Shown here: piece after piece, positions 1 to 64,000 of the stretch
Layout: every line of letters starts with the position of its first letter
How positions within the stretch are numbered: position 1 is the stretch's first letter
Sequence record: PP952733.1
Reading direction: 5' to 3' (one strand)
DNA length: 64,000 nucleotides
Source: Escherichia phage vB_EcoM_H12
Notes under the pieces: generated by a model
Databases searched by the model: none
What the model saw: only the letters and a program-made list of their open reading frames with translations
What the model was told of the DNA's origin: nothing
Position numbers and translations under genes: made by a program

Positions 1-198
1 ACGACCTTGTTAAAAGCTCTGTTTCAGGACTACCCTATGCAGGTGGTATTAATCAGTGCGACATTGATATGCGTCGTCAAAATCCTTGCTCTGTCAAGAA
101 ATACACAGAATATGGTGATGCTGCCAGATACGAAGGCAGAGATTACTGCAACCGTGTTAATGGCGTATTTATTATCGAGCGAGATGAATAATGGTTAA
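1..198 (+). CDS. 3' end of a gene continuing upstream of the window (partial, hydrophobic C-terminus)
   Basis: Frame 1 is open from position 1; the track start at 7 is a TTG codon, not ATG. Confidence 0.2.
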   Translation, partial: TTLLKALFQDYPMQVVLISATLICVVKILALSRNTQNMVMLPDTKAEITATVLMAYLLSSEMNNG

Positions 199-673
199 AA
201 GGGTTATTCACCCCGCTAGAGCAAAATTAGTCGGGGCTATGAAGAACTTGCAAACGGCTAATGCTCAAGTTGGGTATTTTCAAGAACAAGGTCAACATAG
301 CTCTGGTTTTTCTTATCCTGCTTTAATGTATTTACAAGAAGTTATTGGGGTTCCCTCAGCTTCTGGTAAAGTATATCGTAGGTTGTTTGAAATCACTATG
401 ATGCTAAACAGACAGACCTTGTTAGAGCAGACTAAGAAGAATCTATATAAGCAGCTTAGCAGTCTCAACACAGACCCTTCAAATACCTTAGAAGCATTTG
501 CAAAGAATGCTCAGAAGGCAATTAAAAGAGGTTTTGGTAATTCTGCTATACTCCCTCCTAACGCACCTTCCACAGTCAAGAAAAAAGGCTTTAACGCACC
601 TCTTGTTGAGACAGGTGACTTAAGGGACAACCTTGCTTATAAAATTTCTACTAAGAAGGGTATTAAAAAATGA
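191..673 (+). CDS. hypothetical virion morphogenesis / head-tail joining protein
   Basis: ATG at 191; tightly packed upstream of the tail module; no recognisable catalytic motif. Confidence 0.35.
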   Translation: MVKRVIHPARAKLVGAMKNLQTANAQVGYFQEQGQHSSGFSYPALMYLQEVIGVPSASGKVYRRLFEITMMLNRQTLLEQTKKNLYKQLSSLNTDPSNTLEAFAKNAQKAIKRGFGNSAILPPNAPSTVKKKGFNAPLVETGDLRDNLAYKISTKKGIKK

Positions 674-1071
674 GACTCTTAAACAGACACAGCTTTGTAG
701 TAAAGCGTAAAGTCTCTGAAGACGGTTATTATAATGATGATGGTGATTGGGTAGCTTCACAAGATATTGTAGAGGTTAACTGTAAAGGTAATATCCAGCC
801 ATACATCAAAGGTTCTGTAAAGAACGGTACACAGATTGCTTTACCAGAAGGTATTAGACTCACTGATACGAGAATCTTGTATACCACATATAAACTTAGA
901 ACTTCAGATGATGTAGAGTGGAATGAGTCTGACATTGTTATGATTGATGGTCATGAGTATGAAGTATTTATGACTATGGATTGGTCACAACAATTAGCCC
1001 ATACGTCCCATTATGAATATATCATTATTAGAAGGGATAAAATGAATGCAGTTAGAAACAGCAGAACTTGA
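670..1071 (+). CDS. hypothetical head-tail connector-like protein
   Basis: Start overlaps the upstream stop; position in structural operon. Confidence 0.35.
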   Translation: MRLLNRHSFVVKRKVSEDGYYNDDGDWVASQDIVEVNCKGNIQPYIKGSVKNGTQIALPEGIRLTDTRILYTTYKLRTSDDVEWNESDIVMIDGHEYEVFMTMDWSQQLAHTSHYEYIIIRRDKMNAVRNSRT

Positions 1072-1645
1072 AAAAGGTCTAGTTAGAACCTTAGTGGATG
1101 TTATTGGTCACAGACTAGCTCGTGATAAAAATAATAGACCAAATGTAATTAGAGCTTACCCTTCTGATAACTCAAATGACAAAGGTTTAAAACCTGACCA
1201 GCCATTTATTACCGTATATTGTCAAGATGCTGCAACACCTTATGGTTGGGTTCTTGATAAGTTTGTTGAGGATGATGTAGTTTGCTATAGAATTGCTTTT
1301 CAAATTCCAGTATTAATTACGGTAAATGGTAAAGGTGCTCACAGTATTATGCTTGAGCTTAAACAACGATTAGAGATGAGTTCAGTCAGAGATTTAATTC
1401 TTGAAGAGACAGGAGCTACAGTTTTAGACACTGGAGCTATCCCAAATGACTACACTTATCTTAATACAGATTTCGAAAATTCTGCACCTCTTGTTGTAAC
1501 TCTTGTAAAAAATTCAGTCCTGAAAGATGAACGTGGAGGTATCATTGAACGTGTCATTGTTGATGGTGAATTAGTTTACGAAGAAGGACAAGAGCCACCA
1601 GAATATACTATCCATCTAGATGTAGACTCCAAAGGGGTAAAATAA
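1046..1645 (+). CDS. hypothetical tail completion-like protein
   Basis: Operon position immediately upstream of the putative sheath gene. Confidence 0.35.
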   Translation: MQLETAELEKGLVRTLVDVIGHRLARDKNNRPNVIRAYPSDNSNDKGLKPDQPFITVYCQDAATPYGWVLDKFVEDDVVCYRIAFQIPVLITVNGKGAHSIMLELKQRLEMSSVRDLILEETGATVLDTGAIPNDYTYLNTDFENSAPLVVTLVKNSVLKDERGGIIERVIVDGELVYEEGQEPPEYTIHLDVDSKGVK

Positions 1646-2998
1646 ATGTGGAATCCAATTGTTAATGTAGATATTACATTGAACACCGCAGGAACTACAA
1701 GAGAAGGTTTTGGGCTGCCACTATTTTTAGCTTCAACAGATAACTTTGAAGAAAGAGTCCGTGGTTACACTTCCTTAACTGAAGTTGCTGAAGATTTCGA
1801 TGAAAATTCTGCTGCATATAAGGCTGCTAAACAACTTTGGAGTCAGACTCCTAAAGTAACTCAGCTTTATATTGGTAGACGTGCTATGCAGTACACTGTA
1901 TCAATTCCTGATGAGGTTACTGAGAGCACCGACTATTCTTTAACTGTAGCTGTGAGCGGTGGAGTTTCTCAGCCATTCCAGTACACTTCACAGTCAGAAG
2001 ATACTGCTGAGAAGGTGCTACAGCAGCTTAAAACTCAGATTGAAGCAGAACCTTCTGTAAAAGACCTTGTTACTGTCAATGTAACTGGTGCTGGCGGTTC
2101 AGCAACAATGGTAATCACCAAAGCTGGTGTCAACGACTTCGTGAAGGTTACTACTACAGCACAAACAGTGTCAATTGCAAGCACAACTGCTGACACAGCA
2201 TCGACTGCTCTGGCAGCTATTGAAGCGTATTCAACTGACTGGTATTTCATTGCAGCAGAAGACAGAACTCAACAGTTTGTCTTAGCAATGGCTTCTGAGA
2301 TTCAAGCTCGTAAGAAGATTTTCTTTACAGCTAACTCCGATGTAGCAGCACTGCAAGGTACAGAATTAGCGAGTGCAAATGATGTTCCAGCACAGCTTGC
2401 TAAGAATCAGTACACTCGTACAGTTTGCTTGTGGCATCACACAGCAGCAGAAGACTATCCAGAAATGGCTTATATTGCTTATGGTGCTCCGTATGATGCA
2501 GGTTCAATTGCTTGGGGTAACGCACAGTTAACTGGTGTAGCTGCTTCTCTACAGCCATCTAATCAGAGACCTCTGACAAGTATTCAGAAGTCAGCTTTAG
2601 ATGCACGTCACTGTAACTTTATTGACCTTGATGGTGGTGTTCCAGTGGTTCGTAGAGGGATTACTTCTGGTGGGGAATGGATTGATATCATCCGTGGTGT
2701 TGACTGGTTAGAATCAGACCTGAAAACTTCTCTGAGAGACTTGCTAATTAACCAGAAGGGTGGTAAGATTACTTATGATGATACTGGTATTACCCGTATT
2801 CGTCAAGTCATTGAAACCTCTCTGCAAAGAGCAGTCAACAGAAACTTCCTGTCATCTTACACAGTTAATGTTCCTAAAGCCTCTCAAGTTGCTTTGGCAG
2901 ACAAGAAAGCTCGTATCCTGAAAGATGTTACCTTCGCAGGTATCTTGGCAGGGGCTATCTTGGATGTTGACTTGAAAGGTACAGTGGCTTACGAATAA
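1646..2998 (+). CDS. putative tail sheath protein
   Basis: 450 aa ORF followed by a 148 aa tube-sized ORF, a chaperone pair and the tape measure; synteny only. Confidence 0.5.
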   Translation: MWNPIVNVDITLNTAGTTREGFGLPLFLASTDNFEERVRGYTSLTEVAEDFDENSAAYKAAKQLWSQTPKVTQLYIGRRAMQYTVSIPDEVTESTDYSLTVAVSGGVSQPFQYTSQSEDTAEKVLQQLKTQIEAEPSVKDLVTVNVTGAGGSATMVITKAGVNDFVKVTTTAQTVSIASTTADTASTALAAIEAYSTDWYFIAAEDRTQQFVLAMASEIQARKKIFFTANSDVAALQGTELASANDVPAQLAKNQYTRTVCLWHHTAAEDYPEMAYIAYGAPYDAGSIAWGNAQLTGVAASLQPSNQRPLTSIQKSALDARHCNFIDLDGGVPVVRRGITSGGEWIDIIRGVDWLESDLKTSLRDLLINQKGGKITYDDTGITRIRQVIETSLQRAVNRNFLSSYTVNVPKASQVALADKKARILKDVTFAGILAGAILDVDLKGTVAYE

Positions 2999-3013
2999 TA
3001 GAGGTAAATTGGA

Positions 3014-3460
3014 ATGGCTATGTATCAGCAATATTCCCCTAAAGACGTTGTGTGTAGCTGGAATGGTATTGCCATTGAAGGCTTTGCCCCAGACTCATTC
3101 TTACGTCTACAGAGAACATCACCACTTGTGACACCAGTTGTAGGTGCAGGTGGTCAGGTTGCTCTGACAAGAAATGCAGACAAGACAGGTACTATTGAGA
3201 TTGAGCTAATGCAGACTTCTCTCTCTAATCAGATGCTTTCTGCAATTCAAGCTAAACAAGACAATATGGAACTTGAAGAAGATATCTCTTCTAACTTCGT
3301 AATCTACGACCCATCAGGCTCTGTTCTGGCAACTGGTATTAATGCTTGGTTGCAGGAATTACCACAGATTGAACTTGGTCGTGACCAGAACTCTAAAACT
3401 TGGATTTTTGGTTGTGAGAAGCTAGACTACACTTCTACAATTCCAGCGTCAAGTGTTTAA
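3014..3460 (+). CDS. putative tail tube protein
   Basis: 148 aa; between sheath-sized ORF and chaperones; followed by an intrinsic terminator. Confidence 0.5.
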   Translation: MAMYQQYSPKDVVCSWNGIAIEGFAPDSFLRLQRTSPLVTPVVGAGGQVALTRNADKTGTIEIELMQTSLSNQMLSAIQAKQDNMELEEDISSNFVIYDPSGSVLATGINAWLQELPQIELGRDQNSKTWIFGCEKLDYTSTIPASSV

Positions 3461-3472
3461 TAAATCCTATAA

Positions 3473-3504
3473 GGGGGAGACTTTAAAAGGTCTTCCCCTT
3501 TTTT
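3473..3504 (+). terminator. rho-independent terminator after tube gene
   Basis: GGGGGAGAC / GTCTTCCCC stem (one G-U pair), loop TTTAAAAG, then TTTTTT. Confidence 0.55.
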
Positions 3505-3533
3505 GTTTCTTTTAAAAGTATTAAGGAATCACA

Positions 3534-3932
3534 ATGAAAACAGAATCTAGAGTAATTAATGGTAAGAAAGTAAATATCGTTCTGCTTGGGGCAAGAGATG
3601 GTATTAAGATGTCTATGAAGTTGGGTAAAATTGTTGTTCCAACATTTGCACAGATGCTGTCAAGCCTGACTGATAAAGATAAGAAAGAAGCTCCAATGGT
3701 TCCATTTAAAGAACTTGTTGAAGCTTGTTTTGACAGAATTGAAGAAATTAACCTTGAAGAAATGGCTACCCTGTTATTTCAAGGGGCAACTGTTGATGAC
3801 TTCCCACTTAATATTGATACATACTTCCAAGCAAACTATGGTGAATTTATTGATTACTTAGTATTTGCGCTGGAGGCAAACTTCGGAAGTTTTTTCGAAG
3901 CAAGCATTTTCAAAAGCCTAACTTCTCAGTAA
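3534..3932 (+). CDS. tail assembly chaperone (short form)
   Basis: 132 aa acidic protein directly upstream of the tape measure; slippery TTTTTTC near its 3' end. Confidence 0.55.
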   Translation: MKTESRVINGKKVNIVLLGARDGIKMSMKLGKIVVPTFAQMLSSLTDKDKKEAPMVPFKELVEACFDRIEEINLEEMATLLFQGATVDDFPLNIDTYFQANYGEFIDYLVFALEANFGSFFEASIFKSLTSQ

Positions 3933-4173
3933 ACATGGGTAACACTCTACAGACACCACTGACTGATGCTGCTGTAGAGGCAACCTATGAAGAAGCAGAC
4001 GAGATGAAATTTGTGCTTGCTATTTATGGTATGGAAGGGTGTAAAGAAACACTTGACCAACTCTTTGCTATGACATTCTCTGATTTATTATCATTGAGAC
4101 AATTTCTTGAGATTCAGAGGTCGTATAAAGAGGAAATTGCTTACAACGAACTTAGAAGAGCAGGAAAAATGTA

Positions 4174-4174
<1 letters not shown>
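3854..4174 (+). CDS. -1 frame extension of the tail assembly chaperone (candidate frameshift product 3534-4174)
   Basis: Frame 2 is open from 3854 and overlaps the 3' end of 3534-3932; T_TTT_TTC at 3890-3896 is in the correct register; ends at the tape measure start. Confidence 0.4.
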
Positions 4175-9558
<5,384 letters not shown>

Positions 9559-9559
<1 letters not shown>

Positions 9560-11028
9560 TGGCAGGATTAACTACAACAGGATTACAAACTCTAAGATAT
9601 CAGGAGATTTTTGATAATATCAAATCAAGACTTCTTAGAGATATTTCACCCAATCTTGACGTTTCTGAAGATAGTCAATTAGGACTCTTCCTAGCTTCAA
9701 TTGCAAGGTCTTTAGCAGATACTCATGAGATTCTATCAGAAATCTACGATGGTGGGACAATTGATAAAGCTGAAGGTTTTAACCTTGACGACATTACAGC
9801 TTTGAACGCGGTGTATAGGTATGTTGCTCAGGCAACAAGAGGTCAGGTTGAGTTTACTGGAACAACTGGTGCTACCATTCCTTCAACAACAAGATTAAGA
9901 AGTACTGCCGGAAACATCTTTTATCCAGTTAATAACATTACCCTTACTCCATCATATTGTGTTGAAGCTATCCTTGAAGTTAACTCTTTACGAACTGATG
10001 CAGATTATGTTATTATTATTGATAACGTCATTTTCTCATATAAACCAACCTCATTAGACACAATCACCACGCTGCTAACAAAATTAGCAGAAGCTATTAA
10101 TGGTGGTATTGTAGCAAAAGCAGAAGTCATTAATGATGGAGCCGCACTAAGAGTCTATAAAGACGAGGGTGATATCATTGCAAGAACAAACCCTATGGTT
10201 GTCACTGCAACAACGTTTCTGACCTTTACAAAAATTACAACTATTTCAGATGTAGTAGCTGAAGAGGTTGGTGCTACCCCTGCTTTGGCTGGTACGCTTA
10301 TTGAGATTGAGACAACTGTTGATGGTCTTGACAGTATTTATAACAGGTATGATTTAACAACTGGTAGAAACGAAGAAACTGACACAGAACTTAGACAGAG
10401 ATATTTAGAATCTTTAGCAGTTACTGGTGTAGGGACTTTGGATGCAATTGTAGCTGCTGTTAAAAGAGTTCAAGGTGTCTCAGATGCTTCAGGTGTTGAA
10501 AATGATACTGAAGAGACAAGCTCAGAAGGTCTTCCACCAAAATCTTTTAAGATTGTTGTGGTTGGTGGTCAAAATGATAATGTTGCTCAAGCAATCTGGG
10601 ATACAAAACCTGCTGGTATTAGGGCTTATGGCTCAATTTTTGGTACAGCCCATGATTTAGGTGGTTTGGCACATAATATTTATTTTAGCAGACCAACACC
10701 AAAATACGCATTTGTTAAAGTCTCTTACTCTTTATATGATGAAGAAAGCTTGACAATCCCTGAAGAGGATATCAGAGACAGCATTGTACAAGGTATTAAT
10801 GCTTATGGAAGAACTCTTAAGGTTGGTAATGATGTTATCCCTAACAGAATCTATGGATATATCTATGACGTGATTAAAGGTATTGAGATTAATGAGGTTA
10901 AAGTAGCCTTATCAAACAGCCAATCAGTCCCACCTAGTGACGGGCAGTATACTACAGCAAGAATTACTGTTGACGGTGACCAATATACTGTTTGGGAAAG
11001 CAGCCAGTATACCATCACTAAGGAGTAA
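9559..11028 (+). CDS. baseplate J-like protein
   Basis: 489 aa; position and length typical of gpJ/gp6-family wedge subunits. Confidence 0.6.
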
Positions 11029-11030
11029 TA

Positions 11031-11885
11031 ATGTTTGAAAAGATTGATAGTGTTTATTACAAAACACTTGATGAAAGGACTGTAACACAGTTTAAAGATA
11101 AATTTATCTATACAAGTATCTTGAAAGCAATCACTGATGAATTACAAACTCTAGAGGATGTTTGCTGGCAGATGCACACAGAGAGAAATATCAGGACGTC
11201 AGTAGGCCAACAACTTGATAACATTGGCTCACTGATTAAAGTTCCTAGACCTTTAGGTGCAGATGATGAAACATATAGGGCTATGCTTTATATTCAAATC
11301 TTCCTAAGACGCTCTGACACCACCCCAACATTCTTGCAAAAAGCAATTATGACGCTATACGGTGCAACTTTCTCTCAGATTTTTGAGCATATTACTCCTA
11401 AGATTGGTGGTATCGTTATCCGTATCAACACTAGAAAAAGCGTTCTAGATGCTGCATATACACTATCAAAGATTTCTGCAACAACTACTGGCTCCGCTGT
11501 TATCTTAAGAGATGTTACTTTAAATGGGACTGCTTGGACACCTGTAGAGGTTGCTGATTCATCACTTGCTATTGTTGATGATAAAGAGAACTGGTTTGTA
11601 ACTGATGCTAACAGGGGTCTTGTCACAAATAACACTGGTGGCTCTCTGGAGTCCAACTTAGTAGGTAGTCTTGCAGATGCTGGTGTTATTGATGGTTACT
11701 TTAGGGTTGACAGAACAGCAAACTCACAGAGTGATGATTATATGACTGTAGATAGGTCCAATAATAGTGGCTATTTCATCGTTGGTAAAGAAGCTATTGC
11801 AGGTGGTGCATATGGAATCATGGCTGAGGTTGCACAAATTGTCAAAGGCAGAAAAGATAAATCACAACAAGAAGGAAATTCTTAA
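11031..11885 (+). CDS. putative baseplate / tail-fibre attachment protein
   Basis: Follows J-like gene as in P2 gpI / XkdU-type modules. Confidence 0.4.
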
Positions 11886-12187
11886 TGGCAGTTTTAAATT
11901 GGTCTACAAATGAAGTAGATACTGATGGTAACCAGTTAAAAGTTTTACCACCACCGGAAGTTCAAGAGACAGGTCTTTTAAAGGGTGAACCTATGGGTAG
12001 ACAGTGGTTCAACTATATTATCAACTACCTGCTTAATAAAGTAAACGGCACTGTTGGTGAAGTTCGCTCATATGCAACTCAGCAACCAGATTTAGTAGCC
12101 AATGGCTGGAAACTAATTAAGTCTGAGACAGGGACTGCAACAACAAGTACAAAGAACCTTTACACATATGAATATGTAGGAGCTTAA
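11885..12187 (+). CDS. hypothetical tail-fibre associated protein
   Basis: 100 aa, coupled to the downstream fibre gene. Confidence 0.35.
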
Positions 12188-12189
12188 TA

Positions 12190-13365
12190 ATGGCAGTCGG
12201 TGAAATTCAAATTAGTGCCTTGCCACAAGCGGCATTACCTGTTGATTTAAGTGATATCTTCCATCTTAAGCAAGGTGTTGAGGATAAAAGATGTACGCTT
12301 GAACAGTTGTTAGCACCTCACGCATCTTTGAGGAATAATCCTCATGGTGTAACCAAATCGCAAGTGGGTCTTGATAATGTTATTAACTCTCTTCAATTAG
12401 TTGCAGCTAATAACTTGTCAGACATTGTGAATGTTGCTGAGGCAAGAGCAAATCTACAAATTATGTCGTCAGAGGAAGTGAATAACTTAATTCAGCAACA
12501 TATTGACGACAAAAGTAACCCACACAATACAACGAAAGCACAGGTCGGTTTAAGTAATGTTCAGAACTGGACAACATCTAATCTGTACAACGAAGATGCT
12601 GATAAGTACGCCACCGCGAGAGCAGTGAATAATTTATACAAAGCTATTCAAGCATCATATCCAGTAGGGACTATTCATCTATCTGTTAACTCTGCCAACC
12701 CATCCACTTACTTGCTTTGTGGAGGTACTTGGGAGTTAGTTTCTAAAGGTAGAGCACTAGTTGGTTACGATACAGATTCTAGACCTGTTGGTTCAATGTT
12801 TGGTTCTCAGACTGTAGCATTAACGAATAATAATTTACCAGCACACACACACTCTATCTATCTAACAGGTGGTGGTCATACACACTCTGCAAGTGTATCT
12901 ATCTCTAGTTTTGATTATGGTTCAAAGAGTACATCAACTTTTGACTACGGTACAAAAACGACTAATAGTGCTGGTGCTCATACTCACACGTTTAGTGGTA
13001 CAACAAGTAATGCTGGTAACCACAACCACAGAGTACCTATGAGGGGTAATGATAGGGGTGGTACAAATGCTATTACTGCATCTGCTGATGCTGGTGTTGG
13101 TAATGCTATGTATACTGATTTAGCTGGTGCTCACACCCATAGCTTCTCAGGCACAACTGCATCATCTGGTGCTCATAGCCATACTCTTGCAATTGGTGCT
13201 CACAGCCACACTGTTAATATTGGTTCACACAGTCATACGGGCACTGTTACTGTTTCTAGCTCTGAGCATACACACTCAGGGACATCTGGTTCTGTTGGTG
13301 GTGGTCAAGCTTTCAGTGTTGAGCAACCATCTTTTGTAGTATATGTGTGGCAGAGAACAGCTTAA
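12190..13365 (+). CDS. tail fibre protein (short paralogue)
   Basis: Repeated NPH..T..QVGL motifs; C-terminal Ser/Thr/Gly-rich HTHS/GAHSHT repeats; C-terminus shared with the 849 aa fibre. Confidence 0.75.
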   Translation: MAVGEIQISALPQAALPVDLSDIFHLKQGVEDKRCTLEQLLAPHASLRNNPHGVTKSQVGLDNVINSLQLVAANNLSDIVNVAEARANLQIMSSEEVNNLIQQHIDDKSNPHNTTKAQVGLSNVQNWTTSNLYNEDADKYATARAVNNLYKAIQASYPVGTIHLSVNSANPSTYLLCGGTWELVSKGRALVGYDTDSRPVGSMFGSQTVALTNNNLPAHTHSIYLTGGGHTHSASVSISSFDYGSKSTSTFDYGTKTTNSAGAHTHTFSGTTSNAGNHNHRVPMRGNDRGGTNAITASADAGVGNAMYTDLAGAHTHSFSGTTASSGAHSHTLAIGAHSHTVNIGSHSHTGTVTVSSSEHTHSGTSGSVGGGQAFSVEQPSFVVYVWQRTA

Positions 13366-13376
13366 TTTCTTTACAG

Positions 13377-13398
13377 GGGCTTTGTAGCCCCTTTTAAG
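13377..13398 (+). terminator. hairpin GGGGCT-TTGT-AGCCCC with short T-run (terminator or attenuator)
   Basis: Perfect 6 bp GC-rich stem; follows fibre gene; T-tract only 4 nt. Confidence 0.35.
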
Positions 13399-13411
13399 AG
13401 GAAAATTTATA

Positions 13412-15961
13412 ATGGCAGATTACAAATTGAGTCAATTAAACTCAATCGACACAATTCGTTCAGAAGACCTATTGCACATCAGAGTTAAGAAAAGACCTGA
13501 AATGTTGGGTGACGAAGACCGTAGAATGACCTATCAAGACTTCTTAGCTTCCTTCAAACTAGAAAGGTTTGTTCAGATTGCTGGGAGTACTATGGTTGGG
13601 GATTTAGGTATTGTCAAGTTACTTTACGGTGGTAAGGCAGTATTTGACCCAACAGGCTCTTCTGAGATTACTATTGGGGATATTTTAAAGTCTTTTAAAA
13701 TTAACTCAAATGGGCTTAAACTCACTATTGCAGATGCCACAAGGTCGGCAACTGTTTATCATACTTTGAATAAACCAAGCCCTAATGAACTTGGTATGAG
13801 AACTAATGAAGAGAATGATGCAAGATATGCAAGGCTTGCTGTTACAAACACATTCTCTGGGACTCAGAACATTCAAGGTGATGCTAACTTACTTCGCCTT
13901 AGAAACCGAAATGCAAACAATGCACAATACATTGAAGGTGTAAACCCAGATGGTTCAGCTAGATGGTGGGTTGGTATTGGTAGCAATGGTTCTGACGAAG
14001 TAAAACTGTACAATAACAAATACAACTCAGTCTTGACTGTTGCAAGTAATATCTCTGTTAATAAGTCTTTAGCAATCACTGGACAAGTCCAACCTTCAGA
14101 TTTCTCTAACTTAGATGCTAGATACTTTACTCAGACAGTTGCTAATCAGAGATTTGCACAGTTAGCTGGTAATAACACTTTTACAGGTGCTAACACATTT
14201 AGGACTATGAGTGTTATTTCAAATGCTGCTGCTATCACACTGCAATGTGCATCAGCAAACGAATCCCTGTATCTACTTGCAAAAGATTATGAAGGTGGAA
14301 ACTTATGGTATCTCGGTAAAGGTAGTTCAGGTGCTGGTGTAACTATCTACAACTATACCACTAACACCTCTTTGGTCTTAGATGCTGCTGGAGTATCAGC
14401 AAATAAAAATGTCAGAATCACTGGACAAGTTCAACCTTCAGATTGGGCTAACATTGACTCTAGATATATTCCGGCAGCAACATTAAGTACAATTGCAAGA
14501 ACTAATGCAAGGAATACTTTTAATGGTGTACAGACAGTTGTTACGGATAATGAAGGTCTGATTGTTAAAAACTCTACTCAGAATAGACCATTATATATTC
14601 GTGGTGTGGACACTACTAATGTATCAAGATGGTGGATTGGTGTTGGTGGTGCTGATACGAATGATGTTACCCTAAATAACAGTTATTCTGGAACCCAATT
14701 GGTTCTCGGAAATACAACATCATACATTAACAAAACATTGACTATTGCTGGACAAGTTCAACCTTCAGATTTTTCTAACTTAGATGCTAGATACTTTACG
14801 CAAAGTGCTAGTGATAGCAGATACCTAAGAATCAGAAGCACTAGCTTCAATGTGGGAAACACTGATAAGTGGGCTAAAATTGCCACTGTTGTGATGCCAC
14901 AATCAGCATCAACTGCTGTTATTGAGGTATTTGGTGGGTCAGGTTTTAATATTAATACACCACAACAAGCAGGTAAATGTGAAATTGTTCTGCGAACTTC
15001 AAATAACAATCCAAAGGGCTTAAATGTTGTTGCTTGGAGAACATCAGACAACACCATTGTCAGGGATATTGGTTATGTGAATACTTCTGGAGACACCTAT
15101 GATATTTACTATCTTGCTGGTACGTATCAAAACAGCACAACGACAAGGGTTCAGTCTTCTAGTAATGCAAGTGTACAGTTGTTTGAAGTCCCACAGACAT
15201 TTGATGATGCTCCACAAGGTATTGTGAAGGGTACAATTGCAAAATACTACACAAGTTTGCAAAAACCAACCCCTTCAGAAATTGGTGCATACACTAAAGC
15301 AGAGACTGACCAGAAGATTGCAGAAGCAATTAGTGACTCTACAGACCTGAATAAAATCTATCCAGTAGGTATTGTGACGTGGTTTAATAGTAATGTTAAC
15401 CCTAATACAGCACTTCCTGGTCTAACTTGGACGTACCTGAATAATGGTGTTGGCAGAACTATTAGAATTGCAGCAGCAAATGGTTCAGATGTTGCTACAA
15501 CTGGTGGTTCAGACTCTGTAACGTTATCTGTTGGTAACTTGCCTTCACACACGCATAGTTTCTCTGCTACTACTTCATCATTTGATTATGGTACTAAGAC
15601 TTCTAGTACAACTGGTAACCATAACCATAACAGAGGGACTATGGAGATTACTGGTACAGTAGGTTACTTTAGAAGTGACTCTAGCAGCTTCTACACAGCA
15701 AGTGGTGCATTTACACTTGGTAGCTCAACTGCTTCTAAAGGCTTTACTGGTTCTCACTTCACTTATGGTATCCCTGCTAACTTCAATGCGTCAAGAACTT
15801 GGTCTGGTGTAACTAACACAACTGGTAACCACAGCCACACTGTTGGTATTGGTGCTCACAGCCACACAGTTAGTGGTAACACAGGTGGTACTGGTTCTGG
15901 TTCAGCATTTAGTGTTACTAACCAGTTCTACAAGTTAATGGCTTGGGTGAGAACTGCTTAA
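13412..15961 (+). CDS. tail fibre protein (long paralogue)
   Basis: 849 aa; three internal ITGQVQPSD(F/W)(S/A)N(L/I)D(A/S)RY repeats; C-terminal HxH repeats and ...AFSV...W.RTA end like the 12190 gene. Confidence 0.8.
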   Translation: MADYKLSQLNSIDTIRSEDLLHIRVKKRPEMLGDEDRRMTYQDFLASFKLERFVQIAGSTMVGDLGIVKLLYGGKAVFDPTGSSEITIGDILKSFKINSNGLKLTIADATRSATVYHTLNKPSPNELGMRTNEENDARYARLAVTNTFSGTQNIQGDANLLRLRNRNANNAQYIEGVNPDGSARWWVGIGSNGSDEVKLYNNKYNSVLTVASNISVNKSLAITGQVQPSDFSNLDARYFTQTVANQRFAQLAGNNTFTGANTFRTMSVISNAAAITLQCASANESLYLLAKDYEGGNLWYLGKGSSGAGVTIYNYTTNTSLVLDAAGVSANKNVRITGQVQPSDWANIDSRYIPAATLSTIARTNARNTFNGVQTVVTDNEGLIVKNSTQNRPLYIRGVDTTNVSRWWIGVGGADTNDVTLNNSYSGTQLVLGNTTSYINKTLTIAGQVQPSDFSNLDARYFTQSASDSRYLRIRSTSFNVGNTDKWAKIATVVMPQSASTAVIEVFGGSGFNINTPQQAGKCEIVLRTSNNNPKGLNVVAWRTSDNTIVRDIGYVNTSGDTYDIYYLAGTYQNSTTTRVQSSSNASVQLFEVPQTFDDAPQGIVKGTIAKYYTSLQKPTPSEIGAYTKAETDQKIAEAISDSTDLNKIYPVGIVTWFNSNVNPNTALPGLTWTYLNNGVGRTIRIAAANGSDVATTGGSDSVTLSVGNLPSHTHSFSATTSSFDYGTKTSSTTGNHNHNRGTMEITGTVGYFRSDSSSFYTASGAFTLGSSTASKGFTGSHFTYGIPANFNASRTWSGVTNTTGNHSHTVGIGAHSHTVSGNTGGTGSGSAFSVTNQFYKLMAWVRTA

Positions 15962-16040
15962 TCACTTGTTGACTGATTGTTAAGATGGTGTTAATATTCT
16001 TTATGGGTATTCTCACCATCTTGGCTGATGAGGTGATTAA

Positions 16041-16238
16041 ATGCCTACAATCCTAGCAATTCTTCTAAAAAATCTAGGTAGCTTCTTCTGGAAACTCATT
16101 TTATCCCTTCTAAGTGAATACATGATTGAGAAAGTGTTCTTTAAGCTTGCAAGATATCTTGCGAGTAAGACAGATACACCTATTGATGATGAGTTCGTAG
16201 ATAACTTAGAAAAAGCTTTTAAGGGGGAGAATAAATGA
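16041..16238 (+). CDS. small membrane protein, possible holin-like
   Basis: 65 aa; N-terminal hydrophobic helix and charged C-terminus; after the fibre genes. Confidence 0.3.
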   Translation: MPTILAILLKNLGSFFWKLILSLLSEYMIEKVFFKLARYLASKTDTPIDDEFVDNLEKAFKGENK

Positions 16239-16606
16239 AGTGGCTAGAGGAAGCTTTTAAAAATAATATTGGTGCAATTGTAGTTGGTATTTTTAGTGTT
16301 ATTGGGATGTATACCACCATGCAAGTTTCGGATGGTAAGCAAGAAGTGTCTGTCACAACAAAGTTACAGCAGCTAGATAATTATAGCAAATCTAATTACT
16401 CAGCTATTCGTGATTTACAGTCTGACATGAGACTGATTCAGCTAGGGATGGAGAACCAGAAAGTTCAGTTAGAGAATGTTAAGGGTGAGAACGCAAAACT
16501 TACTAAAACTCTGGACAAATTCTCTGACAGTGTGAACAATCTGGCTCAATCAGTATCAGCCTTGCAAGCTATTACTGAAAAGAACACAAAGAATACTGAA
16601 AAATAA
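16235..16606 (+). CDS. membrane-anchored coiled-coil protein (XhlA-like)
   Basis: N-terminal TM segment (IGAIVVGIFSVIGMY) then heptad-like Q/L/N-rich region. Confidence 0.3.
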   Translation: MKWLEEAFKNNIGAIVVGIFSVIGMYTTMQVSDGKQEVSVTTKLQQLDNYSKSNYSAIRDLQSDMRLIQLGMENQKVQLENVKGENAKLTKTLDKFSDSVNNLAQSVSALQAITEKNTKNTEK

Positions 16607-16612
16607 AATTTA

Positions 16613-16641
16613 AGGCTCCTTTTTACGGGAGCCTTTTTGTT
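16613..16641. terminator. bidirectional intrinsic terminator between convergent gene blocks
   Basis: GGCTCC-TTTTTACG-GGAGCC flanked by A/T runs on both sides; sits between + block end (16606) and - block end (16642). Confidence 0.6.
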
Positions 16642-17541
16642 TTACTTGCCTACTGACAGAGGTGCTTCAATCTTACCTGCATGTTGGTAGTTATTAATCC
16701 CACCAATAAAATCACTTGCTGTAAGATGTTTTAAGTCACTTAAAGTGTTAAGTGGAATACCAATCTCAAAAGTTGGTGCATGGAACTCTTCATTGTTCAT
16801 CAGTTCATAAACCTGCTTCATATGGTTCTGATAAATCTGAGTATCTCCAAAGACACCTATCAAGTACCGTGGAGTGTATCCAGTCATCTTACAAAGAACT
16901 TCCAGAATAAAACCGTAAGATGCAATATTAAACGGAAGTCCTAAAAAGGTGTCTACTGAACGCTGATACCATTGTAAGTCAACTTCACCCTCGTTAGTGA
17001 TATAAATCTGAAACAGAACATGACAAGGTGCTAAAGCCATCGAGTTTGCTGCAATATCTGCTGCATTCCAAGCATTAACAAGCATGTAACGGTCTGTGAT
17101 ATCACCCTTCATCTTCGTTACTAAGGTCTCTAGTTGGTCTACAACACAACCATTATGACCTTCAAAGTTTCTCCACTGAACCCCATAGATTCTTCCACCT
17201 GCATCCTCTAACCAATCTTGTTCAGAAGAATAATTAGAGCTTAACCAGCGTTTAAAATCATCTGACCAGATAGTCCAGCGTTCCCCATCATTTTCACCCC
17301 AAGTGCGGTAACGGAGTTCACCCAGCTTATTCTCACCGTTCAGGAACCATAAAGCTTCACCGATAACTTGTCGTGTAAACACCTGTTTAGATGTTAAGAG
17401 TGGGAAACCAGTTCGCATATCAAAACGAAACTGAGGTGGAGCAAATGCAGAGATAACATCACCAGTTCGTGTAGTACGCAGTTCACCAACGGATAAAACA
17501 TGGTTCAGGATATTTTTGTAACTTGTATCTGCTTGTGACAT
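16642..17541 (-). CDS. thyA: thymidylate synthase
   Basis: 299 aa; classic ThyA motifs (RTGxxT, ALxPCH catalytic Cys region, GLPFNIASY). Confidence 0.95.
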   Translation of the reverse strand: MSQADTSYKNILNHVLSVGELRTTRTGDVISAFAPPQFRFDMRTGFPLLTSKQVFTRQVIGEALWFLNGENKLGELRYRTWGENDGERWTIWSDDFKRWLSSNYSSEQDWLEDAGGRIYGVQWRNFEGHNGCVVDQLETLVTKMKGDITDRYMLVNAWNAADIAANSMALAPCHVLFQIYITNEGEVDLQWYQRSVDTFLGLPFNIASYGFILEVLCKMTGYTPRYLIGVFGDTQIYQNHMKQVYELMNNEEFHAPTFEIGIPLNTLSDLKHLTASDFIGGINNYQHAGKIEAPLSVGK

Positions 17542-17542
17542 A

Positions 17543-18088
17543 TCAAAAGTGTCCTTTTACTTGTGGTGTATAGATATCAAAAGTTGCTTTTCCATCTGCT
17601 GATGGTCTTGACTGAATCTTAGCGAAAATTTTACGGTCATGCAACTTGTCAAAGAAGTTCTCAAAAGGTAGATATACAGTTGCCTCTTCATTAACTTCAT
17701 GGAAAACTGTATGGAACACTACATCAGCATACGGTAAAGCACTGACAAGGATACCTGAACCACCAATTACGAAAACATCTTCTTCAATATTACTGTCAAG
17801 ATACTTTAAAAATGCTCCAAAAGAGTCTTGATGAGCTTTAGCAAACATAACATCATCTTTACTAAAATCTATACCGTAATAAGGCACAGAGTTTGTCAAG
17901 ATAAGGTTTTCACGTTCAGGTAAAGGGTTACTTCCCAGAGTCTTGAAAGTCTCATTACCCATTACTACTAAGTTGTCTTTAGTGAGTCTCTTAAACTCTT
18001 GCATATCCTCTTTATGTCGAGGCCACGGCATACCAGTTGGAGTACCAAACTCACCATTTTCACCACTTGCAAAGATTAATTTAATCAT
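17543..18088 (-). CDS. folA: dihydrofolate reductase
   Basis: 181 aa; GMPW motif, VVMGNETFKTLG and VIGGSG NADPH-binding motifs; adjacent to thyA. Confidence 0.85.
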   Translation of the reverse strand: MIKLIFASGENGEFGTPTGMPWPRHKEDMQEFKRLTKDNLVVMGNETFKTLGSNPLPERENLILTNSVPYYGIDFSKDDVMFAKAHQDSFGAFLKYLDSNIEEDVFVIGGSGILVSALPYADVVFHTVFHEVNEEATVYLPFENFFDKLHDRKIFAKIQSRPSADGKATFDIYTPQVKGHF

Positions 18089-18345
18089 TTTGTAAATCCT
18101 TTCTTAATGAACCAGTTGATAACATTCTTCACAGCTTTATTGCTATGGTAGATTAAGTGTGGCGTAGGCTGGTATGAACCATAAGCCCAGAAAGCAATAA
18201 TTTCACTACACCCTGTACACCTTGTACTCTCTTCAGCAATATGACCGTTGACTATTTCACTTACCTCACCTTGTAAGTCTGTGCATCCACAATGTGGACA
18301 ACGGATAGGTGCTCCGTCAGACTCATAGCAGTGTTCAATTTTCAT
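18085..18345 (-). CDS. small zinc-ribbon protein
   Basis: CPHCGC ... CTGC paired Cys motifs. Confidence 0.4.
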   Translation of the reverse strand: MKIEHCYESDGAPIRCPHCGCTDLQGEVSEIVNGHIAEESTRCTGCSEIIAFWAYGSYQPTPHLIYHSNKAVKNVINWFIKKGFTK

Positions 18346-18861
18346 TTATTTAACCTCAAAAACTGGTTCAAGAACCAATATAAAATCTACACAGTCATCT
18401 TCTTCATCCAGAATACCATCAAAGTTCTTAGGAACGAAGTCGAAGAGGCTCATAACAAAGCAGTCAGAAGTAACCCTAATAGTGCCTCCCATATTCTCTA
18501 CAGTCAACACTGTACGGCTTTCTTTTACCTCTCTCAGAAGATTACTCACAAAGTCATCTAAGAAGTACTTCATCAGTGACTTAAAGCCTTTAGGGTAATC
18601 TGTACCAGAGTATGTTTCAATCTGAGGTACAAGCTTAACATTTATACTGGTCTTTGTTAAGAATGTGCTAGAGAACATGCTATCAGGTAACTTACAAACA
18701 GTCTTTTCAGTACCTTCATGTTCAATCTCAACAAAACCAGCTTCATCGCCACATGTGACTATTTTAAAAGATGCTTCATTATCACCCTGTGAAGCCATAA
18801 ACTTTTTAAGCATCACTTTAAGGAAATCTGCATGAGCATCTTGTAAGTATATATCAATCAT
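18346..18861 (-). CDS. hypothetical protein
   Basis: 171 aa ORF in co-directional operon. Confidence 0.4.
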   Translation of the reverse strand: MIDIYLQDAHADFLKVMLKKFMASQGDNEASFKIVTCGDEAGFVEIEHEGTEKTVCKLPDSMFSSTFLTKTSINVKLVPQIETYSGTDYPKGFKSLMKYFLDDFVSNLLREVKESRTVLTVENMGGTIRVTSDCFVMSLFDFVPKNFDGILDEEDDCVDFILVLEPVFEVK

Positions 18862-18874
18862 AATTCATCACCTA

Positions 18875-19234
18875 TTATGGGAACAGACATTTGATGTCAT
18901 CGTTTTTGAAAACGAAGCTTGTGTAGTTGTGACCGTCAACATCCAGCCAAACAGCCTGAACATCTACACCATCAAGATTGTGGTAAAGCTCTTTGATGAA
19001 GTGGTCTTTCACAATCTGGCTGCTAGTTGTCTCCAGCTTAATGTTTGAGATTGCTGAACCTACAGCCATATAACCCATGACACGTTTCTTCTCAGTATGC
19101 TTAATCTTACCATCTTTGTAAGCCATAATGAGATTGGAAAGAATCTTCACACCATAATACTTTTCAAGGTGAGTAGGTACACCATAAAAGCCTAATGCGA
19201 AATTTTCAGAGTGGATAATGTTTTCACGTTTCAT
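18875..19234 (-). CDS. hypothetical protein
   Basis: 119 aa ORF in operon. Confidence 0.4.
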   Translation of the reverse strand: MKRENIIHSENFALGFYGVPTHLEKYYGVKILSNLIMAYKDGKIKHTEKKRVMGYMAVGSAISNIKLETTSSQIVKDHFIKELYHNLDGVDVQAVWLDVDGHNYTSFVFKNDDIKCLFP

Positions 19235-19235
19235 A

Positions 19236-19565
19236 TTAATCTGCCAGCCTTAAATTAAAATTAACACCAAATTTTTCGCATACTTCCAACATAAACTCAA
19301 GAGAGACATTACCAGTGAGATTGATTATGTTGGATACGCGAGCCTGAGAGATACCACAAATTTTAGCAACTTGCTCTTGAGAAAGACCTCTGGATTTAAT
19401 CTCTCTCTTAAAACGATGTGCAACGAAGTCTCTCATTTCGTCTACATCCATTGGACAAATATAATTCTCCATTTCAGCCTCTCTGTCAGCCTCCCAATCA
19501 TCTTGTGGAGCATAAGGGTCAAAAACCTCATTCATCTTTCTTCTTCCGTTTTCGTGAAGTGTCAA
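19236..19565 (-). CDS. XRE-family helix-turn-helix protein
   Basis: C-terminal LSQEQVAKICGISQARVSNIINL HTH signature; true start may be the internal Met at ~19535. Confidence 0.45.
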   Translation of the reverse strand: MTLHENGRRKMNEVFDPYAPQDDWEADREAEMENYICPMDVDEMRDFVAHRFKREIKSRGLSQEQVAKICGISQARVSNIINLTGNVSLEFMLEVCEKFGVNFNLRLAD

Positions 19566-19740
19566 TCAATGAATCTATGTTTGTAGACCTAACCTTTTCA
19601 CGTTCATCGTTAAGATAATCGTCAAGAATCTTTTCAATCTGTGAATCATCTTGACAGATAACTGTAAAGACTGTAAAGCCGTCTGTATCATCAATTATCT
19701 TACCATAACCGCTTCTGGGATGTAACTTTTTAAGAGCCAT
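19528..19740 (-). CDS. hypothetical small protein upstream of the HTH gene
   Basis: 70 aa, overlaps the HTH ORF start. Confidence 0.3.
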   Translation of the reverse strand: MALKKLHPRSGYGKIIDDTDGFTVFTVICQDDSQIEKILDDYLNDEREKVRSTNIDSLIDTSRKRKKKDE

Positions 19741-19741
19741 A

Positions 19742-20125
19742 TCAAATACCTGTGCAGCTTCTGTTTTCTAAGAAATACTCAACACCATACATAGCTTTTT
19801 GCATCAAATCTTCTTTAAACTGCATGCGATGATTGAGCATAGCCTGTACATCAATATCATCAGGGTGCTTCTCTTTAATGTTTGCAGATTGCAGGAAATA
19901 CTCTGCAAGAACACGATACTGATAGTCAGTTACCTTATCAGTCATCTCTGTTAAAGACTCTTCAGAGATTGGTTTAAGTAGCTCACCATTAGATAGAGCA
20001 ACACCTTTAACAATCTGACAAGTGTCTTCTGGAACACCTGATAAGTCCACATTTGGAAGTTCTGTTGCATTGACTGGTAAATTCATTGCCATAACCATTG
20101 CAGCAGCTAATAAAATCTTTTTCAT
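19742..20125 (-). CDS. secreted / periplasmic protein
   Basis: N-terminal signal peptide MKKILLAAAMVMAMNLPVNA. Confidence 0.45.
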   Translation of the reverse strand: MKKILLAAAMVMAMNLPVNATELPNVDLSGVPEDTCQIVKGVALSNGELLKPISEESLTEMTDKVTDYQYRVLAEYFLQSANIKEKHPDDIDVQAMLNHRMQFKEDLMQKAMYGVEYFLENRSCTGI

Positions 20126-20169
20126 AATGACCTCAAAGTTATATTAAATTTTGTATTACATTGAGTATA

Positions 20170-20198
20170 AAAATAAGCTATAACACCTGACTTGTCAA
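20170..20198 (-). promoter_or_regulatory. sigma70-like promoter for 19742-20125
   Basis: TTGACA on minus strand (plus 20193-20198) with AT-rich -10 candidates 17-25 nt downstream. Confidence 0.4.
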
Positions 20199-20221
20199 CA
20201 GATTTTATAGCTTATTTGGCA

Positions 20222-20360
20222 GATTTTTTATAAGGCTACTGCCATCCTTCCATACCTTACCACACCAAACCACACCATACCGAGCCACACCCTACCAGAC
20301 CCTACCAAACCCGACCGAGCATCACTTAAAAATCCTCTTAGAAGACTCTTAAGTGATGTA
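20222..20360 (-). repeat. structured intergenic element copy A
   Basis: CATCACTTAA ... TTAAGTGATG 10 bp inverted repeat (20320-20358), ~75 nt (GGTNN)n-like tract on minus strand, GGATGGCAGTAGCC box. Confidence 0.6.
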
Positions 20361-20384
20361 ATCGAATTTTAATGTAGCTCCGAT

Positions 20385-20470
20385 TAACTACCCGCACTTT
20401 ACCAAACCTCACCCTACCCTACCAGACCTTACCTAACCGCGCCGTACCTCATTAAAAGACCCTCTTAAAG
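20385..20470 (-). repeat. structured intergenic element, partial copy B
   Basis: Same CA-rich (plus) / GT-rich (minus) periodicity as copies A and C; lacks the perfect 10 bp hairpin. Confidence 0.45.
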
Positions 20471-20477
20471 ACCTTTT

Positions 20478-20506
20478 AAAAAGGAGCCTCCGAAGAGGCT
20501 ACCTAG
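20478..20506 (-). terminator. intrinsic terminator after 20512-20952
   Basis: Minus strand GCCTC-TTCG-GAGGC then TCCTTTTT. Confidence 0.55.
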
Positions 20507-20511
20507 TCAAC

Positions 20512-20952
20512 TTAGAAAGGTTTTCTACGTTGCTTATTAATGTTAGCTTTCATAGCAGCTAAATGGTTTTGCTGTTCAATCAGTCGTGAGCGTTCTTGAT
20601 GGCTAAGTGCCATAGTGTTCACATTCTCAATCGCTTGAGTGGCTTGCTTTAAAGCTCGACCAATCTTGCCAGACATTTTACGTTTTGCAATAGTTGCTTG
20701 ATGCTTAGGTTCAACCACACGATAACCAACACCCATTGAAGCAACCAGATAAATCTTCTCTTCTTTAAGAAGCTTCTCAATAAACTTCTCAAGTCGGTTT
20801 AGACGTGTAAGCGCATAAGCCTTCATTTCATCTTCGTACTTAACAATGTCACCTTGATAAGTTGGCTTCACAATACCTAAGAATGTGTCCATCTCAGAAT
20901 GTGATACAGTGTCACCGTAACTAAACTTTGCTGCTAATGCTTTTGTATTCAT
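20512..20952 (-). CDS. hypothetical protein
   Basis: 146 aa; coupled to 20955-21557; terminator downstream. Confidence 0.45.
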   Translation of the reverse strand: MNTKALAAKFSYGDTVSHSEMDTFLGIVKPTYQGDIVKYEDEMKAYALTRLNRLEKFIEKLLKEEKIYLVASMGVGYRVVEPKHQATIAKRKMSGKIGRALKQATQAIENVNTMALSHQERSRLIEQQNHLAAMKANINKQRRKPF

Positions 20953-20954
20953 AA

Positions 20955-21560
<606 letters not shown>

Positions 21561-21620
21561 TTAGTTGATTGTTAAGTTGTTTGTAAAGAACCCTCAACAG
21601 AAGACTCTTTAGAAACTTGG

Positions 21621-21749
21621 TAGATTTTTAACGTGGCTACTACCATCCACCCAGACTTTACCATACCTCACCAGACCATACCTCACCTGGCCGCGCCTTG
21701 CCTTGCCAAACATCACTTAAAAACCCTTTTAAAAGACTCTTAAGTGATG
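21621..21749 (-). repeat. structured intergenic element copy C
   Basis: Identical CATCACTTAA ... TTAAGTGATG hairpin (21711-21749), GT-rich tract, GGATGGTAGTAGCC box, same orientation as copy A. Confidence 0.6.
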
Positions 21750-21777
21750 CTGGTGAGTACCCGTTGGTTTATGCTGC

Positions 21778-21808
21778 TCAGTATACTCACCAAATTTTCT
21801 ATGTCAAC
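21778..21808 (-). promoter_or_regulatory. sigma70-like promoter upstream of copy C
   Basis: Minus strand TTGACA-N16/17-TATACT; -35 overlaps stop of 21804-21992. Confidence 0.45.
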
Positions 21809-21992
21809 AACTTTCTAATAAAGTTTTATGAAGATTTTGCTTAACAACCCGCCTCACATGTCTGTGCTCTTTCTTAATAAAGAGTGACCTCTTCTTGATA
21901 GAGCGCCTATTCTTGTAAGTGTTGCTAGGGTATTTATCATGAACCGGACAACAACTACCCGGTTTTGCAAACTTGATAATCTCTCTTTTCAC
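21804..21992 (-). CDS. small basic hypothetical protein
   Basis: 62 aa, Lys/Arg-rich; coupled to ligase gene. Confidence 0.3.
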   Translation of the reverse strand: MKREIIKFAKPGSCCPVHDKYPSNTYKNRRSIKKRSLFIKKEHRHVRRVVKQNLHKTLLESC

Positions 21993-23131
21993 TATTCATA
22001 ATCTCGTATAACCAGCCCAACAGGGAACTGTAAAGACCCCTTACGAGTCATCTTCTGGAACTGAACCGTTAAAGGCTTCCCGATAAACTCTTCAGGATGC
22101 TCAGCAAGATACTGTTTCTTCTCATGAGTAGTCTTCCATGAGACATCTACAAAGACGTTAGGAAGAGTCTCTACAACGAACTTGCCATGACCACGTTTAT
22201 CGGTCTTTACACCAGTCACTTTAAACTCTTCAGTGTGCATCTTCTTGTGTTTAATCAAGAAGTATGAACGGTGACAACACTCGTAGAAGGAGTCTTCAGA
22301 GATTGAACGGTACATTGCACCTTCAAACTTAGCTTCAACCCACTTATCATGAGCTTCATCGAACTCTTCCCAAGAATTTACACGACGAGACTTAACAGGG
22401 ACAACTTTACAGCCATCTCTAAAGTCATTCAATGGTGAAGTCTCAATAATATCTCTACGCTCAGGCCACGTCTTAGTACTGTCACAGATATCGTACCAGT
22501 AAAACTTGAGCAAGTGTCTGTCAGGATTGTCTTCATTTTTAATCATAGAGACAATATCTTCTAAGTCCCACCCATGAGCATAAATCTCTCCATCAAATTC
22601 ATCAACATCTTTGTGGAGCCTTAACATTGCCATAATGTCAGGTATTAGTTCAGTAGGGATTTTGTAAACAGTATTTTCACGAGAATATGCTGTGAATACA
22701 CTGCCAATACTTAAGTGCCTTGAAATCCTACAACGGACACCATCAAGTTTCGGTTGAGCATCAGCAGGGAACTTCAGATACTTTGCATGACTAACCTTTG
22801 CAGCATCATGAGCAAGCTGTACACCTACCTTCTCAGTATTCTGTGCAGACTCTTTTGTGTAAGCATAACCTTTGCGGTCAACTTGTTTTTTATACTTAGC
22901 AGCAACTTCAAAGAGAGCTTGCTGTTCAGCGTTACGCTCGTTCTTTTTACCGATGTTTTTAGGTTCTGCTGTATACTCTTCAAACATCATCTTGCCATTT
23001 TCTTTACCGTAGGTTGTAATAACTTTGTCACCTACAGCGACACATGACCAGACGTTAAAAGAGCCATCTTTATTTTGTTTGTATAGAGTTGTCATTTTAT
23101 TCCTCTGAGTGATACCAAGTATTGCAAGCAT
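21992..23131 (-). CDS. ATP-dependent DNA ligase
   Basis: 379 aa; KLDGVRC adenylation motif (KxDG) in N-terminal half. Confidence 0.75.
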   Translation of the reverse strand: MLAILGITQRNKMTTLYKQNKDGSFNVWSCVAVGDKVITTYGKENGKMMFEEYTAEPKNIGKKNERNAEQQALFEVAAKYKKQVDRKGYAYTKESAQNTEKVGVQLAHDAAKVSHAKYLKFPADAQPKLDGVRCRISRHLSIGSVFTAYSRENTVYKIPTELIPDIMAMLRLHKDVDEFDGEIYAHGWDLEDIVSMIKNEDNPDRHLLKFYWYDICDSTKTWPERRDIIETSPLNDFRDGCKVVPVKSRRVNSWEEFDEAHDKWVEAKFEGAMYRSISEDSFYECCHRSYFLIKHKKMHTEEFKVTGVKTDKRGHGKFVVETLPNVFVDVSWKTTHEKKQYLAEHPEEFIGKPLTVQFQKMTRKGSLQFPVGLVIRDYE

Positions 23132-23288
23132 TACATGCGTAAAGCTCTAAGTCATTTTTATCTGGTTTATGAAAACAGTTTGCTCCGCAGTGGCAACGAA
23201 ATGGCTTTCCATCAACTGTAAGGATGAAGGATTGAACCTTTCCATCAGGAGTTCGTACAGCATTTTTATGCTTATCTTCTTTGTTCAT
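23097..23288 (-). CDS. small zinc-finger protein
   Basis: CHCG ... CNACN Cys/His cluster. Confidence 0.35.
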   Translation of the reverse strand: MNKEDKHKNAVRTPDGKVQSFILTVDGKPFRCHCGANCFHKPDKNDLELYACNACNTWYHSEE

Positions 23289-23444
23289 TTTATCTCTTGC
23301 CTTTGTCAGATTTCATATATGACATGTTACTACGCCTTTTAATGAAATGCACAACGCATTTTGGTGTATTTTTTGCATCTTTGATGTGCAACCTTTCGAA
23401 ACTGCGCACTGTGAAGGTTGCATCTGTCATTGTTTGCTTAGGTT

Positions 23445-23750
23445 TCATTTTCTCTTACCACCAATCTCTACGTCGATAACTTGAACATCACCAGCAACAT
23501 CAAACTTATGGATGATGCTTTCCACAGTGTAAGTCCAACCCTCGATGCGAACCAACTCACCTTCTCGTGGGATGATTGGGTTACGTTGAGCTACGGTTGT
23601 AGTGGAGTGAACAACATCATAACAATAGATATAGTTTACTAGGACTTCCATCGTGAAAACCTCACTCAATAACCGTAGTGTGTGATTGACCATTTTTCCC
23701 ATAACTATAAGATGTTGTTGTTTGAGAGTTTGGACATCTGACAACAACAA
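23445..23750 (-). CDS. hypothetical protein (start uncertain)
   Basis: Overlaps 23662-23919 by ~90 nt; an internal Met is more likely the start. Confidence 0.25.
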   Translation of the reverse strand: MLLSDVQTLKQQHLIVMGKMVNHTLRLLSEVFTMEVLVNYIYCYDVVHSTTTVAQRNPIIPREGELVRIEGWTYTVESIIHKFDVAGDVQVIDVEIGGKRK

Positions 23751-23919
23751 TATCTCTGCTTATGGCATCACCATGTAACTTATAGACTTTGCAATCTTGC
23801 ATCTCTGGTGGGAGGCTATAAGAAGCGTTTTTGTCCTCGTAAGAGGGGTTGCAGCCAGATAGAAAAATTACTCCAAGTGCAACCATTGCTTTCACACAAC
23901 TCTTAACCTTATTGTTCAC
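23662..23919 (-). CDS. putative lipoprotein
   Basis: Signal peptide with lipobox LSGC (MVALGVIFLSGC). Confidence 0.45.
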   Translation of the reverse strand: MNNKVKSCVKAMVALGVIFLSGCNPSYEDKNASYSLPPEMQDCKVYKLHGDAISRDIVVVRCPNSQTTTSYSYGKNGQSHTTVIE

Positions 23920-24051
23920 GATAGTCTACCTCTCTGTATGTTTTTAAATAGTGAGTAATGAGTTCTGGTAATTCACTACGTTTAACGTTTGAACGAAGAA
24001 GTGTCCAGTCAAAACCTTTACCAACCCTTCCCCAGAGACTGTACATTTTCT

Positions 24052-24285
24052 TCATAGCAACTCCAGAATATCAATACGTTCACCTTTAAGTACTCCAGTA
24101 CGGTCTTTTGCAATCTTACCGTCAACGATAAGGATGTGTGTAGACCTTAAAGCGTCGTTGTTAAAGGTTTTTACGAACTTACTAGGCATGACTACAATGG
24201 ACATCTCCTGAATTAACTCTGGAGTGTAGCAGTTATCATGAAGTTGCTGAATAACGTCTGCAAGTGTCATTTTTGATGTCTCCAA
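24052..24285 (-). CDS. hypothetical protein
   Basis: 77 aa ORF in operon with polymerase. Confidence 0.35.
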   Translation of the reverse strand: METSKMTLADVIQQLHDNCYTPELIQEMSIVVMPSKFVKTFNNDALRSTHILIVDGKIAKDRTGVLKGERIDILELL

Positions 24286-24476
24286 TATTCAATATCTACA
24301 AGTTCTTGTGCAATGCTTTTCAGATTACCTTTCAAGAAAACCTTCTCAGAACCTGAAAGAGATGAATTGTCAATCAACCTGTTTATTCTCTCAAACAACT
24401 TCTGCTTACGATTCTTGATAGTTTCCTTTGAAGCACCTTTCATCATTGCTGCATGGGTTCTTCCACGGTGGCTCAT
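24267..24476 (-). CDS. hypothetical protein
   Basis: 69 aa basic ORF. Confidence 0.35.
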   Translation of the reverse strand: MSHRGRTHAAMMKGASKETIKNRKQKLFERINRLIDNSSLSGSEKVFLKGNLKSIAQELVDIEYWRHQK

Positions 24477-24537
24477 AATCGCTCCTATATAAGATATTGT
24501 ATAAGGTACTCTTCCATGAGCACCTTGTCAATACTAA

Positions 24538-27267
24538 TTAGTGAACCTCAAGCCAGCTTTTACCAACCTTACCAGTACCTGTAACAAGTGTTTCTTTCTT
24601 AAGACCTAAGTTCTTAGAAGCTTGTCCATAATACCAGTCAGTAACTGCTTTCACTTCTGCCGTCATACTTTCTGGACATTCCCAGCTTGTTTCATCGTGA
24701 TATGCGCAGAGCAAACGAGCACCAATAGCTGGTTGACGACCATTCAACTTCATCAAACCTTCGTCAATCATACGACGACAAGCAAGGTTAATTGCCTCGT
24801 TTTGAATCTGAGCCTCCGAACCCATAAGCAAATAATTCAATAGCTTATGTGGAGATTTACACCATAACCAAGCTCCAGCAACCTTTACAAAACCCCCTTT
24901 AGAGATTGCAGCAGTCTTACCAAACACCTCTTCAAGTGCCTTTTTAGTCGCTTTGTAGTCAGCTTCCAAGTCATCTAGCAGCTTCTTAATTTTAGGCAAA
25001 CGAATAAAGTAAGTCTGTTTAGTCAGTGCACCTTCCTGAGTAGTTGCAGCCTTAATTGTCTTAGCAAACTTCTCATCACCTGCACCGAACAGTAGTGCAT
25101 AGATACCATTCTTAGCTTTCTTACGACCCTTACTAATCTCATGAAGAAGATTCTCATCCTGAGTAGCTCGACAAGTCAAGATATCCTGCTCATCATTCAA
25201 GCTAAAGTAAATACTGTTCAGTGTGTGTGCATCAGTCCCTGAATAGACAACGTAAAGGTCGTTCTCAGAGTCATAGTGAAGGTACTTATCAACCTCTGGG
25301 TTGAGGTACTCATCAAAGTGTTTGCAGTAATAGCGTCCATCTTCTTGACGAATAAACTCAATCTCTTCTTTACCTTGCGTTACCGCTTTGGTGAAGTCTT
25401 TGTCACCCATAAAGTTACAAAGAAGAACTAGCTGGGCTGAGTTCATGTCTACAGAGACAACGTTAGTACCTTCTTCACAAATCCACACTGCCCTCATTGG
25501 TTCCCCATAGACAGCAGCACCAGACGGTACGTTTACAATACCATACTGTGTCATACGTCCAGTTGAAGTACCAAACACCATTGCACCAGCACTAAGGCGA
25601 CCATCTGGACGAATCTGGTTCAACCAACCTTTTTCATCATCCTTTGAGTTCTCAATAGTTCTGCGTCTGTGCATCAAAGTATAGTACTTAGCAATCTTCT
25701 GTCCAAGCTCACCTTCAATCGTATCATAAGATGATTCAGTAAGTTTTGGTGAAGTACGGATTAAGCAAGGCTCAAGCAAATCTGTGTACTTCTTCACAGA
25801 CCAGTTATGTTCAATGTACTGGACACCTTCATGTTCAACATAACTCAAACCACACCGTTCCACCATCTCATCCCACTTAGGATGTTTTGTAATCATCTTT
25901 TTGTTGTCTTTGAAACGACAAACCTTAACAGGACGACCATCTGAGTCTTTCTTGTAGTTCCAGTCATCTGGAATCCAACCAACTGATTTCAAGTAGTCTT
26001 TAACAACTGCTACCTGAGTCATACGAGAAACTTCGAACTCAATTGGTGTATATGGTGCATCAATCAAACCTGTGTAGCGACTTGACTCAAGTTCAAAGTG
26101 GTTAACAACATGACTGTTATAGTACTTCACAGTTTTAACTGTTTTTACTGGCTTCCAGTCTTTACACTTCTTACCAATCTTTGCATTCAACTCATTGCAA
26201 ATTGCACGAGCATCCTTCATTGCTACAAAGCCTTCCTTGTACTCTTCGCCAGTTACAGAGTTGGTTGGTGTATAGCAATTCCGCTTTTCAATGTTAAAAA
26301 TCTTTGTAGTTGGCTTACCAAATGGCTTGATTTCATATGTCTGCATCTCACCGTTACGTACCTGCTGACGATACTTTGTCTTAGGGTACTTGGTAATTCT
26401 CTTCAGTCCATCTGCATGACCGAATGCTTCAACATACTCATTCCAAGCTTTTGCAAATTCTTCTCCAGTGACTTTACCTTTGGTCTTAATAGTTGGAGGA
26501 AGATGTGGTTCAACTTCTGAAGCAAGCTCATTAGTCAACTTGTCAAGTTCCTTTACATGGAACTCCATAAGTTCTTTATCAGCTTTCCAACCATTGATAG
26601 CTTGTTGACTCATCCAGAAAGATGTTTCTTTAGCTCGCATGTAGGTTTCATAAGTATCTACGCCACACTTCTTCAGCTTGAGATATTCATTATCCAGTGC
26701 GCGTTTAGTTTTGGCGTTAATACGAATATCTTCTACAACACGAGTGAAGATTTCTGCATTCCACACACCCCAATGTTCAATCTCTGGTTTACGTACACCA
26801 ACACGAGCACCCCATGCTGCCAAGCCATGAGCGCCTTTATAGCCTTTTGGAGTTGGTCTATCCATCCACTGAACACGAGACTGGATAAGAGAATCCTGAA
26901 AGAAATTACTCCACGGCTTACACTTTGGATTATCAAAGTTCCACAAATCAGGTGCAATGTGATTGAAAACCCACCAGTCATATCCCAGACCATTATGGAT
27001 GCAAAGTCGTTTTGCCTTTAACGCAAACTCAACACCTTCACGCAAGCCACCCTTAATGTACTTGGTATACTTGTGACCGAGGATAGGTTCATCTGTAAAG
27101 ACCCATACAGGCGGCTCTTCATCGTCAGATTTATAGTCTGCGAAAGCCATTACGTGCACTTTAGTGAACTCAAGGAGTAAACCATCAGTTTCTGTATCAC
27201 CAACTAAATGTAAGTTTTTAAAATCTACGTTTTCCATTTTTACTCCCTCTAAAATCATTAACCTCAT
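24538..27267 (-). CDS. family A DNA polymerase with 3'-5' exonuclease domain
   Basis: 909 aa; N-terminal Exo I motif VGDTETDGL; C-terminal polymerase motif C (YHDE). Confidence 0.9.
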   Translation of the reverse strand: MRLMILEGVKMENVDFKNLHLVGDTETDGLLLEFTKVHVMAFADYKSDDEEPPVWVFTDEPILGHKYTKYIKGGLREGVEFALKAKRLCIHNGLGYDWWVFNHIAPDLWNFDNPKCKPWSNFFQDSLIQSRVQWMDRPTPKGYKGAHGLAAWGARVGVRKPEIEHWGVWNAEIFTRVVEDIRINAKTKRALDNEYLKLKKCGVDTYETYMRAKETSFWMSQQAINGWKADKELMEFHVKELDKLTNELASEVEPHLPPTIKTKGKVTGEEFAKAWNEYVEAFGHADGLKRITKYPKTKYRQQVRNGEMQTYEIKPFGKPTTKIFNIEKRNCYTPTNSVTGEEYKEGFVAMKDARAICNELNAKIGKKCKDWKPVKTVKTVKYYNSHVVNHFELESSRYTGLIDAPYTPIEFEVSRMTQVAVVKDYLKSVGWIPDDWNYKKDSDGRPVKVCRFKDNKKMITKHPKWDEMVERCGLSYVEHEGVQYIEHNWSVKKYTDLLEPCLIRTSPKLTESSYDTIEGELGQKIAKYYTLMHRRRTIENSKDDEKGWLNQIRPDGRLSAGAMVFGTSTGRMTQYGIVNVPSGAAVYGEPMRAVWICEEGTNVVSVDMNSAQLVLLCNFMGDKDFTKAVTQGKEEIEFIRQEDGRYYCKHFDEYLNPEVDKYLHYDSENDLYVVYSGTDAHTLNSIYFSLNDEQDILTCRATQDENLLHEISKGRKKAKNGIYALLFGAGDEKFAKTIKAATTQEGALTKQTYFIRLPKIKKLLDDLEADYKATKKALEEVFGKTAAISKGGFVKVAGAWLWCKSPHKLLNYLLMGSEAQIQNEAINLACRRMIDEGLMKLNGRQPAIGARLLCAYHDETSWECPESMTAEVKAVTDWYYGQASKNLGLKKETLVTGTGKVGKSWLEVH

Positions 27268-27494
27268 ACATTACTGCAAAAAATTATAAAAAGCAAGTTG
27301 ACAATGTACTTGACAAGGTGTTAATCTTTGCGAAGTGGGTTTTTACTTAAAAGGTTACTTAACAGTTTAACTATACAGATACTTTAAAACTCTTAAAAGA
27401 TTATTTAATAGCTTTTAAAAAGCTTTAAAGTATAACGTATAGAATACGTTAAGATAAAAGATTAAAACTTAATAGTTACTTAAAAGAGGCTTAC
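27268..27494. promoter_or_regulatory. divergent AT-rich control region
   Basis: Two overlapping TTGACA hexamers (27296-27313); palindromes AGCTTTTTAAAAAGCT and AACGTAT-AGA-ATACGTT. Confidence 0.4.
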
Positions 27495-27917
27495 ATGCAG
27501 AAAATGTTTGTTCACCCAGACATAGCTGACTTTGTTAGGGCTTTGCAGAAGTTGGAAGAACTTGACATTGCTGCTCAACGGGAATATGCTCACCATCACA
27601 GGAGAATGGTTGATATACAACATGAAATAGAGTTGTCTGAAAACTATGAAGATGACTTAAAATGCTCTGTATTTGAGCATATGAAAGATGTTGCTACAGC
27701 GAGACGTAAAGCTAAAGATACAGTTGCTTTACTAGATTCTCTTAAAAAGAGGTTGCAAAGTGGTACAGACCTGTGTAATCTAGCGTCACTGATTAACGAT
27801 GTTGAAACTTCTTGGGATAGACATTACTATCCACGTTCTGAAAAGGCACTTGACTTTTCTTCATCAGAAAACTTAAAATATTCTAGAAAGAAACTTAACC
27901 AACTGAGAGAGAAATAA
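27495..27917 (+). CDS. hypothetical protein
   Basis: 140 aa; first gene after divergent region. Confidence 0.4.
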   Translation: MQKMFVHPDIADFVRALQKLEELDIAAQREYAHHHRRMVDIQHEIELSENYEDDLKCSVFEHMKDVATARRKAKDTVALLDSLKKRLQSGTDLCNLASLINDVETSWDRHYYPRSEKALDFSSSENLKYSRKKLNQLREK

Positions 27918-27918
27918 T

Positions 27919-28731
27919 ATGAATACTACTGTAGACCAGATGCTTGAAGAAAAAGGTATTGACGAAGCATTCTTAATCAATGCCGTAGAAAGCATGGCTA
28001 TTATTCTTCGTGGAAACAACTACACAGAACAGTTTATGCCTGCAAGCTATAACTTGCCTAAAGACAAGTCTGATAACGGTGCTTTTGCAGAACAGGTTAA
28101 TATGATGCTGTGTGACAAAACGCTTGCTTTAGCATCTATCGTTGTAGGTGTTGATGCTCTTGCAGAGTTCATTTTTTATGAGATGCAGAAAAATGACTAT
28201 ATTGCCATGACCTCTGAAGAAAAAGACTCGCTACTGCTCTTAGATAATAATGAGCTAGTTGACCTGTTAATTTCGTCAACTAGTGCTGTTATGGCTGCTC
28301 TTGAGAAGCGCATGGAAGAGAAGTTGTCACGATATGAAAAACTTGATTGGGGTGTAGAAGAGTTAAACCCACGAATCAAAGAGATTATCCAGCAAACTAA
28401 AGACTCTTTAGCAGAAGCTGTGAAAGATGATTCTGTAGCTGATGTAGAACCACTACAGGTGAAGGTCGCTCTGATGATTCCAGCTATTTCTACAATGATG
28501 AATATCGTTGCACTAATCCAACTTTCTCAGATGTTGGGTGTCACCATTGAGTTCGTTGAGGAGATGACTGGTGGTGTAAGTATGCAAGCAATCAATGATG
28601 TTTTGGTAAACATTGGTGCTTCAATCATTGAAGAGAAACTGCGTATTAACTTCGGTGATGATTTTGTGAAGCAAATCTCAGCTATGGCTGAAAAAGAACA
28701 CTCACAGATTAATACTGACCGACTGCACTAA
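27919..28731 (+). CDS. hypothetical acidic protein
   Basis: 270 aa; coupled to upstream gene. Confidence 0.4.
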   Translation: MNTTVDQMLEEKGIDEAFLINAVESMAIILRGNNYTEQFMPASYNLPKDKSDNGAFAEQVNMMLCDKTLALASIVVGVDALAEFIFYEMQKNDYIAMTSEEKDSLLLLDNNELVDLLISSTSAVMAALEKRMEEKLSRYEKLDWGVEELNPRIKEIIQQTKDSLAEAVKDDSVADVEPLQVKVALMIPAISTMMNIVALIQLSQMLGVTIEFVEEMTGGVSMQAINDVLVNIGASIIEEKLRINFGDDFVKQISAMAEKEHSQINTDRLH

Positions 28732-28752
28732 GTCTTTATAAACCTTACAAGC

Positions 28753-28780
28753 CTCCTTAGTTGGGGGCTTTTTAGTAATT
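28753..28780 (+). terminator. probable intrinsic terminator
   Basis: GCCTCC ... GGGGGC imperfect hairpin then TTTTT. Confidence 0.35.
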
Positions 28781-28792
28781 AAGGGAGACAAA

Positions 28793-29536
28793 ATGAGTAA
28801 TATTATTGCATTTACTGGAAAGGCACGTTCTGGAAAAGACACCTCATGTTCTATTGTTAAGAATATCTTAGAAGATGAGTATGGCTACAATGTTGCAGTA
28901 ATGGCATATGCAGACAACCTTAAGCTATCTGCATCAAAGATATTTGACCTGACTTGGAATGACCTATACGGTGAAACTAAAGAGACTCCACAGGTTTTTG
29001 ATTTATCATACTCTGAACTAATGTTCAAAGTTACAGAAGCTATGGAGTTCACCTTCAGAGATGAACGTTACCATATGGACTTTAAGCTTATGTCGGAGTT
29101 AACCGGACGATTAATCATGGAACTTAAGAAGGTCGCTAAACCGACTCTATTGACACGTCTGGGGTTTAGTAAAAAGTATAAATTCTCATCAAGGCAAATT
29201 CAACAGATTTGGGGCACTGAAGTTATCCGTAAAGTTATGGGTGACAAATTCTGGGCTAAAGACCTCGAAACACGGATGGTTCGCTTCTTTGAATCTTGTT
29301 CACTAAGGAATCAAGAGGGTGTTGTTTTAATCAGTGACTTAAGGTTTGACTCTGAAGCTGAGTGGCTGAGTAGATTTGCACACCAAACTATTGAAGTAAA
29401 AAGAGACAATGTGGATAAGGTTTCATCACATGTTTCAGAAAATGGGATTTCTACCAAATATGCGCGTGACATTATCCATAATAATGGTACTCTTGAAGAC
29501 CTTGAAAGCAAGCTAAGAGCTATCCTGAAAATTTAA
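28793..29536 (+). CDS. putative deoxynucleoside monophosphate kinase
   Basis: N-terminal P-loop FTGKARSGKDT; size and context match phage dNMP kinases. Confidence 0.55.
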   Translation: MSNIIAFTGKARSGKDTSCSIVKNILEDEYGYNVAVMAYADNLKLSASKIFDLTWNDLYGETKETPQVFDLSYSELMFKVTEAMEFTFRDERYHMDFKLMSELTGRLIMELKKVAKPTLLTRLGFSKKYKFSSRQIQQIWGTEVIRKVMGDKFWAKDLETRMVRFFESCSLRNQEGVVLISDLRFDSEAEWLSRFAHQTIEVKRDNVDKVSSHVSENGISTKYARDIIHNNGTLEDLESKLRAILKI

Positions 29537-29544
29537 AATGGAGA

Positions 29545-29745
29545 ATGAAGATGAGAGTAAAAGATAATTTTAAGGTTATTGACCATCGTTTAGTGGAACT
29601 CTCATCTCTTTCCAATGAGGTAATGATTGAACGTCTTAAGAGAGTTGAATCACGAAGGAAAGAGATTGCAGATGAGATTCATGAACTGGACAAGATTGAA
29701 AATGGATTGAAGGCAGAACTACAACGAAGAGGTGCTAATGTCTAA
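29545..29745 (+). CDS. small coiled-coil protein
   Basis: 66 aa; overlaps primase start. Confidence 0.3.
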   Translation: MKMRVKDNFKVIDHRLVELSSLSNEVMIERLKRVESRRKEIADEIHELDKIENGLKAELQRRGANV

Positions 29746-31723
29746 AGGTCGTAAATTGAAAGAGGCTGGTCAGTTTATTGGTCATTGTGCATGTCCACGT
29801 TGTGGTTCATCAGATGCTGGTTCAATCTACCATCATGACGATGATTCTTATTCGATGACTTGCTTTAGTTGTAACAAAGGTTTCCCAGAGTGGGATTTTG
29901 ATAAAGGACAAATCGTGAGCACTTATTCTACCGGTTCAGATAATAAAAACCGTACTTTCCGTGGAATGGATTTAGATGATGTAAAAGAAAACCTAGAAGC
30001 AATGGACTTGAAAGACAGGAAGATTCCTGCAAAAGTCCTTGAACGTTTGGGTATCAAGGTTGACATTGACAGTGATGGTGAAATTGACGCACATTTCTAC
30101 CCAACTTACAAACGTAATGAAGATGGCAAGCTAGAACATGTTGGCTACCGTGTTCGTCACCGTTACCCAGAAGACCACCCAAAAGAACACCTACGTGGTA
30201 AGCTAAAAGACTTTTCAGGTGGTGTTGGAGATATTAAAGGCGAACTGGCAATGTTCGGTTCATGGATTGCTCCAGAAGGTGGGAACCGACTGTTCATCTG
30301 GGAAGGTGAGATGGAATGTGCGACAGCTATCTACATGACTTCTTTGGCGATTAAAGATAAGTCTCGTCGTAAGAATTACTGTCACGTATCTGTTCCATCA
30401 GGTGCAAACATTAAGTCTATTAAGGACAACTATCAGTACATCACATCATTTGATGAGATTTACTTGTGCTTTGATAACGATGAAGCAGGTGCTAAAGCTA
30501 CCAAAGAGGCTGCTGGTATCCTACCTATTGAGAAGGTTCGTTTGTTCCAGTATCCAGAAGGTGTAAAAGACCTTAACGAATGGTGGACAAAGTTCTATAA
30601 AGAGAAAGACACAGTTCTGGAAGGATTTAAACAGCGTATCTACAACGCACCTCGTTACTGCCCTGCTGGTATCAAGAACTTCGCAGATGGTTTTGAGGCA
30701 ATGAAGAATCGTGGTCAGATTCCATTGATTCCTTTCCCAGAATCTTTCGGGGATTTGAATAGGTTGACTTATGGTGGTTACGGTTTAGGTGAGATTACAA
30801 CTCTGGCAGCACCATCTTCAGTAGGTAAATCAGCATACACCCGTGAAATGATTTACACTGCTTGGAAGGAAACCGATTACAATATTGGTGTAATTCCAGT
30901 TGAAGATACCTATGAAGAGTTGATGGAGATGCTATGTGCAATCCACCTGAGCAAGCAGATTTCTGAGATTCCTTATGACGAACGTGATTGGGATGAATTA
31001 AAGGAAGCACACGCAGAACTATCTAAAGGTCGTCGTATCCACATCGTAGACCATCAAGGGGCAATTGACCAAGATAACCTGCTGGAATTTGTTGACTATC
31101 TTGTTAACAGTTTAGACTGTAAGATTATTATTCTTGACCCTATTACGTTGGCTCTGTCACGTTCAGATACGGATGAAGAGGAAGTTTTGTCTGAACTATT
31201 GCGTCGTTGCAAACGCTATCAGTATGCACAGGTTAACGTCTGTCACGTTCGTAAGAGTGCAGGTGGTCAGAAAGCCAACTCTGAAGGTGGAGATATCTCT
31301 GAAGAGGATATTAAGGGTTCTGGTGCATACTTCCAGATTTCCATGAACAACATTCTGTTAATGCGTAACAAGGTTGACCCAGACCCTGTTAAGAAAAACT
31401 TGACAAAAATCAAGTTAACTAAGTGTCGTCGTCATGGTAAGTCAACAGGTATTGCTGGTCATACTTGGTACAATCCAGACACAGGACGTCTTATCAAAGC
31501 TTCTGGGTGTGGTGTTGACATTGATGGTGCAGCAGAAAATATTCGTCAACAGTTTGGTATTGGTGAAGCTGAAGACCATTATGATGACTCTTTACCTCAT
31601 TATGAGGATGAAGTGTTTGACCGTGAGACTGGTGAAGTTTATACTGAAGAACAGCGTCAAAGCTCAACGATTCCACCTGTATTAAGTGAGGATGCAGATG
31701 ACTGCCCGTTTGAAACTGAGTGA
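29732..31723 (+). CDS. bifunctional DNA primase-helicase (T7 gp4-like)
   Basis: N-terminal Cys4 zinc ribbon (CACPRCG ... CFSCNKGF); DnaB-type Walker A (APSSVGKSAY) and helicase motifs in C-terminal half. Confidence 0.85.
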   Translation: MLMSKGRKLKEAGQFIGHCACPRCGSSDAGSIYHHDDDSYSMTCFSCNKGFPEWDFDKGQIVSTYSTGSDNKNRTFRGMDLDDVKENLEAMDLKDRKIPAKVLERLGIKVDIDSDGEIDAHFYPTYKRNEDGKLEHVGYRVRHRYPEDHPKEHLRGKLKDFSGGVGDIKGELAMFGSWIAPEGGNRLFIWEGEMECATAIYMTSLAIKDKSRRKNYCHVSVPSGANIKSIKDNYQYITSFDEIYLCFDNDEAGAKATKEAAGILPIEKVRLFQYPEGVKDLNEWWTKFYKEKDTVLEGFKQRIYNAPRYCPAGIKNFADGFEAMKNRGQIPLIPFPESFGDLNRLTYGGYGLGEITTLAAPSSVGKSAYTREMIYTAWKETDYNIGVIPVEDTYEELMEMLCAIHLSKQISEIPYDERDWDELKEAHAELSKGRRIHIVDHQGAIDQDNLLEFVDYLVNSLDCKIIILDPITLALSRSDTDEEEVLSELLRRCKRYQYAQVNVCHVRKSAGGQKANSEGGDISEEDIKGSGAYFQISMNNILLMRNKVDPDPVKKNLTKIKLTKCRRHGKSTGIAGHTWYNPDTGRLIKASGCGVDIDGAAENIRQQFGIGEAEDHYDDSLPHYEDEVFDRETGEVYTEEQRQSSTIPPVLSEDADDCPFETE

Positions 31724-31793
31724 TAGTTATAAAAGAGAGGGGTTCATACCCTTCTTTGAAGAAAAAAGTTTAAATAAATTTCAGGAAGAGTGT

Positions 31794-31822
31794 TTGACAA
31801 AGATTGATAGGTTCTATAGAAT
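31794..31822 (+). promoter_or_regulatory. sigma70-like promoter
   Basis: TTGACA-N17-TAGAAT. Confidence 0.5.
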
Positions 31823-31975
31823 GCTCTACATGAAATGTGATGGAGGCGTTGAGGTAGAAGAAAAGTTCCATCACAGTATGATAACAGTCACTATTACTAT
31901 ACCTCGACATAATATTGGTTGGTTGTTTATAATTAAAGAAAATGTGTTTGAATATCAAGTATATCGGAGAATATC

Positions 31976-32125
31976 ATGAAACACTCTAAAGCATTTGAAA
32001 AAGTTTTTGGGGATTCCTTAAAAGCCACTGCTGGCAAACCAGCAAAATACTATGAAGAGAAGCGTGTAAGAACTGGAAAAACTGCACGTAAAGCAGCTTC
32101 TAAAGATAAGCACAACTTCCAGTAA
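31976..32125 (+). CDS. small basic protein (49 aa; below ORF-track size cutoff)
   Basis: ATG at 31976 preceded by GGAGA; Lys/Arg-rich product. Confidence 0.3.
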   Translation: MKHSKAFEKVFGDSLKATAGKPAKYYEEKRVRTGKTARKAASKDKHNFQ

Positions 32126-32132
32126 TTAATGT

Positions 32133-32161
32133 TTGACAATAGAGTATCAACAAATTAGAAT
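32133..32161 (+). promoter_or_regulatory. sigma70-like promoter for SSB gene
   Basis: TTGACA-N17-TAGAAT, ~35 nt upstream of the ATG. Confidence 0.55.
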
Positions 32162-32197
32162 TGGTACTCTTCATAAATTGAGATAGAGGTTTAAATA

Positions 32198-33055
32198 ATG
32201 TCTAAAGTTGTTAAAATGAAAGCTCCGGTAGAGAAGTACAACGGTACTGAACGTCAAACTCTGCGTTACCTGCTGAAAGATGTCTGGTTTTATTACCTGA
32301 ACACTTCACCACGTCCGGGAAAAGGTAAATCAATTGATAAGAAATTCCCAGGAAAAGACTGCAACTACAGTGTTTCAATTCTGGCAGAAGATGGTAACAA
32401 GCTGTTTAAAGAGTTCACTAAGTCTAAGAGAAACCCAGAAGGTTGGGATAAAGTTACTACTGAAGCAGTTGATGCAGATGACTTCGAAGAGAAGTTTGGT
32501 TGCAAACCACCATTTGAAGCAGACACTTACTACATCTTGAAAGTAAGTCGTGCAGCAGCTTATAAGGATGGTGCTGTGTGGACAGCTAAACAGTCATTCC
32601 CTGTAATGCTGATTGAAGAAGTAAACGGTAAGCGTGTAGCTGTTAAGCAGCCGATGAAGAAAATCAAAGCTCAAGCATCTGATAAGCATGAAGATGACAA
32701 GAACTATGATGTAATTCATCCAGATATTGCAGTTGGTAACGGTTCTTTTGGTAGTGTGATTCTTTCTACTCACTTCTACACCTTTGAGAACAATGTTCTG
32801 ACAAAACCTATTCAGGAACAGTTTATCATTGATACTCTTGTGCCTTACACTGGTGGTAACGGTGCTAATGGCGAACCTGAACTGGATGAAGACGAACTGG
32901 CTATGCTTGGTCTTGATGGTGTTGAAGATAACGGTGAAATCACTGAAGAAGATGCAAAAGACCACAAACCTTCGAATGATTCTGATGATGGTGACGATGA
33001 AGACTTGCCAGACCCAGATGACGAAGGAGATGAAGACTTCGATACAGAAGACTAA
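32198..33055 (+). CDS. single-stranded DNA-binding protein
   Basis: 285 aa; strongly acidic C-terminal tail (DDGDDEDLPDPDDEGDEDFDTED) as in T7 gp2.5-type SSBs; own strong promoter. Confidence 0.6.
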   Translation: MSKVVKMKAPVEKYNGTERQTLRYLLKDVWFYYLNTSPRPGKGKSIDKKFPGKDCNYSVSILAEDGNKLFKEFTKSKRNPEGWDKVTTEAVDADDFEEKFGCKPPFEADTYYILKVSRAAAYKDGAVWTAKQSFPVMLIEEVNGKRVAVKQPMKKIKAQASDKHEDDKNYDVIHPDIAVGNGSFGSVILSTHFYTFENNVLTKPIQEQFIIDTLVPYTGGNGANGEPELDEDELAMLGLDGVEDNGEITEEDAKDHKPSNDSDDGDDEDLPDPDDEGDEDFDTED

Positions 33056-33076
33056 TCTCTAAAAGTTACTTTAAAG

Positions 33077-33105
33077 CCCTGTACTTAGTATGGGGCTTTT
33101 TCATA
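33077..33105 (+). terminator. intrinsic terminator after SSB gene
   Basis: AGCCC ... GGGGCT hairpin followed by TTTTT. Confidence 0.45.
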
Positions 33106-33117
33106 TGGAGAGTCACA

Positions 33118-34158
33118 ATGGAGAAGTATACGCTAACAAAACTTCCCGATTCAGTTACACATGTCTTTATTGATTCTGACAGTATTGCCTATAAAGGTGC
33201 TTGTGTAGTTGAGAAAGCAAAATATAAATACATCAATAAACTCACAGCAGAAGAATCTGAATCATTTGATAATGCAAAAGATGCTGCAAGATGGTTAGCA
33301 GACCAGAGAATCTTTGTAGAAGAGCTTGGCCTAACATTTGATGAAGATGAATGGGAAAGACAGACTTGGAAAGAAGCTAAGAGTGAAAAAGAAGCTATAA
33401 TGGCGACTCAGCAGGTTCTTCAGGAATGGCTTAAGGTTGTTGGTAAAGAAAGAACTTGGGTAGGTTACTTAACAGAGAAGGGTGTACATAAACATAAAGA
33501 CATTAAAGGTCTTGAGCACCAATATCAAGGTAACCGTAAAGAGGCTGTCACACCAACACACTTAGTTGCTTGTCGTGAATATCTTCTGTCAAGACCAGAG
33601 TTCAAGCTTTTAAAAGGTGGCTTTGAAGCTGACTCAATCGTAATTGCTAAAGCTGAAAAGATGGGTAAGAAGGCTGCTCTTATGAGTATTGACAAAGACC
33701 TTCGACAAGCTGAAGGGACTTATTGTATTGACATGACTTATGAGAAGTCACCACTAATTTTTATTGCTGACAATAATGTTGGTAATATCTGGGATTGTCC
33801 TATCAAATCAAAACCAAAAGCTGCAAAAACAGTTGGTGTAGGTTTTAAATTCTTGTGTTATCAGGCTGTTGCTGGGGATAATGCAGACAACTACTTCGGC
33901 CTTAAAGGTGCTGGTAAAGTAGCTGTGATGAATGCTTTAGATGGTAAAGAGACCTATAAAGAGTGCCTTGATGCTATCTATGAACTCTATGCTAAAAAAG
34001 AGTCATACACCTATGTATCATGGGATGGACAGACTATCACAAAGACACCATTAGAGTTAATGGAACAGCATTTCTGGATAGCATATCAAGAGAGAAATCC
34101 AAAAGATAATTTCTCTTTTAAGAAATATAATTGGGAGCCGTGTATGAATGAAGATTAA
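33118..34158 (+). CDS. 5'-3' exonuclease (T7 gp6-like)
   Basis: Motifs matching T7 gene 6 exonuclease as recalled (SIDKDL ~ SCDKDF; GDNADNYFGLKGAG ~ GDITDGYSGIAGWG). Confidence 0.6.
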   Translation: MEKYTLTKLPDSVTHVFIDSDSIAYKGACVVEKAKYKYINKLTAEESESFDNAKDAARWLADQRIFVEELGLTFDEDEWERQTWKEAKSEKEAIMATQQVLQEWLKVVGKERTWVGYLTEKGVHKHKDIKGLEHQYQGNRKEAVTPTHLVACREYLLSRPEFKLLKGGFEADSIVIAKAEKMGKKAALMSIDKDLRQAEGTYCIDMTYEKSPLIFIADNNVGNIWDCPIKSKPKAAKTVGVGFKFLCYQAVAGDNADNYFGLKGAGKVAVMNALDGKETYKECLDAIYELYAKKESYTYVSWDGQTITKTPLELMEQHFWIAYQERNPKDNFSFKKYNWEPCMNED

Positions 34159-34645
34159 AGGATTTGGCAATTGTCCTACCTATGGTCATTGGGTATCTTT
34201 ATGTGGGGAAGTTGACCCCACTAAACATTTTGGCTTTGTCTATTTAGTACACTGTAAGAAAACCGGACAATACTATATCGGAAAGAAACAGCTTAATAGT
34301 GTGACCAAAAGAAAGGTTGCTGGGAAGACTCGGAAGAAGGTAGTCACTAAGGAAAGTGATTGGATGACTTACGAGACTTCTTCTGAGTATATTAAAAAAG
34401 ATATTGAGAGCTTTGGAAAAGAATTTTTTGACTTTTACATTATTCAGACCTACTACACTAAAGGCGGTCTAGTTTATGGCGAAGCAAACCTTCAACATAA
34501 ATTCGATGTAATGACAAAAAGGATTGACTCTAAGCTCAGACTCTTCTACAATGCCAATATTGCAGCAATTAAGTTTATTACTAAAGAAACTTATGAAGAT
34601 GCTGAAAAAAGAATCCATAAGGTAATGAAAGCAAATTGTGCTTGA
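34148..34645 (+). CDS. GIY-YIG domain protein, putative homing endonuclease
   Basis: N-terminal GFVYLVHCKKTGQYYIGKK matches the GIY-(x10)-YIG signature. Confidence 0.5.
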   Translation: MKIKGFGNCPTYGHWVSLCGEVDPTKHFGFVYLVHCKKTGQYYIGKKQLNSVTKRKVAGKTRKKVVTKESDWMTYETSSEYIKKDIESFGKEFFDFYIIQTYYTKGGLVYGEANLQHKFDVMTKRIDSKLRLFYNANIAAIKFITKETYEDAEKRIHKVMKANCA

Positions 34646-34651
34646 TAACTA

Positions 34652-34915
34652 TTGAGAGAGAATAAAATGTTTAACAAAAGCAAAGCTGTGAGTCATGTAG
34701 CAAAAGTTGACAGCAAGATTGAAGAACTTGAGCGCATCCTTGCAAATGCTAGAGAGTCAATAATCAAAGAAGTTGAAGCTGTTGAATCTCAAATGCAGCA
34801 CCTAATGCTTAAACGTCAAGAGCTACGTGAGCATCTAGAATATATTGAAACACGAGAGCTAAAAGTTAACAGATATTTTAAGGAGTCCGAATGTTTAACT
34901 CAAGAGAATCAGTAA
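34652..34915 (+). CDS. small coiled-coil protein
   Basis: 87 aa, heptad-like E/L/K-rich. Confidence 0.3.
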   Translation: MRENKMFNKSKAVSHVAKVDSKIEELERILANARESIIKEVEAVESQMQHLMLKRQELREHLEYIETRELKVNRYFKESECLTQENQ

Positions 34916-35646
34916 AAAACTGGAACCTTCGTTGTGGAAACACTCAAAAGCAACCTTACAGTAATGAGTATTGGGAATCTTTAAAATCTCAATCTCTGTG
35001 TATGCTTGAAGAAGCAAAAGAGCTTGTAAAAGCAATTGAAGAGAAAGACCCCATTGAGACACTGGATGCTCAGGCAGATTTACAATATGTTCTTGACGGT
35101 TTGATTTACCTGTCACAACATGACCATAACGGTGCTATGGAAGCTGTTTGCCATAATAATGACCTGAAGTACACAGACAACTATGAAGAAGCTTTAAAAC
35201 GTCTTGCAGACATTGAAAAGCGTACTGGTCAAGAATGTATCATCAGAATGTCAGTAGTTGATGGTAAAGAGTGGTATGCAATTGTTCGTGCAGCAGATGG
35301 GAAGATTATGAAGCAATCTAATCTCCCTAAAGTGCAGCTTGGTGAATACATTGTAGAACTTGAAAGCCAAGAACTTTTTGTGGTAGTATCTGAGACATGC
35401 GTTATCTGCAAAGGTATTGTATGTAGCTTAAAGGATTTGGGTGTAGATGGTTTTGTAGAAGTTAATCCAATTACCTCTAAAGCAGATAAAGATTTCTGTA
35501 AAGAGAATGGACTATGGATTGCAGATATTGTCTACTATGATGGTGAGCAGTTCCATGTAACCTCATACCCGAAACTGAATTATGATGCTAATAACCTGAA
35601 GTGCTGGTTAAAAGGGGTTGGTTATAATGGATTCACAGAACATTAA
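34891..35646 (+). CDS. hypothetical protein, possibly MazG-like nucleotide pyrophosphohydrolase
   Basis: EE..E..DxL-like helical segment (LEEAKELVKAIEE ... DLQYVLDGL); weak. Confidence 0.35.
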   Translation: MFNSRESVKNWNLRCGNTQKQPYSNEYWESLKSQSLCMLEEAKELVKAIEEKDPIETLDAQADLQYVLDGLIYLSQHDHNGAMEAVCHNNDLKYTDNYEEALKRLADIEKRTGQECIIRMSVVDGKEWYAIVRAADGKIMKQSNLPKVQLGEYIVELESQELFVVVSETCVICKGIVCSLKDLGVDGFVEVNPITSKADKDFCKENGLWIADIVYYDGEQFHVTSYPKLNYDANNLKCWLKGVGYNGFTEH

Positions 35647-35950
35647 TAAAGAAGGTGTGGCTCAGAAGAGCCACTTCTCAAACTACAATATTTCTATGAC
35701 GGTGTTTATGAATGACCCGTTACTTGAGAAGTATGGTGAGACTCCAGATACACTTCTGGATAATGAACAAGTTTTAAAAGCAGTCCTGTACAAATACGGG
35801 ATTGATATTGAGAAAGAGTATTCTTTTGAAATCTGTCAACACAGGAATACTTTTGGTAAAGTTGTAATGGCTCCACTCTTCATGGGTGTAGAAAGAACTG
35901 ACTATGGTTGGTTATATCTAAAAAGAAACTTGGAGAAATACCGTGTCTAA
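35618..35950 (+). CDS. hypothetical protein
   Basis: 110 aa ORF. Confidence 0.3.
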   Translation: MVIMDSQNINKEGVAQKSHFSNYNISMTVFMNDPLLEKYGETPDTLLDNEQVLKAVLYKYGIDIEKEYSFEICQHRNTFGKVVMAPLFMGVERTDYGWLYLKRNLEKYRV

Positions 35951-36275
35951 AGCAAAAAAGTTATCTTATGATGACATTATCTCAGGTGCTAAATTAGGTG
36001 TTGATAGTATCGGACAAGATGTTAAGCACGGAGACACAGTTATGTACTGTGACGACCGAAGAGGCAGAAGTGCAATCTTGTTTGGAAGAGTTGTTTGCAA
36101 GATGCGAGGTAATTACGTTGTTGAAGACATGAATGTGGATGTCACAAAACAGCTTGAAATAATTATGAATAGTAATATATCATGGTTCGTCAATTGTATG
36201 CACACTTCGTCAGTCACAAAGGTAAGTGATAAGTTTTACGATATGTGGCAGAATGAGCAAATTTTCAAGATTTAA
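35943..36275 (+). CDS. hypothetical protein
   Basis: 110 aa ORF, GTG start in track. Confidence 0.3.
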   Translation: MSKAKKLSYDDIISGAKLGVDSIGQDVKHGDTVMYCDDRRGRSAILFGRVVCKMRGNYVVEDMNVDVTKQLEIIMNSNISWFVNCMHTSSVTKVSDKFYDMWQNEQIFKI

Positions 36276-36281
36276 ACTAGG

Positions 36282-36305
36282 GAGCCTCTTCGGAGGCTCT
36301 TCTCA
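36282..36305 (+). terminator. hairpin GAGCCTC-TTCG-GAGGCTC with weak U-tract
   Basis: Perfect 7 bp stem, TTCG tetraloop. Confidence 0.4.
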
Positions 36306-36321
36306 TCTGTAGGATTCAAAA

Positions 36322-38556
36322 ATGATTAAGACAATTAAAAAATCAAACGGTACAGTAGTAAGCTTTGACCCAGAAAGACTGAATAAGTGGGCATCATGGG
36401 CAGATAAGCGTGGAATTATCTGGTCAGAAGTCACTATGGAAGCCATGAAGCGTGTCTATGAGGGTTGCACTACAAAAGAGATGCACCAAGCCATGATTGA
36501 TGTTTGTGTTGATAAACAAACTCAAGAGTACTCAGATATGGCTGGACGGCTACTTCTGGGGATTATCTACAAAGAAGCCTTTGGAGGCTTTACTAAGGTT
36601 CCTACGCTGGTTACCTTCGTTAAAAATATGGAGAGAGCAGGACTTTGGGAGAAGATGGACTATTCTCAGGAAGAGCTTGAATATCTGCAAGGATACATTG
36701 TGCACTCAAAAGATATCTCTTACGGCTATGCAGTGTTGAAACAGTTCAGAGATAAATATGGTATCCGTGATATTAAAACGGGAAGACTTTTTGAGTCACC
36801 ACAATTTATGTTTATGGGTATGGCTATGAAAGCCTTTGAGAAGCAACCAAAGCACCGTAGACTGCAAGATGTTATTAAGCTGTACACTTACCTATCTGAC
36901 CTGAAGATTAATGCTCCTACACCTTATCTGAATGGTTTACGTGCTACTAAGTCAGGTTATGCGTCATGCTGTTTGATTAAGGCAAATGATACTGCTGAGT
37001 CTCTTGGTATTGCTGCAAAGGTTGCTTATAATATGACCACAAAGCAAGCTGGTATTGGTATGCTGATGGAGACACGTACTATTGGTGATGGTATCCGTCA
37101 AAATACGATTGAGCACATGGGTAAACTACCTTATTACAAGCTTGTACGTTCATCTGTAGAGGCAAACAAACAGAAGAGTCGTGGCGGTTCAGCTAATAAC
37201 TTCTACACTGCTCTAGACCCGCAGATTGAAGATTTACTGCGTTTGAAGCACCCTACAACGGTTCCTTCTAAACGTATTAATGAGATGGACTATTCATTCG
37301 GCACAAACGATTATTTCTGGCAGTGTGTTCAGTATGATACAGATTGGTTGCTATTCTCTTACAAAGATGCACCAAAACTCTATGACATGTTCTACACAGC
37401 ATCTGCTGATGAGTTTGCTATGGCAGTTGGTCATGCAGTACATTCAGGTGTTAAGCACAGACGAGTCAAGGCTCGTGAAATTGCTAAGCTGTTTATTCAA
37501 CAGCGTTATGCTACAGGTCGTGTGTATCCATTCTTCACTAACAATGCAAACACACATACACCATTTAAAGAACCATTGAAGATGTCAAATCTTTGTATGG
37601 AAATTGTATTGCCAGTGTATGGTTTTGAGAAAGAGACAGACCTTTACAGAGACGATGCTGTGAAAGAGGATGGTGAGGTGGCTCTTTGCTTCCTAGCTAG
37701 TTTGGTTGCAGGGAGAATTTCAGAAGATGAATACGCTGACGTTGCTTATTATGCTCTTGCAATGGTTGACTCCGTTATTGACCTTATGGATTATCCGTAT
37801 CCGTCGATGCGTAACCATGTTCAGAAGCGTCGTTCTGTTGGGATTGGCCTTACAAATGTGGCTCATTACCTTGCGAAGAACTACGTGAACTATTCTTCAA
37901 GAGCAGGTAAGACGAAGCTTCATGAGCTTGCTGAAATGCACTCTTACTACTTACACGAAGCTTCTTTGAGACTTGCTAAAGAGCGTGGTGTTCCAGAGTA
38001 CATGAAGTTCACTAAGTATCCTGAAGGATGGGTTCCTCCAAAAACAGCTAACAAGAAGATTGATGAAAAGCATGACGCAAAACTACGATATGATTGGGAT
38101 GACTTAGCACAGCGTATCAAAGAAAATGGTGGAATCCGAAACTCTGTATTAGAAGCTTACATGCCTAATGAGAGTTCTTCACTAGCAACTAATACGACAA
38201 ATGGCTTGTACCCAATTCGTGACTTTATTTTAACTAAAAAGTCTGCAACTGGTAACGTGCTGTTTATTGTTCCAGATTATGAAGAGTTGAAGTATGTCTA
38301 TGAAATTGCTTGGGGTATTGACACCTTTGACCTGATTGATTGTTATGCAATTGTTCAAAAGTTCACTGGTCAAGCTATCTCTTCAGATTTCTATGTTGAC
38401 TACGCAAAAGCTAAGAAGGTATCATTGGCTCAAGCTTTGAAATACATGATTTATGCTAACTCAGTAGGTATGAAAACCATGTACTACCTTAACAGTCGCA
38501 TTGGTGTAGGTAAATCTGCACTACAAGATGCTTATTGCGAGGGTTGTGGTGTTTAG
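36322..38556 (+). CDS. nrdA: ribonucleoside-diphosphate reductase alpha subunit (class I)
   Basis: 744 aa; NLCMEIVLP active-site motif; paired with NrdB. Confidence 0.9.
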   Translation: MIKTIKKSNGTVVSFDPERLNKWASWADKRGIIWSEVTMEAMKRVYEGCTTKEMHQAMIDVCVDKQTQEYSDMAGRLLLGIIYKEAFGGFTKVPTLVTFVKNMERAGLWEKMDYSQEELEYLQGYIVHSKDISYGYAVLKQFRDKYGIRDIKTGRLFESPQFMFMGMAMKAFEKQPKHRRLQDVIKLYTYLSDLKINAPTPYLNGLRATKSGYASCCLIKANDTAESLGIAAKVAYNMTTKQAGIGMLMETRTIGDGIRQNTIEHMGKLPYYKLVRSSVEANKQKSRGGSANNFYTALDPQIEDLLRLKHPTTVPSKRINEMDYSFGTNDYFWQCVQYDTDWLLFSYKDAPKLYDMFYTASADEFAMAVGHAVHSGVKHRRVKAREIAKLFIQQRYATGRVYPFFTNNANTHTPFKEPLKMSNLCMEIVLPVYGFEKETDLYRDDAVKEDGEVALCFLASLVAGRISEDEYADVAYYALAMVDSVIDLMDYPYPSMRNHVQKRRSVGIGLTNVAHYLAKNYVNYSSRAGKTKLHELAEMHSYYLHEASLRLAKERGVPEYMKFTKYPEGWVPPKTANKKIDEKHDAKLRYDWDDLAQRIKENGGIRNSVLEAYMPNESSSLATNTTNGLYPIRDFILTKKSATGNVLFIVPDYEELKYVYEIAWGIDTFDLIDCYAIVQKFTGQAISSDFYVDYAKAKKVSLAQALKYMIYANSVGMKTMYYLNSRIGVGKSALQDAYCEGCGV

Positions 38557-38887
38557 TTTTAACAACTATGAGGGTCGTAAAAGACCCTCTAAAAATAACT
38601 TTGGAGAGACCATGTTAGAACTTATTAAAGCTGCAAGATTGAGAAGTAAAGATAGCTCATTGTATTTGTATTATGCGCCAAGAAAATCACTGTACTATAT
38701 TGCAGATTTAGATTTAAAAGTTAAAATGCCAGATGGCTCTTGGAAAGAGCATATACGTTACACTGACTGTTTCAATCCTAAACAGACATATGCAAGGCCA
38801 CTTGACATGTTTAAAACCGAACGCTGGGTTGTAATGACAACACCTGAAGCCAGAGAATTTCTTAATACAGGAAGATTACCAGAATGA
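38528..38887 (+). CDS. hypothetical small protein between nrdA and nrdB
   Basis: Overlaps nrdA end; likely starts at the internal ATG near 38609. Confidence 0.25.
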   Translation: MLIARVVVFSFNNYEGRKRPSKNNFGETMLELIKAARLRSKDSSLYLYYAPRKSLYYIADLDLKVKMPDGSWKEHIRYTDCFNPKQTYARPLDMFKTERWVVMTTPEAREFLNTGRLPE

Positions 38888-39957
38888 TTAACCAACACCC
38901 AATCTTTTTAGGTGGTGAGAGAAAAACTTTTGACTCACTTAACAAGCACTACCCAAAAATCTTTGAACTTTATAAACAACAAAAAGCACAAGACTGGTCA
39001 GAAGATGAGTTCCCTTTTGAACAATCCCGTCTTGATTTTGAGAGTGTCCCAGCATCAATGTCAGGTGTAATGCTTGAGATTCTTAAGTGGCAGTGGGAAG
39101 CAGACACTCAAGTTGCTAAGAGCTTGGCATTTGCCTTTGCACCCTTTATCTCTGATGACATCTATGCAACTGCAATTATGAAGCAGTCTGAGATTGAAAA
39201 CCTACATGCTCTTACTTACTCAGAGATTGTAAGACAATGTATTAAAAACCCTGAAACAATCTTAGATGAGATTAACCAGAATGTTGCTGTGCAAGACCGA
39301 TTAAAAACTGTGAATCGTGTTCTTGAAGAATTATTGGATGAAGGGATAAACTACCGACTGAGTTATGTCCGTGATTCACTTCTGGACAAAGACCCTTTAC
39401 ACTTCCATAAAGTGATTCTAAAAGGTCTATTTGCAGTGACTGCACTTGAAGGTATATCTTTTATGGCATCCTTTGCATGTACTTTTGCACTTGATGCTCA
39501 AGATAAATTTCAGGGTATTGCTCAAGCTGTCCAGAAAATTATGCTTGATGAAATCCTTCACACTAAAATTGATATTGAAGTTTTAAAAGAAACTTTAAGA
39601 GATGATGAGTGGCAAAAAGCTTTCCAACAAATTCTTCCAGAGATTAAAGTAATCTTAGATGAAGTAGTTGAAAGTGAAGAAAAATGGTCGTATTATATCT
39701 TCTCCGAAGGACGTGCTGTAGTTGGTTTAAATACAAAGCTTCTTCATGAGTGGGTTTACTATAATGCTGCCCCACTGTATGATATGTTTGGCATTCCCAG
39801 AGATTTTGTAGCTCCTAAAGAACCACCTTTGAAGTATATGATTAAGAAGATGGAAATTGATAAAGAGCAGAATGCTAATCAGGAGCAACAGAACGGTGCG
39901 TACCTGTTGAATACTGTTGTAGATGATTTGAATAGTGGATTTTTAGAGGTTCCTTAA
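38884..39957 (+). CDS. nrdB: ribonucleoside-diphosphate reductase beta subunit (class I)
   Basis: 357 aa helical protein immediately after nrdA. Confidence 0.85.
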   Translation: MINQHPIFLGGERKTFDSLNKHYPKIFELYKQQKAQDWSEDEFPFEQSRLDFESVPASMSGVMLEILKWQWEADTQVAKSLAFAFAPFISDDIYATAIMKQSEIENLHALTYSEIVRQCIKNPETILDEINQNVAVQDRLKTVNRVLEELLDEGINYRLSYVRDSLLDKDPLHFHKVILKGLFAVTALEGISFMASFACTFALDAQDKFQGIAQAVQKIMLDEILHTKIDIEVLKETLRDDEWQKAFQQILPEIKVILDEVVESEEKWSYYIFSEGRAVVGLNTKLLHEWVYYNAAPLYDMFGIPRDFVAPKEPPLKYMIKKMEIDKEQNANQEQQNGAYLLNTVVDDLNSGFLEVP

Positions 39958-40199
39958 TGACTTATGTGATTTACTCCAAAACTGGATGCCCTCAGTGTGA
40001 GACTGCAAAGAATTTTGCAAAAGCTCGTGGTATTGACCATGTTGTGAGAATGTTAGGGCAGGATTATGAACTGTCAGACCTGATGGATATTGCACAGATG
40101 CCAGTTCGTCAGATGCCATTCATCATGAAAACTGATGGACAAAGCCTAAAGCCTGTTGGGACGCTACAGAATTTTATGGCAGAGGTGAATAATGCTTAA
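39957..40199 (+). CDS. glutaredoxin-like redoxin
   Basis: 80 aa; CPQC active site 10 residues from N-terminus; adjacent to nrdB. Confidence 0.6.
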   Translation: MTYVIYSKTGCPQCETAKNFAKARGIDHVVRMLGQDYELSDLMDIAQMPVRQMPFIMKTDGQSLKPVGTLQNFMAEVNNA

Positions 40200-40398
40200 A
40201 CGCATTTGGGAAGGTTTGGTTGTTGATGCACCAGCTATTGTGATTGGTATGCTGATTGTTAACCTATTTACTGATTTTGAACAAGGTTCATTGTTTGGGG
40301 CCATGTTACTATGGGTTATCTTTGAAATATTAGAGATACAGCTAGGCATCACTGAAAAACTGAGAAAACTCGTTTCTAAGTTTTCTAAAAAGATTTAA
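40192..40398 (+). CDS. small membrane protein
   Basis: 68 aa with two hydrophobic helices. Confidence 0.3.
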   Translation: MLKRIWEGLVVDAPAIVIGMLIVNLFTDFEQGSLFGAMLLWVIFEILEIQLGITEKLRKLVSKFSKKI

Positions 40399-40406
40399 AA
40401 TGAAAG

Positions 40407-40427
40407 GGTCTCTTCGGAGACCTTTTT
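40407..40427 (+). terminator. intrinsic terminator
   Basis: GGTCTC-TTCG-GAGACC then TTTTT. Confidence 0.6.
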
Positions 40428-40446
40428 AGCATGTAAAGGGGCAATA

Positions 40447-42591
40447 ATGAACAAAGTACAGATTATTAAAAAGAATGGCTCACTTGAAGAACCTGATATC
40501 AAAAAAGTTTTAGCGGCAGTAACAAAGTCAGCTAACAGGGTTGGGTATAAAGAACTGCCACCAGATGTTACCCAAGCTCTTGAGTCAGCATTTATGAGGA
40601 TTCTGGTAAAGTCCACTAAGCAGAATAATTTGCTCATTTCAGTAAATGATATTCACAGTATTGTTGAGGGTGCTTTGGCAGAAGTTAATCACGAGATTTA
40701 CGAGTCTTACTCAACATACAGAAATTACCGTAAAGAGGTTGCTCAAAATTGGGATGAACTCTACCAGAAGACTAAAGATACCCTCTTCTTAGGTGACCGT
40801 GAAAATGCTAACTTTGACAGCAGTTTAATTTCTACGAAAGGTTCAATTATCCGTGGTTACCTGACTAAAGAAATCTTTAAACAGTATCATCTAACACCAG
40901 AGGAACTTGAAGCCATTGAGAAAGGCTTTATCTATATCCACGATTTGAGAGACCTGATTTTTGGTGGTATTAACTGTTGCCTGTTTGACATTGGTAAAGT
41001 ACTAAAAGGTGGCTTTGAAATGTCCGGCATTGAGTACTGTGAACCTAAATCTGTACTGTCAGCGTTGCAGGTTATTGGTGACGTAGTACTTTCAGCAACT
41101 GCACAGCAATTTGGTGGTTTTACTTTAGCAGAGATTGATAAGGTACTTGTACCGTATGCTAAGAAGTCTCTACGCTATCATGCTGAGAAAGCATCATCTT
41201 ATGGTATTCCTAAAGAGCATTACCACAATTATGTAATGGAGCAGTTACAAATTGAACTGACTCAAGGTTTTCAGTCACTTGAGATGAAACTAAATACCGT
41301 ACCTTGTAGCCGTGGTGATTTTGCATTCACAACTTTAACATTTGGTTTACTTGACTCAGATATGTCTAATGAGGATAATCGACTACAATACATGATTGCA
41401 AGTACTCTCCTAGATGTTCGTATGAATGGACAAGGCAAGAGCAAAAAACCTGTTGTATTCCCTAAACTGGTTTATATTTATGACCAGAAGAGACATGATG
41501 AAAATATCTGTCAAGGTCACCTGTACAGTAAAGCCATCGAGTGTTGCTCTAAAACAATGTACCCAGATTTCTTAAGTGTGTCTGGTCATGGTGCTGTAGC
41601 AGAGGCTTTTGAGCGTTCTGGTAAGGTAATTTCACCGATGGGTTGCAGAGCCTTTTTATCTCCATATCTTAATGAGGGTGGAGAAGAGTTCTACGTTGGT
41701 CGTGCTAACATTGGTGCTGTATCTTTGAACTTACCAATGATTTACCAGTATTCTAAAGAGAATGGTTTAGATTTCTGGAAAGAGCTTGATAAGTACCTAG
41801 AGATGATTCGTAGTTTCCATAAGAAACGCTACGAAATGATTGCTAACATGCCAGCAAGTTCTAACCCTCTGGCATTCACACAAGGTGGTCTGTACAAAGG
41901 GACTAAGAAACCTACTGACAAGGTTGGTTGGGATATCGTGAAGTCCTTCACAGCTTCTTTTGGGGTTACTGCGCTTGATGAACTATCTGTTCTTGCTGAA
42001 GGTAAACGGCTTCATGAAGTTGGAAGTTCTAGTTTTGCATACGATGTTCTGGCATACATTAACATGAAAACTGAAGAGTTTAAGAATGAAGATGGCTTCC
42101 TGTATGCAGTATATGGCACTCCAGCAGAGTCATTGTGTGGAACTCAGCTAAAACAGTTCAGAGATATGTTTGGCGTTATCAAAGGCGTTTCTGATAAGGA
42201 ATATTTTACAAACAGTTTCCATATGAATGTTGCAGCAGATATCTCACCATTTGAGAAGCAGGACTTAGAAGAGCCATACTTCCATATCTGTAGAGGCGGT
42301 AGAATCCAGTATGTAAGAGTAGCTAACCCAGAAAACTTATCAGCACTTAAAAGTTGTATTACCAGAGGTATGTTGAAAGGTTTCTATCAGGGGCTTAACT
42401 TTGACTTAGCAATCTGTGAACATTGTGGTAACAGACCAAAGGCTGATGTTGAAGAATGTGAGGTTTGCCATTCACATGATATCTCTGTGATTAACAGGGT
42501 GTGTGGGTATCTTGGATGGACTAAGATTAAAGGTGAATCCCGAATGAACGATGCAAAAATCGCTGAGATTCGTGATAGAGTCTCTATGTAA
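40447..42591 (+). CDS. nrdD: anaerobic ribonucleoside-triphosphate reductase (class III)
   Basis: 714 aa; C-terminal Cys4 zinc ribbon and glycine-radical motif RVCGYLG. Confidence 0.9.
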   Translation: MNKVQIIKKNGSLEEPDIKKVLAAVTKSANRVGYKELPPDVTQALESAFMRILVKSTKQNNLLISVNDIHSIVEGALAEVNHEIYESYSTYRNYRKEVAQNWDELYQKTKDTLFLGDRENANFDSSLISTKGSIIRGYLTKEIFKQYHLTPEELEAIEKGFIYIHDLRDLIFGGINCCLFDIGKVLKGGFEMSGIEYCEPKSVLSALQVIGDVVLSATAQQFGGFTLAEIDKVLVPYAKKSLRYHAEKASSYGIPKEHYHNYVMEQLQIELTQGFQSLEMKLNTVPCSRGDFAFTTLTFGLLDSDMSNEDNRLQYMIASTLLDVRMNGQGKSKKPVVFPKLVYIYDQKRHDENICQGHLYSKAIECCSKTMYPDFLSVSGHGAVAEAFERSGKVISPMGCRAFLSPYLNEGGEEFYVGRANIGAVSLNLPMIYQYSKENGLDFWKELDKYLEMIRSFHKKRYEMIANMPASSNPLAFTQGGLYKGTKKPTDKVGWDIVKSFTASFGVTALDELSVLAEGKRLHEVGSSSFAYDVLAYINMKTEEFKNEDGFLYAVYGTPAESLCGTQLKQFRDMFGVIKGVSDKEYFTNSFHMNVAADISPFEKQDLEEPYFHICRGGRIQYVRVANPENLSALKSCITRGMLKGFYQGLNFDLAICEHCGNRPKADVEECEVCHSHDISVINRVCGYLGWTKIKGESRMNDAKIAEIRDRVSM

Positions 42592-42601
42592 AACTTGACA
42601 A

Positions 42602-42639
42602 GGTGATGTGGGTCTTGATAGGCTTACATCACCTTTTTT
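42602..42639 (+). terminator. probable intrinsic terminator after nrdD
   Basis: GGTGATGT ... ACATCACC stem then TTTTTT. Confidence 0.45.
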
Positions 42640-42745
42640 ATTGGATGTTAGATATGACAGATAGTATTATTGGGTTGTTCATAGGTTCTGTCTTACTAGG
42701 GTTCTTTTTAGGACTCTCTTATTGTGAATTGAGAGATAAGTTAAA

Positions 42746-42946
42746 ATGTTTAAGATATCAAAAGCGTTGATATACATACTCCACATTCTAATCTTCTTCT
42801 TTGGTGTTAGCGTTATGGTATGGGGTTTTTCAGACCCACAATGGAGTTTCTCATATCATGGTCAGATGGATTTATGGCCATGCTTCAAACCATTTTTAGG
42901 ATTAGCTATAGCATTCAGTACATTACCAACTAAGGTGAAATTATGA
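42746..42946 (+). CDS. small membrane protein
   Basis: 66 aa; two hydrophobic segments. Confidence 0.3.
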   Translation: MFKISKALIYILHILIFFFGVSVMVWGFSDPQWSFSYHGQMDLWPCFKPFLGLAIAFSTLPTKVKL

Positions 42947-43338
42947 TTAAGTTAAGCCAAAAACAGTTAGAGTGGATTAAAGATTATGCCTCAGAGTGTG
43001 GCTCTTGTGAAAAGAATCACGTAAGATACTCAACATTCCACACGGTCTTCACATTGTATATTGGCGACAATGTTCTAAGTGATTCTGTAGAAGATGGTGT
43101 AGCATTGCCTAATGAATTGCTTGACAAATTAGCTGTAGTCACTGGAACTTGGTCTGAAGAAGACGGTCATGAACTATCTAACGATGTTGTCTTCTACAGT
43201 CTTGAAAACATTATGAATCCAGAGTACATTATGCTAATGACTTGCGCACAAGATTGTGTACCATTACAAAACTTCATTAAAGAGCACTGTGAGGAATTTA
43301 TTACTAAACAGGTTCCTTGTCAGGTGGTGTTTGAATGA
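42943..43338 (+). CDS. hypothetical Cys-rich protein
   Basis: 131 aa ORF. Confidence 0.35.
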   Translation: MIKLSQKQLEWIKDYASECGSCEKNHVRYSTFHTVFTLYIGDNVLSDSVEDGVALPNELLDKLAVVTGTWSEEDGHELSNDVVFYSLENIMNPEYIMLMTCAQDCVPLQNFIKEHCEEFITKQVPCQVVFE

Positions 43339-43397
43339 GTAAAACAATTCGAAGAAAAGGTTTAAAGAGCGTTTATATTTATTGGTGAGGTAACTAG

Positions 43398-43883
43398 ATG
43401 AATTACATGAAGATTAGACCATTTGACACAGCTAATGGTGAAGGGGTTCGTGTAAGCCTCTTCGTAGCTGGTTGTAAGCATCACTGTGAAGGATGCTTTA
43501 ATAAGGAATCTTGGAAGTTTAATGCTGGTAAAGAGTTCACTTATGCAAACCTTTATGGCATCATTAAGTTAATGGATGATAATGCCATCAGTGGGCTGTC
43601 AATACTTGGTGGAGAACCTCTGGATGATAGAAACATTCAAGAGGTTACCAACATATGCAAACGTATTAAAACCATTTACCCAGAAAAATCTATCTGGCTC
43701 TGGACAGGTTTTCAGTTACATGAAAAAATTCACCTTGATGTGATGAAATATGTTGACGTGGTGATTGATGGTAAGTATGATTCATCTAAACCAACAGTTA
43801 AACCATATCGTGGTTCTGATAACCAAAACCTCTGGAGAAAAGAGTACGGATGGCAAGGTGATTGTCAGTGGAGAGCAGAGTGA
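43398..43883 (+). CDS. nrdG: anaerobic RNR activating enzyme (radical SAM)
   Basis: 161 aa; N-terminal CKHHCEGC (Cx3Cx2C) cluster; follows nrdD. Confidence 0.85.
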   Translation: MNYMKIRPFDTANGEGVRVSLFVAGCKHHCEGCFNKESWKFNAGKEFTYANLYGIIKLMDDNAISGLSILGGEPLDDRNIQEVTNICKRIKTIYPEKSIWLWTGFQLHEKIHLDVMKYVDVVIDGKYDSSKPTVKPYRGSDNQNLWRKEYGWQGDCQWRAE

Positions 43884-43979
43884 TTATTCTGGCAAATGGA
43901 CTAAGGTATAACTCCAATTGGTATCACTGAAGAAGAACTTCATAAATTATGTATTAAACTTTAATGAGAGAGACTAAAA

Positions 43980-44246
43980 ATGGGAATTTTAGGTAATATG
44001 AAAGCTGGATTCTTGAAGGCACTGGCAAAAGCAGCAGCAATTGTTTCTATGACTGGAAAGCAGGTCGGTGTAGATGCTTCAGCGGTTGCACAGGTTCTTA
44101 CAAGCCAAATTGAACAGCAGCCTTACATCTACGTAGGACGTGGTAAAGGTGGTAAGAAACAAGCCCACCGCCAATCTGGTGCAGCAGCTATTAAACGAGC
44201 AGCTAAGAAAGCTCGTAACCGTAAACGCAATAAGAAGGCTAAATAA
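43980..44246 (+). CDS. small protein with highly basic C-terminal tail
   Basis: KRAAKKARNRKRNKKAK terminus. Confidence 0.35.
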   Translation: MGILGNMKAGFLKALAKAAAIVSMTGKQVGVDASAVAQVLTSQIEQQPYIYVGRGKGGKKQAHRQSGAAAIKRAAKKARNRKRNKKAK

Positions 44247-44248
44247 TC

Positions 44249-44569
44249 ATGAGCAAAGTTTATAACACTCGTAAATTACAAATTTTCTTACTGTGCCAGT
44301 TTATGGCTAGAGAGCATAACTCCTACTATTGTGGTACAGGATTCATTAGTGATAATGATGGCTCATATCTCCCATTCAAAGAGGCTGTAAAACTCTTCAA
44401 TGAAGAGAAAAGCTCTGAGAAAGATATTGAAAAGGTTAAATTAACCTATAGTAAGAAAGATAAGAAGATTATCTGCCTAGATAACTTTGTGAAAGTTACC
44501 AAAGAAACTAGAGAGTTAATGGAAGAAAGTGAAATTCCATTCACAAGAATCTTGAAAGTAGCTCAGTAA
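44249..44569 (+). CDS. hypothetical protein
   Basis: 106 aa ORF. Confidence 0.3.
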   Translation: MSKVYNTRKLQIFLLCQFMAREHNSYYCGTGFISDNDGSYLPFKEAVKLFNEEKSSEKDIEKVKLTYSKKDKKIICLDNFVKVTKETRELMEESEIPFTRILKVAQ

Positions 44570-44582
44570 GCAGATACTATAA

Positions 44583-44607
44583 GGGAACTGTAAAGGTTCC
44601 CTTTTTA
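44583..44607 (+). terminator. intrinsic terminator
   Basis: GGGAAC-TGTAAAG-GTTCCC then TTTTT. Confidence 0.6.
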
Positions 44608-44620
44608 TTTTGGAGATAAT

Positions 44621-45136
44621 ATGTATCTGTCAAATCTGAAACGTTCTGCTGCAATGTCAGTGTTAAGACTCAGTTTTGAGGAACGTCAAGAGTTCATTGA
44701 CTCCCACCAATACGACCCTTCCAACTCCAATCACATGATTCTCTGGAATCGTGAGAGTACTCGTGAAAGAGCATTATTTCAATATTATCCACACTACACC
44801 ATAGACAACCTGTATGAATGTTTTGTTGTGAAGAACACCATTACAGTACTCAATAAACTTTGCAGATACACAGGCAGTCAATCCTTCACATTAGGCCACC
44901 ACAAACCTGTTACAAAAGGTGGTGAACATCACTGTGCAAACTGGTTTATTCAGACTAAAGCTGATAACCAGAAGCAAGGAGATAGCCTTTTAAGTACCAC
45001 TAAGATGACCTATGAAGAGCAAGAGAGATATATCAAAAATAATATGCCAGATGTGCTTGACAACAACTATACAGATTTGGCAATATCTCTCCTGTTGAAG
45101 TTCGAGATAGTTTATAGGGCAACTTACAATGGCTAA
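44621..45136 (+). CDS. HNH endonuclease, putative homing endonuclease
   Basis: GHHKPVTKGGEHHCANWFIQTKADNQKQG matches the HNH (His-Asn-His) nuclease signature. Confidence 0.55.
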   Translation: MYLSNLKRSAAMSVLRLSFEERQEFIDSHQYDPSNSNHMILWNRESTRERALFQYYPHYTIDNLYECFVVKNTITVLNKLCRYTGSQSFTLGHHKPVTKGGEHHCANWFIQTKADNQKQGDSLLSTTKMTYEEQERYIKNNMPDVLDNNYTDLAISLLLKFEIVYRATYNG

Positions 45137-45407
45137 AGAAAAGTGGGAGATTTTACCATTAGTGAGTGAAGGTGGTAATGGTTGTGAGATGTACATGATA
45201 CGTGGTCATGTTCCAGAACCAATTGCACTTGAGATGGTAAACAATTTTACAGATGGTTCTTACAAAGACTTGGGAGAGCCAACTGTCAAGCATCAATGGG
45301 TCAAACCTGTACCAGACAGCACAGGTAACTGTAGTGTACTTTATCACGTTGTAGACCCTGTAAAATGCAAATCTGCAATGGCAGTAACAAACGTAACTTT
45401 TGATTGA
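45129..45407 (+). CDS. hypothetical protein
   Basis: 92 aa ORF coupled to flanking genes. Confidence 0.3.
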   Translation: MAKEKWEILPLVSEGGNGCEMYMIRGHVPEPIALEMVNNFTDGSYKDLGEPTVKHQWVKPVPDSTGNCSVLYHVVDPVKCKSAMAVTNVTFD

Positions 45408-46302
45408 GAGAGAGAAAACTATGAAAACAACTATCCGAGTTCTGCTTAATGCTAATACTAAAGGTAGCATTCAAGAAGTCTTTAACATTATCCAATTCCC
45501 GTCTGGTGAGATTGGTGGCAACTTCTCCGAAGACTTTGTTGGATTTGCTGAAAAATTTGCTGGACAGATTGATAATGCTTTCTTCGCAGTGCAAGGCTAT
45601 GACAAAGATACGCTATTTGCATTAGCTCTGGCTAAAGAGGCAGTTGATAAATTGGTTCCTCAAGGTTCAGCTACGAAGACAGTTGTTTTTGGATTCTTAC
45701 CAAACGCACGTTATGACCGTCACATGTTTAAAGGTGATGCAGCAGCCCTTAAGGTATTTGCTAATTTGGTAAATGCAATGGAGTTTGATGCAGTATGTGC
45801 TTTGGACACTCACAGTAACGTTGCAGAAAACCTTTTCAAGTGCTTCCACAACTTACCTCAGAAAGAGTTTGCAGCACACTTTGCAAGTGACCCTCGCATT
45901 GATTACTTGGTAGCTCCAGATGCAGGTGCAGCTAAGAAGACTGAAGAGACTGCTAAAGAGGTTGACAAGCCTTACATTACAATGGCAAAAGTTCGCAACC
46001 TGAAAACTGGTGAAATCACTGGTATGCGACTTCTCGATGATGTAGACTTAACTGGTAAAACCGTCATGATTCTTGATGATATTTGTGATGGTGGTCGAAC
46101 ATTCGTAGAGGCTGCAAAGTGTCTTCGTGAAGCTGGAGCAGAACGTGTGGAACTGTATGTGACACATGGTATTTTCTCTAAAGGTGTCCAGAACCTTCTT
46201 TACAATGGTATTGACCATGTTTATACTACAAACTCTTTAGGAAATGCTGAAGACCGTGGGTTATCACATTTCAACAAAGTAACTGTAGCAAACCTTGATT
46301 AA
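45400..46302 (+). CDS. prs: ribose-phosphate pyrophosphokinase family protein (Prs-like; candidate ADP-ribose pyrophosphokinase)
   Basis: Matches Prs along its length as recalled (LVAPDAGA ~ VVSPDIGG; MILDDICDGGRTF...YVTHGIFS ~ VLVDDMIDTGGTL...YATHPIFS). Confidence 0.85.
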   Translation: MIEREKTMKTTIRVLLNANTKGSIQEVFNIIQFPSGEIGGNFSEDFVGFAEKFAGQIDNAFFAVQGYDKDTLFALALAKEAVDKLVPQGSATKTVVFGFLPNARYDRHMFKGDAAALKVFANLVNAMEFDAVCALDTHSNVAENLFKCFHNLPQKEFAAHFASDPRIDYLVAPDAGAAKKTEETAKEVDKPYITMAKVRNLKTGEITGMRLLDDVDLTGKTVMILDDICDGGRTFVEAAKCLREAGAERVELYVTHGIFSKGVQNLLYNGIDHVYTTNSLGNAEDRGLSHFNKVTVANLD

Positions 46303-46312
46303 AACTTTATAG

Positions 46313-46334
46313 GGGCTTTTAAGCCCCATTTTGA
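46313..46334 (+). terminator. hairpin between Prs-like and Nampt-like genes (attenuator candidate)
   Basis: GGGGCTT-TTA-AGCCCC then ATTTTG; weak U-tract. Confidence 0.3.
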
Positions 46335-46347
46335 GAGAGATTAAAAG

Positions 46348-48129
46348 ATGACTAAATCACTTTATGCAGTACCAGCAGGTTTAAACGCAGATGCTTACAA
46401 ATCTGGTCACATTTACCAGTATCCTAGTGCAACAGAATACTTGATGTTCAACCTAACACCACGTAGTGACAAATGGTTTAACAGCCCTTTAGCAATTGAC
46501 GGTGTAGTGGCTTTTGGTATTCAACGTTTTGTTAAAGATTACCTGATAGACCACTGGAACGCCACCTTCTTTGAACGTGACAAAAAAGAAGCAATTGATG
46601 AAATCTTAGAAGTCATGAACGGTGTTCTGGGTAAAGATGCTATTGGTCGAGAGCATTGGGAAGCACTCCATGACTTAGGTTATCTACCAGTTGAAGTATA
46701 CGCTGTAGAAGAAGGCACAGTTGTCCCTATGCGTGTACCAATTATTGTCTTCCAGAACACTGTTTCAGGTTTCCATTGGGTAGCGGGGTATCTTGAAGAT
46801 GCTTTCTCTGCTGAGATTTGGAAGGCTTGTACCATTGCAACTATTGCATTGCACTACAAACGTATCTGTAAGAAGTGGGCTGACCTTACTTGTGACAACG
46901 ACTTGCATTTACCTTATCAGTGCCATGACTTTGCTATGCGTGGTATGTCTGGCTTTACTGATGACGCATTTAACGCTGTAGGTCACTTAACCAGCTTTAA
47001 AGGAACTGACAGCTTCCCTGCTGTGTATACAGCTAAACGCATCTATGGACAGTCCTACCCAATCTCTGATATTGGTAGTTCTGTACCAGCCACTGAACAC
47101 TCTGTAATGTGTGCAAACATTGCTTGGGAAGGTGGTAATGAGTTGATTGAAGAAGAAAGACGCTTTAAAGGTGAGTTACAAACCTTCCGTCGTTTCTTAA
47201 CAGAAACTTACCCAACTGGCATTGCAAGTGTTGTTTCAGATACTTATAACTTCTGGAGAACTGTATCAGTTATATTACCAGAACTTCGTAAAGAGATTAT
47301 GGAACGTGATGGCAAACTGGTAATTCGTCCTGACTCTGGAGACCCTGTACATATTGTCACAGGCTATAAAGCAATCCACTTAGAGTGTGCTAAAAAGGCT
47401 TATTACGAACACCTAAGCAAGCTGGAAGCCAGCGACACAATGTTGAATGCTGTTCTGAACATGAAGCTTGAAAACATCAATTATGGTATTGCTGGATGGC
47501 TATTGTCAGAAGGCTACGAAATGGTTGTTGACAGAGAAGACTTTGAAGTTGCTGATACAGTGCTGTTGAAAAATGCTTATATGGTTGGTTCTGCAAACGT
47601 TGTAACACGTCCTGTAGCGGAGATTGATGGAGCTATCAAGACACTGTATAACATCTTTGGAGGAACTATCAACTCTAAAGGTTTTAAAGTACTGGATGAG
47701 CATATCGGACTTATTTATGGTGACTCTATCACGTTGGAACGTGCAAACGAAATACTGAAGCGTTTGTATGAAATGGGTTTTGCAAGCTCTAACGTAGTGT
47801 TTGGTGTAGGTTCTTATACTTACCAGTACATGACTCGTGATACCTTTGCATTTGCTGTCAAAGCAACTCTTGCAAGCATTGGTGGTAAAGAGATTATGCT
47901 TGCAAAAGACCCTAAAACAGATAGCGGTGTTAAGAAGTCTGCTTTTGGTGGTGTAGCACCTATGTGGGATGGTGATAATCTGAAAGCTGTAGATGGCTAT
48001 GGATTCCAGAGCTTTGCAGATGTGCTAGAGCATCCAGCTTGTGCTTTACGTTTAGTCTTTAGCGACTCTGAGCAGTTCGGTTACACAACTCTTGGTGATA
48101 TTCGAAATAATATTGACAAGCAGCTTTAA
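46348..48129 (+). CDS. nadV: nicotinamide phosphoribosyltransferase family protein (Nampt-like; candidate Namat)
   Basis: Matches Nampt along its length as recalled (DAYKSGH, HDFAMRG, FKGTDS, SVPATEHS, IRPDSGDP). Confidence 0.9.
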   Translation: MTKSLYAVPAGLNADAYKSGHIYQYPSATEYLMFNLTPRSDKWFNSPLAIDGVVAFGIQRFVKDYLIDHWNATFFERDKKEAIDEILEVMNGVLGKDAIGREHWEALHDLGYLPVEVYAVEEGTVVPMRVPIIVFQNTVSGFHWVAGYLEDAFSAEIWKACTIATIALHYKRICKKWADLTCDNDLHLPYQCHDFAMRGMSGFTDDAFNAVGHLTSFKGTDSFPAVYTAKRIYGQSYPISDIGSSVPATEHSVMCANIAWEGGNELIEEERRFKGELQTFRRFLTETYPTGIASVVSDTYNFWRTVSVILPELRKEIMERDGKLVIRPDSGDPVHIVTGYKAIHLECAKKAYYEHLSKLEASDTMLNAVLNMKLENINYGIAGWLLSEGYEMVVDREDFEVADTVLLKNAYMVGSANVVTRPVAEIDGAIKTLYNIFGGTINSKGFKVLDEHIGLIYGDSITLERANEILKRLYEMGFASSNVVFGVGSYTYQYMTRDTFAFAVKATLASIGGKEIMLAKDPKTDSGVKKSAFGGVAPMWDGDNLKAVDGYGFQSFADVLEHPACALRLVFSDSEQFGYTTLGDIRNNIDKQL

Positions 48130-48144
48130 AAGTATATGATAAGA

Positions 48145-48166
48145 GGCTCCTACGGGAGCCTTTTTA
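48145..48166 (+). terminator. intrinsic terminator
   Basis: GGCTCC-TACG-GGAGCC then TTTTT. Confidence 0.65.
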
Positions 48167-48182
48167 ATTTCTGGAGAATGCT

Positions 48183-48527
48183 ATGGACAACCTTTCCATA
48201 TGGTTTAACAAGAAACCTGTACAACCGAAATACTTACAAGTTGCCTATACAGACATCCTTGAAGTTCTCGGTAAAGAAAAGTTTGAAAAGTTTTGTGAAG
48301 GTATCTACAATCACCACTGCCAATTTGCTACAAAAGAAGGTATGTTTGTCATAGAACAGTTCTTTGGCAGAGACCCAGATGATTATGAAGAGATTAGTTT
48401 TGTAATGAAATACATGATAGAGTATATTGAAAATCGTGGATTCGAAGTTAATCCTGAATTTTATGAGCATGAGGGTGTACCTTTAGCAAAAGGTTTTGAT
48501 GGTATACTCGTTAACTGGACTTGGTGA
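48183..48527 (+). CDS. hypothetical protein
   Basis: 114 aa ORF. Confidence 0.35.
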   Translation: MDNLSIWFNKKPVQPKYLQVAYTDILEVLGKEKFEKFCEGIYNHHCQFATKEGMFVIEQFFGRDPDDYEEISFVMKYMIEYIENRGFEVNPEFYEHEGVPLAKGFDGILVNWTW

Positions 48528-48868
48528 AAATTATGAAAATCAAAGAAATGAACATCAACATTGTCTTAGAAGAACGCTGGGAGAACATCAAGAAGCCTGA
48601 AAATGGTCATAAGTTCCTCAACAAAATCTTAGTAGCAGCTAAAGAAGAACTGACTGGCAAGGTTGCAGCAGCAATCACAATAAAGGTGTGTGTAAAAGGT
48701 CTTCCAGACAATCACCAATTTGCACTTGACGAGTTTAAAGAGAGCTTCTACAATCCAAACAAACAGATGCTTGAAAGTAACTTTGCAGTGTCTACAAGTA
48801 TCGTCCATGACAGAAGCTTTATCCTTTACAAGAATATGAGAGGTGAGTCATGCAAGCATATTGGATAG
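48521..48868 (+). CDS. hypothetical protein
   Basis: 115 aa ORF. Confidence 0.35.
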   Translation: MVKIMKIKEMNINIVLEERWENIKKPENGHKFLNKILVAAKEELTGKVAAAITIKVCVKGLPDNHQFALDEFKESFYNPNKQMLESNFAVSTSIVHDRSFILYKNMRGESCKHIG

Positions 48869-49026
48869 AAATTTTACTGTCACTTGGTAGTGTAGCAGTA
48901 TTTGTTTACCTTCTTTGCAAGTACTATGCAGAGCACAAAAAATGTGACTTCTGTGACGGAGAAGGCTATACAAGAGCAGGTTGTTGCCCTATGTGTGGTG
49001 GTTCTGGTAAAATGTTTAATAAGTAA
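48850..49026 (+). CDS. small membrane-anchored zinc-ribbon protein (58 aa; below track cutoff)
   Basis: ATG at 48850; N-terminal TM helix then CDFCDG ... CCPMCGG. Confidence 0.3.
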   Translation: MQAYWIEILLSLGSVAVFVYLLCKYYAEHKKCDFCDGEGYTRAGCCPMCGGSGKMFNK

Positions 49027-49054
49027 TTTAACAGTAAACTAAGAGGAAAGTATT

Positions 49055-51421
49055 ATGCGCATGGTAAATGACCACGCAGAAGTGATTAAGAGTTCAACTT
49101 CTTTGGAGACGTCTCAAGCACAGATTACAATGACACCTGAAATGTTCAGCCTTTTGAGTTCTGGTGTATATACCTTTAAAGAAAGGGCAGTTATCCGTGA
49201 ACTGTCATGTAACGCAGTAGATGCTCAGAAAGAAGCTGGAAAAGAGAACATCCCGTTCCATGTGCATTTACCTACTCGTTTTGAGCCTTACTTTGAAGTT
49301 CGTGATTTTGGAACTGGATTGACTCATGATAAAGTTATGAGTTTGTATCTAAATTACGGGGCTTCTACGAAGAATGACTCTAATGATTACATTGGTGCAA
49401 TGGGTATCGGTTCAAAATCTCCATTTGCAATCGCTCAGTCATTCACAGTATCTAGCTATGTTGATGGTGTTGTTAATAAGTACTCTGTTTACCTTGAGAA
49501 TGGTATCCCTCAAGTAACTAAGCTGACCACCAACCCAACAAAAGAGCCTAATGGTTTAGCTGTACGTGTAGCAGTTGCTGACCATCGTATTTCAAAGTTC
49601 TTTGAAGAAGCTGGTCATGTATACTCATACTTTGCTGTAAAACCAGAAAGTAACATCGAGTATGACGATGTATTAGCAGATATGAATGTCATTGCCCGTG
49701 AAGAAGGTGTTTATGATGCCATGATTCACAAACAAAGCTGGCGTTCTAGTGGTAACAGGACAGAGTTTAATGTAGTGATGGGTAACATTGCCTACCCTGT
49801 TAATATGGAAGCATTACTTGGTGATGATTTCTTCAAAGTATTGCCAGAATTTTTCCGTAGGAGCGTAGACCTTGTAAACATCTACATGCCTATTGGTTCA
49901 GTTGCTATTGCAGCTTCTCGTGAAGCATTGCAGATGAATGACACGACAAAAAATGTTATCATCGAAGCTACTAAAAAGATAACTGAAGCAATTACAAAGG
50001 ATGTTATCAAGAAAGTTAATAGCCAACCTACACTCATGGATGCTGCACAGGCTTATGCTGAGTTGCGTTTGAACTCACGAGAGATGTTTAATGCTGTGTG
50101 TCCAAAGCTAGAGTGGGGAGGCGTTAAGCTTGATTCTCTGGAAGAAGAATTACTAAACATTCGTCGTGGAATTATCTACGCAGAAGATGGCTCAGTCATC
50201 TATGAACGTGATGGTAAAGGTAATATTAAAGTTGATAGGAATGGAAACAACATCCCTAAAGTAGATTATCTTTATAATCCTGTTGCTTATGTTAAGTTCA
50301 ACTCTTTAGAGAGTAAGATTCGTGCAACATCGCTTTCCTACACTCAAGAGGCAAGTATGTTCAATATCTTTGGCGCAATGCGTAAAAGCCAAATTGAACA
50401 GTTTTTGTTTGTTATCAATGACCGTCGCAATAAAAACGGTACTGAGAAAACTGTAGGACGCAACCAGATTCTGCGTGGTGCATGTCGAGACTATGCCAGC
50501 GAGTCAAGTCTGTTTCACAGATACAATGGTATTGTCTTTGTATTCTCTACTGAGAAAGAGCTAGATGATTTAATCAATCTGCACAAACTTGATAAAAGCT
50601 TGTTAAAGATTGTGAAGATGTCTGATAAGGAACATCATTATCAGCGTAAAGAAGCTGTGAGAGGTGTTGTAAAACTCTGGAAAGCTGTTCCAGCAGAAGG
50701 TGTAGCTTCATACAAAGAGGTGTCAGAAGACTTTGATACAATTGAAGAGCCTCAGCTTTACATCAAGGCAGTCGGTGACACAGTTGATGGTGAATGTTTT
50801 TGCTCATCTCCAGAAGATGTAGCTAAGTCAGTTGCTAATGTTACAGGTAAGACAATCTATGTTTTCCGAAAAGCAAATTGGAAAAAGATACCAGAAGACT
50901 GGATTGAAGTAGATGAGAAGCTCTTGAACGACAGCTTAACTGATGTTCACTGGATTAATCACAACAGGTATATGACACGTATCTATATGAATGGTGTCCT
51001 TGACCTTACAAGCAGTTGGATTATTGCCAGAAACTTTACGTTCAATAACAGGAAGATTTCTCGTGGTTATTGCTATTCACGAGACACAAATAAAACTATC
51101 TTCTTAGAAGGCAATGAAGATGCTGTTGAGGCAATGTTTGGTAAAATCCAATACGTTGCTGCACCGTTTGCATACACTTACACCGTTAGTCGGTTGCAAA
51201 CTTTGAAAGAATGCCTTGACAACGATACAAAGCTGTACAAGAAAATTAAGAAAGCTGGTGACCGTATGGTTATTAAGGTGACAAACTATCTTTTAAAAAG
51301 AAAACAAGAAAACTTCTTGCTTTCTCATTTAGATTGGAATAAAGTGTCACCCATCGAAGTGAGTAAGTTCTTAGGCTTTGATGTGAAGTGTGTTCCAGAA
51401 GGGACTACAATTTACGATTAA
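49055..51421 (+). CDS. rIIA: rIIA-like protein (GHKL-type ATPase domain)
   Basis: 788 aa; N-terminal RELSCNAVDAQ ... VRDFGTGL ... GIGSKSPF matches the T4 rIIA N-terminus as recalled; followed by rIIB-sized gene. Confidence 0.75.
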   Translation: MRMVNDHAEVIKSSTSLETSQAQITMTPEMFSLLSSGVYTFKERAVIRELSCNAVDAQKEAGKENIPFHVHLPTRFEPYFEVRDFGTGLTHDKVMSLYLNYGASTKNDSNDYIGAMGIGSKSPFAIAQSFTVSSYVDGVVNKYSVYLENGIPQVTKLTTNPTKEPNGLAVRVAVADHRISKFFEEAGHVYSYFAVKPESNIEYDDVLADMNVIAREEGVYDAMIHKQSWRSSGNRTEFNVVMGNIAYPVNMEALLGDDFFKVLPEFFRRSVDLVNIYMPIGSVAIAASREALQMNDTTKNVIIEATKKITEAITKDVIKKVNSQPTLMDAAQAYAELRLNSREMFNAVCPKLEWGGVKLDSLEEELLNIRRGIIYAEDGSVIYERDGKGNIKVDRNGNNIPKVDYLYNPVAYVKFNSLESKIRATSLSYTQEASMFNIFGAMRKSQIEQFLFVINDRRNKNGTEKTVGRNQILRGACRDYASESSLFHRYNGIVFVFSTEKELDDLINLHKLDKSLLKIVKMSDKEHHYQRKEAVRGVVKLWKAVPAEGVASYKEVSEDFDTIEEPQLYIKAVGDTVDGECFCSSPEDVAKSVANVTGKTIYVFRKANWKKIPEDWIEVDEKLLNDSLTDVHWINHNRYMTRIYMNGVLDLTSSWIIARNFTFNNRKISRGYCYSRDTNKTIFLEGNEDAVEAMFGKIQYVAAPFAYTYTVSRLQTLKECLDNDTKLYKKIKKAGDRMVIKVTNYLLKRKQENFLLSHLDWNKVSPIEVSKFLGFDVKCVPEGTTIYD

Positions 51422-51426
51422 AGTGT

Positions 51427-51456
51427 TTGACAAGGGGCTTTGAAGCCCCTTAGAAT
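51427..51456 (+). promoter_or_regulatory. sigma70-like promoter with hairpin in the spacer
   Basis: TTGACA, 17-18 nt spacer that is itself GGGGCTTTGAAGCCCC, then TAGAAT. Confidence 0.5.
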
Positions 51457-51501
51457 AACCTCACAAAAATGATTTATTAACTAACAAGAGAGAGTAATAA
51501 G

Positions 51502-52611
51502 ATGACTACTAAAACTAAAGCACAGATTGACGCAGAAATCTACAAACTGGTTAAAGAAGGTAAGCTGACTAAAACAGCTATTGCACAGAAGTTCAATACT
51601 TCAACCCGTTCAGTCGGTCGTGCTGTAGAGCGTCATGAAGCAACCTTAAAAGGTAAGAAAAAGGTAGCTTCTAAACCAGTTAAGAAGACTCTAAAGCAAG
51701 TTGCTAAGTCAGTTAAAAAGAAAGCTGGCAAACCAGTTGAAAAGGTTGTTAAAGAGGCTGTACAGAAAGCTCCAGTAAATAAACTGCATGAAGCTATGCA
51801 GAAAGATGACAAGATTGAGTATATGATTACTGGTGACTCTGTAATTATGACTTACGGTTCAGAGTCTGAAATTGTTGAGTCTACTCATCCGAACTATCAA
51901 GAAATTGTAGTTCATGTTGTGAAAGGTGAGTTCAAGAAAGCATTTGAACTGATGAACATTCGTAAGTCTATCGAAAACTTCACTCAGGGTGCTATCACAA
52001 TCAAAGGTGACAAGTTATTCTACGGTGCTGTTGAGATGCGTTCTACTCTGGTTGACCGTATTCTTCACATGATGAAGACTGGTGATAAAGGCTTTGAACG
52101 ACTTGTAATGTTCTTCGAAAAACTGATGGAAAACCCATCTAAAGACTCTGTAGAACAGCTTTGGGGATTTGTATCTCACCTTGATGTTGAAATTGATGAA
52201 GAAGGCTACATCATTGGTTGGAAGAAAGTCTCTACTCGTGAAGGCAAGTTGGTTGACTCCCACACCTACAAAGTACCTAATGATTTGGGTAACATTGTAG
52301 AAATGCCACGTTGGATGGTTGATAACAACCGTAACGTAACTTGCTCTCAGGGTCTTCATGTTGGTGCTTGGGATTATGTTCGTTGCTTCTCAGGTGATAC
52401 AATCCTGAAGGTTCGTGTCCATCCACGAGATGTTGTATCTGTTCCGACTGATTACAACGATATGAAGATGCGTTCATCCCGTTATGAAGTTGCAGCAATC
52501 GTTGATAATCAACGTAAAGTGTTGAAAGCATGGGACGGTAAGACTGAAGCTTTGCATGTCATCGTTGGCACTGCTGGTGAACTAATCTCCCAACGTAAAC
52601 GTGAAATCTAA
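51502..52611 (+). CDS. rIIB: rIIB-like protein
   Basis: 369 aa; Lys-rich N-terminal region; directly downstream of rIIA-like gene. Confidence 0.5.
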   Translation: MTTKTKAQIDAEIYKLVKEGKLTKTAIAQKFNTSTRSVGRAVERHEATLKGKKKVASKPVKKTLKQVAKSVKKKAGKPVEKVVKEAVQKAPVNKLHEAMQKDDKIEYMITGDSVIMTYGSESEIVESTHPNYQEIVVHVVKGEFKKAFELMNIRKSIENFTQGAITIKGDKLFYGAVEMRSTLVDRILHMMKTGDKGFERLVMFFEKLMENPSKDSVEQLWGFVSHLDVEIDEEGYIIGWKKVSTREGKLVDSHTYKVPNDLGNIVEMPRWMVDNNRNVTCSQGLHVGAWDYVRCFSGDTILKVRVHPRDVVSVPTDYNDMKMRSSRYEVAAIVDNQRKVLKAWDGKTEALHVIVGTAGELISQRKREI

Positions 52612-52627
52612 TAAGTAATTTCTTAAA

Positions 52628-52650
52628 AGGCTGCTTCGGCGGCCTTTTTT
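52628..52650 (+). terminator. intrinsic terminator after rIIB
   Basis: GGCTGC-TTCG-GCGGCC then TTTTTT. Confidence 0.6.
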
Positions 52651-52711
52651 ATTTGTATTTTGTGCAGAGTGCTGTATAATTGTGGTCACGATAAACTAAA
52701 CAGGAGAACCA

Positions 52712-53260
52712 ATGAAGAAGTTGATTCTAGGTTTGTGCTTAATGTTTACAGCACACTTATCTTATGCAGTTGACTGCCCAGAGCTATCAATTAGCCAAAA
52801 AGTAAACATGTTAAAAGCTTACCAGTATGGTGAGAATAATATGGGTAAAGGTTGGGGTATCACTCTAGCTGCTATAGCCTTACAAGAGTCAGAGTTAGGT
52901 CTGAATGTAGAGAATAAAAAGACACATGACTATGGTATTTTCCAGAATCACTTGAAGACTGTTGTAAAGCGTAACAAAATTAGTCCTAATGTGGCTAAAA
53001 AGAAACTCTTAAAAGATTTTGACTATGCCGCAAAAGAAACACACAAAGAGCTTGAGTTTTGGACGAAGGTACATGGTCAACCAAAGTCAAAGAAGACTTT
53101 ACAAAAAGTTTTAGCGTCATATAATGCTGGGTATTCGTACAAAATCCCTAAAGCTAAGAAATACTCTCAAGATGTCTACAACAATATGAAAGTTATTGCT
53201 CAATGTGAATTTGCAACAAACATTTCTAAGGTAAACCATGAAAAAATTAAGAAAGTCTGA
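52712..53260 (+). CDS. secreted lytic transglycosylase (candidate endolysin)
   Basis: Sec-type signal peptide (cleavage near SYA/VD); AIALQESELG resembles the catalytic Glu-Ser motif of SLT-type transglycosylases. Confidence 0.6.
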   Translation: MKKLILGLCLMFTAHLSYAVDCPELSISQKVNMLKAYQYGENNMGKGWGITLAAIALQESELGLNVENKKTHDYGIFQNHLKTVVKRNKISPNVAKKKLLKDFDYAAKETHKELEFWTKVHGQPKSKKTLQKVLASYNAGYSYKIPKAKKYSQDVYNNMKVIAQCEFATNISKVNHEKIKKV

Positions 53261-53933
53261 TGAAGTACTGTGTCATGCTTATGACTTACATCCTCATGAG
53301 TTAGGTCTTGATTCCTGTGTATGGACCCCAGAACAGTGCAGAGATTTTGAAGATACTGCAAGAGAAGTTGTATGTTCACTTGAAGAGTTCCACACATCAG
53401 AACCAATTGTGAACGTTGTGGACAAAGGGACTGGACAATCTATAGGTGTAAGACGTGACAGTTTAGTCATAGTCAATAAAGACCTTGTAGAAAAAGGCAA
53501 CCTTATCTTAGCAGACATTGATGGTGTTCTTACAAATTTTAATCACGAAGATTGCTCAACAGAATTGATTGATGGGTCATTTTCACAGTACACTAATTTG
53601 CTTGACTCTGTAAGAGCAAAACCAACGTATGTTTTCAATATTATTGATGCAATTGCTAACCATGCTGCCATTGGACTCTTGACAGCGAGGGGTGAATCTC
53701 AGAGAATACCTACTGAGATGTTTTTAAGGCATTACATAGAGCATGATTACATGCTTTTCATGCGTGGTTTTGGAACTAACTCTATAAGTGCAGAAAGTTT
53801 AAAAGTTAGGATGATTCAGTCTTGCATTCTTCCTTACTTTAATATAGTATGCTTTATAGAAGATACAGAGAAGAATGTTCAGAAGGTAAACAGAATCCTT
53901 CCACACATTAAAACCATGTTAGTTAAACATTGA
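53238..53933 (+). CDS. HAD-superfamily hydrolase-like protein
   Basis: LILADIDGVLTN matches HAD motif I (DxDGx). Confidence 0.4.
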   Translation: MKKLRKSDEVLCHAYDLHPHELGLDSCVWTPEQCRDFEDTAREVVCSLEEFHTSEPIVNVVDKGTGQSIGVRRDSLVIVNKDLVEKGNLILADIDGVLTNFNHEDCSTELIDGSFSQYTNLLDSVRAKPTYVFNIIDAIANHAAIGLLTARGESQRIPTEMFLRHYIEHDYMLFMRGFGTNSISAESLKVRMIQSCILPYFNIVCFIEDTEKNVQKVNRILPHIKTMLVKH

Positions 53934-54409
53934 GAGAAAAACTTATGAACAATATCATTACGGTAGCACTGGACGATACGGCAAACAAATCTGAAGTAGT
54001 TCGTAAAATGATTCAAGGTAACTTTGAAGGTAAAATTTTCCGTGCTGTTAATGTAAAAGCTGATGGCAGCATTCGTGAATATCGTGCATTGTTGAATGTT
54101 AAAAAGCACGTAAAAGGTGCTGGTTCAACGACTGCACACAAAGAAAACCTGATGACTATCTACGATATGGGTAAGGCTTCAGAGTTAGGTGCTGAAGGTA
54201 TCGTTAAAGAAGGTGCTCCGTATCGCTCTTTCAATCTGGAAACTACTCTTATGCTTTCCTTTACAAGTGGTTCTAAAACAATCACTTATCTCTTTACTGA
54301 TGCTGCAACGGTATCTGCTATTAAGGATAGCACTGTCAAAGCTGGCGTAGTTGCTGCTGCAAAAGCTTCTTCGATGGCTGCAAATATCCTTGCTAAAGTC
54401 CTCGGTTAA
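53930..54409 (+). CDS. hypothetical protein
   Basis: 159 aa; followed by strong terminator. Confidence 0.35.
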   Translation: MREKLMNNIITVALDDTANKSEVVRKMIQGNFEGKIFRAVNVKADGSIREYRALLNVKKHVKGAGSTTAHKENLMTIYDMGKASELGAEGIVKEGAPYRSFNLETTLMLSFTSGSKTITYLFTDAATVSAIKDSTVKAGVVAAAKASSMAANILAKVLG

Positions 54410-54421
54410 GGTTAAGATACA

Positions 54422-54443
54422 GGCTCCTTCGGGAGCCTTTTTC
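54422..54443 (+). terminator. intrinsic terminator
   Basis: GGCTCC-TTCG-GGAGCC then TTTTT. Confidence 0.65.
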
Positions 54444-54461
54444 ATTTCAGGAGATTGTTAA

Positions 54462-54809
54462 ATGACATTTAAAGAGTTCTGCCAAGCTACTTTCATAATT
54501 GTTTTCTTAGTTGGAGCAGGTGTCTGGGGAGGATACTCTTACAGAGACTACCAAGTTGCTGAAGCTGAGCTAAATAATGAGAGACTAATAAGTGTTGCCA
54601 AAGATGCTTATCAGGAAGGTTTAGCCACACTCAGCGCCAATTACAAAAATGATTTGAAAGATGTGCTTGCTAAGAATAAGCACACAAAAGAGGTACTAAC
54701 GTATGAAAAGACTAAGCCAGAGTTTTATAATGTTTGTGTTACTGATAATTATGTCAGGGTGTTCAACGAACAAAGTGAACAGTACATTCAAAAACTCCCA
54801 AGTAAGTGA
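54462..54809 (+). CDS. inner-membrane spanin (Rz-like)
   Basis: N-terminal TM helix (FIIVFLVGAGVWGGYSY), coiled-coil periplasmic domain; Rz1-like ORF embedded. Confidence 0.5.
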   Translation: MTFKEFCQATFIIVFLVGAGVWGGYSYRDYQVAEAELNNERLISVAKDAYQEGLATLSANYKNDLKDVLAKNKHTKEVLTYEKTKPEFYNVCVTDNYVRVFNEQSEQYIQKLPSK

Positions 54810-54972
54810 GAGTGACAAGTACACTCAAGAAGAGTCAAGATTCACTATCAAAGGTAATACTGGTAGTGATGTGGCAGCAGCCCTTGAGTTTTATCGTGAT
54901 GGTTTTTACCAGTGCACAATCAAAGCTAATAACCTTATTGATATGATTTTATTAGGAAACAAACAGCAATGA
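54703..54972 (+). CDS. outer-membrane lipoprotein spanin (Rz1-like)
   Basis: Lipoprotein signal with lipobox IMSGC; starts inside the Rz-like gene in another frame. Confidence 0.5.
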   Translation: MKRLSQSFIMFVLLIIMSGCSTNKVNSTFKNSQVSESDKYTQEESRFTIKGNTGSDVAAALEFYRDGFYQCTIKANNLIDMILLGNKQQ

Positions 54973-55238
54973 CAGAGAATGAAGACACTTTCTATGTAGA
55001 AGGTTACTTACTGCTACCACGACCAAAAGAAACTTATATGCGGGTTGATTTCTCACCAACCATTATGGATAACGTGATGTGTCATATCTTTATGCAAGGT
55101 GTCACAGCACAGCTTAAGCATGTTGGTAAAGAGTGCAAAATAAAGGTTGACACTCATCCAGAAATCAAAGAGAATCACTACACATGGTTCTTACCAGACT
55201 ATAAAGAAATCTTAGCAGTTCTTAAAACGAGGAAATGA
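54969..55238 (+). CDS. hypothetical protein
   Basis: 89 aa, coupled. Confidence 0.3.
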   Translation: MTENEDTFYVEGYLLLPRPKETYMRVDFSPTIMDNVMCHIFMQGVTAQLKHVGKECKIKVDTHPEIKENHYTWFLPDYKEILAVLKTRK

Positions 55239-55549
55239 TTATGCAATTCCAGCCAACAAATCGTGGATTTTCTTATGCAGAATTTAAAGATGCTAAAGGG
55301 GAAATTTGTACTTTACAAGAGAGTTCATCATATGAACCATGTATCTGGTTAGGTGCTAAAGAGGTCTCTGTTCAGTACCTAGATGGTGGCTGGAAAACAC
55401 TTGATATCCCAGCATTAGTAGGCAAAGATTTTGTAGGTAACCAAAGAATGAAACTCAACCAAGAACAGGTGAAAGAGTTATTACCATACCTTCAGTACTT
55501 TGCTGAAAATGGTGAATTACCAACAGAGGAACTTACAAATGCAGATTAA
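55235..55549 (+). CDS. hypothetical protein
   Basis: 104 aa, coupled. Confidence 0.3.
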   Translation: MIMQFQPTNRGFSYAEFKDAKGEICTLQESSSYEPCIWLGAKEVSVQYLDGGWKTLDIPALVGKDFVGNQRMKLNQEQVKELLPYLQYFAENGELPTEELTNAD

Positions 55550-55865
55550 TGGAAGAGACTTTGTAGCCGTTTACTACGAGAACGATAAAGAAGTTGGCGT
55601 AGCACAAGTATCTTATGGTAATGGTAAGTGGTTGTATGGGACAGTCGCAGTAGTCGGAACAAGAAGTGATACAAAAACTTTTAAAGATTGTGTTGACCTT
55701 CTTGAAGAATCCATACACAATCATTGGTGTCTGATATGGATGACTGACAACGAAGTGATAGAACGCTTCAAAAAGATTGGTATCAACATAGACAGCATTG
55801 AGCATGTTGACTTGTATGAACTGACTGAGAAGGTAAATTATGAGAGTAATTCTAGCCAGAGATAA
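55539..55865 (+). CDS. hypothetical protein
   Basis: Track ORF begins at TTG 55500; ATG at 55539 with GAGG 10 nt upstream is the likelier start. Confidence 0.3.
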   Translation: MQINGRDFVAVYYENDKEVGVAQVSYGNGKWLYGTVAVVGTRSDTKTFKDCVDLLEESIHNHWCLIWMTDNEVIERFKKIGINIDSIEHVDLYELTEKVNYESNSSQR

Positions 55866-56067
55866 AAAGACACGGAAAATTATCCGGTCAGCAGTATTCA
55901 TTGGAAGAAATAAAGTGATTCCATTTACAGCAAACGATGTGATAGCCTACAGGGAAAAATTAGCATTTAGTTATTGCTTGCGTGGCTTCATCTCACAACC
56001 ATTGGAAGACTTCAAAAGTCGTTGTGGTAAAGGCATCATCATTCAAGAGGCAATTATCAATGGCTGA
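55840..56067 (+). CDS. hypothetical protein
   Basis: 75 aa; stop overlaps next start (ATGGCTGA). Confidence 0.3.
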   Translation: MRVILARDKKTRKIIRSAVFIGRNKVIPFTANDVIAYREKLAFSYCLRGFISQPLEDFKSRCGKGIIIQEAIING

Positions 56068-56260
56068 CTTCTGCAAAGATTGTTCTATAGAAATGTTTGG
56101 ACGTGATACAGGTGACTTAAAAGGTCTTATCACTGAAGATGACTTTAAAGCTGGCTATGCAATGCCAGTAATCTGTGAAGGTTGTGGATGTATCTGGGTA
56201 GACCACGAAGGACAACGTGTAAAACCTTCAGAAGATAAAGAATCTTGGGAGAGATGTTAA
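56060..56260 (+). CDS. small zinc-ribbon protein
   Basis: CKDC ... CEGCGC; track ORF 55982 trimmed to in-frame ATG at 56060. Confidence 0.3.
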   Translation: MADFCKDCSIEMFGRDTGDLKGLITEDDFKAGYAMPVICEGCGCIWVDHEGQRVKPSEDKESWERC

Positions 56261-57046
56261 ATGGGTATTGTAAAAATCATCAATGGGGATATCTTCTCAG
56301 CATTTGATAAAGGTAAGTTTGATGTTATTGGTCACGGTTGCAACTGTATGAATTTAATGGGTGCAGGTATCGCTGACAAGATTTCTAAACTTTATCCAAA
56401 AGCATATGAGACCGATACAGAAGTTTATCTGTATGCAGGTGGAATAGGCCACAAACCTTGTGAAAATTTACTAGGGAATTTCTCTGTAGCACGTTTAGAA
56501 CAAGGCCGTATAGCTAACCTTTACACTCAGCTTAAGACTGGTAAAGATGCCCGATACAGTGCTTTAGAGTCATCTTTGAAACAACTTAACAGATACTGTG
56601 AAGTCAATCAGTTGAAGAAAGTTGGGTTACCTATGATTGGTGCAGGTATCGGTGGACTAGACCCTCAAGCCGTCGCAGTTATCATTAATCAGGTGATGAA
56701 GAGTGTAGATGTGTATCTGTATGTCTACGAAGGCGAGATGTACCACAAGTTACGCTCAGGTTGGAAGAACTACTGTGAACCAGAATACTTTGCAGGTGTA
56801 GTAATGTTCACAGATGATACAGTTACCCTCTTCAGACGAAGAAAAGGTAAGATACATCAAAGTAACCCTCCGGTTGAGAAGATGTCTCTAAGTAACGCTC
56901 TAGTTACCCACCTGTCGAAGAGCAATCACAGAATTGCAGTAACATTTGGCAGTGATGCAGACGCTTACATCTATGCAAGAACTGATGAGGATATTGATAC
57001 AGTTTTCTCTTCACCGGAAGTAACCTTCTTAGACGCAAAGAACTAA
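56261..57046 (+). CDS. macro-domain protein (ADP-ribose binding / processing)
   Basis: N-terminal GDI ... DVIGHGCNCMNLMGAGIADKI and later VGLPMIGAGIGGLDPQAV align with macro-domain motifs (compare E. coli YmdB, as recalled). Confidence 0.7.
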   Translation: MGIVKIINGDIFSAFDKGKFDVIGHGCNCMNLMGAGIADKISKLYPKAYETDTEVYLYAGGIGHKPCENLLGNFSVARLEQGRIANLYTQLKTGKDARYSALESSLKQLNRYCEVNQLKKVGLPMIGAGIGGLDPQAVAVIINQVMKSVDVYLYVYEGEMYHKLRSGWKNYCEPEYFAGVVMFTDDTVTLFRRRKGKIHQSNPPVEKMSLSNALVTHLSKSNHRIAVTFGSDADAYIYARTDEDIDTVFSSPEVTFLDAKN

Positions 57047-57109
57047 GAAACTCTGTAGAATATTCACAATAGACTAAGCCTTTCTTATCTGGTAAATTTT
57101 TCAGGTAAG

Positions 57110-57302
57110 GAGGGCTTTTTCATTTTAGGATTGTGCAGGTAGAGTTCTGTATAGAAATCTGTAGAGAAAATTTTGAACTCCAAAGAGAAAATTCATTTTC
57201 AAACTGTGCAGGTAATCTCCAAAGAGCTTTTTCATTTTCAAAACGTGCAGACCCCGCTCAGGTCGGGCAAGAAAAATCATTTTAGAATTGTGCAGGTAGG
57301 TG
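57110..57302. repeat. degenerate direct repeats (4 copies) in ~500 bp non-coding region
   Basis: Four copies of (A/T)TCATTTT(A/C)(A/G)(A/G)A(A/C/T)(T/C)GTGCAG(G/A)(T/C), two preceded by CTCCAAAGAG. Confidence 0.55.
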
Positions 57303-57473
57303 GGTACAGGTGGGGATGTCGCCATTTCTCACAAGGCTACCACATCTGGAAATAAAAGTCAACATAAAAATTTGTAGAGGATTGAAAAATAATTCTTGAT
57401 TGTAGTTCTGTTTTGTGGTAGTCGCGTGCGCCCGTTTCATTACAGTTTTTGCAAAAATATTTTTAAAAATTTT

Positions 57474-57502
57474 CTTGACTCTTTGAACGTGGTTATCTAA
57501 TA
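57474..57502 (+). promoter_or_regulatory. sigma70-like promoter, first unit of small-gene array
   Basis: TTGACT-N17-TAATAT. Confidence 0.55.
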
Positions 57503-57555
57503 TTTGCATCAGACGGGGCGACAAGCTCAACAACCTTAAACTAGGAGATTCAAAA

Positions 57556-57936
57556 ATGGCATATCGTGCACCTAAATTCATCAACAAAGACAACTTTCGC
57601 AACACACTGGAGAAGTCACTTGATGAAAATTTTAAAGGTAACATTATCGTTGTTCACGCATTCAATTTTAAGTATGATGTAAACGGGAATAGAATCAACC
57701 ATTACACGGCAACCATGTTAGATGGTACGCTATCAAGTGAAAAAGCTGTACTGAATGCACTTGCTGGACGCGGTAAAAACCTGATAAAATGTGATAAGAG
57801 ACGTTATCAGGGTGGCGCATATGGTTATGATGATGCTGTTTACCATCTTGAAAATATGGGCTATTCAGTAGAGAAAGCTGGAGCGTCTCAAATAATCGGT
57901 AGTGATGGTTATGTGACAATTTTCAAAATTAACTGA
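57556..57936 (+). CDS. small-gene array: hypothetical protein
   Basis: 126 aa; conserved leader CTAGGAGATTCAAAAATG. Confidence 0.45.
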   Translation: MAYRAPKFINKDNFRNTLEKSLDENFKGNIIVVHAFNFKYDVNGNRINHYTATMLDGTLSSEKAVLNALAGRGKNLIKCDKRRYQGGAYGYDDAVYHLENMGYSVEKAGASQIIGSDGYVTIFKIN

Positions 57937-57940
57937 TAAA

Positions 57941-58024
57941 GTACTTTACAAGGGGCTTATAGTTCGATAAAGTAAGCCCCAGATAAAGAGCTTTATCACT
58001 CAATCCTAAATTGGAGATTCTAAG
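57941..58024 (+). repeat. type-1 intergenic element (hairpin + conserved box + leader)
   Basis: ACTTTACA, hairpin GGGGCTTA/TAAGCCCC (57952-57980), AGATAAAGAGCTTTATCAC box. Confidence 0.55.
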
Positions 58025-58318
58025 ATGGCTATTATCAAAAACGTTGTAATTACTGCAAAAACTCGTGATGATGCTCGCGTTATGGCTAAAAAGTTATGCG
58101 GGAAAGTGATTGACAACGGAAAACAATCTGCTGTAAGATGGGGCGTGAAGACTGATAAACAGTTGAAGCTAAAAAATTCACCAATAAACCTTTTTACATG
58201 TGTAAACACTATCGGGAAGACAAATGTATACACGAAAAAGGCATATATCAGACGCGTAGCCATGACATCACCTATTCGCACAATGAGAAGTCATGCAAAG
58301 CTGAAAATTAATCGTTAA
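58025..58318 (+). CDS. small-gene array: basic hypothetical protein
   Basis: 97 aa; conserved leader. Confidence 0.45.
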   Translation: MAIIKNVVITAKTRDDARVMAKKLCGKVIDNGKQSAVRWGVKTDKQLKLKNSPINLFTCVNTIGKTNVYTKKAYIRRVAMTSPIRTMRSHAKLKINR

Positions 58319-58320
58319 AG

Positions 58321-58404
58321 TACTTTACAGGGGCTTGAAAGCTGATATCTTAAACCCCAGATAAAGAGCTTTACCACTCAATCCTTAAACTAGGAGATTC
58401 AAAA
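58321..58404 (+). repeat. type-1 intergenic element
   Basis: ACTTTACA, imperfect hairpin with AAGCTGATA loop, AGATAAAGAGCTTTACCAC box. Confidence 0.5.
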
Positions 58405-58917
58405 ATGAAAACTGTAGACGCTACCTTTGAAGTTGTAAAAGAAAAATTCACCATTATTTATGAAGCTGTTAATTGCTTTGAAGCAAGCCATAACCTTGAT
58501 AATTGGGAGTTTACAGATGACCATCAAGGCGGCGTGACTATTAAAAACCCCAACTGTCAGCGTAATGATTTTAAATATGCAATCCCTTTACATTACAGCC
58601 TTAAACAGCTTTCAAGTGACTATGCAAAACAAGGCCGGGAAAATCCATCAAAAGAGGCTTACATAAGCTTACAGAAAGAACTAGAAAGAGATTTAGAGGC
58701 TTCAGAATACAACCTTGCCGCGAAAGTTGTCGATGCAAATGGTCAAACAATTTTAGATAGTTTTTATATTGGTTACGCTTTCGATTGGTGCTATAGTGAC
58801 GGCGATGATTTAGAGGATAGACTAAAAGAAGAGGTGAGCAATTCAGACGCAGAATCTGAAGTATTAGAACGCTTGGAAGCATTAAAAGATTCAGTGATGA
58901 ATATCTTTAAGAACTAA
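58405..58917 (+). CDS. small-gene array: acidic hypothetical protein
   Basis: 170 aa; conserved leader. Confidence 0.45.
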   Translation: MKTVDATFEVVKEKFTIIYEAVNCFEASHNLDNWEFTDDHQGGVTIKNPNCQRNDFKYAIPLHYSLKQLSSDYAKQGRENPSKEAYISLQKELERDLEASEYNLAAKVVDANGQTILDSFYIGYAFDWCYSDGDDLEDRLKEEVSNSDAESEVLERLEALKDSVMNIFKN

Positions 58918-58920
58918 ATA

Positions 58921-59004
58921 GATTTCTTTACACGGGGCTATCAAGCTGATAAGATAGCCCCAGATAAAGAGATTTATCAACTATCCTAAACTGGAGATTC
59001 AAAA
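58921..59004 (+). repeat. type-1 intergenic element
   Basis: CTTTACA, hairpin GGGGCTATC/GATAGCCCC with AAGCTGATA loop, AGATAAAGAG box. Confidence 0.55.
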
Positions 59005-59301
59005 ATGAAATTATCAAATAAAGTCCGTGAAAATCTAAGCAAGTTACTCAACAAAATTGATTTTATCGAGACATCAAGGAATAGTCATGATGTTATGGAA
59101 TGGTTACACGGAAAAATCAAAGGCCGTCGTGTAGTGATTTGCTTATGGAATAGTTGCAGGGAATATAAAAAACCTGTATTACAAGTCAATATCTATGATG
59201 ATACTTTTAAAAGCCCTGTAAAGTCTAAAAGTGATTTATTAGAATCCTATGAGATAACTGTAAATGGCAAAGTATCACGTAAAGAGGAAACACCATGTTA
59301 A
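59005..59301 (+). CDS. small-gene array: hypothetical protein
   Basis: 98 aa; conserved leader. Confidence 0.45.
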   Translation: MKLSNKVRENLSKLLNKIDFIETSRNSHDVMEWLHGKIKGRRVVICLWNSCREYKKPVLQVNIYDDTFKSPVKSKSDLLESYEITVNGKVSRKEETPC

Positions 59302-59627
59302 TGACTGGTATCACTGCAATCATTGCCATTTTCGCGCTATATAAGGCATATAAAGCCTATAATCTAGCAAATAAGGCAATCACACAGCAGGTTAGCAATA
59401 GCCTTGTAGAAAGCTTTCTAGGGCGTCTCAGTGATGAGCAAATAAAGCGGTTAGAAATGAGCTTCAGATTCAAAGCGAAAACCTATCAGATAAGTGACAT
59501 CTTCAAGGATGATTTTCAGCTTGTCGATGATTATAACTCTCTGATAAATGCTTTAAATATCAGTGATTTAAAAGATTATCATGCTGTAATAGTTCAAGAA
59601 TTGAGCAAACGAAAAAATTCCTCTTGA
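59295..59627 (+). CDS. small-gene array: membrane-anchored hypothetical protein
   Basis: 110 aa; N-terminal TM helix; coupled to upstream gene. Confidence 0.4.
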   Translation: MLMTGITAIIAIFALYKAYKAYNLANKAITQQVSNSLVESFLGRLSDEQIKRLEMSFRFKAKTYQISDIFKDDFQLVDDYNSLINALNISDLKDYHAVIVQELSKRKNSS

Positions 59628-59652
59628 TTTTGGTTTTTAAAACAAGTAAATT
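59624..59652 (+). promoter_or_regulatory. type-2 promoter
   Basis: TTGATT-N17-TAAATT; then 5' hairpin GGGAGG-GATAA-CCTCCC (59663-59679). Confidence 0.55.
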
Positions 59653-59714
59653 ACTAATCAACGGGAGGGATAACCTCCCTACTAAGTAAAGTCCTTAAAC
59701 TAGGAGATTCAAAA

Positions 59715-59987
59715 ATGTACACTACTAACAACGGTCGCACTTTAAACGTAACCCTGCGCCACTATGTGAACGGTGTAATGCACTTCGAGGATTTACAAGC
59801 TGAACAACATATACTAGATTGGCAACTTGCAGGACTCCAAAAAACTGCTACCGGATACGGGAAAAAGATTCCAACTAGCTGGAAAGTATACTACGAAGGA
59901 CGTTTGCGCAGAATTTATCAAGATGTATGCAGCAATAGCGCATCAAGTTACATCATGGTAAAGGGTAAAAAATTACACTTAGCATAA
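59715..59987 (+). CDS. small-gene array: hypothetical protein
   Basis: 90 aa; conserved leader. Confidence 0.45.
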   Translation: MYTTNNGRTLNVTLRHYVNGVMHFEDLQAEQHILDWQLAGLQKTATGYGKKIPTSWKVYYEGRLRRIYQDVCSNSASSYIMVKGKKLHLA

Positions 59988-60072
59988 AGTACTTTACAAG
60001 GGGCTTATAGTTCGATAAAGTAAGCCCCAGATAAAGAGCTTTATCACTCAATCCTAAATTGGAGATTCTAAA
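59988..60072 (+). repeat. type-1 intergenic element (near-identical to 57941-58024)
   Basis: Same ACTTTACA-hairpin-AGATAAAGAG sequence. Confidence 0.55.
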
Positions 60073-60477
60073 ATGGCTATTAATAATCGTGAGTTATCAA
60101 TCTTAAAAGCACGTTTGACCGTTAACCGGATTAATGTTATTACGTCATCAGCACCGGATGAGACATTGCACAACATTATCGGGAAGATTCAAAGTGTTAT
60201 CTTAGACGTTGAAAACGTAAAAAATTCATTAGCTGACGTTGCAGCAGGTATCACGCTAGACGGTGCACAATATGAAATGGCTGACATGTTAGGCAAATCT
60301 AAGGTAATGAATAAAGAGCTTGATTTAAAAATGTTCCGCTTTGCCGTGAAAGTGTGGCTATCTGTCGAGTATGACGCAAATTTTGCAATCGCTGACTTTT
60401 TCGCAACATGGTTGCAACGTAATTTAACAAATCATGATTTCCGTGATATCTGCGACGTAATTTACGCAGAACTTTAA
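60073..60477 (+). CDS. small-gene array: hypothetical protein
   Basis: 134 aa; conserved leader. Confidence 0.45.
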   Translation: MAINNRELSILKARLTVNRINVITSSAPDETLHNIIGKIQSVILDVENVKNSLADVAAGITLDGAQYEMADMLGKSKVMNKELDLKMFRFAVKVWLSVEYDANFAIADFFATWLQRNLTNHDFRDICDVIYAEL

Positions 60478-60487
60478 AAATTTCTCT

Positions 60488-60516
60488 TGATTTTGGTTTT
60501 TAAAACAAGTAAATTA
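60488..60516 (+). promoter_or_regulatory. type-2 promoter
   Basis: TTGATT-N17-TAAATT plus GGGAGG/CCTCCC 5' hairpin; near-identical to 59611-59714. Confidence 0.55.
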
Positions 60517-60577
60517 CTAATCAACGGGAGGGATAACCTCCCTACTAAGTAAAGTCCTTAAACTAGGAGATTCAAAA

Positions 60578-60778
60578 ATGGCTATTATTAACGGCTTAAA
60601 CATTGAAACTACTCACATCAAAGATATCAAAGTTGGTGATATAGTCCTTTTTCACGGCGTAGAAAAAACTGTTACTTCAAAGGATATCAAAGAGGACTCT
60701 TTCATGGGCCGGTCTCTCTTCGGTGATTCTTATTGCTTAGGTTACCGCGCAGTTTTAAAAGTTGTCAAAAATAACTGA
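60578..60778 (+). CDS. small-gene array: hypothetical protein
   Basis: 66 aa; conserved leader. Confidence 0.4.
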   Translation: MAIINGLNIETTHIKDIKVGDIVLFHGVEKTVTSKDIKEDSFMGRSLFGDSYCLGYRAVLKVVKNN

Positions 60779-60780
60779 TA

Positions 60781-60866
60781 AAGTACTTTACAGGGGGCTT
60801 AAAAGCTGATATCTTAAGCCCCAGATAAAGAGCTTTACCACATTAATCCTAAACTGGAGATTCAAA
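60781..60866 (+). repeat. type-1 intergenic element
   Basis: ACTTTACA, hairpin GGGGCTTAA/TTAAGCCCC with AAGCTGATA loop, AGATAAAGAG box. Confidence 0.55.
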
Positions 60867-61409
60867 ATGAAATGCTTTCACGGTACTACTCAAGAAAACT
60901 TCGTCAACCTGATTAATAACGGTGATAAACCATCAGGCGCATGGAATTGTTCTGATATGGATGGGAATTTCTACGTTTATCCAGAAAATAAAATCTATGT
61001 CGACGATGAGGAAGAAATAATCTCTGAAGGCATTCAACAAGCTTTAGGCAATGCCACTATAACGGCAGCTTTTCAGATGAAAACTCAAAACATTGTTATC
61101 TTGGAACTTGATATCCCAGAGGATGAGTTGAATGATGATTATTCTTGTGATAATATGTCGAGCGTGGCAAGTTTTACAGAGTATTTCGATATAAGCTGGA
61201 TTAAAAAGGTTTATATCACTGAATTTAATGCTATGTTTTCACCTTTTTGTCTTCCTTCACTGGATAACCCGAACTTAAACTATCTTGATGAGTCTCTGGA
61301 ACTTCTCGCTAAAAGTGTTCAACAATCAGACAGTATTCAGGTTTTTTGTGACATCATGGATACACTAACAGGAAACATCATAGAAAGTGATTTGAAGAGC
61401 TTTTTATAA
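60867..61409 (+). CDS. small-gene array: acidic hypothetical protein
   Basis: 180 aa; conserved leader variant. Confidence 0.45.
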   Translation: MKCFHGTTQENFVNLINNGDKPSGAWNCSDMDGNFYVYPENKIYVDDEEEIISEGIQQALGNATITAAFQMKTQNIVILELDIPEDELNDDYSCDNMSSVASFTEYFDISWIKKVYITEFNAMFSPFCLPSLDNPNLNYLDESLELLAKSVQQSDSIQVFCDIMDTLTGNIIESDLKSFL

Positions 61410-61441
61410 AAACCTATGCAATCACCCTATAAACACTGATT

Positions 61442-61462
61442 AGCCCCTCACAGGGGCTTTTA
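61442..61462 (+). terminator. probable intrinsic terminator
   Basis: AGCCCC-TCACA-GGGGCT then TTTT. Confidence 0.45.
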
Positions 61463-61475
61463 GGAGGCTTTAATC

Positions 61476-61709
61476 ATGCTTACAACCATTTACCTCATCC
61501 TTTCTATTTGTAATGGTCATTCATGCGATTTTAAAGGGCTTGAGGAGTTTACAGGGAGTAAAGAAAATGCTATTCAAGTTTGCCAGATAGCAAGACAAGA
61601 CTACCCCGCCAGTGATGATATACAATGCTACTTCAAAACAGAAGATAATGACGGCGTTTATTTTGATAGTGTCGATGGTCAATATGAAATTATCATTGAA
61701 AAAGACTAG
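61476..61709 (+). CDS. small-gene array: hypothetical protein (possible signal peptide)
   Basis: 77 aa; hydrophobic N-terminus; AGGAGG RBS. Confidence 0.4.
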   Translation: MLTTIYLILSICNGHSCDFKGLEEFTGSKENAIQVCQIARQDYPASDDIQCYFKTEDNDGVYFDSVDGQYEIIIEKD

Positions 61710-61735
61710 ACAAGCCTGATAAAAGTCTGTAAATT
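61707..61735 (+). promoter_or_regulatory. type-2 promoter
   Basis: TAGACA-N17-TAAATT then GGGGAGGGAATGACCTTCCCC hairpin. Confidence 0.5.
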
Positions 61736-61800
61736 ACTAATCAACGGGGAGGGAATGACCTTCCCCACTAAATAAAGTCCTTAAACTAGGAGATTCAAAA

Positions 61801-62142
61801 ATGGCTTATGTAACCGTAATTACCGACAAGGCTGGCTCATCTTGGTCAACTCAAGTAAGCGATAAGATGACACCTATGCAGTGCCTAAAATACTTTGAGC
61901 AGTGGAATAAAGGCGAGGATGTCAGCCCCTTTCAAGTCATGCAGATTATCCATACAGATAACGAAGGGAATAAAACTGTTTTGAATAGTGAGTACTACGC
62001 AACCCGATTTGAAACGAGATGTAAAGCAATGAAGCTCTTGCGTGAGTCTGGCTATTCTCATATTGCCTCACTAATCTGGGATGACCTTCTAAAAAATCAG
62101 CGTATCAGCTATGTAAAACCTGAAAAAATATTCATCAGTTAA
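61801..62142 (+). CDS. small-gene array: hypothetical protein
   Basis: 113 aa; conserved leader. Confidence 0.45.
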   Translation: MAYVTVITDKAGSSWSTQVSDKMTPMQCLKYFEQWNKGEDVSPFQVMQIIHTDNEGNKTVLNSEYYATRFETRCKAMKLLRESGYSHIASLIWDDLLKNQRISYVKPEKIFIS

Positions 62143-62270
62143 TCAATAACTTACAAAAAACTTTTAAAAAAGTGTTGACAATACCCCTTGACATTGGTAA
62201 CTTTGTTCGAGGGGGTTTATCTAAAAGGATTCACTTAAAAGATTCTTTATAGATAAACTTAAAAAATTGC

Positions 62271-62299
62271 TTGCAAAGACAAATCAAATCAAGTAAATT
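62271..62299 (+). promoter_or_regulatory. type-2 promoter
   Basis: TTGCAA-N17-TAAATT then GGGGGA-TGACC-TCCCCC hairpin. Confidence 0.55.
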
Positions 62300-62360
62300 A
62301 CTAATCAACGGGGGATGACCTCCCCCACTAAATAAAGTCCTTAAACTAGGAGATTCTAAA

Positions 62361-62891
62361 ATGAACAAGTTTAAAGCTATCAATTACATCCGCTCAAATA
62401 GTGTTATGTCAAAACCTGTTAAAGATACCTACGAATTTCGTTGCAATGGTGTACACTTTGCAACAATCACCAAATCAGAAAACGGAGCTTATTACATTCA
62501 TCGCCGTAATGTTGCAACCGTTGTTGTCTCTCACTTTATGCAAGCTGTCGCGGAACTTCTCCCGATGTTTTTAGGGCTTTACTTGGATGAGTGTAAAAAC
62601 GTTCACAATCACGTTAAAAACCTTTTAAATAGCTATAAAATGGCTTATGAACGTTCTATCAAGTCATTGAACAAGTTTTACAACGCACCTGAAAATACTG
62701 TATCAATAGCTTATGACGTAAGCGGTGAAATGGTAAACTTATCCAATGTGGAAGAAATCAAGCTGCATGATTTACGCCCTAGCGGTGACTCTAAGACTCT
62801 CGGTGAAGGTTTAACGTTCAATATCAAGAACTTAGAGAAAACTTTAAAAGATATTGAAAAAGATATTGACGAGACAACCAAAAATCTGTAA
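62361..62891 (+). CDS. small-gene array: hypothetical protein
   Basis: 176 aa; conserved leader. Confidence 0.45.
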   Translation: MNKFKAINYIRSNSVMSKPVKDTYEFRCNGVHFATITKSENGAYYIHRRNVATVVVSHFMQAVAELLPMFLGLYLDECKNVHNHVKNLLNSYKMAYERSIKSLNKFYNAPENTVSIAYDVSGEMVNLSNVEEIKLHDLRPSGDSKTLGEGLTFNIKNLEKTLKDIEKDIDETTKNL

Positions 62892-62894
62892 ATT
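62866..62894 (+). promoter_or_regulatory. type-2 promoter (inside the 3' end of the upstream gene)
   Basis: TTGACG-N17-TAAATT then GGGGAGGGAATGACCTTCCC hairpin. Confidence 0.5.
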
Positions 62895-62956
62895 GTCAAT
62901 CAACGGGGAGGGAATGACCTTCCCACTAAGTAAAGTCCTAAACTGGAGTTATCAAG

Positions 62957-63220
62957 ATGGAAAACGTAGAATTAACCGCACTATTGCAGATTGCAACTGA
63001 TAAAGAGGATGTAGCACTGTTCCACCGCATTGAAAGCGATTTGTTCAATGGTGAAATCATCAAAGAGTCTTACGAAGTTGTCGGATTCAAAGACGGTAAA
63101 ACGTTCGGATTCTTTGACCTTGATAAAGGCAACGCGGTTACAAAATATGATGTTTTATCTTGTGAGATTCTTACAAGATACAACGAAAAAAGGCTTGCAA
63201 CATACGCCAACATGCAGTAA
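62957..63220 (+). CDS. small-gene array: hypothetical protein
   Basis: 87 aa; leader variant. Confidence 0.4.
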   Translation: MENVELTALLQIATDKEDVALFHRIESDLFNGEIIKESYEVVGFKDGKTFGFFDLDKGNAVTKYDVLSCEILTRYNEKRLATYANMQ

Positions 63221-63223
63221 ATT
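63195..63223 (+). promoter_or_regulatory. type-2 promoter (inside the 3' end of the upstream gene)
   Basis: TTGCAA-N17-TAAATT then GGGGGA-TGACC-TCCCCC hairpin. Confidence 0.55.
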
Positions 63224-63284
63224 ACTAATCAACGGGGGATGACCTCCCCCACTAAATAAAGTCCTTAAACTAGGAGATTCAAAA

Positions 63285-63533
63285 ATGGCAACTATCCGCG
63301 CAATTGTAAATTCTTATGGCTGCTACACTCTGGACGTTAAATTTGATATTGGTGGAACTGATGAATGCTTTTCATTAGTGAAGACAGTTATCAAGCAAGT
63401 TATCCCAGACTATAACCCTACTGATGACTTCTGGAAAGATGCCGTAAAAGAGGCGTTGAACGATGAATATCATTACCATTATTGGGGTGACTTGATTGTA
63501 TCCCTGTACTACAGCAAACAAGGTTACAACTAA
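63285..63533 (+). CDS. small-gene array: hypothetical protein
   Basis: 82 aa; conserved leader. Confidence 0.45.
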   Translation: MATIRAIVNSYGCYTLDVKFDIGGTDECFSLVKTVIKQVIPDYNPTDDFWKDAVKEALNDEYHYHYWGDLIVSLYYSKQGYN

Positions 63534-63571
63534 TCGACGCAACGGGGCTAAATAGCCCCAGATACCTTTAC

Positions 63572-63595
63572 AGCCCCTTAAATGGGGCTTTTTTA
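63572..63595 (+). terminator. intrinsic terminator closing the small-gene array
   Basis: AGCCCC-TTAAAT-GGGGCT then TTTTTT; extra hairpin GGGGCTAAATAGCCCC just upstream. Confidence 0.55.
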
Positions 63596-63599
63596 CGTC

Positions 63600-64000
63600 T
63601 ATGTAATAGACCCTACACAATCCTTTCCAGAATCTATCTCGTACCTTAAAAGCAATAACTCTATAGCTTACTCTATAGCCCCTTATCAAATCAACTTAAA
63701 TATAAGCCAATAACCCCAGAAAGGGGATGGCCCATTTAAACGCTCTATAAAGCTCTATAACAGCCTTATCAACCTAACTTAATGGATTGCATTAACTCAC
63801 CCTTAAAAGCTCTTTACAGGGCTTTATAGAGGCTTAAAAGAATCTTATAAGGGTGTAAGCTTTATCATCTCGTTAGTTATCTTGTGAATGGTTAAACAAC
63901 CCCTTGATAGTCACTAAAAAGTATGTTATAGGGGCTATAAAGTCACTTTGAAGTAGCTTAAAAGTTACGTAAAAGGTGTTTAAAAGTTACGTAAATGCTA
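63600..64000. repeat. non-coding region with short direct repeats (continues beyond window)
   Basis: Repeated CTCTATA(A)AGC units; TTAAAAGTTACGTAAA twice at 63958-64000; no ORF over 60 aa. Confidence 0.4.

What the first reader, a model, noticed from the sequence alone, without database searches (positions are those of the whole stretch)
3534..4174. Candidate programmed -1 ribosomal frameshift in the tail assembly chaperone gene pair
Seen in sequence: the heptamer T_TTT_TTC (3890-3896) lies in the correct zero-frame register 36 nt before the stop of the 132 aa ORF. The -1 frame is open from 3854 and runs to 4174, ending exactly at the tape measure ATG. Established knowledge: tailed phages conserve a G/GT-type frameshift in the chaperone genes just upstream of the tape measure. 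The track's second ORF (3935-4174) would then be the C-terminal extension of a fusion protein.
Basis: partly seen in the sequence, partly recalled or inferred. Interest (0 to 1): 0.45.

Follow-up and report, generated by a model that had tools for sequence, protein, structure and literature searches.

The report
Tail chaperone -1 frameshift, real, known
This Felix O1-like E. coli phage almost certainly makes a second, longer tail-assembly chaperone by letting ribosomes slip back one base at a conserved TTTTTTC site just before the tape measure gene; this is an ordinary, already-described phage trick that most database records for this genus still annotate as two separate genes.

Summary
T_TTT_TTC (3890-3896) lies in zero-frame register in the 132-aa chaperone ORF (3534-3932). 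The -1 frame is open from 3854 to 4174, and its stop overlaps the tape measure ATG (TAATG).

The window is a Felixounavirus (99.5% to vB_EcoM_DE17).
- 60 of 61 related loci keep agT_TTT_TT(C/T) in the same register with an open -1 extension. They span five-plus Ounavirinae lineages and metagenomic relatives at 24-30% identity, some at 61-65% GC.
- TTTTTTC occurs once on the sense strand in about 19,650 codons of this window.
- The supposed start of the 79-aa ORF (ATG 3935) has no Shine-Dalgarno sequence. It is ATA in one Felixounavirus contig and absent in Kolesnikvirus, Yersinia and Pectobacterium relatives.

The predicted products are G (132 aa) and G-T (213 aa, junction ...GSFF|RSKHF...).

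No stimulatory structure sits at canonical spacing. A GGAGG lies 13 nt upstream and is a plausible dnaX-like stimulator, but this is inferred.

It is not novel. Genome announcements for Moogle, Michonne and Mijalis report this frameshift, and the Mordin record carries a joined CDS. No experimental proof was found. Interest is low.

The parts
3471..3510 (+). Rho-independent terminator between the tube gene and the chaperone gene. It is context: it probably lowers transcription into the chaperone and tape measure genes.
   Evidence: A 13-bp stem followed by a T-run. It is annotated as a terminator at the homologous place in wV8 and Mordin.
3534..3932 (+). Zero-frame tail assembly chaperone ORF (G-like product, 132 aa), with an AAGGA ribosome-binding site at 3523-3527.
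   Evidence: Pfam PF21822 Phage_TAC_15, E=2e-19, 70.8 bits against a cut-off of 22. phrog_1613, 'tail assembly chaperone', E=1.4e-48. Anti-SD duplex -6.1 kcal/mol.
3872..3876 (+). Internal Shine-Dalgarno-like GGAGG, 13 nt 5' of the heptamer. Candidate dnaX-type frameshift stimulator (inferred).
   Evidence: Anti-SD duplex -9.3 kcal/mol, in the top 0.5% of local windows. Only 11 internal GGAGG occur in 57 kb of coding sense strand. A strong SD-like element is present in 29 of 38 unique relatives. These include a clade that encodes it with different amino acids (AAGGAG, GGGAG, AGGGAG). It is absent in Kolesnikvirus, L038, Yersinia P778 and L051. The spacing range for -1 frameshifting is 9-14 nt (PMC5009743).
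3890..3896 (+). Slippery heptamer T_TTT_TTC (U_UUU_UUC), with tRNA-Phe in both the P and A sites.
   Evidence: Invariant in 60 of 61 loci, including contigs of 61-65% GC where AGT and TTT are disfavoured codons. All 55 sequence pairs use identical codons at each of AGT, TTT and TTC. H_HH.U_UU.Y is in the high-efficiency class in E. coli (PMC4066793).
3896..3932 (+). Dual-coded overlap. The zero frame reads EASIFKSLTSQ* and the -1 frame reads RSKHFQKPNFSV.
   Evidence: Synonymous codon identity rises from a baseline of about 0.35-0.6 to 0.82-0.92 across 3885-3915. The string TTTTTTCGAAGCAAGCATTTTCAAAA is identical in Kolesnikvirus despite about 42% protein identity.
3896..4174 (+). -1 frame extension (T part, 92 aa plus stop) of the predicted 213-aa G-T fusion. 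It includes the ORF annotated in databases as a separate 79-aa gene (3935-4174).
   Evidence: phrog_4963. T segments of 12 lineages align from the first residue after the shift, and the Pro at position 8, upstream of ATG 3935, is nearly invariant.
3934..3989 (+). Hairpin that includes ATG 3935 in its 5' arm and starts 37 nt 3' of the heptamer. Its role is uncertain, and it is too far away to be a canonical stimulator.
   Evidence: -22.2 kcal/mol, z = -2.5. 81.9% of cells are paired, against 27-51% in the slid controls, and 8 pairs have compensatory changes. It is present in Felixounavirus, Mooglevirus and Suspvirus but not in more distant clades.
4174..6402 (+). Tape measure protein gene, the client of the chaperones. 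Its ATG overlaps the -1 ORF stop (TAATG).
   Evidence: Pfam TMP_3 and phrog_4036.

Best explanation
This is a lambda G/GT-type (P2 E/E+E'-type) programmed -1 ribosomal frameshift in the tail assembly chaperone gene of a Felixounavirus.

Most ribosomes translate 3534-3932 and release the 132-aa chaperone. A minority slip back one base when tRNA-Phe occupies both UUU (P site, 3891-3893) and UUC (A site, 3894-3896). Both tRNAs re-pair on UUU/UUU, and translation continues from CGA at 3896 in the -1 frame to the stop at 4172-4174. The product is a 213-aa fusion with junction ...ANFGSFF|RSKHFQKP....

By analogy with lambda gpG/gpGT, both products bind the tape measure protein, and the T part recruits the tube protein. 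This fixes a chaperone-to-fusion ratio at the level of translation.

Shown by sequence and comparison: the site, its register, the open frame, their conservation, and the absence of a conserved independent start.

Inferred: that slippage actually occurs, its efficiency, the stimulatory role of the GGAGG 13 nt upstream, and the functions of the G and T parts.
For: Context and family:
- Gene order and family membership fit.
- The heptamer is in register and the -1 frame is open to the tape measure start.

Conservation:
- 60 of 61 related loci (37 unique contexts) keep agT_TTT_TT(C/T) with an open -1 extension of about 90-100 aa. They include Moogle-, Susp- and Kolesnikvirus, Yersinia P778, Pectobacterium Wc4-1 and metagenomic contigs at 24-30% identity and 61-65% GC.
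- The three codons of the site are never synonymously changed, although neighbouring codons are.
- TTTTTTC is otherwise absent from the sense strand of this window's genes.

Weakness of the independent start:
- ATG 3935 has an anti-SD duplex of +0.7 kcal/mol, rank 89 of 94 genes.
- It is ATA in contig L019.
[quoted passage not shown] Annotators there left a 236-nt gap or called only a 114-nt fragment.
- T segments align from the shift site itself.

Other support:
- The phage CL1 record has a T7 run and a single 213-aa CDS with exactly the predicted junction.
- U_UU.U_UU.C is a high-efficiency motif in E. coli (PMC4066793).
- An SD-like stimulator sits at 13 nt, within the 9-14 nt range.
- The same frameshift has been annotated or reported in sister phages.
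Against: - I found no experimental evidence (fusion peptide, reporter assay) for any Felix O1-like phage. All support is comparative.
- No RNA structure lies at the canonical 5-9 nt spacing.
- The SD-like element is missing in five relatives that keep the heptamer. Synonymous conservation at its codons is not above the gene's baseline.
- In Felixounavirus an ATG lies 2 nt after the zero-frame stop, so some coupled re-initiation giving a free 79-aa product cannot be excluded.
- Conservation of the SFF amino-acid motif partly confounds conservation of the nucleotides. It does not explain the invariant codon choice.
Confidence: 0.87

Rival explanations
1. Two independent genes, as most GenBank and RefSeq Felixounavirus records annotate them. 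On this view the 79-aa protein is initiated at ATG 3935, for example by termination-reinitiation after TAA 3930-3932, and no fusion is made.
For: An ATG lies 2 nt after the zero-frame stop. wV8, radambza, Pr103Blw and many others annotate two CDSs. phrog_4963 models the 79-aa ORF as a stand-alone family.
Against: - There is no SD (+0.7 kcal/mol, rank 89 of 94).
- The ATG is sequestered in a conserved hairpin.
- The ATG is ATA in L019.
- Start position is not conserved among Felixounavirus, Suspvirus and Mooglevirus, and there is no start in Kolesnikvirus, L038 or Wc4-1.
- This view does not explain the invariant heptamer and its codon choice.
- It does not explain conservation of the -1 frame peptide upstream of the ATG.
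Confidence: 0.06
2. Transcriptional slippage. RNA polymerase adds one extra U at the T6 run, and normal translation of that mRNA subpopulation yields the same fusion protein.
For: The site is a homopolymer. The CL1 record shows that a T7 version encodes the fusion in a single frame. Slippage is known to substitute for ribosomal frameshifting in some genes (PMC5009743).
Against: Efficient slippage in bacteria is described for runs of about 9 A or T (PMC5009743). Here the run is fixed at 6-7 in all 60 loci and never lengthens. The run is always in X_XXY_YYZ register. An SD-like element sits at frameshift-stimulatory spacing, which is irrelevant to the polymerase.
Confidence: 0.05
3. A fortuitous heptamer with no recoding: the T-run simply encodes a conserved Ser-Phe-Phe motif.
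For: SFF is a conserved protein motif. About 0.1 in-register heptamers of any kind are expected in such an overlap.
Against: - Codon choice is invariant: AGT (19% of Ser codons in this window's genes), then TTT, then TTC. This holds even in GC-rich relatives.
- Where Ser is replaced (Thr ACT, Gly GGT) the codon still ends in T.
- A -1 ORF of conserved length and sequence always follows.
Confidence: 0.02

Closest known systems
Phage lambda gpG/gpGT tail assembly chaperone -1 frameshift (Levin et al. 1993; Xu, Hendrix & Duda 2004, Mol Cell 16:11; summarised in PMC5009743)
   Same: The position is the same, between the major tail or tube gene and the tape measure gene. A short ORF carries a slippery heptamer near its 3' end, and a -1 extension ends at the tape measure start. 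No downstream structure is required. Neither product is expected in virions.
   Different: The heptamer is U_UUU_UUC rather than G_GGA_AAG. The phage is a myovirus, and the chaperone belongs to Pfam Phage_TAC_15. I ran no direct comparison with gpG; a PDB sequence search of the fusion found nothing significant. A strong SD-like GGAGG lies 13 nt upstream. The efficiency is unknown.
Phage P2 E/E+E' (myovirus counterpart; efficiency 2-3 times that of lambda, according to PMC5009743)
   Same: It is a contractile-tail phage. The chaperone pair lies between the tube gene and the tape measure gene, and a -1 shift takes place on a T-rich heptamer (T_TTT_TTG in P2; recalled from memory, not checked here).
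   Different: The protein family is different, and I tested no homology to the P2 proteins.
Tape measure chaperone frameshift annotated in Felix O1-like Citrobacter phages Moogle, Michonne, Mijalis and Mordin (PMC4319497, PMC4591319, PMC5543628; GenBank KT363872)
   Same: The genes are orthologous (75% identity for the G part, 79% for the T part). The heptamer, its register and the upstream GGAGG are identical.
   Different: The genus is different (Mooglevirus). The zero-frame tail is 1-3 codons longer, and the internal ATG sits elsewhere. Those reports are annotations, not experiments.
E. coli dnaX -1 frameshift signal
   Same: An SD-like sequence upstream of the slippery heptamer, within the 9-14 nt range given for -1 frameshifting.
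   Different: dnaX uses A_AAA_AAG and has a strong 3' stem-loop that is essential for its 50% efficiency. Here there is no structure at that spacing. The SD-like element is also not universal in the family.

Membership tests
G/GT-type tail assembly chaperone programmed -1 frameshift (Xu, Hendrix & Duda 2004) | The gene pair lies immediately upstream of the tape measure gene and downstream of the major tail or tube gene. | tested here: met
   Sheath 1646-2998, tube 3014-3460, chaperone 3534-3932, -1 ORF to 4174, tape measure 4174-6402.
G/GT-type tail assembly chaperone programmed -1 frameshift (Xu, Hendrix & Duda 2004) | The second ORF overlaps the first in the -1 frame, and a canonical X_XXY_YYZ heptamer lies in zero-frame register inside the overlap. 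| tested here: met
   The overlap is 3854-3932. T_TTT_TTC at 3890-3896 is the only in-register heptamer in the overlap.
G/GT-type tail assembly chaperone programmed -1 frameshift (Xu, Hendrix & Duda 2004) | The slippery site and the two-frame arrangement are conserved among relatives, beyond protein sequence conservation. | tested here: met
   60 of 61 loci, down to 24-30% identity and across 37-65% GC. There is a peak of synonymous-site conservation at the site.
G/GT-type tail assembly chaperone programmed -1 frameshift (Xu, Hendrix & Duda 2004) | The downstream ORF lacks its own conserved translation start. | tested here: met
   No SD at ATG 3935. ATG is ATA in L019. There is no start in Kolesnikvirus, L038 or Wc4-1.
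G/GT-type tail assembly chaperone programmed -1 frameshift (Xu, Hendrix & Duda 2004) | The fusion protein is made at a low, fixed ratio and is required for tail assembly. | not testable with these tools
   This needs proteomics, reporter assays or genetics. I found no published experiment for Felix O1-like phages.
Pfam PF21822 Phage_TAC_15 | hmmscan score above the curated gathering threshold. | tested here: met
   70.8 bits against a cut-off of 22, covering residues 9-124.
dnaX-type stimulated -1 frameshift | An SD-like sequence 9-14 nt 5' of the shift site. | tested here: met
   GGAGG at 3872-3876, spacing 13 nt, -9.3 kcal/mol. The range comes from PMC5009743. Whether it actually stimulates was not tested.
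dnaX-type stimulated -1 frameshift | A stable stem-loop a few nucleotides 3' of the shift site. | tested here: not met
   3897-3960 folds at -3.4 kcal/mol, z = +1.19. The 20-sequence alignment gives no conserved 3' structure. The nearest hairpin starts 37 nt downstream.
Intrinsic terminator (considered for 3870-3896) | A GC-rich stem-loop followed by a T-run. | tested here: inconclusive
   The pattern scan flags a 6-pair stem with 3 GC pairs followed by AAGTTTTTTC. The stem is weak and lies inside a coding region, and the T-run is explained by the heptamer. I rejected it as a functional terminator on these grounds only.

The most novel reading that the evidence does not exclude
In the Felixounavirus, Mooglevirus and Suspvirus clade the chaperone frameshift may use an unusual pair of signals. 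First, a dnaX-like internal Shine-Dalgarno sequence (GGAGG, 13 nt upstream) may stimulate slippage on U_UUU_UUC without any 3' structure. Second, a covarying hairpin (3934-3989) that buries the in-frame ATG just after the zero-frame stop may suppress independent initiation, so that the T domain is made only as a fusion. A related point is that the two-gene annotation carried by nearly all the Felixounavirus records I inspected would be wrong (296 records in the phage collection match this region).
Probability: 0.35. Interest if true: 0.3.

Novelty: already known. Interest (0 to 1): 0.15.

Why it matters
The main value is for annotation. Nearly all the Felixounavirus records I inspected list two 'tail assembly chaperone' genes where there is probably one gene with two products (132 aa and 213 aa). 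The 79-aa protein is probably not made on its own.

For frameshifting biology it adds a clean comparative example. A slippery heptamer is embedded in a conserved NFxSFF motif and held invariant from 37% to 65% GC. It often comes with a 5' SD-like element and has no 3' structure. It does not open a new question.

Tried and rejected
- **3' stimulator at canonical spacing.** Folding 3897-3960, 3901-3940 and 3860-3960 gave z-scores of +1.19, +0.53 and +0.11. RNAalifold on 20 relatives found only a weak fold that involves the heptamer itself, with no covariation.
- **Rfam.** A permissive scan of 3400-4400 gave only sub-threshold chance hits.
- **Local hairpin.** CUUCGGAA/UUUCGAAG around the T-run is broken in Kolesnikvirus, and I did not pursue it.
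- **SD-like element as a selected feature.** The tests are mixed. It is strongly enriched against local background in 29 of 38 contexts and is re-created with different amino acids in one clade. Its synonymous sites are no more conserved than the gene average, and five relatives lack it.
- **Solved structures.** A sequence search with the fusion protein found nothing significant.
- **T-run length variants.** A search of IMG/VR found 28 contigs, all with a 7-nt gap in the pattern, so no 6- or 8-nt variant of the heptamer turned up.
- **Literature.** I found annotation-level reports only and no experimental paper for Felix O1-like phages.
- **Not run.** I skipped the large protein database searches and structure prediction because they would not change the verdict.

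Full report
**What the window is.** A megablast of 3000-6500 finds 296 phage records. The best is Escherichia phage vB_EcoM_DE17 at 99.5%, followed by wV8-like Felixounavirus members at 97-99%. The local gene order is:
- tail sheath, 1646-2998 (phrog_205);
- tube-like structural protein, 3014-3460;
- a rho-independent terminator, 3471-3510;
- a 132-aa ORF, 3534-3932, that matches Pfam Phage_TAC_15 (70.8 bits, cut-off 22) and phrog_1613, 'tail assembly chaperone';
- a 79-aa ORF, 3935-4174 (phrog_4963, 'tail assembly chaperone');
- the 742-aa tape measure protein from 4174.

**Checking the observation.**
- TTTTTTC occupies 3890-3896 with codons AGT|TTT|TTC in the frame of ATG 3534.
- The zero-frame stop is at 3930-3932.
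- The -1 frame is open from 3854 to the TAA at 4172-4174, which overlaps the tape measure ATG as TAATG.
- A -1 shift gives ...ANFGSFF|RSKHFQKPNFSVNMGNT..., a 213-aa fusion of 121 + 92 residues.

Taken alone, an in-register heptamer in a 26-codon overlap is not rare. There are 84 such heptamers in 19,651 codons of this window, so about 0.1 is expected. This particular heptamer is exceptional. TTTTTTC occurs on the sense strand of the 95 candidate genes only here, in any register, and TTTTTTT never occurs. On both strands of the window there are 11 copies against 28.6 expected.

**Comparative evidence.** I collected 62 related loci from annotated phage records and from IMG/VR.
- In 60 of the 61 I screened, agT_TTT_TTC is present in the same register. 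One clade has agT/acT/ggT_TTT_TTT instead.
- The site falls at a conserved NFxSFF motif, and the -1 frame is open from there to just before the tape measure start.
- The set covers Felixouna-, Moogle-, Susp- and Kolesnikvirus, Yersinia phage P778, Pectobacterium phage Wc4-1, and metagenomic contigs at only 24-30% protein identity.
- Several contigs are 61-65% GC, where AGT and TTT are disfavoured codons.
- In a codon alignment of 11 lineages, the fraction of same-residue pairs that use the same codon is about 0.35-0.6 along the gene. It reaches 1.00 at each of AGT, TTT and TTC, and 0.82-0.92 across 3885-3915.
- In a distant blastn search, the only stretch of this region that still matched the Erwinia phages was the 41 nt around the heptamer.
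- The single exception, L056, keeps a CTT TTT run with an in-register U_UUU tetramer.

**The second ORF does not look independently translated.**
- ATG 3935 has no Shine-Dalgarno sequence. The anti-SD duplex is +0.7 kcal/mol, rank 89 of 94 candidate genes, against a median of -5.8.
- Its position is not conserved among Felixouna-, Susp- and Mooglevirus.
- It is ATA in one Felixounavirus contig, L019, whose T part is otherwise intact.
[quoted passage not shown] Annotators there left the region empty or called a 114-nt fragment.
- The -1 translations of 12 lineages align from the first residue after the shift, with near-constant length. A nearly invariant Pro lies at position 8, upstream of the Felixounavirus ATG.
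- The GenBank record of phage CL1 has seven T's. It therefore carries a single 213-aa 'tape measure chaperone' CDS with exactly the predicted junction. This may be a homopolymer sequencing error or a real variant.

**Mechanism.**
- U_UU.U_UU.C belongs to the H_HH.U_UU.Y class, among the most efficient heptamers in E. coli. It gives more than 0.1% shifting without a stimulator and is under-represented in E. coli genes (Sharma et al. 2014, PMC4066793).
- I found no stimulatory structure at the usual spacing. The 64 nt after the heptamer fold no better than shuffles (z = +1.19), and the alignment fold shows nothing conserved.
- GGAGG sits at 3872-3876, 13 nt upstream, inside the 9-14 nt range reported for SD stimulation of -1 frameshifting (PMC5009743).
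- It pairs with the anti-SD at -9.3 kcal/mol, stronger than the start-site scores printed for the neighbouring genes. Only 11 internal GGAGG exist in 57 kb of coding sense strand.
- A comparably strong SD-like element is present in 29 of 38 unique relatives. One clade encodes it with different amino acids (AAGGAG, GGGAG, AGGGAG) at 11-12 nt spacing.
- Five relatives lack the element, and its synonymous sites are not unusually conserved.
- I therefore treat SD stimulation as a reasonable but unproven part of the mechanism, at about even odds.

**A downstream hairpin.**
- A hairpin at 3934-3989 (-22 kcal/mol, z = -2.5) begins 37 nt after the heptamer. It shows compensatory changes between Felixouna-, Susp- and Mooglevirus: 81.9% of cells paired against 27-51% in slid controls, and 8 pairs with double changes.
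- It is too far from the heptamer to act as a canonical stimulator, and it is absent in the distant clades that keep the heptamer.
- It contains ATG 3935 in its 5' arm, so it might suppress independent initiation. That is speculation.

**Rivals.**
- *Independent initiation* may contribute a little in Felixounavirus. It cannot explain the conserved features.
- *Transcriptional slippage* would give the same protein. It is disfavoured because the run stays at 6-7 T, whereas efficient slippage is described for runs of about 9. The SD-like element is also irrelevant to RNA polymerase.
- *Pure chance* is excluded by the invariant codon choice.

**Comparison with what is known.**
- This is the G/GT paradigm of Xu, Hendrix & Duda (2004), here in a myovirus as in P2 E/E+E'.
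- It has already been reported for Felix O1-like phages. [quoted passage not shown] Mijalis (PMC5543628).
- The Mordin record carries a joined CDS over the orthologous pair.
- Most Felixounavirus records, including RefSeq wV8, still list two separate genes.
- I found no experimental demonstration in this group.

**Verdict.** The finding is already known in kind and in this phage group, so interest is low. The practical consequence is a correction of annotation.

Noticed in passing
L062 (OK040806.1, Escherichia phage CL1), locus 274-915; homologous to window 3534-4174: The T-run has 7 T's instead of 6, so the record carries one uninterrupted 213-aa 'tape measure chaperone' CDS equal to the predicted fusion. 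This is either a homopolymer sequencing error or a natural variant that would make only G-T in the zero frame.
   Followed up: partly
L019 (IMGVR_UViG_3300045988_004167), about 1900; homologous to window 3935-3937: The ATG of the '79-aa gene' is ATA (N-I-G instead of N-M-G), and the rest of the -1 ORF is intact. This is consistent with the ATG being dispensable.
   Followed up: yes
window 3934-3989: A hairpin starts 2 nt after the zero-frame stop and includes ATG 3935. It has compensatory changes among Felixouna-, Susp- and Mooglevirus (for example GC->AU in 6 sequences and AU->CG in 7). It is absent in Kolesnikvirus, Yersinia and Pectobacterium relatives. Its function is unknown.
   Followed up: partly
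window 3471-3510: A strong rho-independent terminator (13-bp stem plus T-run) lies between the tube gene and the chaperone gene. It is also annotated in wV8 and Mordin. It probably steps down transcription from the abundant sheath and tube genes to the chaperone and tape measure genes.
   Followed up: partly
window, whole 64 kb: TTTTTTC is depleted: 11 copies on both strands against 28.6 expected from shuffles. TTTTTTT is absent from the sense strand of all 95 candidate genes. This is consistent with avoidance of slippery or error-prone T-runs.
   Followed up: partly
L057 1857-1863; L059 and L060 1863-1869; L061 1062-1068: GC-rich distant relatives carry a second in-register slippery heptamer, A_AAT_TTC, 12 nt upstream of T_TTT_TTC, and the -1 frame is already open there. 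The window has AAC TTC at that place, which is not slippery.
   Followed up: no
window 3885-3887: The Gly codon two codons before the shift is GGA in all 8 of the 11 aligned lineages that have Gly there, although GGA is only 15% of Gly codons in this phage. The reason is unknown. It may relate to the local GGAAG or to the small hairpin around the T-run.
   Followed up: no
L056 1536-1570 (IMGVR_UViG_3300035050_000006): This is the only relative without the heptamer. It reads GAC CTT TTT ACC (GDLFT) and keeps only an in-register U_UUU tetramer, with the -1 frame open. It may be a weaker or different recoding site.
   Followed up: partly
window 3890-3915 and L006/L009/L038: The 26-nt string TTTTTTCGAAGCAAGCATTTTCAAAA is identical between Felixounavirus and Kolesnikvirus, although the chaperone proteins are only about 42% identical. 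Dual coding is the simplest explanation. I did not test for an additional RNA-level role.
   Followed up: partly

Follow-up and report, generated by a model that had tools for sequence, protein, structure and literature searches.

Tail-fibre genes and their genomic setting

Two adjacent tail-fibre genes were found in the window, which is the whole 64,000-nucleotide (64-kb) stretch of DNA analysed here: ORF1 (12190..13365, 391 aa) and ORF2 (13412..15961, 849 aa), whose outer coordinates were confirmed. Both genes, all features within them, and the platform gene and stem-loop described below lie on the + strand. By megablast, the fibre region matched ZX4221 and KEP3 at 96.1% nucleotide identity, and genes 82 and 83 of wV8, which are annotated as tail fibres, showed 95.6% identity. 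The region matched 229 phage records, and the coverage was at least 80% of the region in 23 of these 229. Judged by its nucleotide identity to known phages (approximately 96%), the source is a wV8-like Felixounavirus, a Felix O1-like myovirus of E. coli O157.

A 489-aa protein (9559-11028; Baseplate_J/phrog_6) occupied the wedge 2 position, and was followed by wedge protein 1 (11031-11885), which matched Bas63 wedge protein 1 in PDB 9NDY (E=6e-157). Directly 5' of the fibre genes lay the gene for a 100-aa LTF platform protein (11885..12187; phrog_4141), which matched PDB 9NDY chain S (Bas63 gp025) over its full length (E=1.9e-57). The fibre pair is accordingly placed right after the wedge 2, wedge 1, and LTF-platform genes, in the gene order of the Bas63 type, and the same order is found for Bas63 gp26/gp27 and Sf14 gp52/gp53. 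The ORFs downstream of the fibre genes belonged to PHROGs of unknown function.

A stem-loop (GGGGCT-TTGT-AGCCCC followed by TTTTAAG; 13376..13399) was seen in the sequence between ORF1 and ORF2. The consensus terminator scan did not call it because its T-run is short; in wV8, the annotation places a rho-independent terminator at the homologous site. T4 requires gp38, the gene of which lies just downstream, whereas tblastn with T4 gp38 found no gp38-type chaperone in the 64-kb window (best E=0.16; positive control, CJY920, E=4e-123). The missing gp38 bears on assembly, not on the fold, and chaperone homologues were likewise not found by the authors of the Sf14 study (PMC11821841).

Domain organisation of the two fibres

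ORF1 was assigned as a short tail fibre (STF) from its membership of the tail-fibre family phrog_2097 (E=1e-138), its matches to Pfam Gp10_C and to the T4 gp37 structure 2XGF, its identity to wV8, and its synteny with Bas63 gp24 and gp25. It is the counterpart of Bas63 gp26, Sf14 gp52, wV8 gene 82, and Felix O1 gp76. Many of its homologues are named 'phage baseplate protein' in databases. The Gp10_C match (PF21939; 66.9 bits, cut-off 27) indicated a collar domain ahead of the needle. ORF2 was assigned as a long tail fibre (LTF), because it belongs to the tail-fibre family phrog_4277 (E=0, full length), contains Pfam gp37_trimer three times (E=1e-76), matches 2XGF, and carries this annotation in wV8; its counterparts are Bas63 gp27, Sf14 gp53, wV8 gene 83, and Felix O1 gp77. 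Its Gp10_C score (24.7 bits) was slightly below the curated cut-off of 27. An N-terminal baseplate-binding motif, which has the forms EDRKCT and EDRKMT in Sf14 (PMC11821841), was present in both proteins, as EDKRCT in ORF1 (aa 31-36) and EDRRMT in ORF2 (aa 35-40).

In ORF1, a regular-expression search found two copies of the shaft motif NPHxxTKxQVGLxNV (12337-12381 and 12517-12561), and the panel conservation of this part was 0.87-0.88. The N-terminal part of the collar (aa 146-216; 12625..12837), conserved at 0.88-0.90 over most of its length, is followed by an ascending needle strand (aa 217-281; 12838..13032) with FDYG[ST]K repeats and four HxH motifs, which aligned with T4 gp37 HxH 883, 915, and 929, one being extra. 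The head insert (aa 282-313; 13033..13128), the predicted receptor-contacting tip, aligned to the T4 tip subdomain (932-959; boundaries from PMC6957217) and showed the lowest conservation within ORF1 (0.38-0.46), with an AF2 pLDDT below 50. The descending needle strand (aa 314-364; 13129..13281) has five HxH motifs with a nine-residue period, GxHxHTxxI, aligned with T4 HxH 966, 980, 989, and 998, again with one extra. The C-terminal strand back to the collar (aa 365-391; 13282..13362; ...AFSVEQPSFVVYVWQRTA) aligned to T4 collar 1010-1026 and was conserved at 0.79-0.91. The histidines of the nine HxH motifs are at 219, 230, 264, 278, 315, 329, 338, 347, and 360.

The shaft of ORF2 contains three linker repeats, ITGQVQPSDxxNxDxRY (14058-14133, 14400-14475, and 14727-14802; direct-repeat family D1, 70-84% identity). 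The linkers were conserved in the panel, whereas the shaft blocks between them were variable; an extra or alternative block at 14830-15250, by which the 849-aa ORF2 differs from the Bas63/Sf14 type, was common within the panel to wV8 only. The N-terminal part of the collar (aa 643-710; 15338..15541) showed a panel conservation of 0.90-0.92 and an AF2 pLDDT of 82-89; its DNA identity to Felix O1, VpaE1, KhF2, and SP2 was 0.9 or higher. The ascending needle strand (aa 711-741; 15542..15634) has two HxH motifs, with GTVGYF instead of a histidine pair at the third T4 HxH position (H929/H931). The head insert (aa 742-800; 15635..15811), again the predicted receptor-contacting tip, has no histidine pairs and was conserved at only 0.31-0.32. 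It is followed by the descending needle strand with two HxH motifs (aa 801-823; 15812..15880) and by the C-terminal strand back to the collar (aa 824-849; 15881..15958; ...AFSVTNQFYKLMAWVRTA), which aligned to the T4 C-terminal collar segment and was conserved at 0.93-0.99. The histidines of the four HxH motifs are at 713, 737, 807, and 816.

Similarity between the two fibres

BLASTP of ORF1 against ORF2 showed 32% identity over 194 aa (E=6e-16). The first-pass annotation had reported HxH-repeat blocks and similar ...RTA termini in both fibres; these were found as described, with nine and four motifs, and the C-terminal strings that it quoted were correct. The near-identical DNA stretches that it noticed are real but short: the longest exact run was 20 nt (ATTGGTGCTCACAGCCACAC, 13192-13211 = 15848-15867), the best 30-nt window had 27 of 30 positions identical, and BLASTN aligned 54 nt at 81.5% (13163-13216 with 15819-15872; E=2e-10). 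By our own arithmetic, two genes of 1176 and 2550 nt would be expected to have an exact 20-nt run in common by chance approximately 3e-6 times. The 20-nt box lies within the descending strand in both genes, and in ORF2 it coincides with the 3' cassette junction.

The similarity was also examined segment by segment with 2000 shuffles per segment. High scores were obtained for the collar (z=7.7), the ascending HxH strand (z=7.5), the descending HxH strand (z=7.1), and the C-terminal tail (z=11.1), and none of the 2000 shuffles reached the observed score in any of these four. In contrast, the inserts between the HxH blocks, 32 aa in ORF1 and 59 aa in ORF2, showed no similarity (z=-1.1; 4/8 aligned residues). 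On these sequence comparisons, the fibres share a scaffold consisting of the collar, the proximal needle, and the C-terminal strand, whereas their heads are unrelated.

The HxH blocks are compositionally biased, and Foldseek with the ORF2 tip monomer model gave no significant structural match (best E=0.36), as would be expected if the C-terminal resemblance merely reflected a low-complexity Ser/Thr/Gly/His composition with neither a common fold nor common ancestry. However, the high-scoring collar (YPVG...NP.T...G.TW...) is not repetitive, both fibres matched 2XGF, ORF1 exceeded the Gp10_C cut-off, and the HxH registers aligned with those of T4. This explanation was refuted by the Pfam and 2XGF matches and the shuffle scores, and we regard its probability as negligible; the similarity of the two C-terminal regions, as judged from the sequences, exceeds mere composition.

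Homology to the T4 gp37 tip

In phmmer searches against PDB, residues 145-362 of ORF1 matched residues 17-227 of 2XGF (E=1.9e-26), and residues 707-828 of ORF2 matched residues 101-218 (E=1e-6). Both fibres have two HxH blocks around a central insert (4+5 motifs in ORF1 and 2+2 in ORF2), in register with T4 883, 915, and 929 on one side and 966, 980, 989, and 998 on the other. The reading of both proteins as tail fibres was thus upheld, and so was the homology of their HxH regions to the tip of T4 gp37, a trimeric needle in which iron is bound by HxH triplets (PMC6957217; PMC12609058). ORF2 is devoid of the two head-proximal HxH pairs of T4. Since alanine substitution of H929/H931 abolishes plaque formation in T4 (PMC6957217), the distal needle of ORF2, which has no equivalent pairs, must differ in build from that of T4.

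The cryo-EM structure of Bas63 showed a collar followed by an HxH needle and a head in both its STF and its LTF, with the chain folding back (PMC12609058). The same topology in ORF1 and ORF2 is consistent with the way in which the ...RTA tail aligns to T4 1010-1026 and with the conserved-variable-conserved pattern along both fibres. The monomer AF2 models were moderately confident (pLDDT 65.5 and 74.7 for the two fibres), with heads below 50. By analogy with T4 gp37, the C-terminus would be part of the collar, and the insert between the HxH blocks would be the receptor-contacting head. Because a gp37-fold chain doubles back at the head, the C-terminal ...RTA strand and the proximal HxH motifs would constitute the collar and needle scaffold.

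ORF1 might instead be read as a gp10-like baseplate structural protein, leaving ORF2 alone to set the host range. This is very unlikely: the match of ORF1 to the gp37 tip (E=1.9e-26) is much stronger than that to gp10 (E=2.7e-6), the 2XGF match spans the whole HxH needle, which gp10 does not have, the homologue in the Bas63 and Sf14 cryo-EM structures is a 430 Å fibre with a gp37-like tip (PMC12609058; PMC11821841), and the head insert is hypervariable and follows the host group.

Head cassettes and natural chimeras

Panel conservation was at least 0.9 in the ORF2 collar and, roughly, in both C-terminal tails, and fell to 0.31-0.46 in the central inserts; on this variability map, residues 282-313 of ORF1 and 742-800 of ORF2 are thus the hypervariable cassettes of the subfamily. 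An alignment of fibre genes for recombination breakpoints revealed sharp ones in ORF2, near 15610 and 15850: DNA identity to the panel was 0.3-0.6 over 15610-15849 and at least 0.9 in the flanks. The boundaries of the ORF1 cassette were gradual in the DNA identity map.

Natural chimeras were also found. In the long fibre of VpaE1, a stretch of 287 nt has 92.7% identity to T4 gene 37, with 35 of 40 head residues identical. The gp37 of the Tequatrovirus CJY920 changes from T4-like to felixounavirus-head-like sequence (87% to SME50) and back, so that a cassette of the ORF2 head type lies between T4-type flanks; the 3' switch to T4-like sequence occurs in a GIGAH box homologous to that of ORF2. 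In Felix O1, one head is present in both fibres (29/31 aa; 270 nt at 81%), and the two fibres of SP2 likewise carry the same cassette (26/28 aa). Of the located junctions (ORF2 and CJY920), the 5' ones were at the FDYGTK/GNHxH box and the 3' ones at the GIGAHxH box.

The exchange of cassettes is supported by the chimeras in VpaE1, CJY920, and Felix O1. Together with the variability map and the breakpoints, they bear out the suggestion of the first-pass annotation that fibre segments undergo modular exchange, but not its description of shared tips with divergent shafts, since what is shared is the scaffold and the heads are unrelated. The sequences indicate that a head cassette within a conserved scaffold and several long-fibre shaft blocks are exchanged between phages.

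The Felix O1 and SP2 pairs, as well as the homology of the collar, proximal HxH repeats, and C-terminal strand between ORF1 and ORF2, would suit a reading in which both fibres bear the same receptor-binding tip and differ in the shaft alone, so as to contact one receptor at different reach. We consider this very unlikely for ORF1 and ORF2, in which the inserts aligned to the T4 tip subdomain are unrelated and of unequal length, and the common C-terminus aligns to the T4 collar, not to the tip (PMC6957217; PMC12609058).

Host association of the head types

The ORF1 head type was found in 60 phage records and the ORF2 head type in 59, mostly with STEC and Shigella hosts in both cases, and 56 records had both. 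Hardly any phage from hosts other than STEC, Shigella, or Citrobacter had either type; three Salmonella phages had the ORF1-type head, one of which also had the ORF2-type head. This association is a correlation, and shared ancestry confounds it.

Because the heads are unrelated, ORF1 and ORF2 most likely recognise different host surface structures, which are probably LPS-related, and they would work in sequence or in parallel during adsorption. In Sf14, the two fibres may recognise differing receptors (PMC11821841); among O157 mutants resistant to wV8, the serotype was kept in approximately half and the other half were rough, which points to two receptors (PMC2674420).

Discussion

Taken together, ORF1 and ORF2 are very probably the short and the long baseplate fibres of a wV8-type phage, with gp37-type tips that have a shared scaffold and unrelated, swappable heads. 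We infer that each chain would build the first part of the collar and then extend away from it as one of the strands of a trimeric needle, in which HxH pairs from three chains would coordinate a metal ion (Fe2+ in T4). A small head would be made at the far end of the needle, from which the second HxH strand would return, and the conserved ...W.RTA strand would bring the chain to its end in the collar. On this collar-out-head-back path, what ORF1 and ORF2 share would be the scaffold. By motif count, ORF1 would have up to nine metal sites and a head of approximately 32 residues, and ORF2 would have four, with a head of approximately 59 residues in place of two head-proximal His pairs.

T4 gp37 (2XGF, D10 and D11) has the same order of collar, ascending HxH, head, descending HxH, and C-terminal collar strand, and shares the FDYGTK motif and the GIGAHxHTV box with the window fibres. 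It has seven HxH motifs and a 28-residue tip, compared with nine or four motifs and 32 or 59 residues here, and its module is carried on a 1026-aa distal half-fibre joined via gp36, gp35, and gp34, whereas each window fibre is a single protein. Bas63 and Sf14 likewise have one short and one long fibre (391 and 792 aa in Sf14); in the 2025 cryo-EM structures, both fibres show a gp37-like collar, HxH needle, head, and doubled-back chain, with tips hypervariable in the genus (PMC12609058, PMC11821841). The head types of Sf14 are related to both window heads (72.7% and 63.8% aa). The fibres of Bas63 (JohannRWettstein), compared by description, have seven (STF) and six (LTF) di-histidine motifs, against nine and four here.

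The direct orthologues of ORF1 and ORF2 are wV8 genes 82/83 and Felix O1 gp76/gp77. The long fibre of wV8 was reported in 2009 to have conserved N- and C-termini with variable blocks inside (PMC2674420), and genes 76 and 77 of Felix O1 were described in 2010 as sharing DNA repeats, with both products being gp37 homologues (PMC3185647). Compared with wV8, the window has one divergent shaft block (14170-14410, identity 0.43-0.67), and its ORF2 head diverges in part (81.7% identical at the aa level). Felix O1 has a head other than those of the window in both its fibres, and its long fibre has 3+3 HxH motifs.

Across Ounavirinae, the head and the adjacent distal needle would form a swappable cassette, for which the conserved FDYGTK/GNHxH and GIGAHxH boxes could offer homology for recombination. 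Tetart et al. (J Mol Biol, 1996 and 1998) reportedly found mosaic exchange at His-boxes in T-even adhesin genes; boxes encoding GxHxH are said to flank the variable adhesin segments and to coincide with recombination junctions, the exchange being among T-even phages. Such boxes are also the sites of the ORF2 breakpoints and of the chimeras in CJY920 and VpaE1. Unlike in the T-even case, the same cassettes here move across the divide between Straboviridae (Tevenvirinae) and Ounavirinae, and also from one fibre gene to the other within the Felix O1 genome.

The ORF2 head, twice as large as the tip of T4, has aromatic-rich sequence (GYF/RTW) where T4 has two head-proximal iron sites. We tentatively raise the possibility, which we consider rather doubtful as a whole, that this head (aa 742-800) is structurally distinct, has moved as a unit between Ounavirinae and Tevenvirinae at HxH boxes, and together with a co-inherited, unrelated short-fibre head sets a two-receptor STEC/Shigella tropism, for which the R3-type LPS core common to these hosts would be a candidate receptor.

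The architecture and the tip variability are already in print (wV8 2009, Felix O1 2010, VpaE1 2015, and the Sf14 and Bas63 cryo-EM studies of 2025), and current understanding is therefore unchanged. Tail-fibre tips determine which bacteria a phage infects, and Felix O1-like phages are in use for Salmonella diagnostics and E. coli O157 biocontrol. If specificity resides, as predicted, in the insert that separates the HxH blocks rather than at the C-terminal end, an engineer would swap 13033-13128 and 15635-15811 and place the junctions in the conserved boxes. Such cassette exchange would re-assort host range while the attachment and folding scaffold is retained, and the natural chimeras indicate that head swaps are tolerated even across phage families.

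Identity and organization of the fibre locus

Two adjacent ORFs were called on the plus strand of the window: ORF1 (12190-13365, 391 aa), a member of the tail-fibre family phrog_2097, and ORF2 (13412-15961, 849 aa), a member of the tail-fibre family phrog_4277. The DNA of the 12190-15961 interval was 96.1% identical to that of Escherichia phages ZX4221 and KEP3, and 95.6% identical to that of wV8 genes 82 and 83, which are annotated as tail fibres; wV8 is a phage of E. coli O157:H7 (Ounavirinae, Felixounavirus). Upstream of the fibre genes lie a gene for a Baseplate_J wedge protein (9559-11028), another wedge gene (11031-11885) corresponding to Bas63 wedge protein 1 gp24 (PDB 9NDY, E=6e-157), and a 100-aa gene (11885-12187) corresponding to the Bas63 LTF platform gp25 (PDB 9NDY, E=2e-57). 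These baseplate chains were used to anchor the synteny with the Bas63 fibre genes gp26/gp27. Taken together, the near-identity to the wV8 fibre genes, the PHROG assignments, and the Bas63-type baseplate neighbours identify the window as DNA of a Felix O1-type myovirus resembling wV8, with ORF1 as the short (STF) and ORF2 as the long (LTF) tail fibre.

Near their N-termini, the two fibres have similar motifs, EDKRCT in ORF1 (12277-12297) and EDRRMT in ORF2 (13514-13531), with a Cys in the short fibre only; the two match the baseplate-binding motif reported for Sf14 gp52/gp53. Between the genes, a stem-loop (GGGGCT-TTGT-AGCCCC followed by TTTTAAG, 13376-13399) was observed at the position equivalent to a rho-independent terminator in the wV8 annotation. 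This stem-loop was not called by the consensus terminator scan, and may lower the expression of the long fibre relative to the short fibre. On the 3' side of the long fibre, two small ORFs (65 and 123 aa, 16041-16606) belong to PHROGs with no assigned function, the second being named holin in some relatives; neither resembled a fibre chaperone. Next comes a strong hairpin resembling a bidirectional terminator (AAGGCTCC...GGAGCCTT, 16612-16635), which separates the rightward fibre block from a leftward block with thymidylate synthase and dihydrofolate reductase (16642-18088); the sign of the GC skew switches near this hairpin. No T4 gp38-like chaperone was encoded anywhere in the 64-kb window, indicating that fibre assembly differs from that of T4. 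Scans of the whole window (1-64000) detected neither tRNA genes nor Rfam families, whereas 23 and 22 tRNAs have been reported in wV8 and Felix O1, respectively; the tRNA cluster evidently lies outside the window.

Homology between the two fibres and to the T4 gp37 tip

The first-pass annotation had described both fibres as ending in blocks of HxH (His-pair) repeats, and we counted nine such motifs in ORF1 and four in ORF2; the C-terminal strings that it quoted for both ORFs were exact. The near-identical DNA that it reported is real but short, with an exact run of 20 nt (13192-13211 = 15848-15867), a best 30-nt window of 27/30 identical positions, and a BLASTN match of 54 nt (81.5%, E=2e-10). 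The proteins were 32% identical across 194 residues (E=6e-16). Since similarity limited to low-complexity composition had been put forward as what would overturn the claim, five segments of the ORF1/ORF2 pair were scored singly against 2000 shuffles. The observed score was reached by none of the 2000 shuffles for the non-repetitive collar (z=7.7), the ascending HxH block (z=7.5), the descending HxH block (z=7.1), and the C-terminal tail (z=11.1), but by 1854 of 2000 for the insert between the HxH blocks (z=-1.1). Hence, the homology is genuine in every segment except the insert.

ORF1 145-362 matched the crystal structure of the T4 gp37 receptor-binding tip (PDB 2XGF) with E=1.9e-26, and ORF2 707-828 matched it with E=1e-6. 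ORF1 passed the Pfam Gp10_C threshold, and ORF2 scored slightly below it (24.7 bits against 27 bits); the ORF2 shaft contained three gp37_trimer repeats (Pfam). A recent duplication giving rise to both genes was rejected because the ORF1 tip was nearer to T4 gp37 (96 bits) than to the ORF2 tip (67 bits) and because the DNA similarity between ORF1 and ORF2 covered only 54 nt.

The domain boundaries of T4 gp37 were taken from PMC6957217: the collar D10 comprises 811-881 and 1010-1026, the stem 882-931 and 960-1009, and the receptor-contacting tip 932-959; HxH triplets hold seven iron ions. When ORF1, ORF2, and T4 gp37 were aligned together, the HxH motifs of both window proteins fell on the T4 motifs at 883, 915, 929 / 966, 980, 989, 998. 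In ORF1, a 32-residue insert (282-313) was preceded by four ascending and followed by five descending HxH motifs; in ORF2, the insert was 59 residues long (742-800), with two ascending motifs before it and two descending ones after it. The ascending and descending blocks are the two predicted needle strands that flank the head. At the two head-proximal T4 positions, ORF2 had GTVGYF and ANFNAS in place of HxH. By analogy with T4, each fibre would trimerise to form a collar and a metal-stapled needle, with up to nine predicted metal sites in ORF1 and four in ORF2; the distal needle of ORF2 would be stabilised without the two head-proximal His pairs.

Conserved scaffold and variable heads

For comparison, fibres of other Ounavirinae were aligned with ORF1 (nine phages) and ORF2 (ten phages), the panel being made up of wV8, Felix O1, Sf18, VpaE1, KhF2, HP1, PC79-13, LinBro, SP2, and SME50; the vB_SflM_004 locus was left out owing to its fragmented fibre annotation. 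For ORF1, identity to the window was 0.88-0.90 for the greater part of the collar, up to aa 200, and 0.79-0.91 for the tail, but only 0.38-0.46 for the insert. The corresponding values for ORF2 were 0.90-0.92, 0.93-0.99, and 0.31-0.32. Against Felix O1, VpaE1, KhF2, and SP2, the identity of ORF2 DNA was at least 0.9 over 15250-15609, fell to 0.3-0.6 over 15610-15849, and was at least 0.9 again from 15850. These breakpoints lie at two conserved boxes that bound the head, FDYGTK/GNHxH on the 5' side and GIGAHxH on the 3' side, and the 15848-15867 copy of the 20-nt run (encoding IGAHSHT) lies exactly at the 3' junction of the variable stretch.

The two heads of the window were unrelated to each other, with 4/8 aligned residues alike. 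The ...AFSV...W.RTA tails of both ORFs aligned with the stretch of T4 gp37 that leads back into the collar. In the gp37 fold the polypeptide reverses direction at the head, so that the conserved C-terminus would lie in the collar and not at the tip. The feature noticed in the first pass is real, although its reading as shared tips on divergent shafts is not supported: what the paralogues have in common is the scaffold, and the heads, which make the receptor contacts in T4, differ. The two fibres would accordingly offer different heads to the cell surface.

Further mosaic blocks of ORF2 were found at 13810-14050, 14170-14410, and 14830-15250, with conserved ITGQVQPSD...RY linkers between them. 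The shaft block 14170-14410 was only 0.43-0.67 identical even to wV8, with flanks of at least 0.93, and is an extra mosaic segment that distinguishes the window from this close relative. The block 14830-15250 (about aa 474-613) matched wV8 alone in the panel (0.97-1.0), the other eight phages giving either a poor alignment (at most 0.67) or none; it largely accounts for the surplus of about 60 aa in ORF2 over most panel long fibres, to which the HP1 long fibre (841 aa) is an exception. Gene 37 of CJY920 showed weak similarity to 14876-15015 (68%).

Natural chimeras

The other half of the first-pass reading, modular exchange, was borne out by three natural cases in related loci. In the long-fibre gene of VpaE1 (L004 4541-4827), a 287-nt segment matched nt 2692-2978 of T4 gene 37 at 92.7% identity, and the head matched T4 926-965 at 35/40 aa. 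Judged by its sequence, the VpaE1 long fibre is a T4 head cassette within a Felix O1-type scaffold. The receptor of VpaE1 is E. coli B-type truncated LPS, as for T4 (PMC4690856).

The converse arrangement was found in the Tequatrovirus CJY920, whose gene 37 (L013 648-3884) was T4-like up to nt 2804 (87%), resembled the felixounavirus LTF over nt 2806-3107 (L013 3453-3754; 87% to SME50 and 72% to window 15573-15870), and returned to T4-like sequence over nt 3094-3237 (94%). The 3' junction, where the two similarity types overlap, falls within the GIGAH box, and the downstream gp38 was 99.5% T4-like. CJY920 gp37 thus reads as a natural chimera, with an ORF2-type head between a T4-type collar and C-terminus. 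Phage ZQ3 (MW630116) appears to have the same head type.

In Felix O1, the short and long fibres had the same head (29/31 aa; 270 nt at 81%, L002 2091-2360 and 4550-4819), and the same was true of SP2 (26/28 residues). Since the heads of the two fibres are unrelated in the window, these cases suggest exchange between two fibre genes inside one genome. We infer that the heads can be exchanged by recombination at the conserved boxes; in the 1990s, Tetart et al. reportedly put forward box-mediated adhesin exchange in T-even phages. The repeats underlying the shared Felix O1 head were previously described in its genome paper (PMC3185647).

Host association and relation to published work

Phage records with an ORF2-type head numbered 59 and those with an ORF1-type head 60; 56 records had both. 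Nearly all came from phages isolated on STEC (O157, O103, O111) or Shigella, and two from Citrobacter. Salmonella phages contributed only one ORF2-type and three ORF1-type records, against about 70-100 Salmonella phage records with the same fibre scaffolds. The association is a correlation, and one confounded by ancestry, but it does fit the data on wV8-resistant O157 mutants, about half of which were rough and half of which kept their serotype, a hint of two receptors (PMC2674420). Felix O1-like fibre genes (79% nt, 71% aa) were also matched in MG065664.1 and MG065668.1, labelled 'Campylobacter phage A132' and 'A126', and in one Staphylococcus-labelled record; these are probably mislabelled or contaminated entries.

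Every element of the architecture has already been published. The wV8 report of 2009 described the unusual conserved-ends pattern (PMC2674420), the Felix O1 report of 2010 the gp37 homology of both fibres and their shared repeats (PMC3185647), and the VpaE1 report of 2015 the homology of both fibres to the gp37 adhesin (PMC4690856). The cryo-EM studies of Sf14 and Bas63 in 2025 presented STF and LTF as built of a collar, an HxH needle, and a head on a chain that folds back, the tips being hypervariable (PMC11821841, PMC12609058). The portions of these papers that were examined contain no statement on the large-head allele with two HxH motifs on either side, on its presence in a Tequatrovirus, or on how tightly the two head types co-occur. 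Rather than defining a novel type of system, these three points refine the known picture of these fibres.

Follow-up and report, generated by a model that had tools for sequence, protein, structure and literature searches.

Predicted divergent promoters and a repeat-built leader between the DNA polymerase gene and the replication block of a Felixounavirus

At oriF and oriG of bacteriophage T4, whose middle promoters depend on MotA, and at the primary origins of T7, a promoter is followed by a downstream unwinding element. Among the early mRNAs of coliphages, long hairpins in leaders or between cistrons are represented by the RNase III sites of T7 and of the lambda N leader. The Felix O1-type phages are classics of Salmonella typing and find wide use in biocontrol and therapy, and to our knowledge neither their transcription programme nor their replication origin has been mapped. 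In the operator of T4 gene 32, a structured 5' element precedes a stretch of over 40 nt that contains several UUAAA/UAAA repeats and takes in the ribosome-binding site (PMC535899), and the operators of phosphorylated ArcA (ArcA-P) contain at least two ATGTTAAAAA repeats 11 bp apart, with sites that can repress from downstream of the transcription start (PMC4173790). For Felix O1, divergent promoters were assumed between genes 96 and 97 and none was found; transcripts of ORF96 were detected within 5 min and those of ORFs 96–99 peaked at 25 min (Whichard et al. 2010). According to RT-PCR data in the literature the flanking genes are transcribed early, and an RNA polymerase gene is absent from Felix O1. 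The literature searched returned no match for transcription start-site or transcriptome data on Felix O1-type phages.

The window analysed here, a stretch of 64,000 nucleotides from Escherichia phage vB_EcoM_H12 (PP952733.1), was assigned to Felixounavirus, with 99.5% identity to Escherichia phage vB_EcoM_D4, and the interval under study corresponds to the intergenic region between gene 96 (DNA polymerase) and gene 97 of Felix O1. The interval serves as a control region for the replication module; such elements are of an ordinary kind, and some of the detail here is new. Its most likely reading, to which we assign a probability of about one half, is a divergent promoter pair combined with a leader-level control element acting on the rightward operon; its chief competitor is a replication origin activated by transcription. 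An earlier note had placed a divergent AT-rich control region with palindromes at 27268–27494, and its coordinates and overall picture proved right, as did the flanks it gave (a family A DNA polymerase on the minus strand and replication genes on the plus strand), although three of its details were wrong.

One of these concerns the extent of the gap, which had been taken as 227 bp from the longest polymerase ORF (ATG at 27267). The true start of the polymerase gene (Felix O1 ORF96; Pfam DNA_pol_A; 24538–27237, minus strand) is almost certainly the ATG at 27237, because a Shine-Dalgarno sequence GAGGGAG lies at 27243–27249 on the minus strand and does not vary in any sequence of Felixounavirus, Suspvirus or Mooglevirus, because the Suspvirus and Mooglevirus records annotate the same start, and because 1-nt indels within the genus (27238–27258) would frameshift the upstream ATGs. 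The gap with this start is therefore 27238–27494, or 257 bp. The plus-strand block contains ORF97, ORF98, a dNMP kinase, a primase/helicase and an exonuclease; its first gene, ORF97 (27495–27917, plus strand), belongs to phrog_4039 (unknown function) and is preceded by a conserved Shine-Dalgarno sequence AAGAGG at 27484–27489. The AF2 model of ORF97 is an all-helical hairpin with no significant PDB or fold match, and that of ORF98, of low confidence (pLDDT 49), is likewise all-helical and has no PDB sequence match; no nucleic-acid-binding fold was found in either model, and on these models and missing matches ORF97 was rejected as a DNA-binding partner and ORF98 as an SSB. The ORF97 homologue of phage SUSP1, gp047, was scored 'Not fit' in CRISPRi-ART, and SUSP1 can dispense with ORF97. 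These phages also carry ribonucleotide reductases of both the aerobic and the anaerobic type.

Conservation of the interval was assessed within the group from 31 distinct sequences of three genera (Felixounavirus, Suspvirus and Mooglevirus), and the distant comparison set comprised Yersinia, Pectobacterium and Erwinia relatives together with metagenome lineages (e.g. L057, L058 and L060). Between genera the non-coding interval shows 80–86% identity, compared with 85% over the initial 600 nt of the polymerase gene, 66–78% for ORF97 and 53–58% for ORF98, and by this measure the intergenic region is conserved like the polymerase gene and far above ORF97 and ORF98. This identity, the presence of two outward-facing, properly spaced and conserved promoter-like hexamer pairs, and the divergent promoters assumed here and early ORF96 transcripts detected by Whichard et al. 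(2010) give good support to the description as a divergent control region.

The leftward pair, predicted as P_L on the minus strand, consists of an invariant -35 TTGCTT (27291–27296; 4/6 match to consensus) and, 17 nt away, a -10 TAATGT (27268–27273; 3/6), in which T1, A2, G5 and T6 are invariant and positions 3–4 are variable; the -10 counterparts are TAGGGT in Mooglevirus and TAATTT in L057, where the arrangement reads TTGCTT-17-TAATTT. The rightward pair, predicted as P_R on the plus strand, consists of a -35 TTGACA (27298–27303), a six-of-six match that is invariant in the 31 sequences, and, 18 nt away, an extended -10 TGt TAATCT (27319–27327; hexamer 27322–27327), which matches TATAAT at three of six positions, follows an 18-bp spacer and carries the TGn extension; T1, A2 and T6 are kept across lineages, so that TAnnnT is found in every lineage with the variants TAGTCT, TAATGT, TAGGCT, TACATT and TATCGT. 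In both pairs the spacer length is constant (17 nt for P_L), the spacer sequence is variable, and the middle positions of the -10 vary. The two -35 hexamers lie back to back within the 17-mer AAAAAGCAAGTTGACAA (27288–27304), which has zero variable columns in the 31 distinct sequences from three genera. Downstream of the P_R -10, a GAAGT box (27332–27336, plus strand) marks the predicted transcription start at about 27333–27335, and the order of -10, then 4 nt, then GAAGT is preserved in the window, in Yersinia P778 and in the metagenome lineages L058 and L060.

A second TTGACA (27310–27315, plus strand), invariant in the three genera, is located within the P_R spacer. The TTGACA hexamers had been reported as tandem and overlapping; the two tandem copies are real, but they do not overlap, with starts 12 bp apart and 6 nt between them. 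Two TTGACA in 257 bp were seen in 0.1% of 3000 dinucleotide shuffles. The Yersinia, Pectobacterium and Erwinia relatives have one TTGACA only, at the position equivalent to the P_R -35, and lineage L060 has a tandem pair in a different register. As a -35 in its own right the second hexamer was rejected, there being no -10-like hexamer 16–18 nt downstream. The tandem design is also observed at two paralogous promoters, at 62175/62188 of the window and at 8682/8694 of D4; the first of these heads a promoter plus leader of the same class (62175–62260, plus strand, tandem TTGACA, -10 TAACTT), whose leader segments CTAAAAG, CTTAAAAG and CTTTATAG form a predicted hairpin (z=-4.1), and both paralogous leaders fold unusually well (z=-2.7 and -4.1). 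Together with P_R they form a predicted promoter class with tandem -35 hexamers, with three copies per genome.

Other promoter candidates were considered for the interval. A standard consensus promoter scan reported neither P_L nor P_R and nothing at the TTGACA pair, and its weak minus-strand match at 27429–27400 was rejected as not conserved. The perfect minus-strand TATAAT at 27283–27288 was rejected as the polymerase promoter, being unconserved outside Felixounavirus and having no -35 at a workable distance. For a T4-type middle promoter, the MotA box (a/t)(a/t)(a/t)TGCTT(t/c)A was searched 11–13 bp upstream of TAnnnT and as a motif recurring upstream of many genes; one relaxed match was obtained, AAAAGCTTTA-N12-TAGAAT (27418–27445), with no other non-coding case in the 89-kb genome, and this type was rejected. 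Likewise, TATAGAAT is not a recurrent upstream motif, and its reading as a -10 specific to the phage or as a promoter of late type was rejected in favour of a degenerate copy of the octamer described below. In the preferred reading of a promoter pair with leader control, host sigma-70 RNA polymerase would initiate in both directions from back-to-back promoters whose -35 elements abut within the invariant 17-mer. The transcript from P_L (TTGCTT-N17-TAATGT, minus strand) would be the polymerase mRNA with a leader of about 24 nt, and P_R (TTGACA-N18-TGtTAATCT, plus strand) would start at the GAAGT box near 27334 and drive ORF97, ORF98, the dNMP kinase, the primase/helicase and further downstream genes, with the activity and start sites of both promoters being predicted.

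The P_R leader of about 160 bp (27338–27494) has a GC content of 22% and harbors an array of about 10–12 octamers with the consensus CTTWAMAG (27346–27486, plus strand), of which the last unit overlaps the ribosome-binding site. The units start at 27346, 27358, 27371, 27382, 27392, 27404, 27412/15, 27423, 27468 and 27479 on the plus strand and follow one another every 8–13 bp, or about one helical turn. The octamer PWM gave seven plus-strand matches against 0.35 expected, with a maximum of three in 2000 shuffles, and the array is the densest internal octamer cluster in the genome. Variable positions amount to 3/45 in the octamer cores and 22/39 in the spacers (p=6e-7), and the conserved parts of the leader are the octamer cores, with the spacers free. 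Enrichment was comparable in most of the further lineages tested, with Yersinia, Pectobacterium and Erwinia phages among them; in every lineage the octamer element comes after the predicted start site and before the start codon, ORF97 adjoins the array in all lineages, and in distant lineages the leader units are mainly of the AACAG (=CTGTT) type. The design of predicted promoter and octamer leader recurs in all Ounavirinae lineages examined, and the octamer leader also behind the two paralogous promoters. A search of the literature for the octamers gave no match for this phage group.

Octamers of related sequence take up the terminal region, which is free of genes, and the terminal repeat as well, where no promoter is seen, and the terminal repeat contains about 27 TGTTA repeats with a phasing of 10–12 bp; the octamers in this promoter-free region therefore point to a DNA-level reader. 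The octamers may be a duplex-DNA operator array for a sequence-specific protein, either phage-encoded or from the host (e.g. phosphorylated ArcA), which would coat the first 160 bp after P_R, block or modulate transcription and bind the terminal-repeat arrays too, a tentative reading to which we give perhaps half the weight of the preferred one. The conserved cores with free spacers, the unit spacing of about one helical turn, the motif family in the terminal non-coding region with its TGTTA repeats, the AACAG units of the distant leaders, and the 11-bp repeats and downstream repressing sites on record for ArcA-P (PMC4173790) are all in its favour. However, TGT, which is essential for ArcA, occurs in only two of about ten units of the interval, and no TGTWA chain with 10–12 bp spacing (at least two TGTTA at 11 bp being the ArcA-P pattern) was found in 27238–27494; such chains with 10–12 bp spacing are many in the D4 terminal repeat. 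Among ten neighbouring ORFs scanned, no octamer-binding factor was identified and only one HTH regulator (19236–19565) was seen; this gene is limited to the three genera while every lineage has the octamers, and no candidate phage protein matched the octamers in its distribution. A wider proposal is that one code, CTTWAMAG and its TGTTA-type variant, marks the replication control region, the direct terminal repeats and both of the further early promoters for a single reader, which we regard as rather doubtful; equally doubtful is that this reader would be a phage protein or the host redox regulator ArcA-P and would couple early expression, replication start at the AT-rich dyad and genome-end events, in which case the coupling would possibly extend to the host oxygen state.

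The octamer copies build a 96-bp imperfect dyad (27358–27453), an inverted repeat centred at about 27406 that is predicted by RNAalifold and has the potential for a long hairpin or cruciform. Folded as RNA (27355–27456) it reaches -23.3 kcal/mol (z=-4.7), and 0/200 shuffles are as good; leaders of other lineages give z values from -1.5 to -4.2 in 8/9 cases, and the excess folding is absent from the leader of phiEa104 (z=0.07). The dyad combines, as a conserved secondary structure would, folding better than shuffles with compensatory pairs, two in each of two alternative helices. Both strands of the dyad fold equally (plus favoured in 6/11, mean difference 0.3 kcal/mol), and there is therefore no pointer to RNA over DNA as the selected form. 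A search of Rfam 15 retrieved no family, with best matches of 13–23 bits against thresholds of 42–109 and E-values of at least 0.39.

Two palindromes within the dyad had been proposed as possible operators. The 16-bp perfect palindrome AGCTTTTTAAAAAGCT does not exist in the sequence; the real string is AGCTTTTAAAAAGCT, 15 bp long (27410–27424; AGCTTTT-A-AAAAGCT, with 7-nt arms and a central A), to which one T had been added. Its symmetry is not kept in Suspvirus, in the lineages L023, L035 and L037 or in some Felixounavirus members (AAG variant), and in Sf13-like phages it shifts register; it is no more than the place where two octamer units meet, close to the midpoint of the 96-bp dyad. The interrupted palindrome AACGTAT-AGA-ATACGTT is present as described and extends to 8-nt arms, TAACGTAT-AGA-ATACGTTA (27433–27451). 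In this 8-3-8 repeat two base pairs are kept by compensatory changes on both sides across the three genera; its 3' arm also pairs with the octamer at 27358–27363, and identical covariation is seen in that second helix, the covariation amounting to two evolutionary events only. The repeat exists only in the three genera and is absent from L057 and more distant lineages. In shuffles at 26% GC, perfect inverted repeats with arms of at least 7 nt occurred in 30%, two such repeats in 10% and an 8-nt arm in 11%; the palindromes alone are not above chance and are notable only through conservation and context.

As discrete operators for dimeric repressors, the palindromes would be bound by, for example, a phage Cro/CI-like HTH protein acting on the 8-3-8 repeat. 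The 19-bp size of this repeat is that of a Cro/CI operator, and the repeat occurs together with the HTH gene (19236–19565) in the same three genera, both being missing from the Erwinia, Yersinia and Pectobacterium relatives; this shared distribution is, however, explicable by one ancestral gain, and palindromes of such sizes are expected by chance at this composition. Moreover, the symmetry of the 15-bp palindrome is lost in relatives, and the 8-3-8 half-sites change in compensation while the recognition helix of the HTH protein, SQ[A/S]RVSNI, is essentially invariant. The same changes in a third, distant copy (27358–27363) fit base pairing over dimer binding. Co-evolution of the HTH regulator with the palindrome was rejected, as the recognition helix does not track the operator state, and the proposal of two operators found no support in these comparisons; we consider it quite improbable.

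The AT-rich dyad was also evaluated as a DNA unwinding element. The 150 bp at 27339–27488 (21% GC) form the least stable duplex of the window, and equally of the complete 89-kb genome related to it, with a nearest-neighbour dG/bp of -1.075 against a mean of -1.279 (sd 0.042), about 4.9 sd away and clearly separate from the next least stable stretch (-1.12 to -1.15). The octamers coincide with this stretch, giving the repeat array and AT-rich unwinding region that mark an iteron-type origin, and the minimum of the cumulative GC skew is located at the interval. An origin element may lie here, in which the dyad after P_R would form part of a transcription-activated replication origin: the P_R transcript or an octamer-bound protein would open the duplex, and the primase/helicase and polymerase encoded on the flanks would load. 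Beyond the low stability, the position of the dyad directly 3' of a conserved promoter and between the polymerase and primase/helicase genes, the equal folding of both strands that is expected of a DNA-level element, the likeness of the short units to iterons, and the skew minimum are compatible with it. Yet GC skew in this genome simply reflects which way the genes are transcribed, there is no evident initiator protein (ORF97 being dispensable in SUSP1 and having no DNA-binding fold), and phased A-tract curvature is not indicated, no 10–12 bp periodicity above shuffles having been found in the interval. The same promoter and dyad also head two other operons, for which a promoter/leader class is simpler than three origins. 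The origin is a minority reading, given about one chance in four, for the unwinding element as for the loading scheme.

The leader may alternatively be seen as an operator that controls translation at the RNA level, as in T4 gene 32, in which an SSB- or RegA-like phage protein would coat the UUAAA units cooperatively and the coating would repress translation at the overlapping ribosome-binding site. About seven UUAAA units are present in the leader and the last octamer overlaps the Shine-Dalgarno sequence, but the leader is predicted to be mostly paired rather than unstructured, its folding has no strand asymmetry, neither a pseudoknot nor an Rfam match was found, and the downstream ORF97 and ORF98, with their all-helical models (of low confidence for ORF98), are unlike SSB. 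Such an operator, both in its coating and in its repression step, is judged unlikely.

In the preferred reading of a promoter pair with leader-level control, 27338–27494 would be transcribed from P_R as a leader in which octamers every 8–13 bp form the 96-bp dyad and run on into the ribosome-binding site. This repeat-built leader would act after initiation on the level and timing of the rightward operon. It could fold as a long AU-rich hairpin, a likely determinant of processing or stability, and a sequence-specific factor may bind the repeated units, reaching the ribosome-binding site. The sequence elements, their conservation pattern and recurrence, the dyad and the low duplex stability are observed directly; we infer promoter activity, the start site, the binding of any factor and whether the element works as RNA or as DNA.

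These data offer concrete promoter assignments where the 2010 genome paper assumed promoters but found none, and they correct the start codon of the polymerase to ATG 27237. Newly identified are the tandem -35 promoter class and an AT-rich dyad built from repeats, which occurs throughout the subfamily and has the lowest duplex stability of the genome. Should this dyad be an origin or a leader-level switch, it would provide a handle for engineering phage expression or replication; should a host regulator read the arrays of the terminal repeat, phage development would be tied to host physiology in a new way.

Compared with known systems, the interval resembles the divergent sigma-70 promoter pairs of phage early control regions in its outward promoters with adjacent -35s in a short conserved block, in being the sole strand switch between two early operons, and in the predicted use of unmodified host RNA polymerase; it differs in having no identified operator between or over the promoters, in the extra invariant TTGACA within the P_R spacer, and in its weak -10s (3/6), for which the TGn extension compensates at P_R. 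With T4 oriF/uvsY, oriG/gene 34 and the T7 primary origin it shares a promoter followed by the most meltable AT-rich stretch near replication genes, whereas the MotA-type promoter class of T4 is absent from this genome, and the long dyad of octamer repeats recurs here behind two other promoters, its origin role being a prediction. ArcA-P multi-repeat operators (PMC4173790) likewise have direct repeats at intervals of about 11 bp, some of them beyond the transcription start, and the terminal-repeat arrays of these phages match TGTTAA with 10–12 bp phasing, but most units of the interval are TTTTAAG or TTTAAAG and do not contain the essential G. The T4 gene 32 operator (PMC535899) is similar in its AU-rich 5' leader, its UUAAA-type repeats that continue into the ribosome-binding site and its operon of the replication module, and different in that the leader here is about 160 nt long, mostly self-complementary and without a nucleating pseudoknot or recognisable SSB genes. 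The hairpins of T7 and the lambda N leader, finally, are alike in that an early operon carries a long imperfect hairpin in its 5' leader, and one like it is predicted here behind each promoter of the same class; the stems of the present hairpin, which is known as a sequence prediction, are nearly all A-U, show no strand asymmetry and belong to no Rfam family.

The 1.5 kb around the interval matched 305 phage records, the best being Escherichia phage vB_EcoM_D4 (D4, 99.5%), with Felix O1 itself at 95.5%, and these two matches assign the window to Felixounavirus (Ounavirinae); the interval is the Felix O1 gene 96/gene 97 intergenic region. Two of the hits, GU169904 ("Staphylococcus phage SA1", 95% identity) and OK283618 ("Listeria phage LPML1"), carry Felix O1-like DNA under Gram-positive-host names and are probably chimeric or mislabelled records. 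Structural genes occupy the plus strand up to ~16.6 kb, followed by a single block on the minus strand (16642-27267) that encodes thymidylate synthase, DHFR, ligase and the family A DNA polymerase, and from 27495 by a long plus-strand block with ORF97, ORF98, dNMP kinase, primase/helicase, exonuclease and ribonucleotide reductases. The polymerase start is inconsistently annotated, with the longest ORF beginning at 27267 and the D4 and Felix O1 records at 27258. Judged from sequence features, it is almost certainly the ATG at 27237, which is favoured by its Shine-Dalgarno sequence (GAGGGAG, 5 nt upstream) and by within-genus 1-nt indels in 27238-27258 that would frameshift the upstream ATGs; the equivalent start is annotated in Suspvirus and Mooglevirus records. 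The gap therefore measures 257 bp, and not the 227 bp that the earlier note had counted from 27267. When the window is compared with Suspvirus or Mooglevirus, identity is 80–86% in the non-coding gap, 85% over the initial 600 nt of the polymerase gene, 66–78% in ORF97 and 53–58% in ORF98, a pattern pointing to strong constraint on the gap. Among 31 distinct sequences from the three genera, variable columns are clustered in the polymerase leader, the spacer of a predicted leftward promoter (P_L), the 5 nt that separate two TTGACA copies, and short spacers to the right of these. In Erwinia Kolesnikvirus genomes (phiEa104, L009:3055-3531; a second sequence, L010:3005-3484), an inserted HNH homing endonuclease gene separates the control region from the polymerase start, and the promoter and octamer leader are intact despite this insertion.

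No variation was observed across the same 31 sequences in the 17-mer AAAAAGCAAGTTGACAA (27288-27304), which carries a minus-strand TTGCTT and a plus-strand TTGACA separated by one base. The predicted rightward promoter (P_R, plus strand) consists of this TTGACA, 18 nt and TGt-TAATCT; its -10 hexamer fits TAnnnT in all lineages compared, such as TAGTCT in Mooglevirus; TAATGT in Yersinia P778 and metagenome lineage L060; TAGGCT in Pectobacterium Arno162; TACATT in Erwinia phiEa104; and TATCGT in metagenome lineage L058. In several of these lineages GAAGT lies exactly 4 nt past the -10, a position that predicts a start near 27334. P_L (minus strand) is predicted from TTGCTT and TAATGT (TAGGGT in Mooglevirus, TAATTT in L057), separated by a spacer that varies in sequence but is always 17 nt long, and its polymerase mRNA would begin ~24 nt before the ATG at 27237. 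In Felix O1, the 2010 genome paper assumed divergent promoters in this gap but saw nothing obviously promoter-like there; ORF96 RNA could be detected by 5 min, and transcripts of ORFs 96-99 were maximal at 25 min (PMC3185647). Both predicted promoters were missed by a consensus scan and by the 2010 authors because each -10 hexamer matches TATAAT at only 3/6 positions. The TTGACA pair previously described as tandem and overlapping is indeed tandem, but its members (27298 and 27310) are 12 bp apart and do not overlap; two copies arise in 0.1% of dinucleotide shuffles. The second, invariant copy lies within the P_R spacer without a -10 partner. The tandem-TTGACA design is also present at two other promoters in the genome, one a paralogue of P_R at 62175/62188 in the window (-10 TGgTAACTT; region 62175-62360), where the octamers CTAAAAG, CTTAAAAG and CTTTATAG form a 5' hairpin (z=-4.1), and one outside the window at D4 8682/8694 (-10 TAGGCT). 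The latter occupies the genome's other divergent gap, between Felix genes 40/41, where a third copy of promoter and leader spans D4 8682-8831. With P_R, they define a three-member promoter class.

The AT-rich P_R leader is a string of 8-bp units spaced 8-13 bp apart (27346-27486), which read, from left to right, CTTAAAAG, CTTAACAG, CTATACAG, CTTTAAAA, CTTAAAAG, TTTAATAG, CTTTTAAAAAG, CTTTAAAG, CTTAATAG and CTTAAAAG, the last overlapping the Shine-Dalgarno sequence AAGAGG. With a weight matrix derived from copies in non-coding DNA (consensus C-T-T-(A/T)-A-(A/C)-A-G), seven plus-strand matches were found in the interval against 0.35 expected and a maximum of three in 2000 shuffles, making it the densest internal cluster of the 89-kb genome, comparable only to the terminal non-coding region. 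Variable columns in the three genera number 3/45 at the octamer core positions (1, 2, 5, 7, 8) against 22/39 in the spacers (Fisher p=6e-7); it is the octamers that selection has preserved, and not the spacers. Leaders of Yersinia, Pectobacterium, Erwinia and metagenome lineages, ~140–160 nt long and too diverged to align, are likewise octamer-enriched in Yersinia, Pectobacterium, Erwinia and most metagenome lineages (mostly 3–6 matches against 0.15–0.4 expected; only two in L058). These observations contribute to the best-supported reading, to which we give a probability of about one half, that a divergent early promoter pair is combined with a leader or dyad, conserved and built from repeats, which would control the rightward replication operon after initiation; a DNA operator array formed by the same units is less likely.

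The octamers build a 96-bp imperfect dyad (27358-27453, centre near 27406), whose single strand folds at -23.3 kcal/mol (z=-4.7; 0/200 shuffles as good). In eight of nine lineages the leader, too, folds better than its own shuffles (z -1.5 to -4.2), with outer stems formed by an octamer and its inverted copy, and both paralogous leaders fold well (z=-2.7 and -4.1); the phiEa104 leader showed no excess folding over shuffles (z=0.07). The complementary strand folds equally well, so the folding test reads an RNA hairpin and a DNA dyad alike. A gene 32-type RNA operator is a less likely reading than post-initiation control by the leader. The 3' arm ATACGTTAAG of an 8-3-8 palindrome in the right dyad arm has two possible partners, the neighbouring 5' arm and the distant octamer 27358-27363, and the same two double changes preserve both pairings: Suspvirus and Sf13-like phages carry A-T to T-A, to which Moogle-like phages add C-G to T-A. 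As three states occur and no intermediates, they count as only two covariation events.

Discrete palindromic operators, one of the possibilities raised by the earlier note, are also less likely. The note's interrupted palindrome, which is the 8-3-8 element, does exist and extends a little further than claimed (TAACGTAT-AGA-ATACGTTA, 27433-27451); the supposed 16-bp perfect palindrome is a misreading of AGCTTTTAAAAAGCT (27410-27424; 15 bp, 7-nt arms, one central base), a two-octamer junction beside the dyad centre that loses its symmetry in Suspvirus and several other variants. Dinucleotide shuffles often contain inverted repeats as large as these (one in 30%, two in 10%). A Cro/CI-type HTH protein (19236-19565, minus strand) in the leftward polymerase operon is the sole recognisable DNA-binding regulator among ten neighbouring ORFs scanned, and its occurrence is confined to Felixounavirus, Suspvirus and Mooglevirus, as is that of the 8-3-8 palindrome; no copy of the gene was detected in the Erwinia, Yersinia and Pectobacterium relatives, and the protein's recognition helix does not co-vary with the palindrome changes. 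ORF97 and ORF98 were also considered as candidate readers of the element; ORF97, modelled as a helical-hairpin protein, gave no significant match in a structural search. In SUSP1 its homologue is dispensable, and the polymerase and the ORF98 homologue (gp048) are important, gp048 for infection (PMC11879866 supplement). ORF98 (27919-28731) is labelled "minor tail protein" (phrog_4251) though it lies between ORF97 and dNMP kinase in the replication block, and this label looks doubtful given its all-helical, low-confidence AF2 model.

The segment 27339-27488 is the least stable 150-bp duplex in both the window and the whole D4 genome (dG/bp -1.075; mean -1.279, sd 0.042; next candidates -1.12 to -1.15), and no A-tract phasing was found. 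Such extreme helix instability and the location would suit a transcription-activated origin, the main rival, yet the design recurs behind two other promoters, which counts against an origin, and this reading is considered less probable than control by the leader; some of the leader, origin and operator readings could hold together. Next in instability within the window is 20109-20258, which falls in a gene-free gap of ~390 bp in the leftward operon (20109-20511) that has a minus-strand TTGACA at 20193 and is a possible internal promoter or control region.

The ends of D4 carry a direct terminal repeat of 579 bp within ~1.9 kb of gene-free DNA (L012:1-1032; L013, D4 88395-89439), and a 608-bp terminal repeat was demonstrated experimentally in the relative UAB_Phi87 (PMC4837284). 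In the window, the left terminal part corresponds to 63540-64000, and the window stops exactly at the point where the D4 terminal repeat starts. Cassettes recurring between small early genes from ~55 kb onward (e.g., 60780-60870 and 63540-63600) comprise a G+C-rich hairpin (GGGGCT...AGCCCC), then AGATAAAG, and a nearly fixed ribosome-binding block TAAACTAGGAGATTCAAAATG, and correspond to the 57-bp direct repeats of the Felix O1 paper. The D4 terminal DNA is full of the octamer motif family, including, in the terminal repeat, ~27 TGTTA(A/G) direct repeats with 10–12 bp phasing, the same geometry as E. coli ArcA-P operators, in which ATGTTAAAAA repeats lie 11 bp apart (PMC4173790); since the interval contains no phased TGTTA chain, ArcA is kept as a lead only. 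Within the literature searched, the specific anatomy of the element appears undescribed, and the element itself belongs to known kinds, namely promoters, leaders and a possible origin.

Follow-up and report, generated by a model that had tools for sequence, protein, structure and literature searches.

The Prs-like and Nampt-like genes that lie side by side in the 64,000-nt stretch of Escherichia phage vB_EcoM_H12 analysed here (PP952733.1, hereafter the window) very probably form the NARP1 operon of a Felixounavirus, with the first gene encoding a predicted ADP-ribose pyrophosphokinase (Adps) and the second a predicted nicotinamide ADP-ribose transferase (Namat). The window is Felixounavirus DNA sharing ~92% nucleotide identity with Escherichia phage JohannRWettstein (Bas63) and collinear with Bas63 positions 7307-70971; the positional orthologues of the two genes in Bas63 are genes 79 and 80 (bas63_0079/0080, MZ501086), the operon in which NARP1 was discovered (10.1101/2024.02.11.579819). 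The two products are 81% (over all 293 aa) and 98% identical to Bas63_0079 and Bas63_0080, respectively. Both pairs also agree in protein length (293 and 593 aa), in the 45 nt that separate the genes and in their neighbours on either side. The system is therefore already described, and the window pair corresponds to the founding NARP1 example in a close relative of Bas63; ~258 related genomes carry the pair. An earlier note on this DNA had proposed a NARP1-type Adps/Namat pair with the Prs-like gene followed by the Nampt-like gene on one strand, 45 nt apart. Both ORFs are indeed on the + strand, and the proposal is supported by the Bas63 orthology, the clamp motif of Namat, a fold match and the absence of an Nmnat domain from the ORFs scanned.

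Host defences such as SIR2-HerA, Thoeris type I, DSR1/2, SEFIR and Kongming split NAD+ into ADP-ribose (ADPR) and nicotinamide. In the proposed mechanism, Adps (45421-46302) would pyrophosphorylate ADP-ribose at its 1'' position, with ATP as the donor, to give ADPR-pyrophosphate (ADPR-PP), and Namat (46348-48129) would condense ADPR-pyrophosphate with nicotinamide to yield NAD+ directly, by Nampt-type chemistry combined with an adenine-binding clamp. Because the two enzymes would rebuild NAD+, phage replication could continue despite NAD+ depletion. Bas63 lacking genes 79-80 plates ~20-fold more poorly on SIR2-HerA, wild-type Bas63 partly restores NAD+, its anti-SIR2-HerA effect persists in a host without pncC and nadR, and ADPR-PP appears in infected cells only when the Bas63 operon and the defence system are both present (10.1101/2024.02.11.579819). 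The in vitro conversions of ADPR and ATP to ADPR-PP, and of ADPR-PP and nicotinamide to NAD+, come from the SPbetaL1 enzymes only (10.1101/2024.02.11.579819); these homologues are 32% (Adps) and 48% (Namat) identical to the window proteins. By analogy, we infer that the window allele pair has the same enzymatic activities and would counter NAD+-depleting defence as its Bas63 orthologue does with SIR2-HerA. The analysis of the window itself supports this through the orthology, the conserved residues for catalysis and specificity, the fold, the signature of purifying selection and the layout of the operon.

Gene adps (45421..46302, + strand) encodes a predicted Prs-like ADP-ribose pyrophosphokinase of 293 aa with matches to PF14572, PF00156, TIGR01251 and phrog_619 (the last at 1e-95). 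The ORF listing opens this frame at TTG 45400, which gives the 300 aa of the earlier note; the family assignment holds, and the length needs correction, the start being most likely ATG 45421. This codon is preceded by the ribosome-binding stretch GAGAGAGAGAAAAC, which resembles that ahead of the second gene. The TTG was ruled out, since a 2-nt deletion between TTG and ATG in Bas63 puts it out of frame and the annotated orthologues in Bas63, AYO145A and D4 (882 nt, 293 aa) use the ATG. The catalytic lysine is kept, with K190 (MAKVRNLKTGE) aligning with K162 of SPbetaL1 Adps (GHKQRNFHTGE), the equivalent of B. subtilis Prs K197 and a residue whose mutation has been described (10.1101/2024.02.11.579819). 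Identity is 32% to SPbetaL1 Adps versus 26% to E. coli Prs; the protein passes the broad subfamily model TIGR01251 (130.8 bits, cut-off 113) and fails both the equivalog Prs model NF002095 (106 bits, cut-off 296) and the subfamily Prs model NF002320 (97.7 bits, cut-off 297). Bas63 Adps was one of the queries defining the phage Adps clade (10.1101/2024.02.11.579819). Within that clade 97% of members have a Namat homologue within 10 genes, and here namat begins 45 nt past the adps stop codon on the + strand. Identity and profile scores, used in place of a formal tree, thus point to membership of the phage Adps clade rather than of cellular Prs. Since a PDB sequence search found no solved Adps structure and we know of no published specificity signature for Adps, the ADPR specificity predicted for the enzyme derives solely from orthology.

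Gene namat (46348..48129, + strand) encodes a predicted Nampt-like nicotinamide ADP-ribose transferase whose 593 aa agree with the length first reported. It matches PF04095, NAMPT_N (PF18127), NF006629 and phrog_448, as well as the SPbetaL1 Namat chains 9w5w/9w5x (E = 1e-127). Specific to Namat is the adenine-clamp motif GSXΦXΦXΦTRD, in which X is aromatic; the motif contacts the adenine and is absent from Nampt (PMC12774641). The window protein features this selectivity-clamp helix (SCH) as GSYTYQYMTRD at residues 488-498, while KVP40 Nampt has GGGLLQQLDRD at that position. Its selectivity-clamp loop (SCL), defined by Arg/Lys/Tyr at the third position plus a stacking residue, reads TPRSDKW with K42 and W43 and is identical to that of Bas63; in the published AlphaFold3 model of Bas63 Namat, the fourth SCL residue sits on the adenine. 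The Nampt-like catalytic core (F195, R198, D221, H251, R327 and D329), judged against F189, R192, D215, the catalytic His, R306 and D308 of SPbetaL1 Namat, is invariant in the alignment. The protein is 48% identical to SPbetaL1 Namat versus 32% to KVP40 Nampt (NadV), and a Foldseek search with its AF2 model (pLDDT 92) ranked the Namat crystal structures first (TM 0.95), ahead of NadV and NAMPT. Two of its segments are extra relative to SPbetaL1 Namat, a short one at 259-273 (~15 aa) and a longer one at 344-426 (~80 aa). The longer segment is modelled as a confident small alpha/beta subdomain; Pfam gave no match for residues 340-427, and a whole-model fold search cannot isolate this insert, as Nampt matches dominate. 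The clamp motif allows the second protein to be called from its sequence as a probable Namat rather than a Nampt. The earlier view that sequence cannot separate Adps/Namat from canonical Prs/Nampt is accordingly superseded, the distinction being made by the Bas63 orthology, the clamp motif, the fold match and the lack of an NMN adenylyltransferase domain in the scanned ORFs.

The 45-nt adps-namat spacer (46303-46347) contains a stem-loop, GGGGCT-TTTA-AGCCCC followed by ATTTTG, at 46312..46327 on the + strand; a hairpin between the genes had been recognised at 46313-46334, which overlaps this element without giving its exact limits. It folds with a centroid energy of -11.5 kcal/mol (z = -2.5), which 4 of 200 shuffled sequences match, and the stem is kept, with a variable loop, in 23 of 29 related loci. 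The one variant stem (loci L026/L030) shows no clean compensatory change, and covariation is not claimed. The AYO145A depositors annotated the same hairpin as a rho-independent terminator. As a standard intrinsic terminator it was rejected here, failing the terminator scan because only four T follow the stem, and it is possibly a weak terminator, an attenuator or an RNA-stability element. Upstream, the terminator scan revealed a terminator-like hairpin with a T-run (44581..44603, + strand), the probable 5' boundary of the transcription unit with two small ORFs (44621-45136, phrog_3500, and 45129-45407, phrog_4726, both at the same position in Bas63), adps and namat. Downstream, a terminator-like hairpin with a 10-bp stem and a T-run (48141..48164, + strand) lies 12 nt past the namat stop codon. 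Directly ahead of it is a promoter-like site, TTGACA-16-TATGAT (48113-48140, 11/12 match), and the AYO145A annotation has a promoter at the equivalent place.

An extension of this scheme concerns a macro-domain protein of 261 aa (56261..57046, + strand; Pfam Macro 5.8e-8; phrog_335), a candidate accessory encoded 8.1 kb and ~17 ORFs downstream of the operon and orthologous to Bas63_0095. It is homologous to Adpp, the ADPR-1''-phosphate phosphatase associated with NARP1. If the genes of an extended pathway (NARP1-AP) were dispersed, this protein might dephosphorylate ADPR-1''-phosphate, the product of aRES defence, and so feed Adps and Namat. We regard this as rather unlikely, though it has points in its favour. 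The protein falls in phrog_335 together with the operon-embedded Thalassavirus Adpp, aligns with Cody Adpp over the whole Adpp length (29% identity, E = 8e-15) and shares conserved motifs with published Adpps, including H-x-x-N and G-x-G-(I/V)-A; the best fold matches of its model are TARG1, Poa1p (an ADPR-1''-P phosphatase) and DarG. Moreover, the published survey, which names no Escherichia or Salmonella phage, arrived at its estimate of 15% phosphatase-bearing NARP1 phages by inspecting no more than two genes on each flank of the operon. On the other hand, phrog_335 also includes the T4-type Tk.4, and T4, to our knowledge, lacks NARP1. A specific affinity to operon-embedded Adpps was sought and not seen: the protein is no closer to these (27-34%) than to T4 Tk.4 (35%), and Adpps and Tk.4 proteins are interleaved in a neighbour-joining tree. 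Its top fold match, TARG1, is a de-ADP-ribosylase, and it carries an additional C-terminal domain of ~100 aa that has no Pfam match and that a whole-model fold search cannot isolate, as macro matches dominate. No Macro match occurs in the six ORFs upstream and four downstream of the operon, macro domains are found in ~41% of myoviruses (PMC9503650), and the accessible part of the published aRES phage list includes no Felixounavirus.

Canonical NAD+ salvage, in which ribose 5-phosphate is converted to PRPP, PRPP and nicotinamide to NMN, and NAD+ is completed by host NadR/PncC, is very unlikely to be the main role of the pair. Both proteins match Prs and Nampt/NAPRTase family models, almost all GenBank relatives are annotated as Prs/Nampt, and SPbetaL1 Namat has in vitro about half of the NMN-forming activity of human Nampt from PRPP (PMC12774641). 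However, Bas63 overcame SIR2-HerA in the host lacking pncC and nadR, and the Prs-like enzyme of SPbetaL1, once purified, yielded nothing measurable in a canonical Prs assay while turning ADPR and ATP into ADPR-PP (10.1101/2024.02.11.579819). The window proteins themselves argue likewise, the second by an adenine clamp that Nampt lacks and the first by scores of 98-106 bits in specific Prs models with cut-offs of ~296-297. Some canonical salvage activity may still accompany the NARP1 function, by analogy with the NMN made from PRPP in vitro by SPbetaL1 Namat. The NARP2 route fits less well, since the scanned ORFs yielded no Nmnat domain and the Nampt-like protein is not of the KVP40 type and adjoins adps. 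The absence of an NMNAT from the window, as first noted, was borne out among the ORFs scanned: no CTP_transf_like/Nmnat domain (E <= 1e-3) was detected in 58 ORFs of at least 70 aa (16235-63689) or in the operon neighbours, the large replication and Nrd genes, and the tail genes at 1-16000, being assigned by collinearity with annotated Bas63 and ~23 kb of the genome lying outside the window. No gene for an NMN adenylyltransferase, RyR/RyDEP or Macro protein was found beside the operon.

Nucleotide identity to Bas63 is 65-85% within adps and 91-99% in the flanks; the window adps is 19% divergent from its Bas63 counterpart, its closest allele in the phage collection is at most 89% identical, and its nearest alleles are those of Mooglevirus phages. 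The dN/dS ratio is ~0.11-0.16 for adps and 0.02-0.04 for namat, with dS raised in adps (~1.0-1.2, against 0.15-0.25 in namat). Positive selection was ruled out as the source of the adps variability, as the raised dS together with the low dN/dS indicates an old, exchanged allele. The window adps is a Mooglevirus-like, recombinant allele that evolves under purifying selection. Some of the relatives have an HNH homing endonuclease within the adps-namat spacer; no simple link between the adps allele type and this endonuclease was found, the latter accompanying several allele types. A reading of the two genes as degenerating or functionless cargo, which the unusual divergence of the adps allele could suggest, has a negligible probability given the intact frames, the retained catalytic residues, the strong purifying selection with a dS suggestive of an old allele instead, and the presence of the pair in so many related genomes.

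As an orthologue of the founding example, the window pair by itself adds no new biology. NARP1 enables phages to survive an entire class of bacterial immune systems that deplete NAD+, and its correct recognition is useful for host-range prediction and for the choice of therapeutic phages; databases still mostly label its genes "Prs" and "Nampt", two enzymes of which the latter can now be told from Namat through the clamp motif. The adps gene is exchanged as a cassette among Ounavirinae genera, beside a homing-endonuclease insertion site. The unlinked Adpp homologue raises the question of whether the pathway with its phosphatase extension is commoner than the published survey indicates; if Felixounavirus phages did possess an aRES-proof NARP1 with dispersed genes, the 15% figure would understate its frequency.

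Among known systems, the window operon most resembles the NARP1 of Bas63, with which it shares the genus, the genome position, the spacer with the same hairpin stem, a nearly identical Namat including the clamp residues, and an Adps with all conserved blocks kept, although its adps allele comes from a different lineage. With the NARP1 of Bacillus phage SPbetaL1 it has in common the adps-namat gene order, the catalytic Lys of Adps, the catalytic core of Namat, the SCH motif (GSFTYQYNTRD in SPbetaL1) and a TM-score of 0.95 on the crystal chain; in SPbetaL1, however, the genes abut without spacer or hairpin, and the SCL stacking residue is R40 instead of K42/W43. NARP1-AP (Adps-Adpp-Namat, in Vibrio phage Gary and related Thalassavirus, Pakpunavirus and Otagovirus phages) uses the same Adps and Namat families, and the window has, in addition, a gene for a macro-domain homologue of Adpp from phrog_335, but this gene is neither in nor next to the operon and its product has the extra C-terminal domain. 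NARP2 (NadV plus the NMN adenylyltransferase/Nudix protein NatV, in Vibrio phage KVP40) likewise employs a Nampt-fold enzyme for phage NAD+ restoration, whereas the window has a Prs-like partner and no Nmnat domain among the ORFs scanned. Cellular Prs (E. coli b1207) resembles the window Adps in fold, catalytic chemistry and the RxDR, DxH and DD...G.T blocks; it differs in that the N-terminal half of the window Adps is unrecognised by Pfam and the ribose 5-phosphate-binding loop reads DGGRT in the window protein versus DTGGT. Finally, Nampt/NadV (human NAMPT, Haemophilus ducreyi NadV) shares fold, chemistry and the catalytic His and Arg with the window Nampt-like protein, which is set apart by its adenine clamp.

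Two genes on the plus strand carry the NARP1 pathway, in which Adps converts ADP-ribose (ADPR) and ATP to ADPR-PP and Namat joins ADPR-PP to nicotinamide to give NAD+: adps (45421-46302), coding for a Prs-like protein, and, 45 nt downstream, namat (46348-48129), coding for a Nampt-like protein of 593 aa just as the earlier note described it. By its matches in Pfam, PHROGs and NCBIfam, the product of adps belongs to the Prs family (PF14572, PF00156, TIGR01251 and phrog_619 at 1e-95) and that of namat to the Nampt/NAPRTase family (PF04095, PF18127, NF006629 and phrog_448 at 2e-201). The plus-strand Prs-like ORF had been given as 300 aa, and the ORF listing does open it at TTG 45400, but its start is almost certainly ATG 45421 (293 aa), because a GAGAG-rich ribosome-binding stretch resembling that before namat precedes this codon and the orthologues whose annotation was checked are 882 nt long. 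TTG 45400 was dropped as the start on account of these lengths and of a 2-nt deletion that puts it out of frame in the orthologue of Bas63 (Escherichia phage JohannRWettstein, MZ501086). Both genes are functional, as purifying selection acts on each (dN/dS 0.11-0.16 in adps, 0.02-0.04 in namat).

Two terminator-like hairpins with T-runs, one upstream of the operon (44581-44603) and one at 48141-48164, enclose two small conserved ORFs followed by adps, the hairpin-bearing spacer and namat. The first ORF is 171 aa long (phrog_3500; 44621-45136, plus strand) and weakly matches an HNH-like family (phrog_2214, 9.8e-5; HHKPVTKGGEHHCANW); the second, of 92 aa, is phrog_4726 (45129-45407, plus strand). 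Both apparently share a transcription unit with adps. A near-consensus promoter-like site is found at 48113-48140. The spacer stem-loop noticed earlier exists, at 46312-46327 rather than 46313-46334; it reads GGGGCT-TTTA-AGCCCC and has a centroid energy of -11.5 kcal/mol (z = -2.5 against shuffles). Of 29 related loci, 23 retain it, the loop varying freely. It is annotated as a terminator in phage AYO145A, but just four T follow its stem. We infer that it acts as a weak terminator, an attenuator or an RNA-stability element.

A 261-aa macro-domain protein is encoded 8.1 kb downstream of the operon (56261-57046, plus strand), and its counterpart in Bas63 is Bas63_0095, annotated "putative phosphatase". 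Adpp, the macro-domain phosphatase that extends NARP1 to NARP1-AP, converts ADPR-1''-phosphate, a product of the aRES defence, to ADP-ribose and so enables NARP1 (10.64898/2026.01.28.702374). The window might hold a dispersed form of NARP1-AP, in which the unlinked protein would be an Adpp feeding Adps and Namat. The protein falls in phrog_335 ('phosphatase') together with the operon-embedded Adpp of Thalassavirus phages, aligns with the Cody Adpp along the latter's entire length (29% identity, E = 8e-15) and shares the family motifs of the published Adpps, and its modelled fold matches the macro domains of TARG1, Poa1p and DarG. However, about 41% of myoviruses encode macro domains (PMC9503650), phrog_335 also holds the T4-type Tk.4, and the protein is no nearer to the Adpps than to Tk.4; for these reasons we regard a dispersed NARP1-AP as rather unlikely. 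The Adpp survey covered two genes on either side of NARP1, a range beyond which this gene lies, and the study lists no Escherichia or Salmonella phage; in the accessible part of its phage list we found no Felixounavirus (10.64898/2026.01.28.702374). The protein also carries a beta-rich extra C-terminal domain (about residues 170-261) with no Pfam match, which recurs in the Erwinia Kolesnikvirus homologue.

NARP2, which pairs Nampt with an NMN adenylyltransferase, is not supported, because no Nmnat domain was found in the ORFs scanned: NMN adenylyltransferase, RyR-type and Macro domains are all missing beside the operon, and 58 further ORFs of the window contain no Nmnat domain, in agreement with the earlier note, which saw no HxGH-type NMNAT in the window.

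The elements distinguishing Namat from Nampt were set out in a 2026 structural study of Namat from the Bacillus phage SPbetaL1, namely a helix motif GSXΦXΦXΦTRD, in which aromatic residues at X pack against the ADPR-PP adenine by stacking, and a variable loop that gives an additional stacking residue (PMC12774641). The window Namat has GSYTYQYMTRD at 488-498 and TPRSDKW (K42, W43) in the loop, both identical to Bas63, whereas the NARP2 Nampt of the Vibrio phage KVP40 has GGGLLQQLDRD at the helix-motif position. All catalytic residues common to Nampt are kept (F195, R198, D221, H251, R327 and D329). Comparison with the Namat crystal chains 9w5w/9w5x gives E = 1e-127, versus about 1e-40 with human NAMPT, and the AlphaFold2 model (pLDDT 92, pTM 0.90) best matches the Namat crystals (TM 0.95 on target), followed by Haemophilus NadV and human NAMPT.

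To our knowledge no signature has been published for Adps, and no solved Adps structure was found. The window protein is 32% identical to SPbetaL1 Adps versus 26% to E. coli Prs, and its scores fall far short of the cut-offs of the more specific curated Prs models. In the 5-phosphate loop, which binds ribose-5-phosphate in Prs, it has DGGRT in place of DTGGT, a change that would fit an altered substrate. Its K190 aligns with SPbetaL1 K162, the catalytic lysine that the discovery paper mutated (10.1101/2024.02.11.579819). The Namat clamp motif contradicts canonical Prs/Nampt salvage, as does the host-knockout experiment published for the Bas63 orthologue.

SPbetaL1 Namat lacks two segments of the window Namat, one of about 15 residues (259-273; window 47120-47166) and one of about 80 (344-426; window 47377-47625). 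Both insertions characterise the Namat of Ounavirinae and recur in that of several further Gram-negative myoviruses. The model shows the larger one with confidence (pLDDT 92-96) as a small alpha/beta subdomain; Pfam gives no match to it, and the Namat structure paper (NAR) is silent on it (PMC12774641). In Klebsiella, Cronobacter, Kosakonia, Phytobacter and Erwinia, chromosomally encoded proteins of about 496 aa (P0069, P0072, P0073, P0082, P0099 and P0110 in our comparison) share 45-48% identity with the window Namat; like SPbetaL1 Namat they lack both insertions, and their motif reads GSFTYQYNTRD or GSYTYQYNTRD. This suggests that Enterobacteriaceae may hold bacterial NARP1-like genes.

Against Felixounavirus genomes, the flanks and namat show 91-99% nucleotide identity, which drops to 65-85% precisely over adps. 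The most similar alleles are those of the Mooglevirus phages Mijalis and phiSUSP1 (83-93% nucleotide and 85-89% amino acid identity), and no sequence in the phage collection is above 89% at the amino acid level. The dS of adps is about five-fold above that of namat while dN/dS stays low, which points to an exchange of alleles rather than adaptive divergence. Judged by its sequence against the Mooglevirus-like loci L008 and L009 and locus L045 of phage vB_EcoM_D4, adps is a recombinant cassette (window 45421-46350). The spacer is a homing-endonuclease site: a free-standing gene for a 163-aa HNH_3 homing endonuclease with a weak AP2 match replaces the hairpin there in D4, in I14.1 and in 6 of the 29 relatives (L008:4391-4882, the same site in L011 and L018-L021, and, for D4, L045:2509-3000, corresponding to window 46303-46347). 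The window spacer itself lacks the gene. The window and D4 are 100% identical over about 46950-49050, whereas adps, the spacer and roughly the initial 130 nt of namat reach only 58-87%. Endonuclease-driven co-conversion could plausibly shuffle adps alleles; endonuclease presence does not track with a single allele type.

Elsewhere, mobile-element differences between the window and Bas63 were seen at 20472-21659, 24531-24537 and 41644. The first is about 1.2 kb extra in the window and contains ORFs 20512-20952 and 20955-21557; a SegE-type GIY-YIG domain turned up within the ORF batch to which these two belonged. The Bas63 homing endonuclease gene 0046 and the intron with endonuclease (0068) splitting its NrdD are absent from the window. 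The tail-fibre region (13167-15961, plus strand) is the most divergent from Bas63 (about 70-76% identity or unalignable), which would be expected of a region that determines host range. A Pfam DNMK match in an ORF batch was assigned by collinearity with Bas63_0050 to 28793-29536 (plus strand), which would encode a deoxynucleotide monophosphate kinase. Kongming, an NAD+-depleting defence that NARP1 of SPbetaL1 was shown to counter, is reportedly triggered by such a phage kinase (PMC12774641), so one genome may hold both trigger and remedy.

We found no literature description of the adps cassette, the spacer endonuclease site, the Namat inserts or the unlinked Adpp homologue; these observations, including the exchange of adps next to the endonuclease site, are modest leads and not findings. 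The region matches about 258 records, nearly all from Felixounavirus and related Ounavirinae (hosts Escherichia, Salmonella, Shigella and Citrobacter). Downstream of the operon the nearest relative is D4 (97% over 11.6 kb), and the entire window is collinear with Bas63 7307-70971 at about 92% identity. Genes 79 and 80 of Bas63 form the operon in which NARP1 was discovered; without them Bas63 plates about 20-fold worse on SIR2-HerA cells, wild-type phage partly restores NAD+, the effect is independent of host PncC and NadR, and ADPR-pyrophosphate appears only when operon and defence system are both present (10.1101/2024.02.11.579819). Bas63_0079/0080 share with the window pair their lengths (293 and 593 aa), 45-nt spacer, hairpin stem and neighbours, with ungapped protein identities of 81% (Adps) and 98% (Namat). 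The NARP1-type reading of the earlier note therefore holds: the pair is the same-genus orthologue of the founding operon of an already known system, and there is no reason to expect its mechanism to differ from that of Bas63 NARP1.
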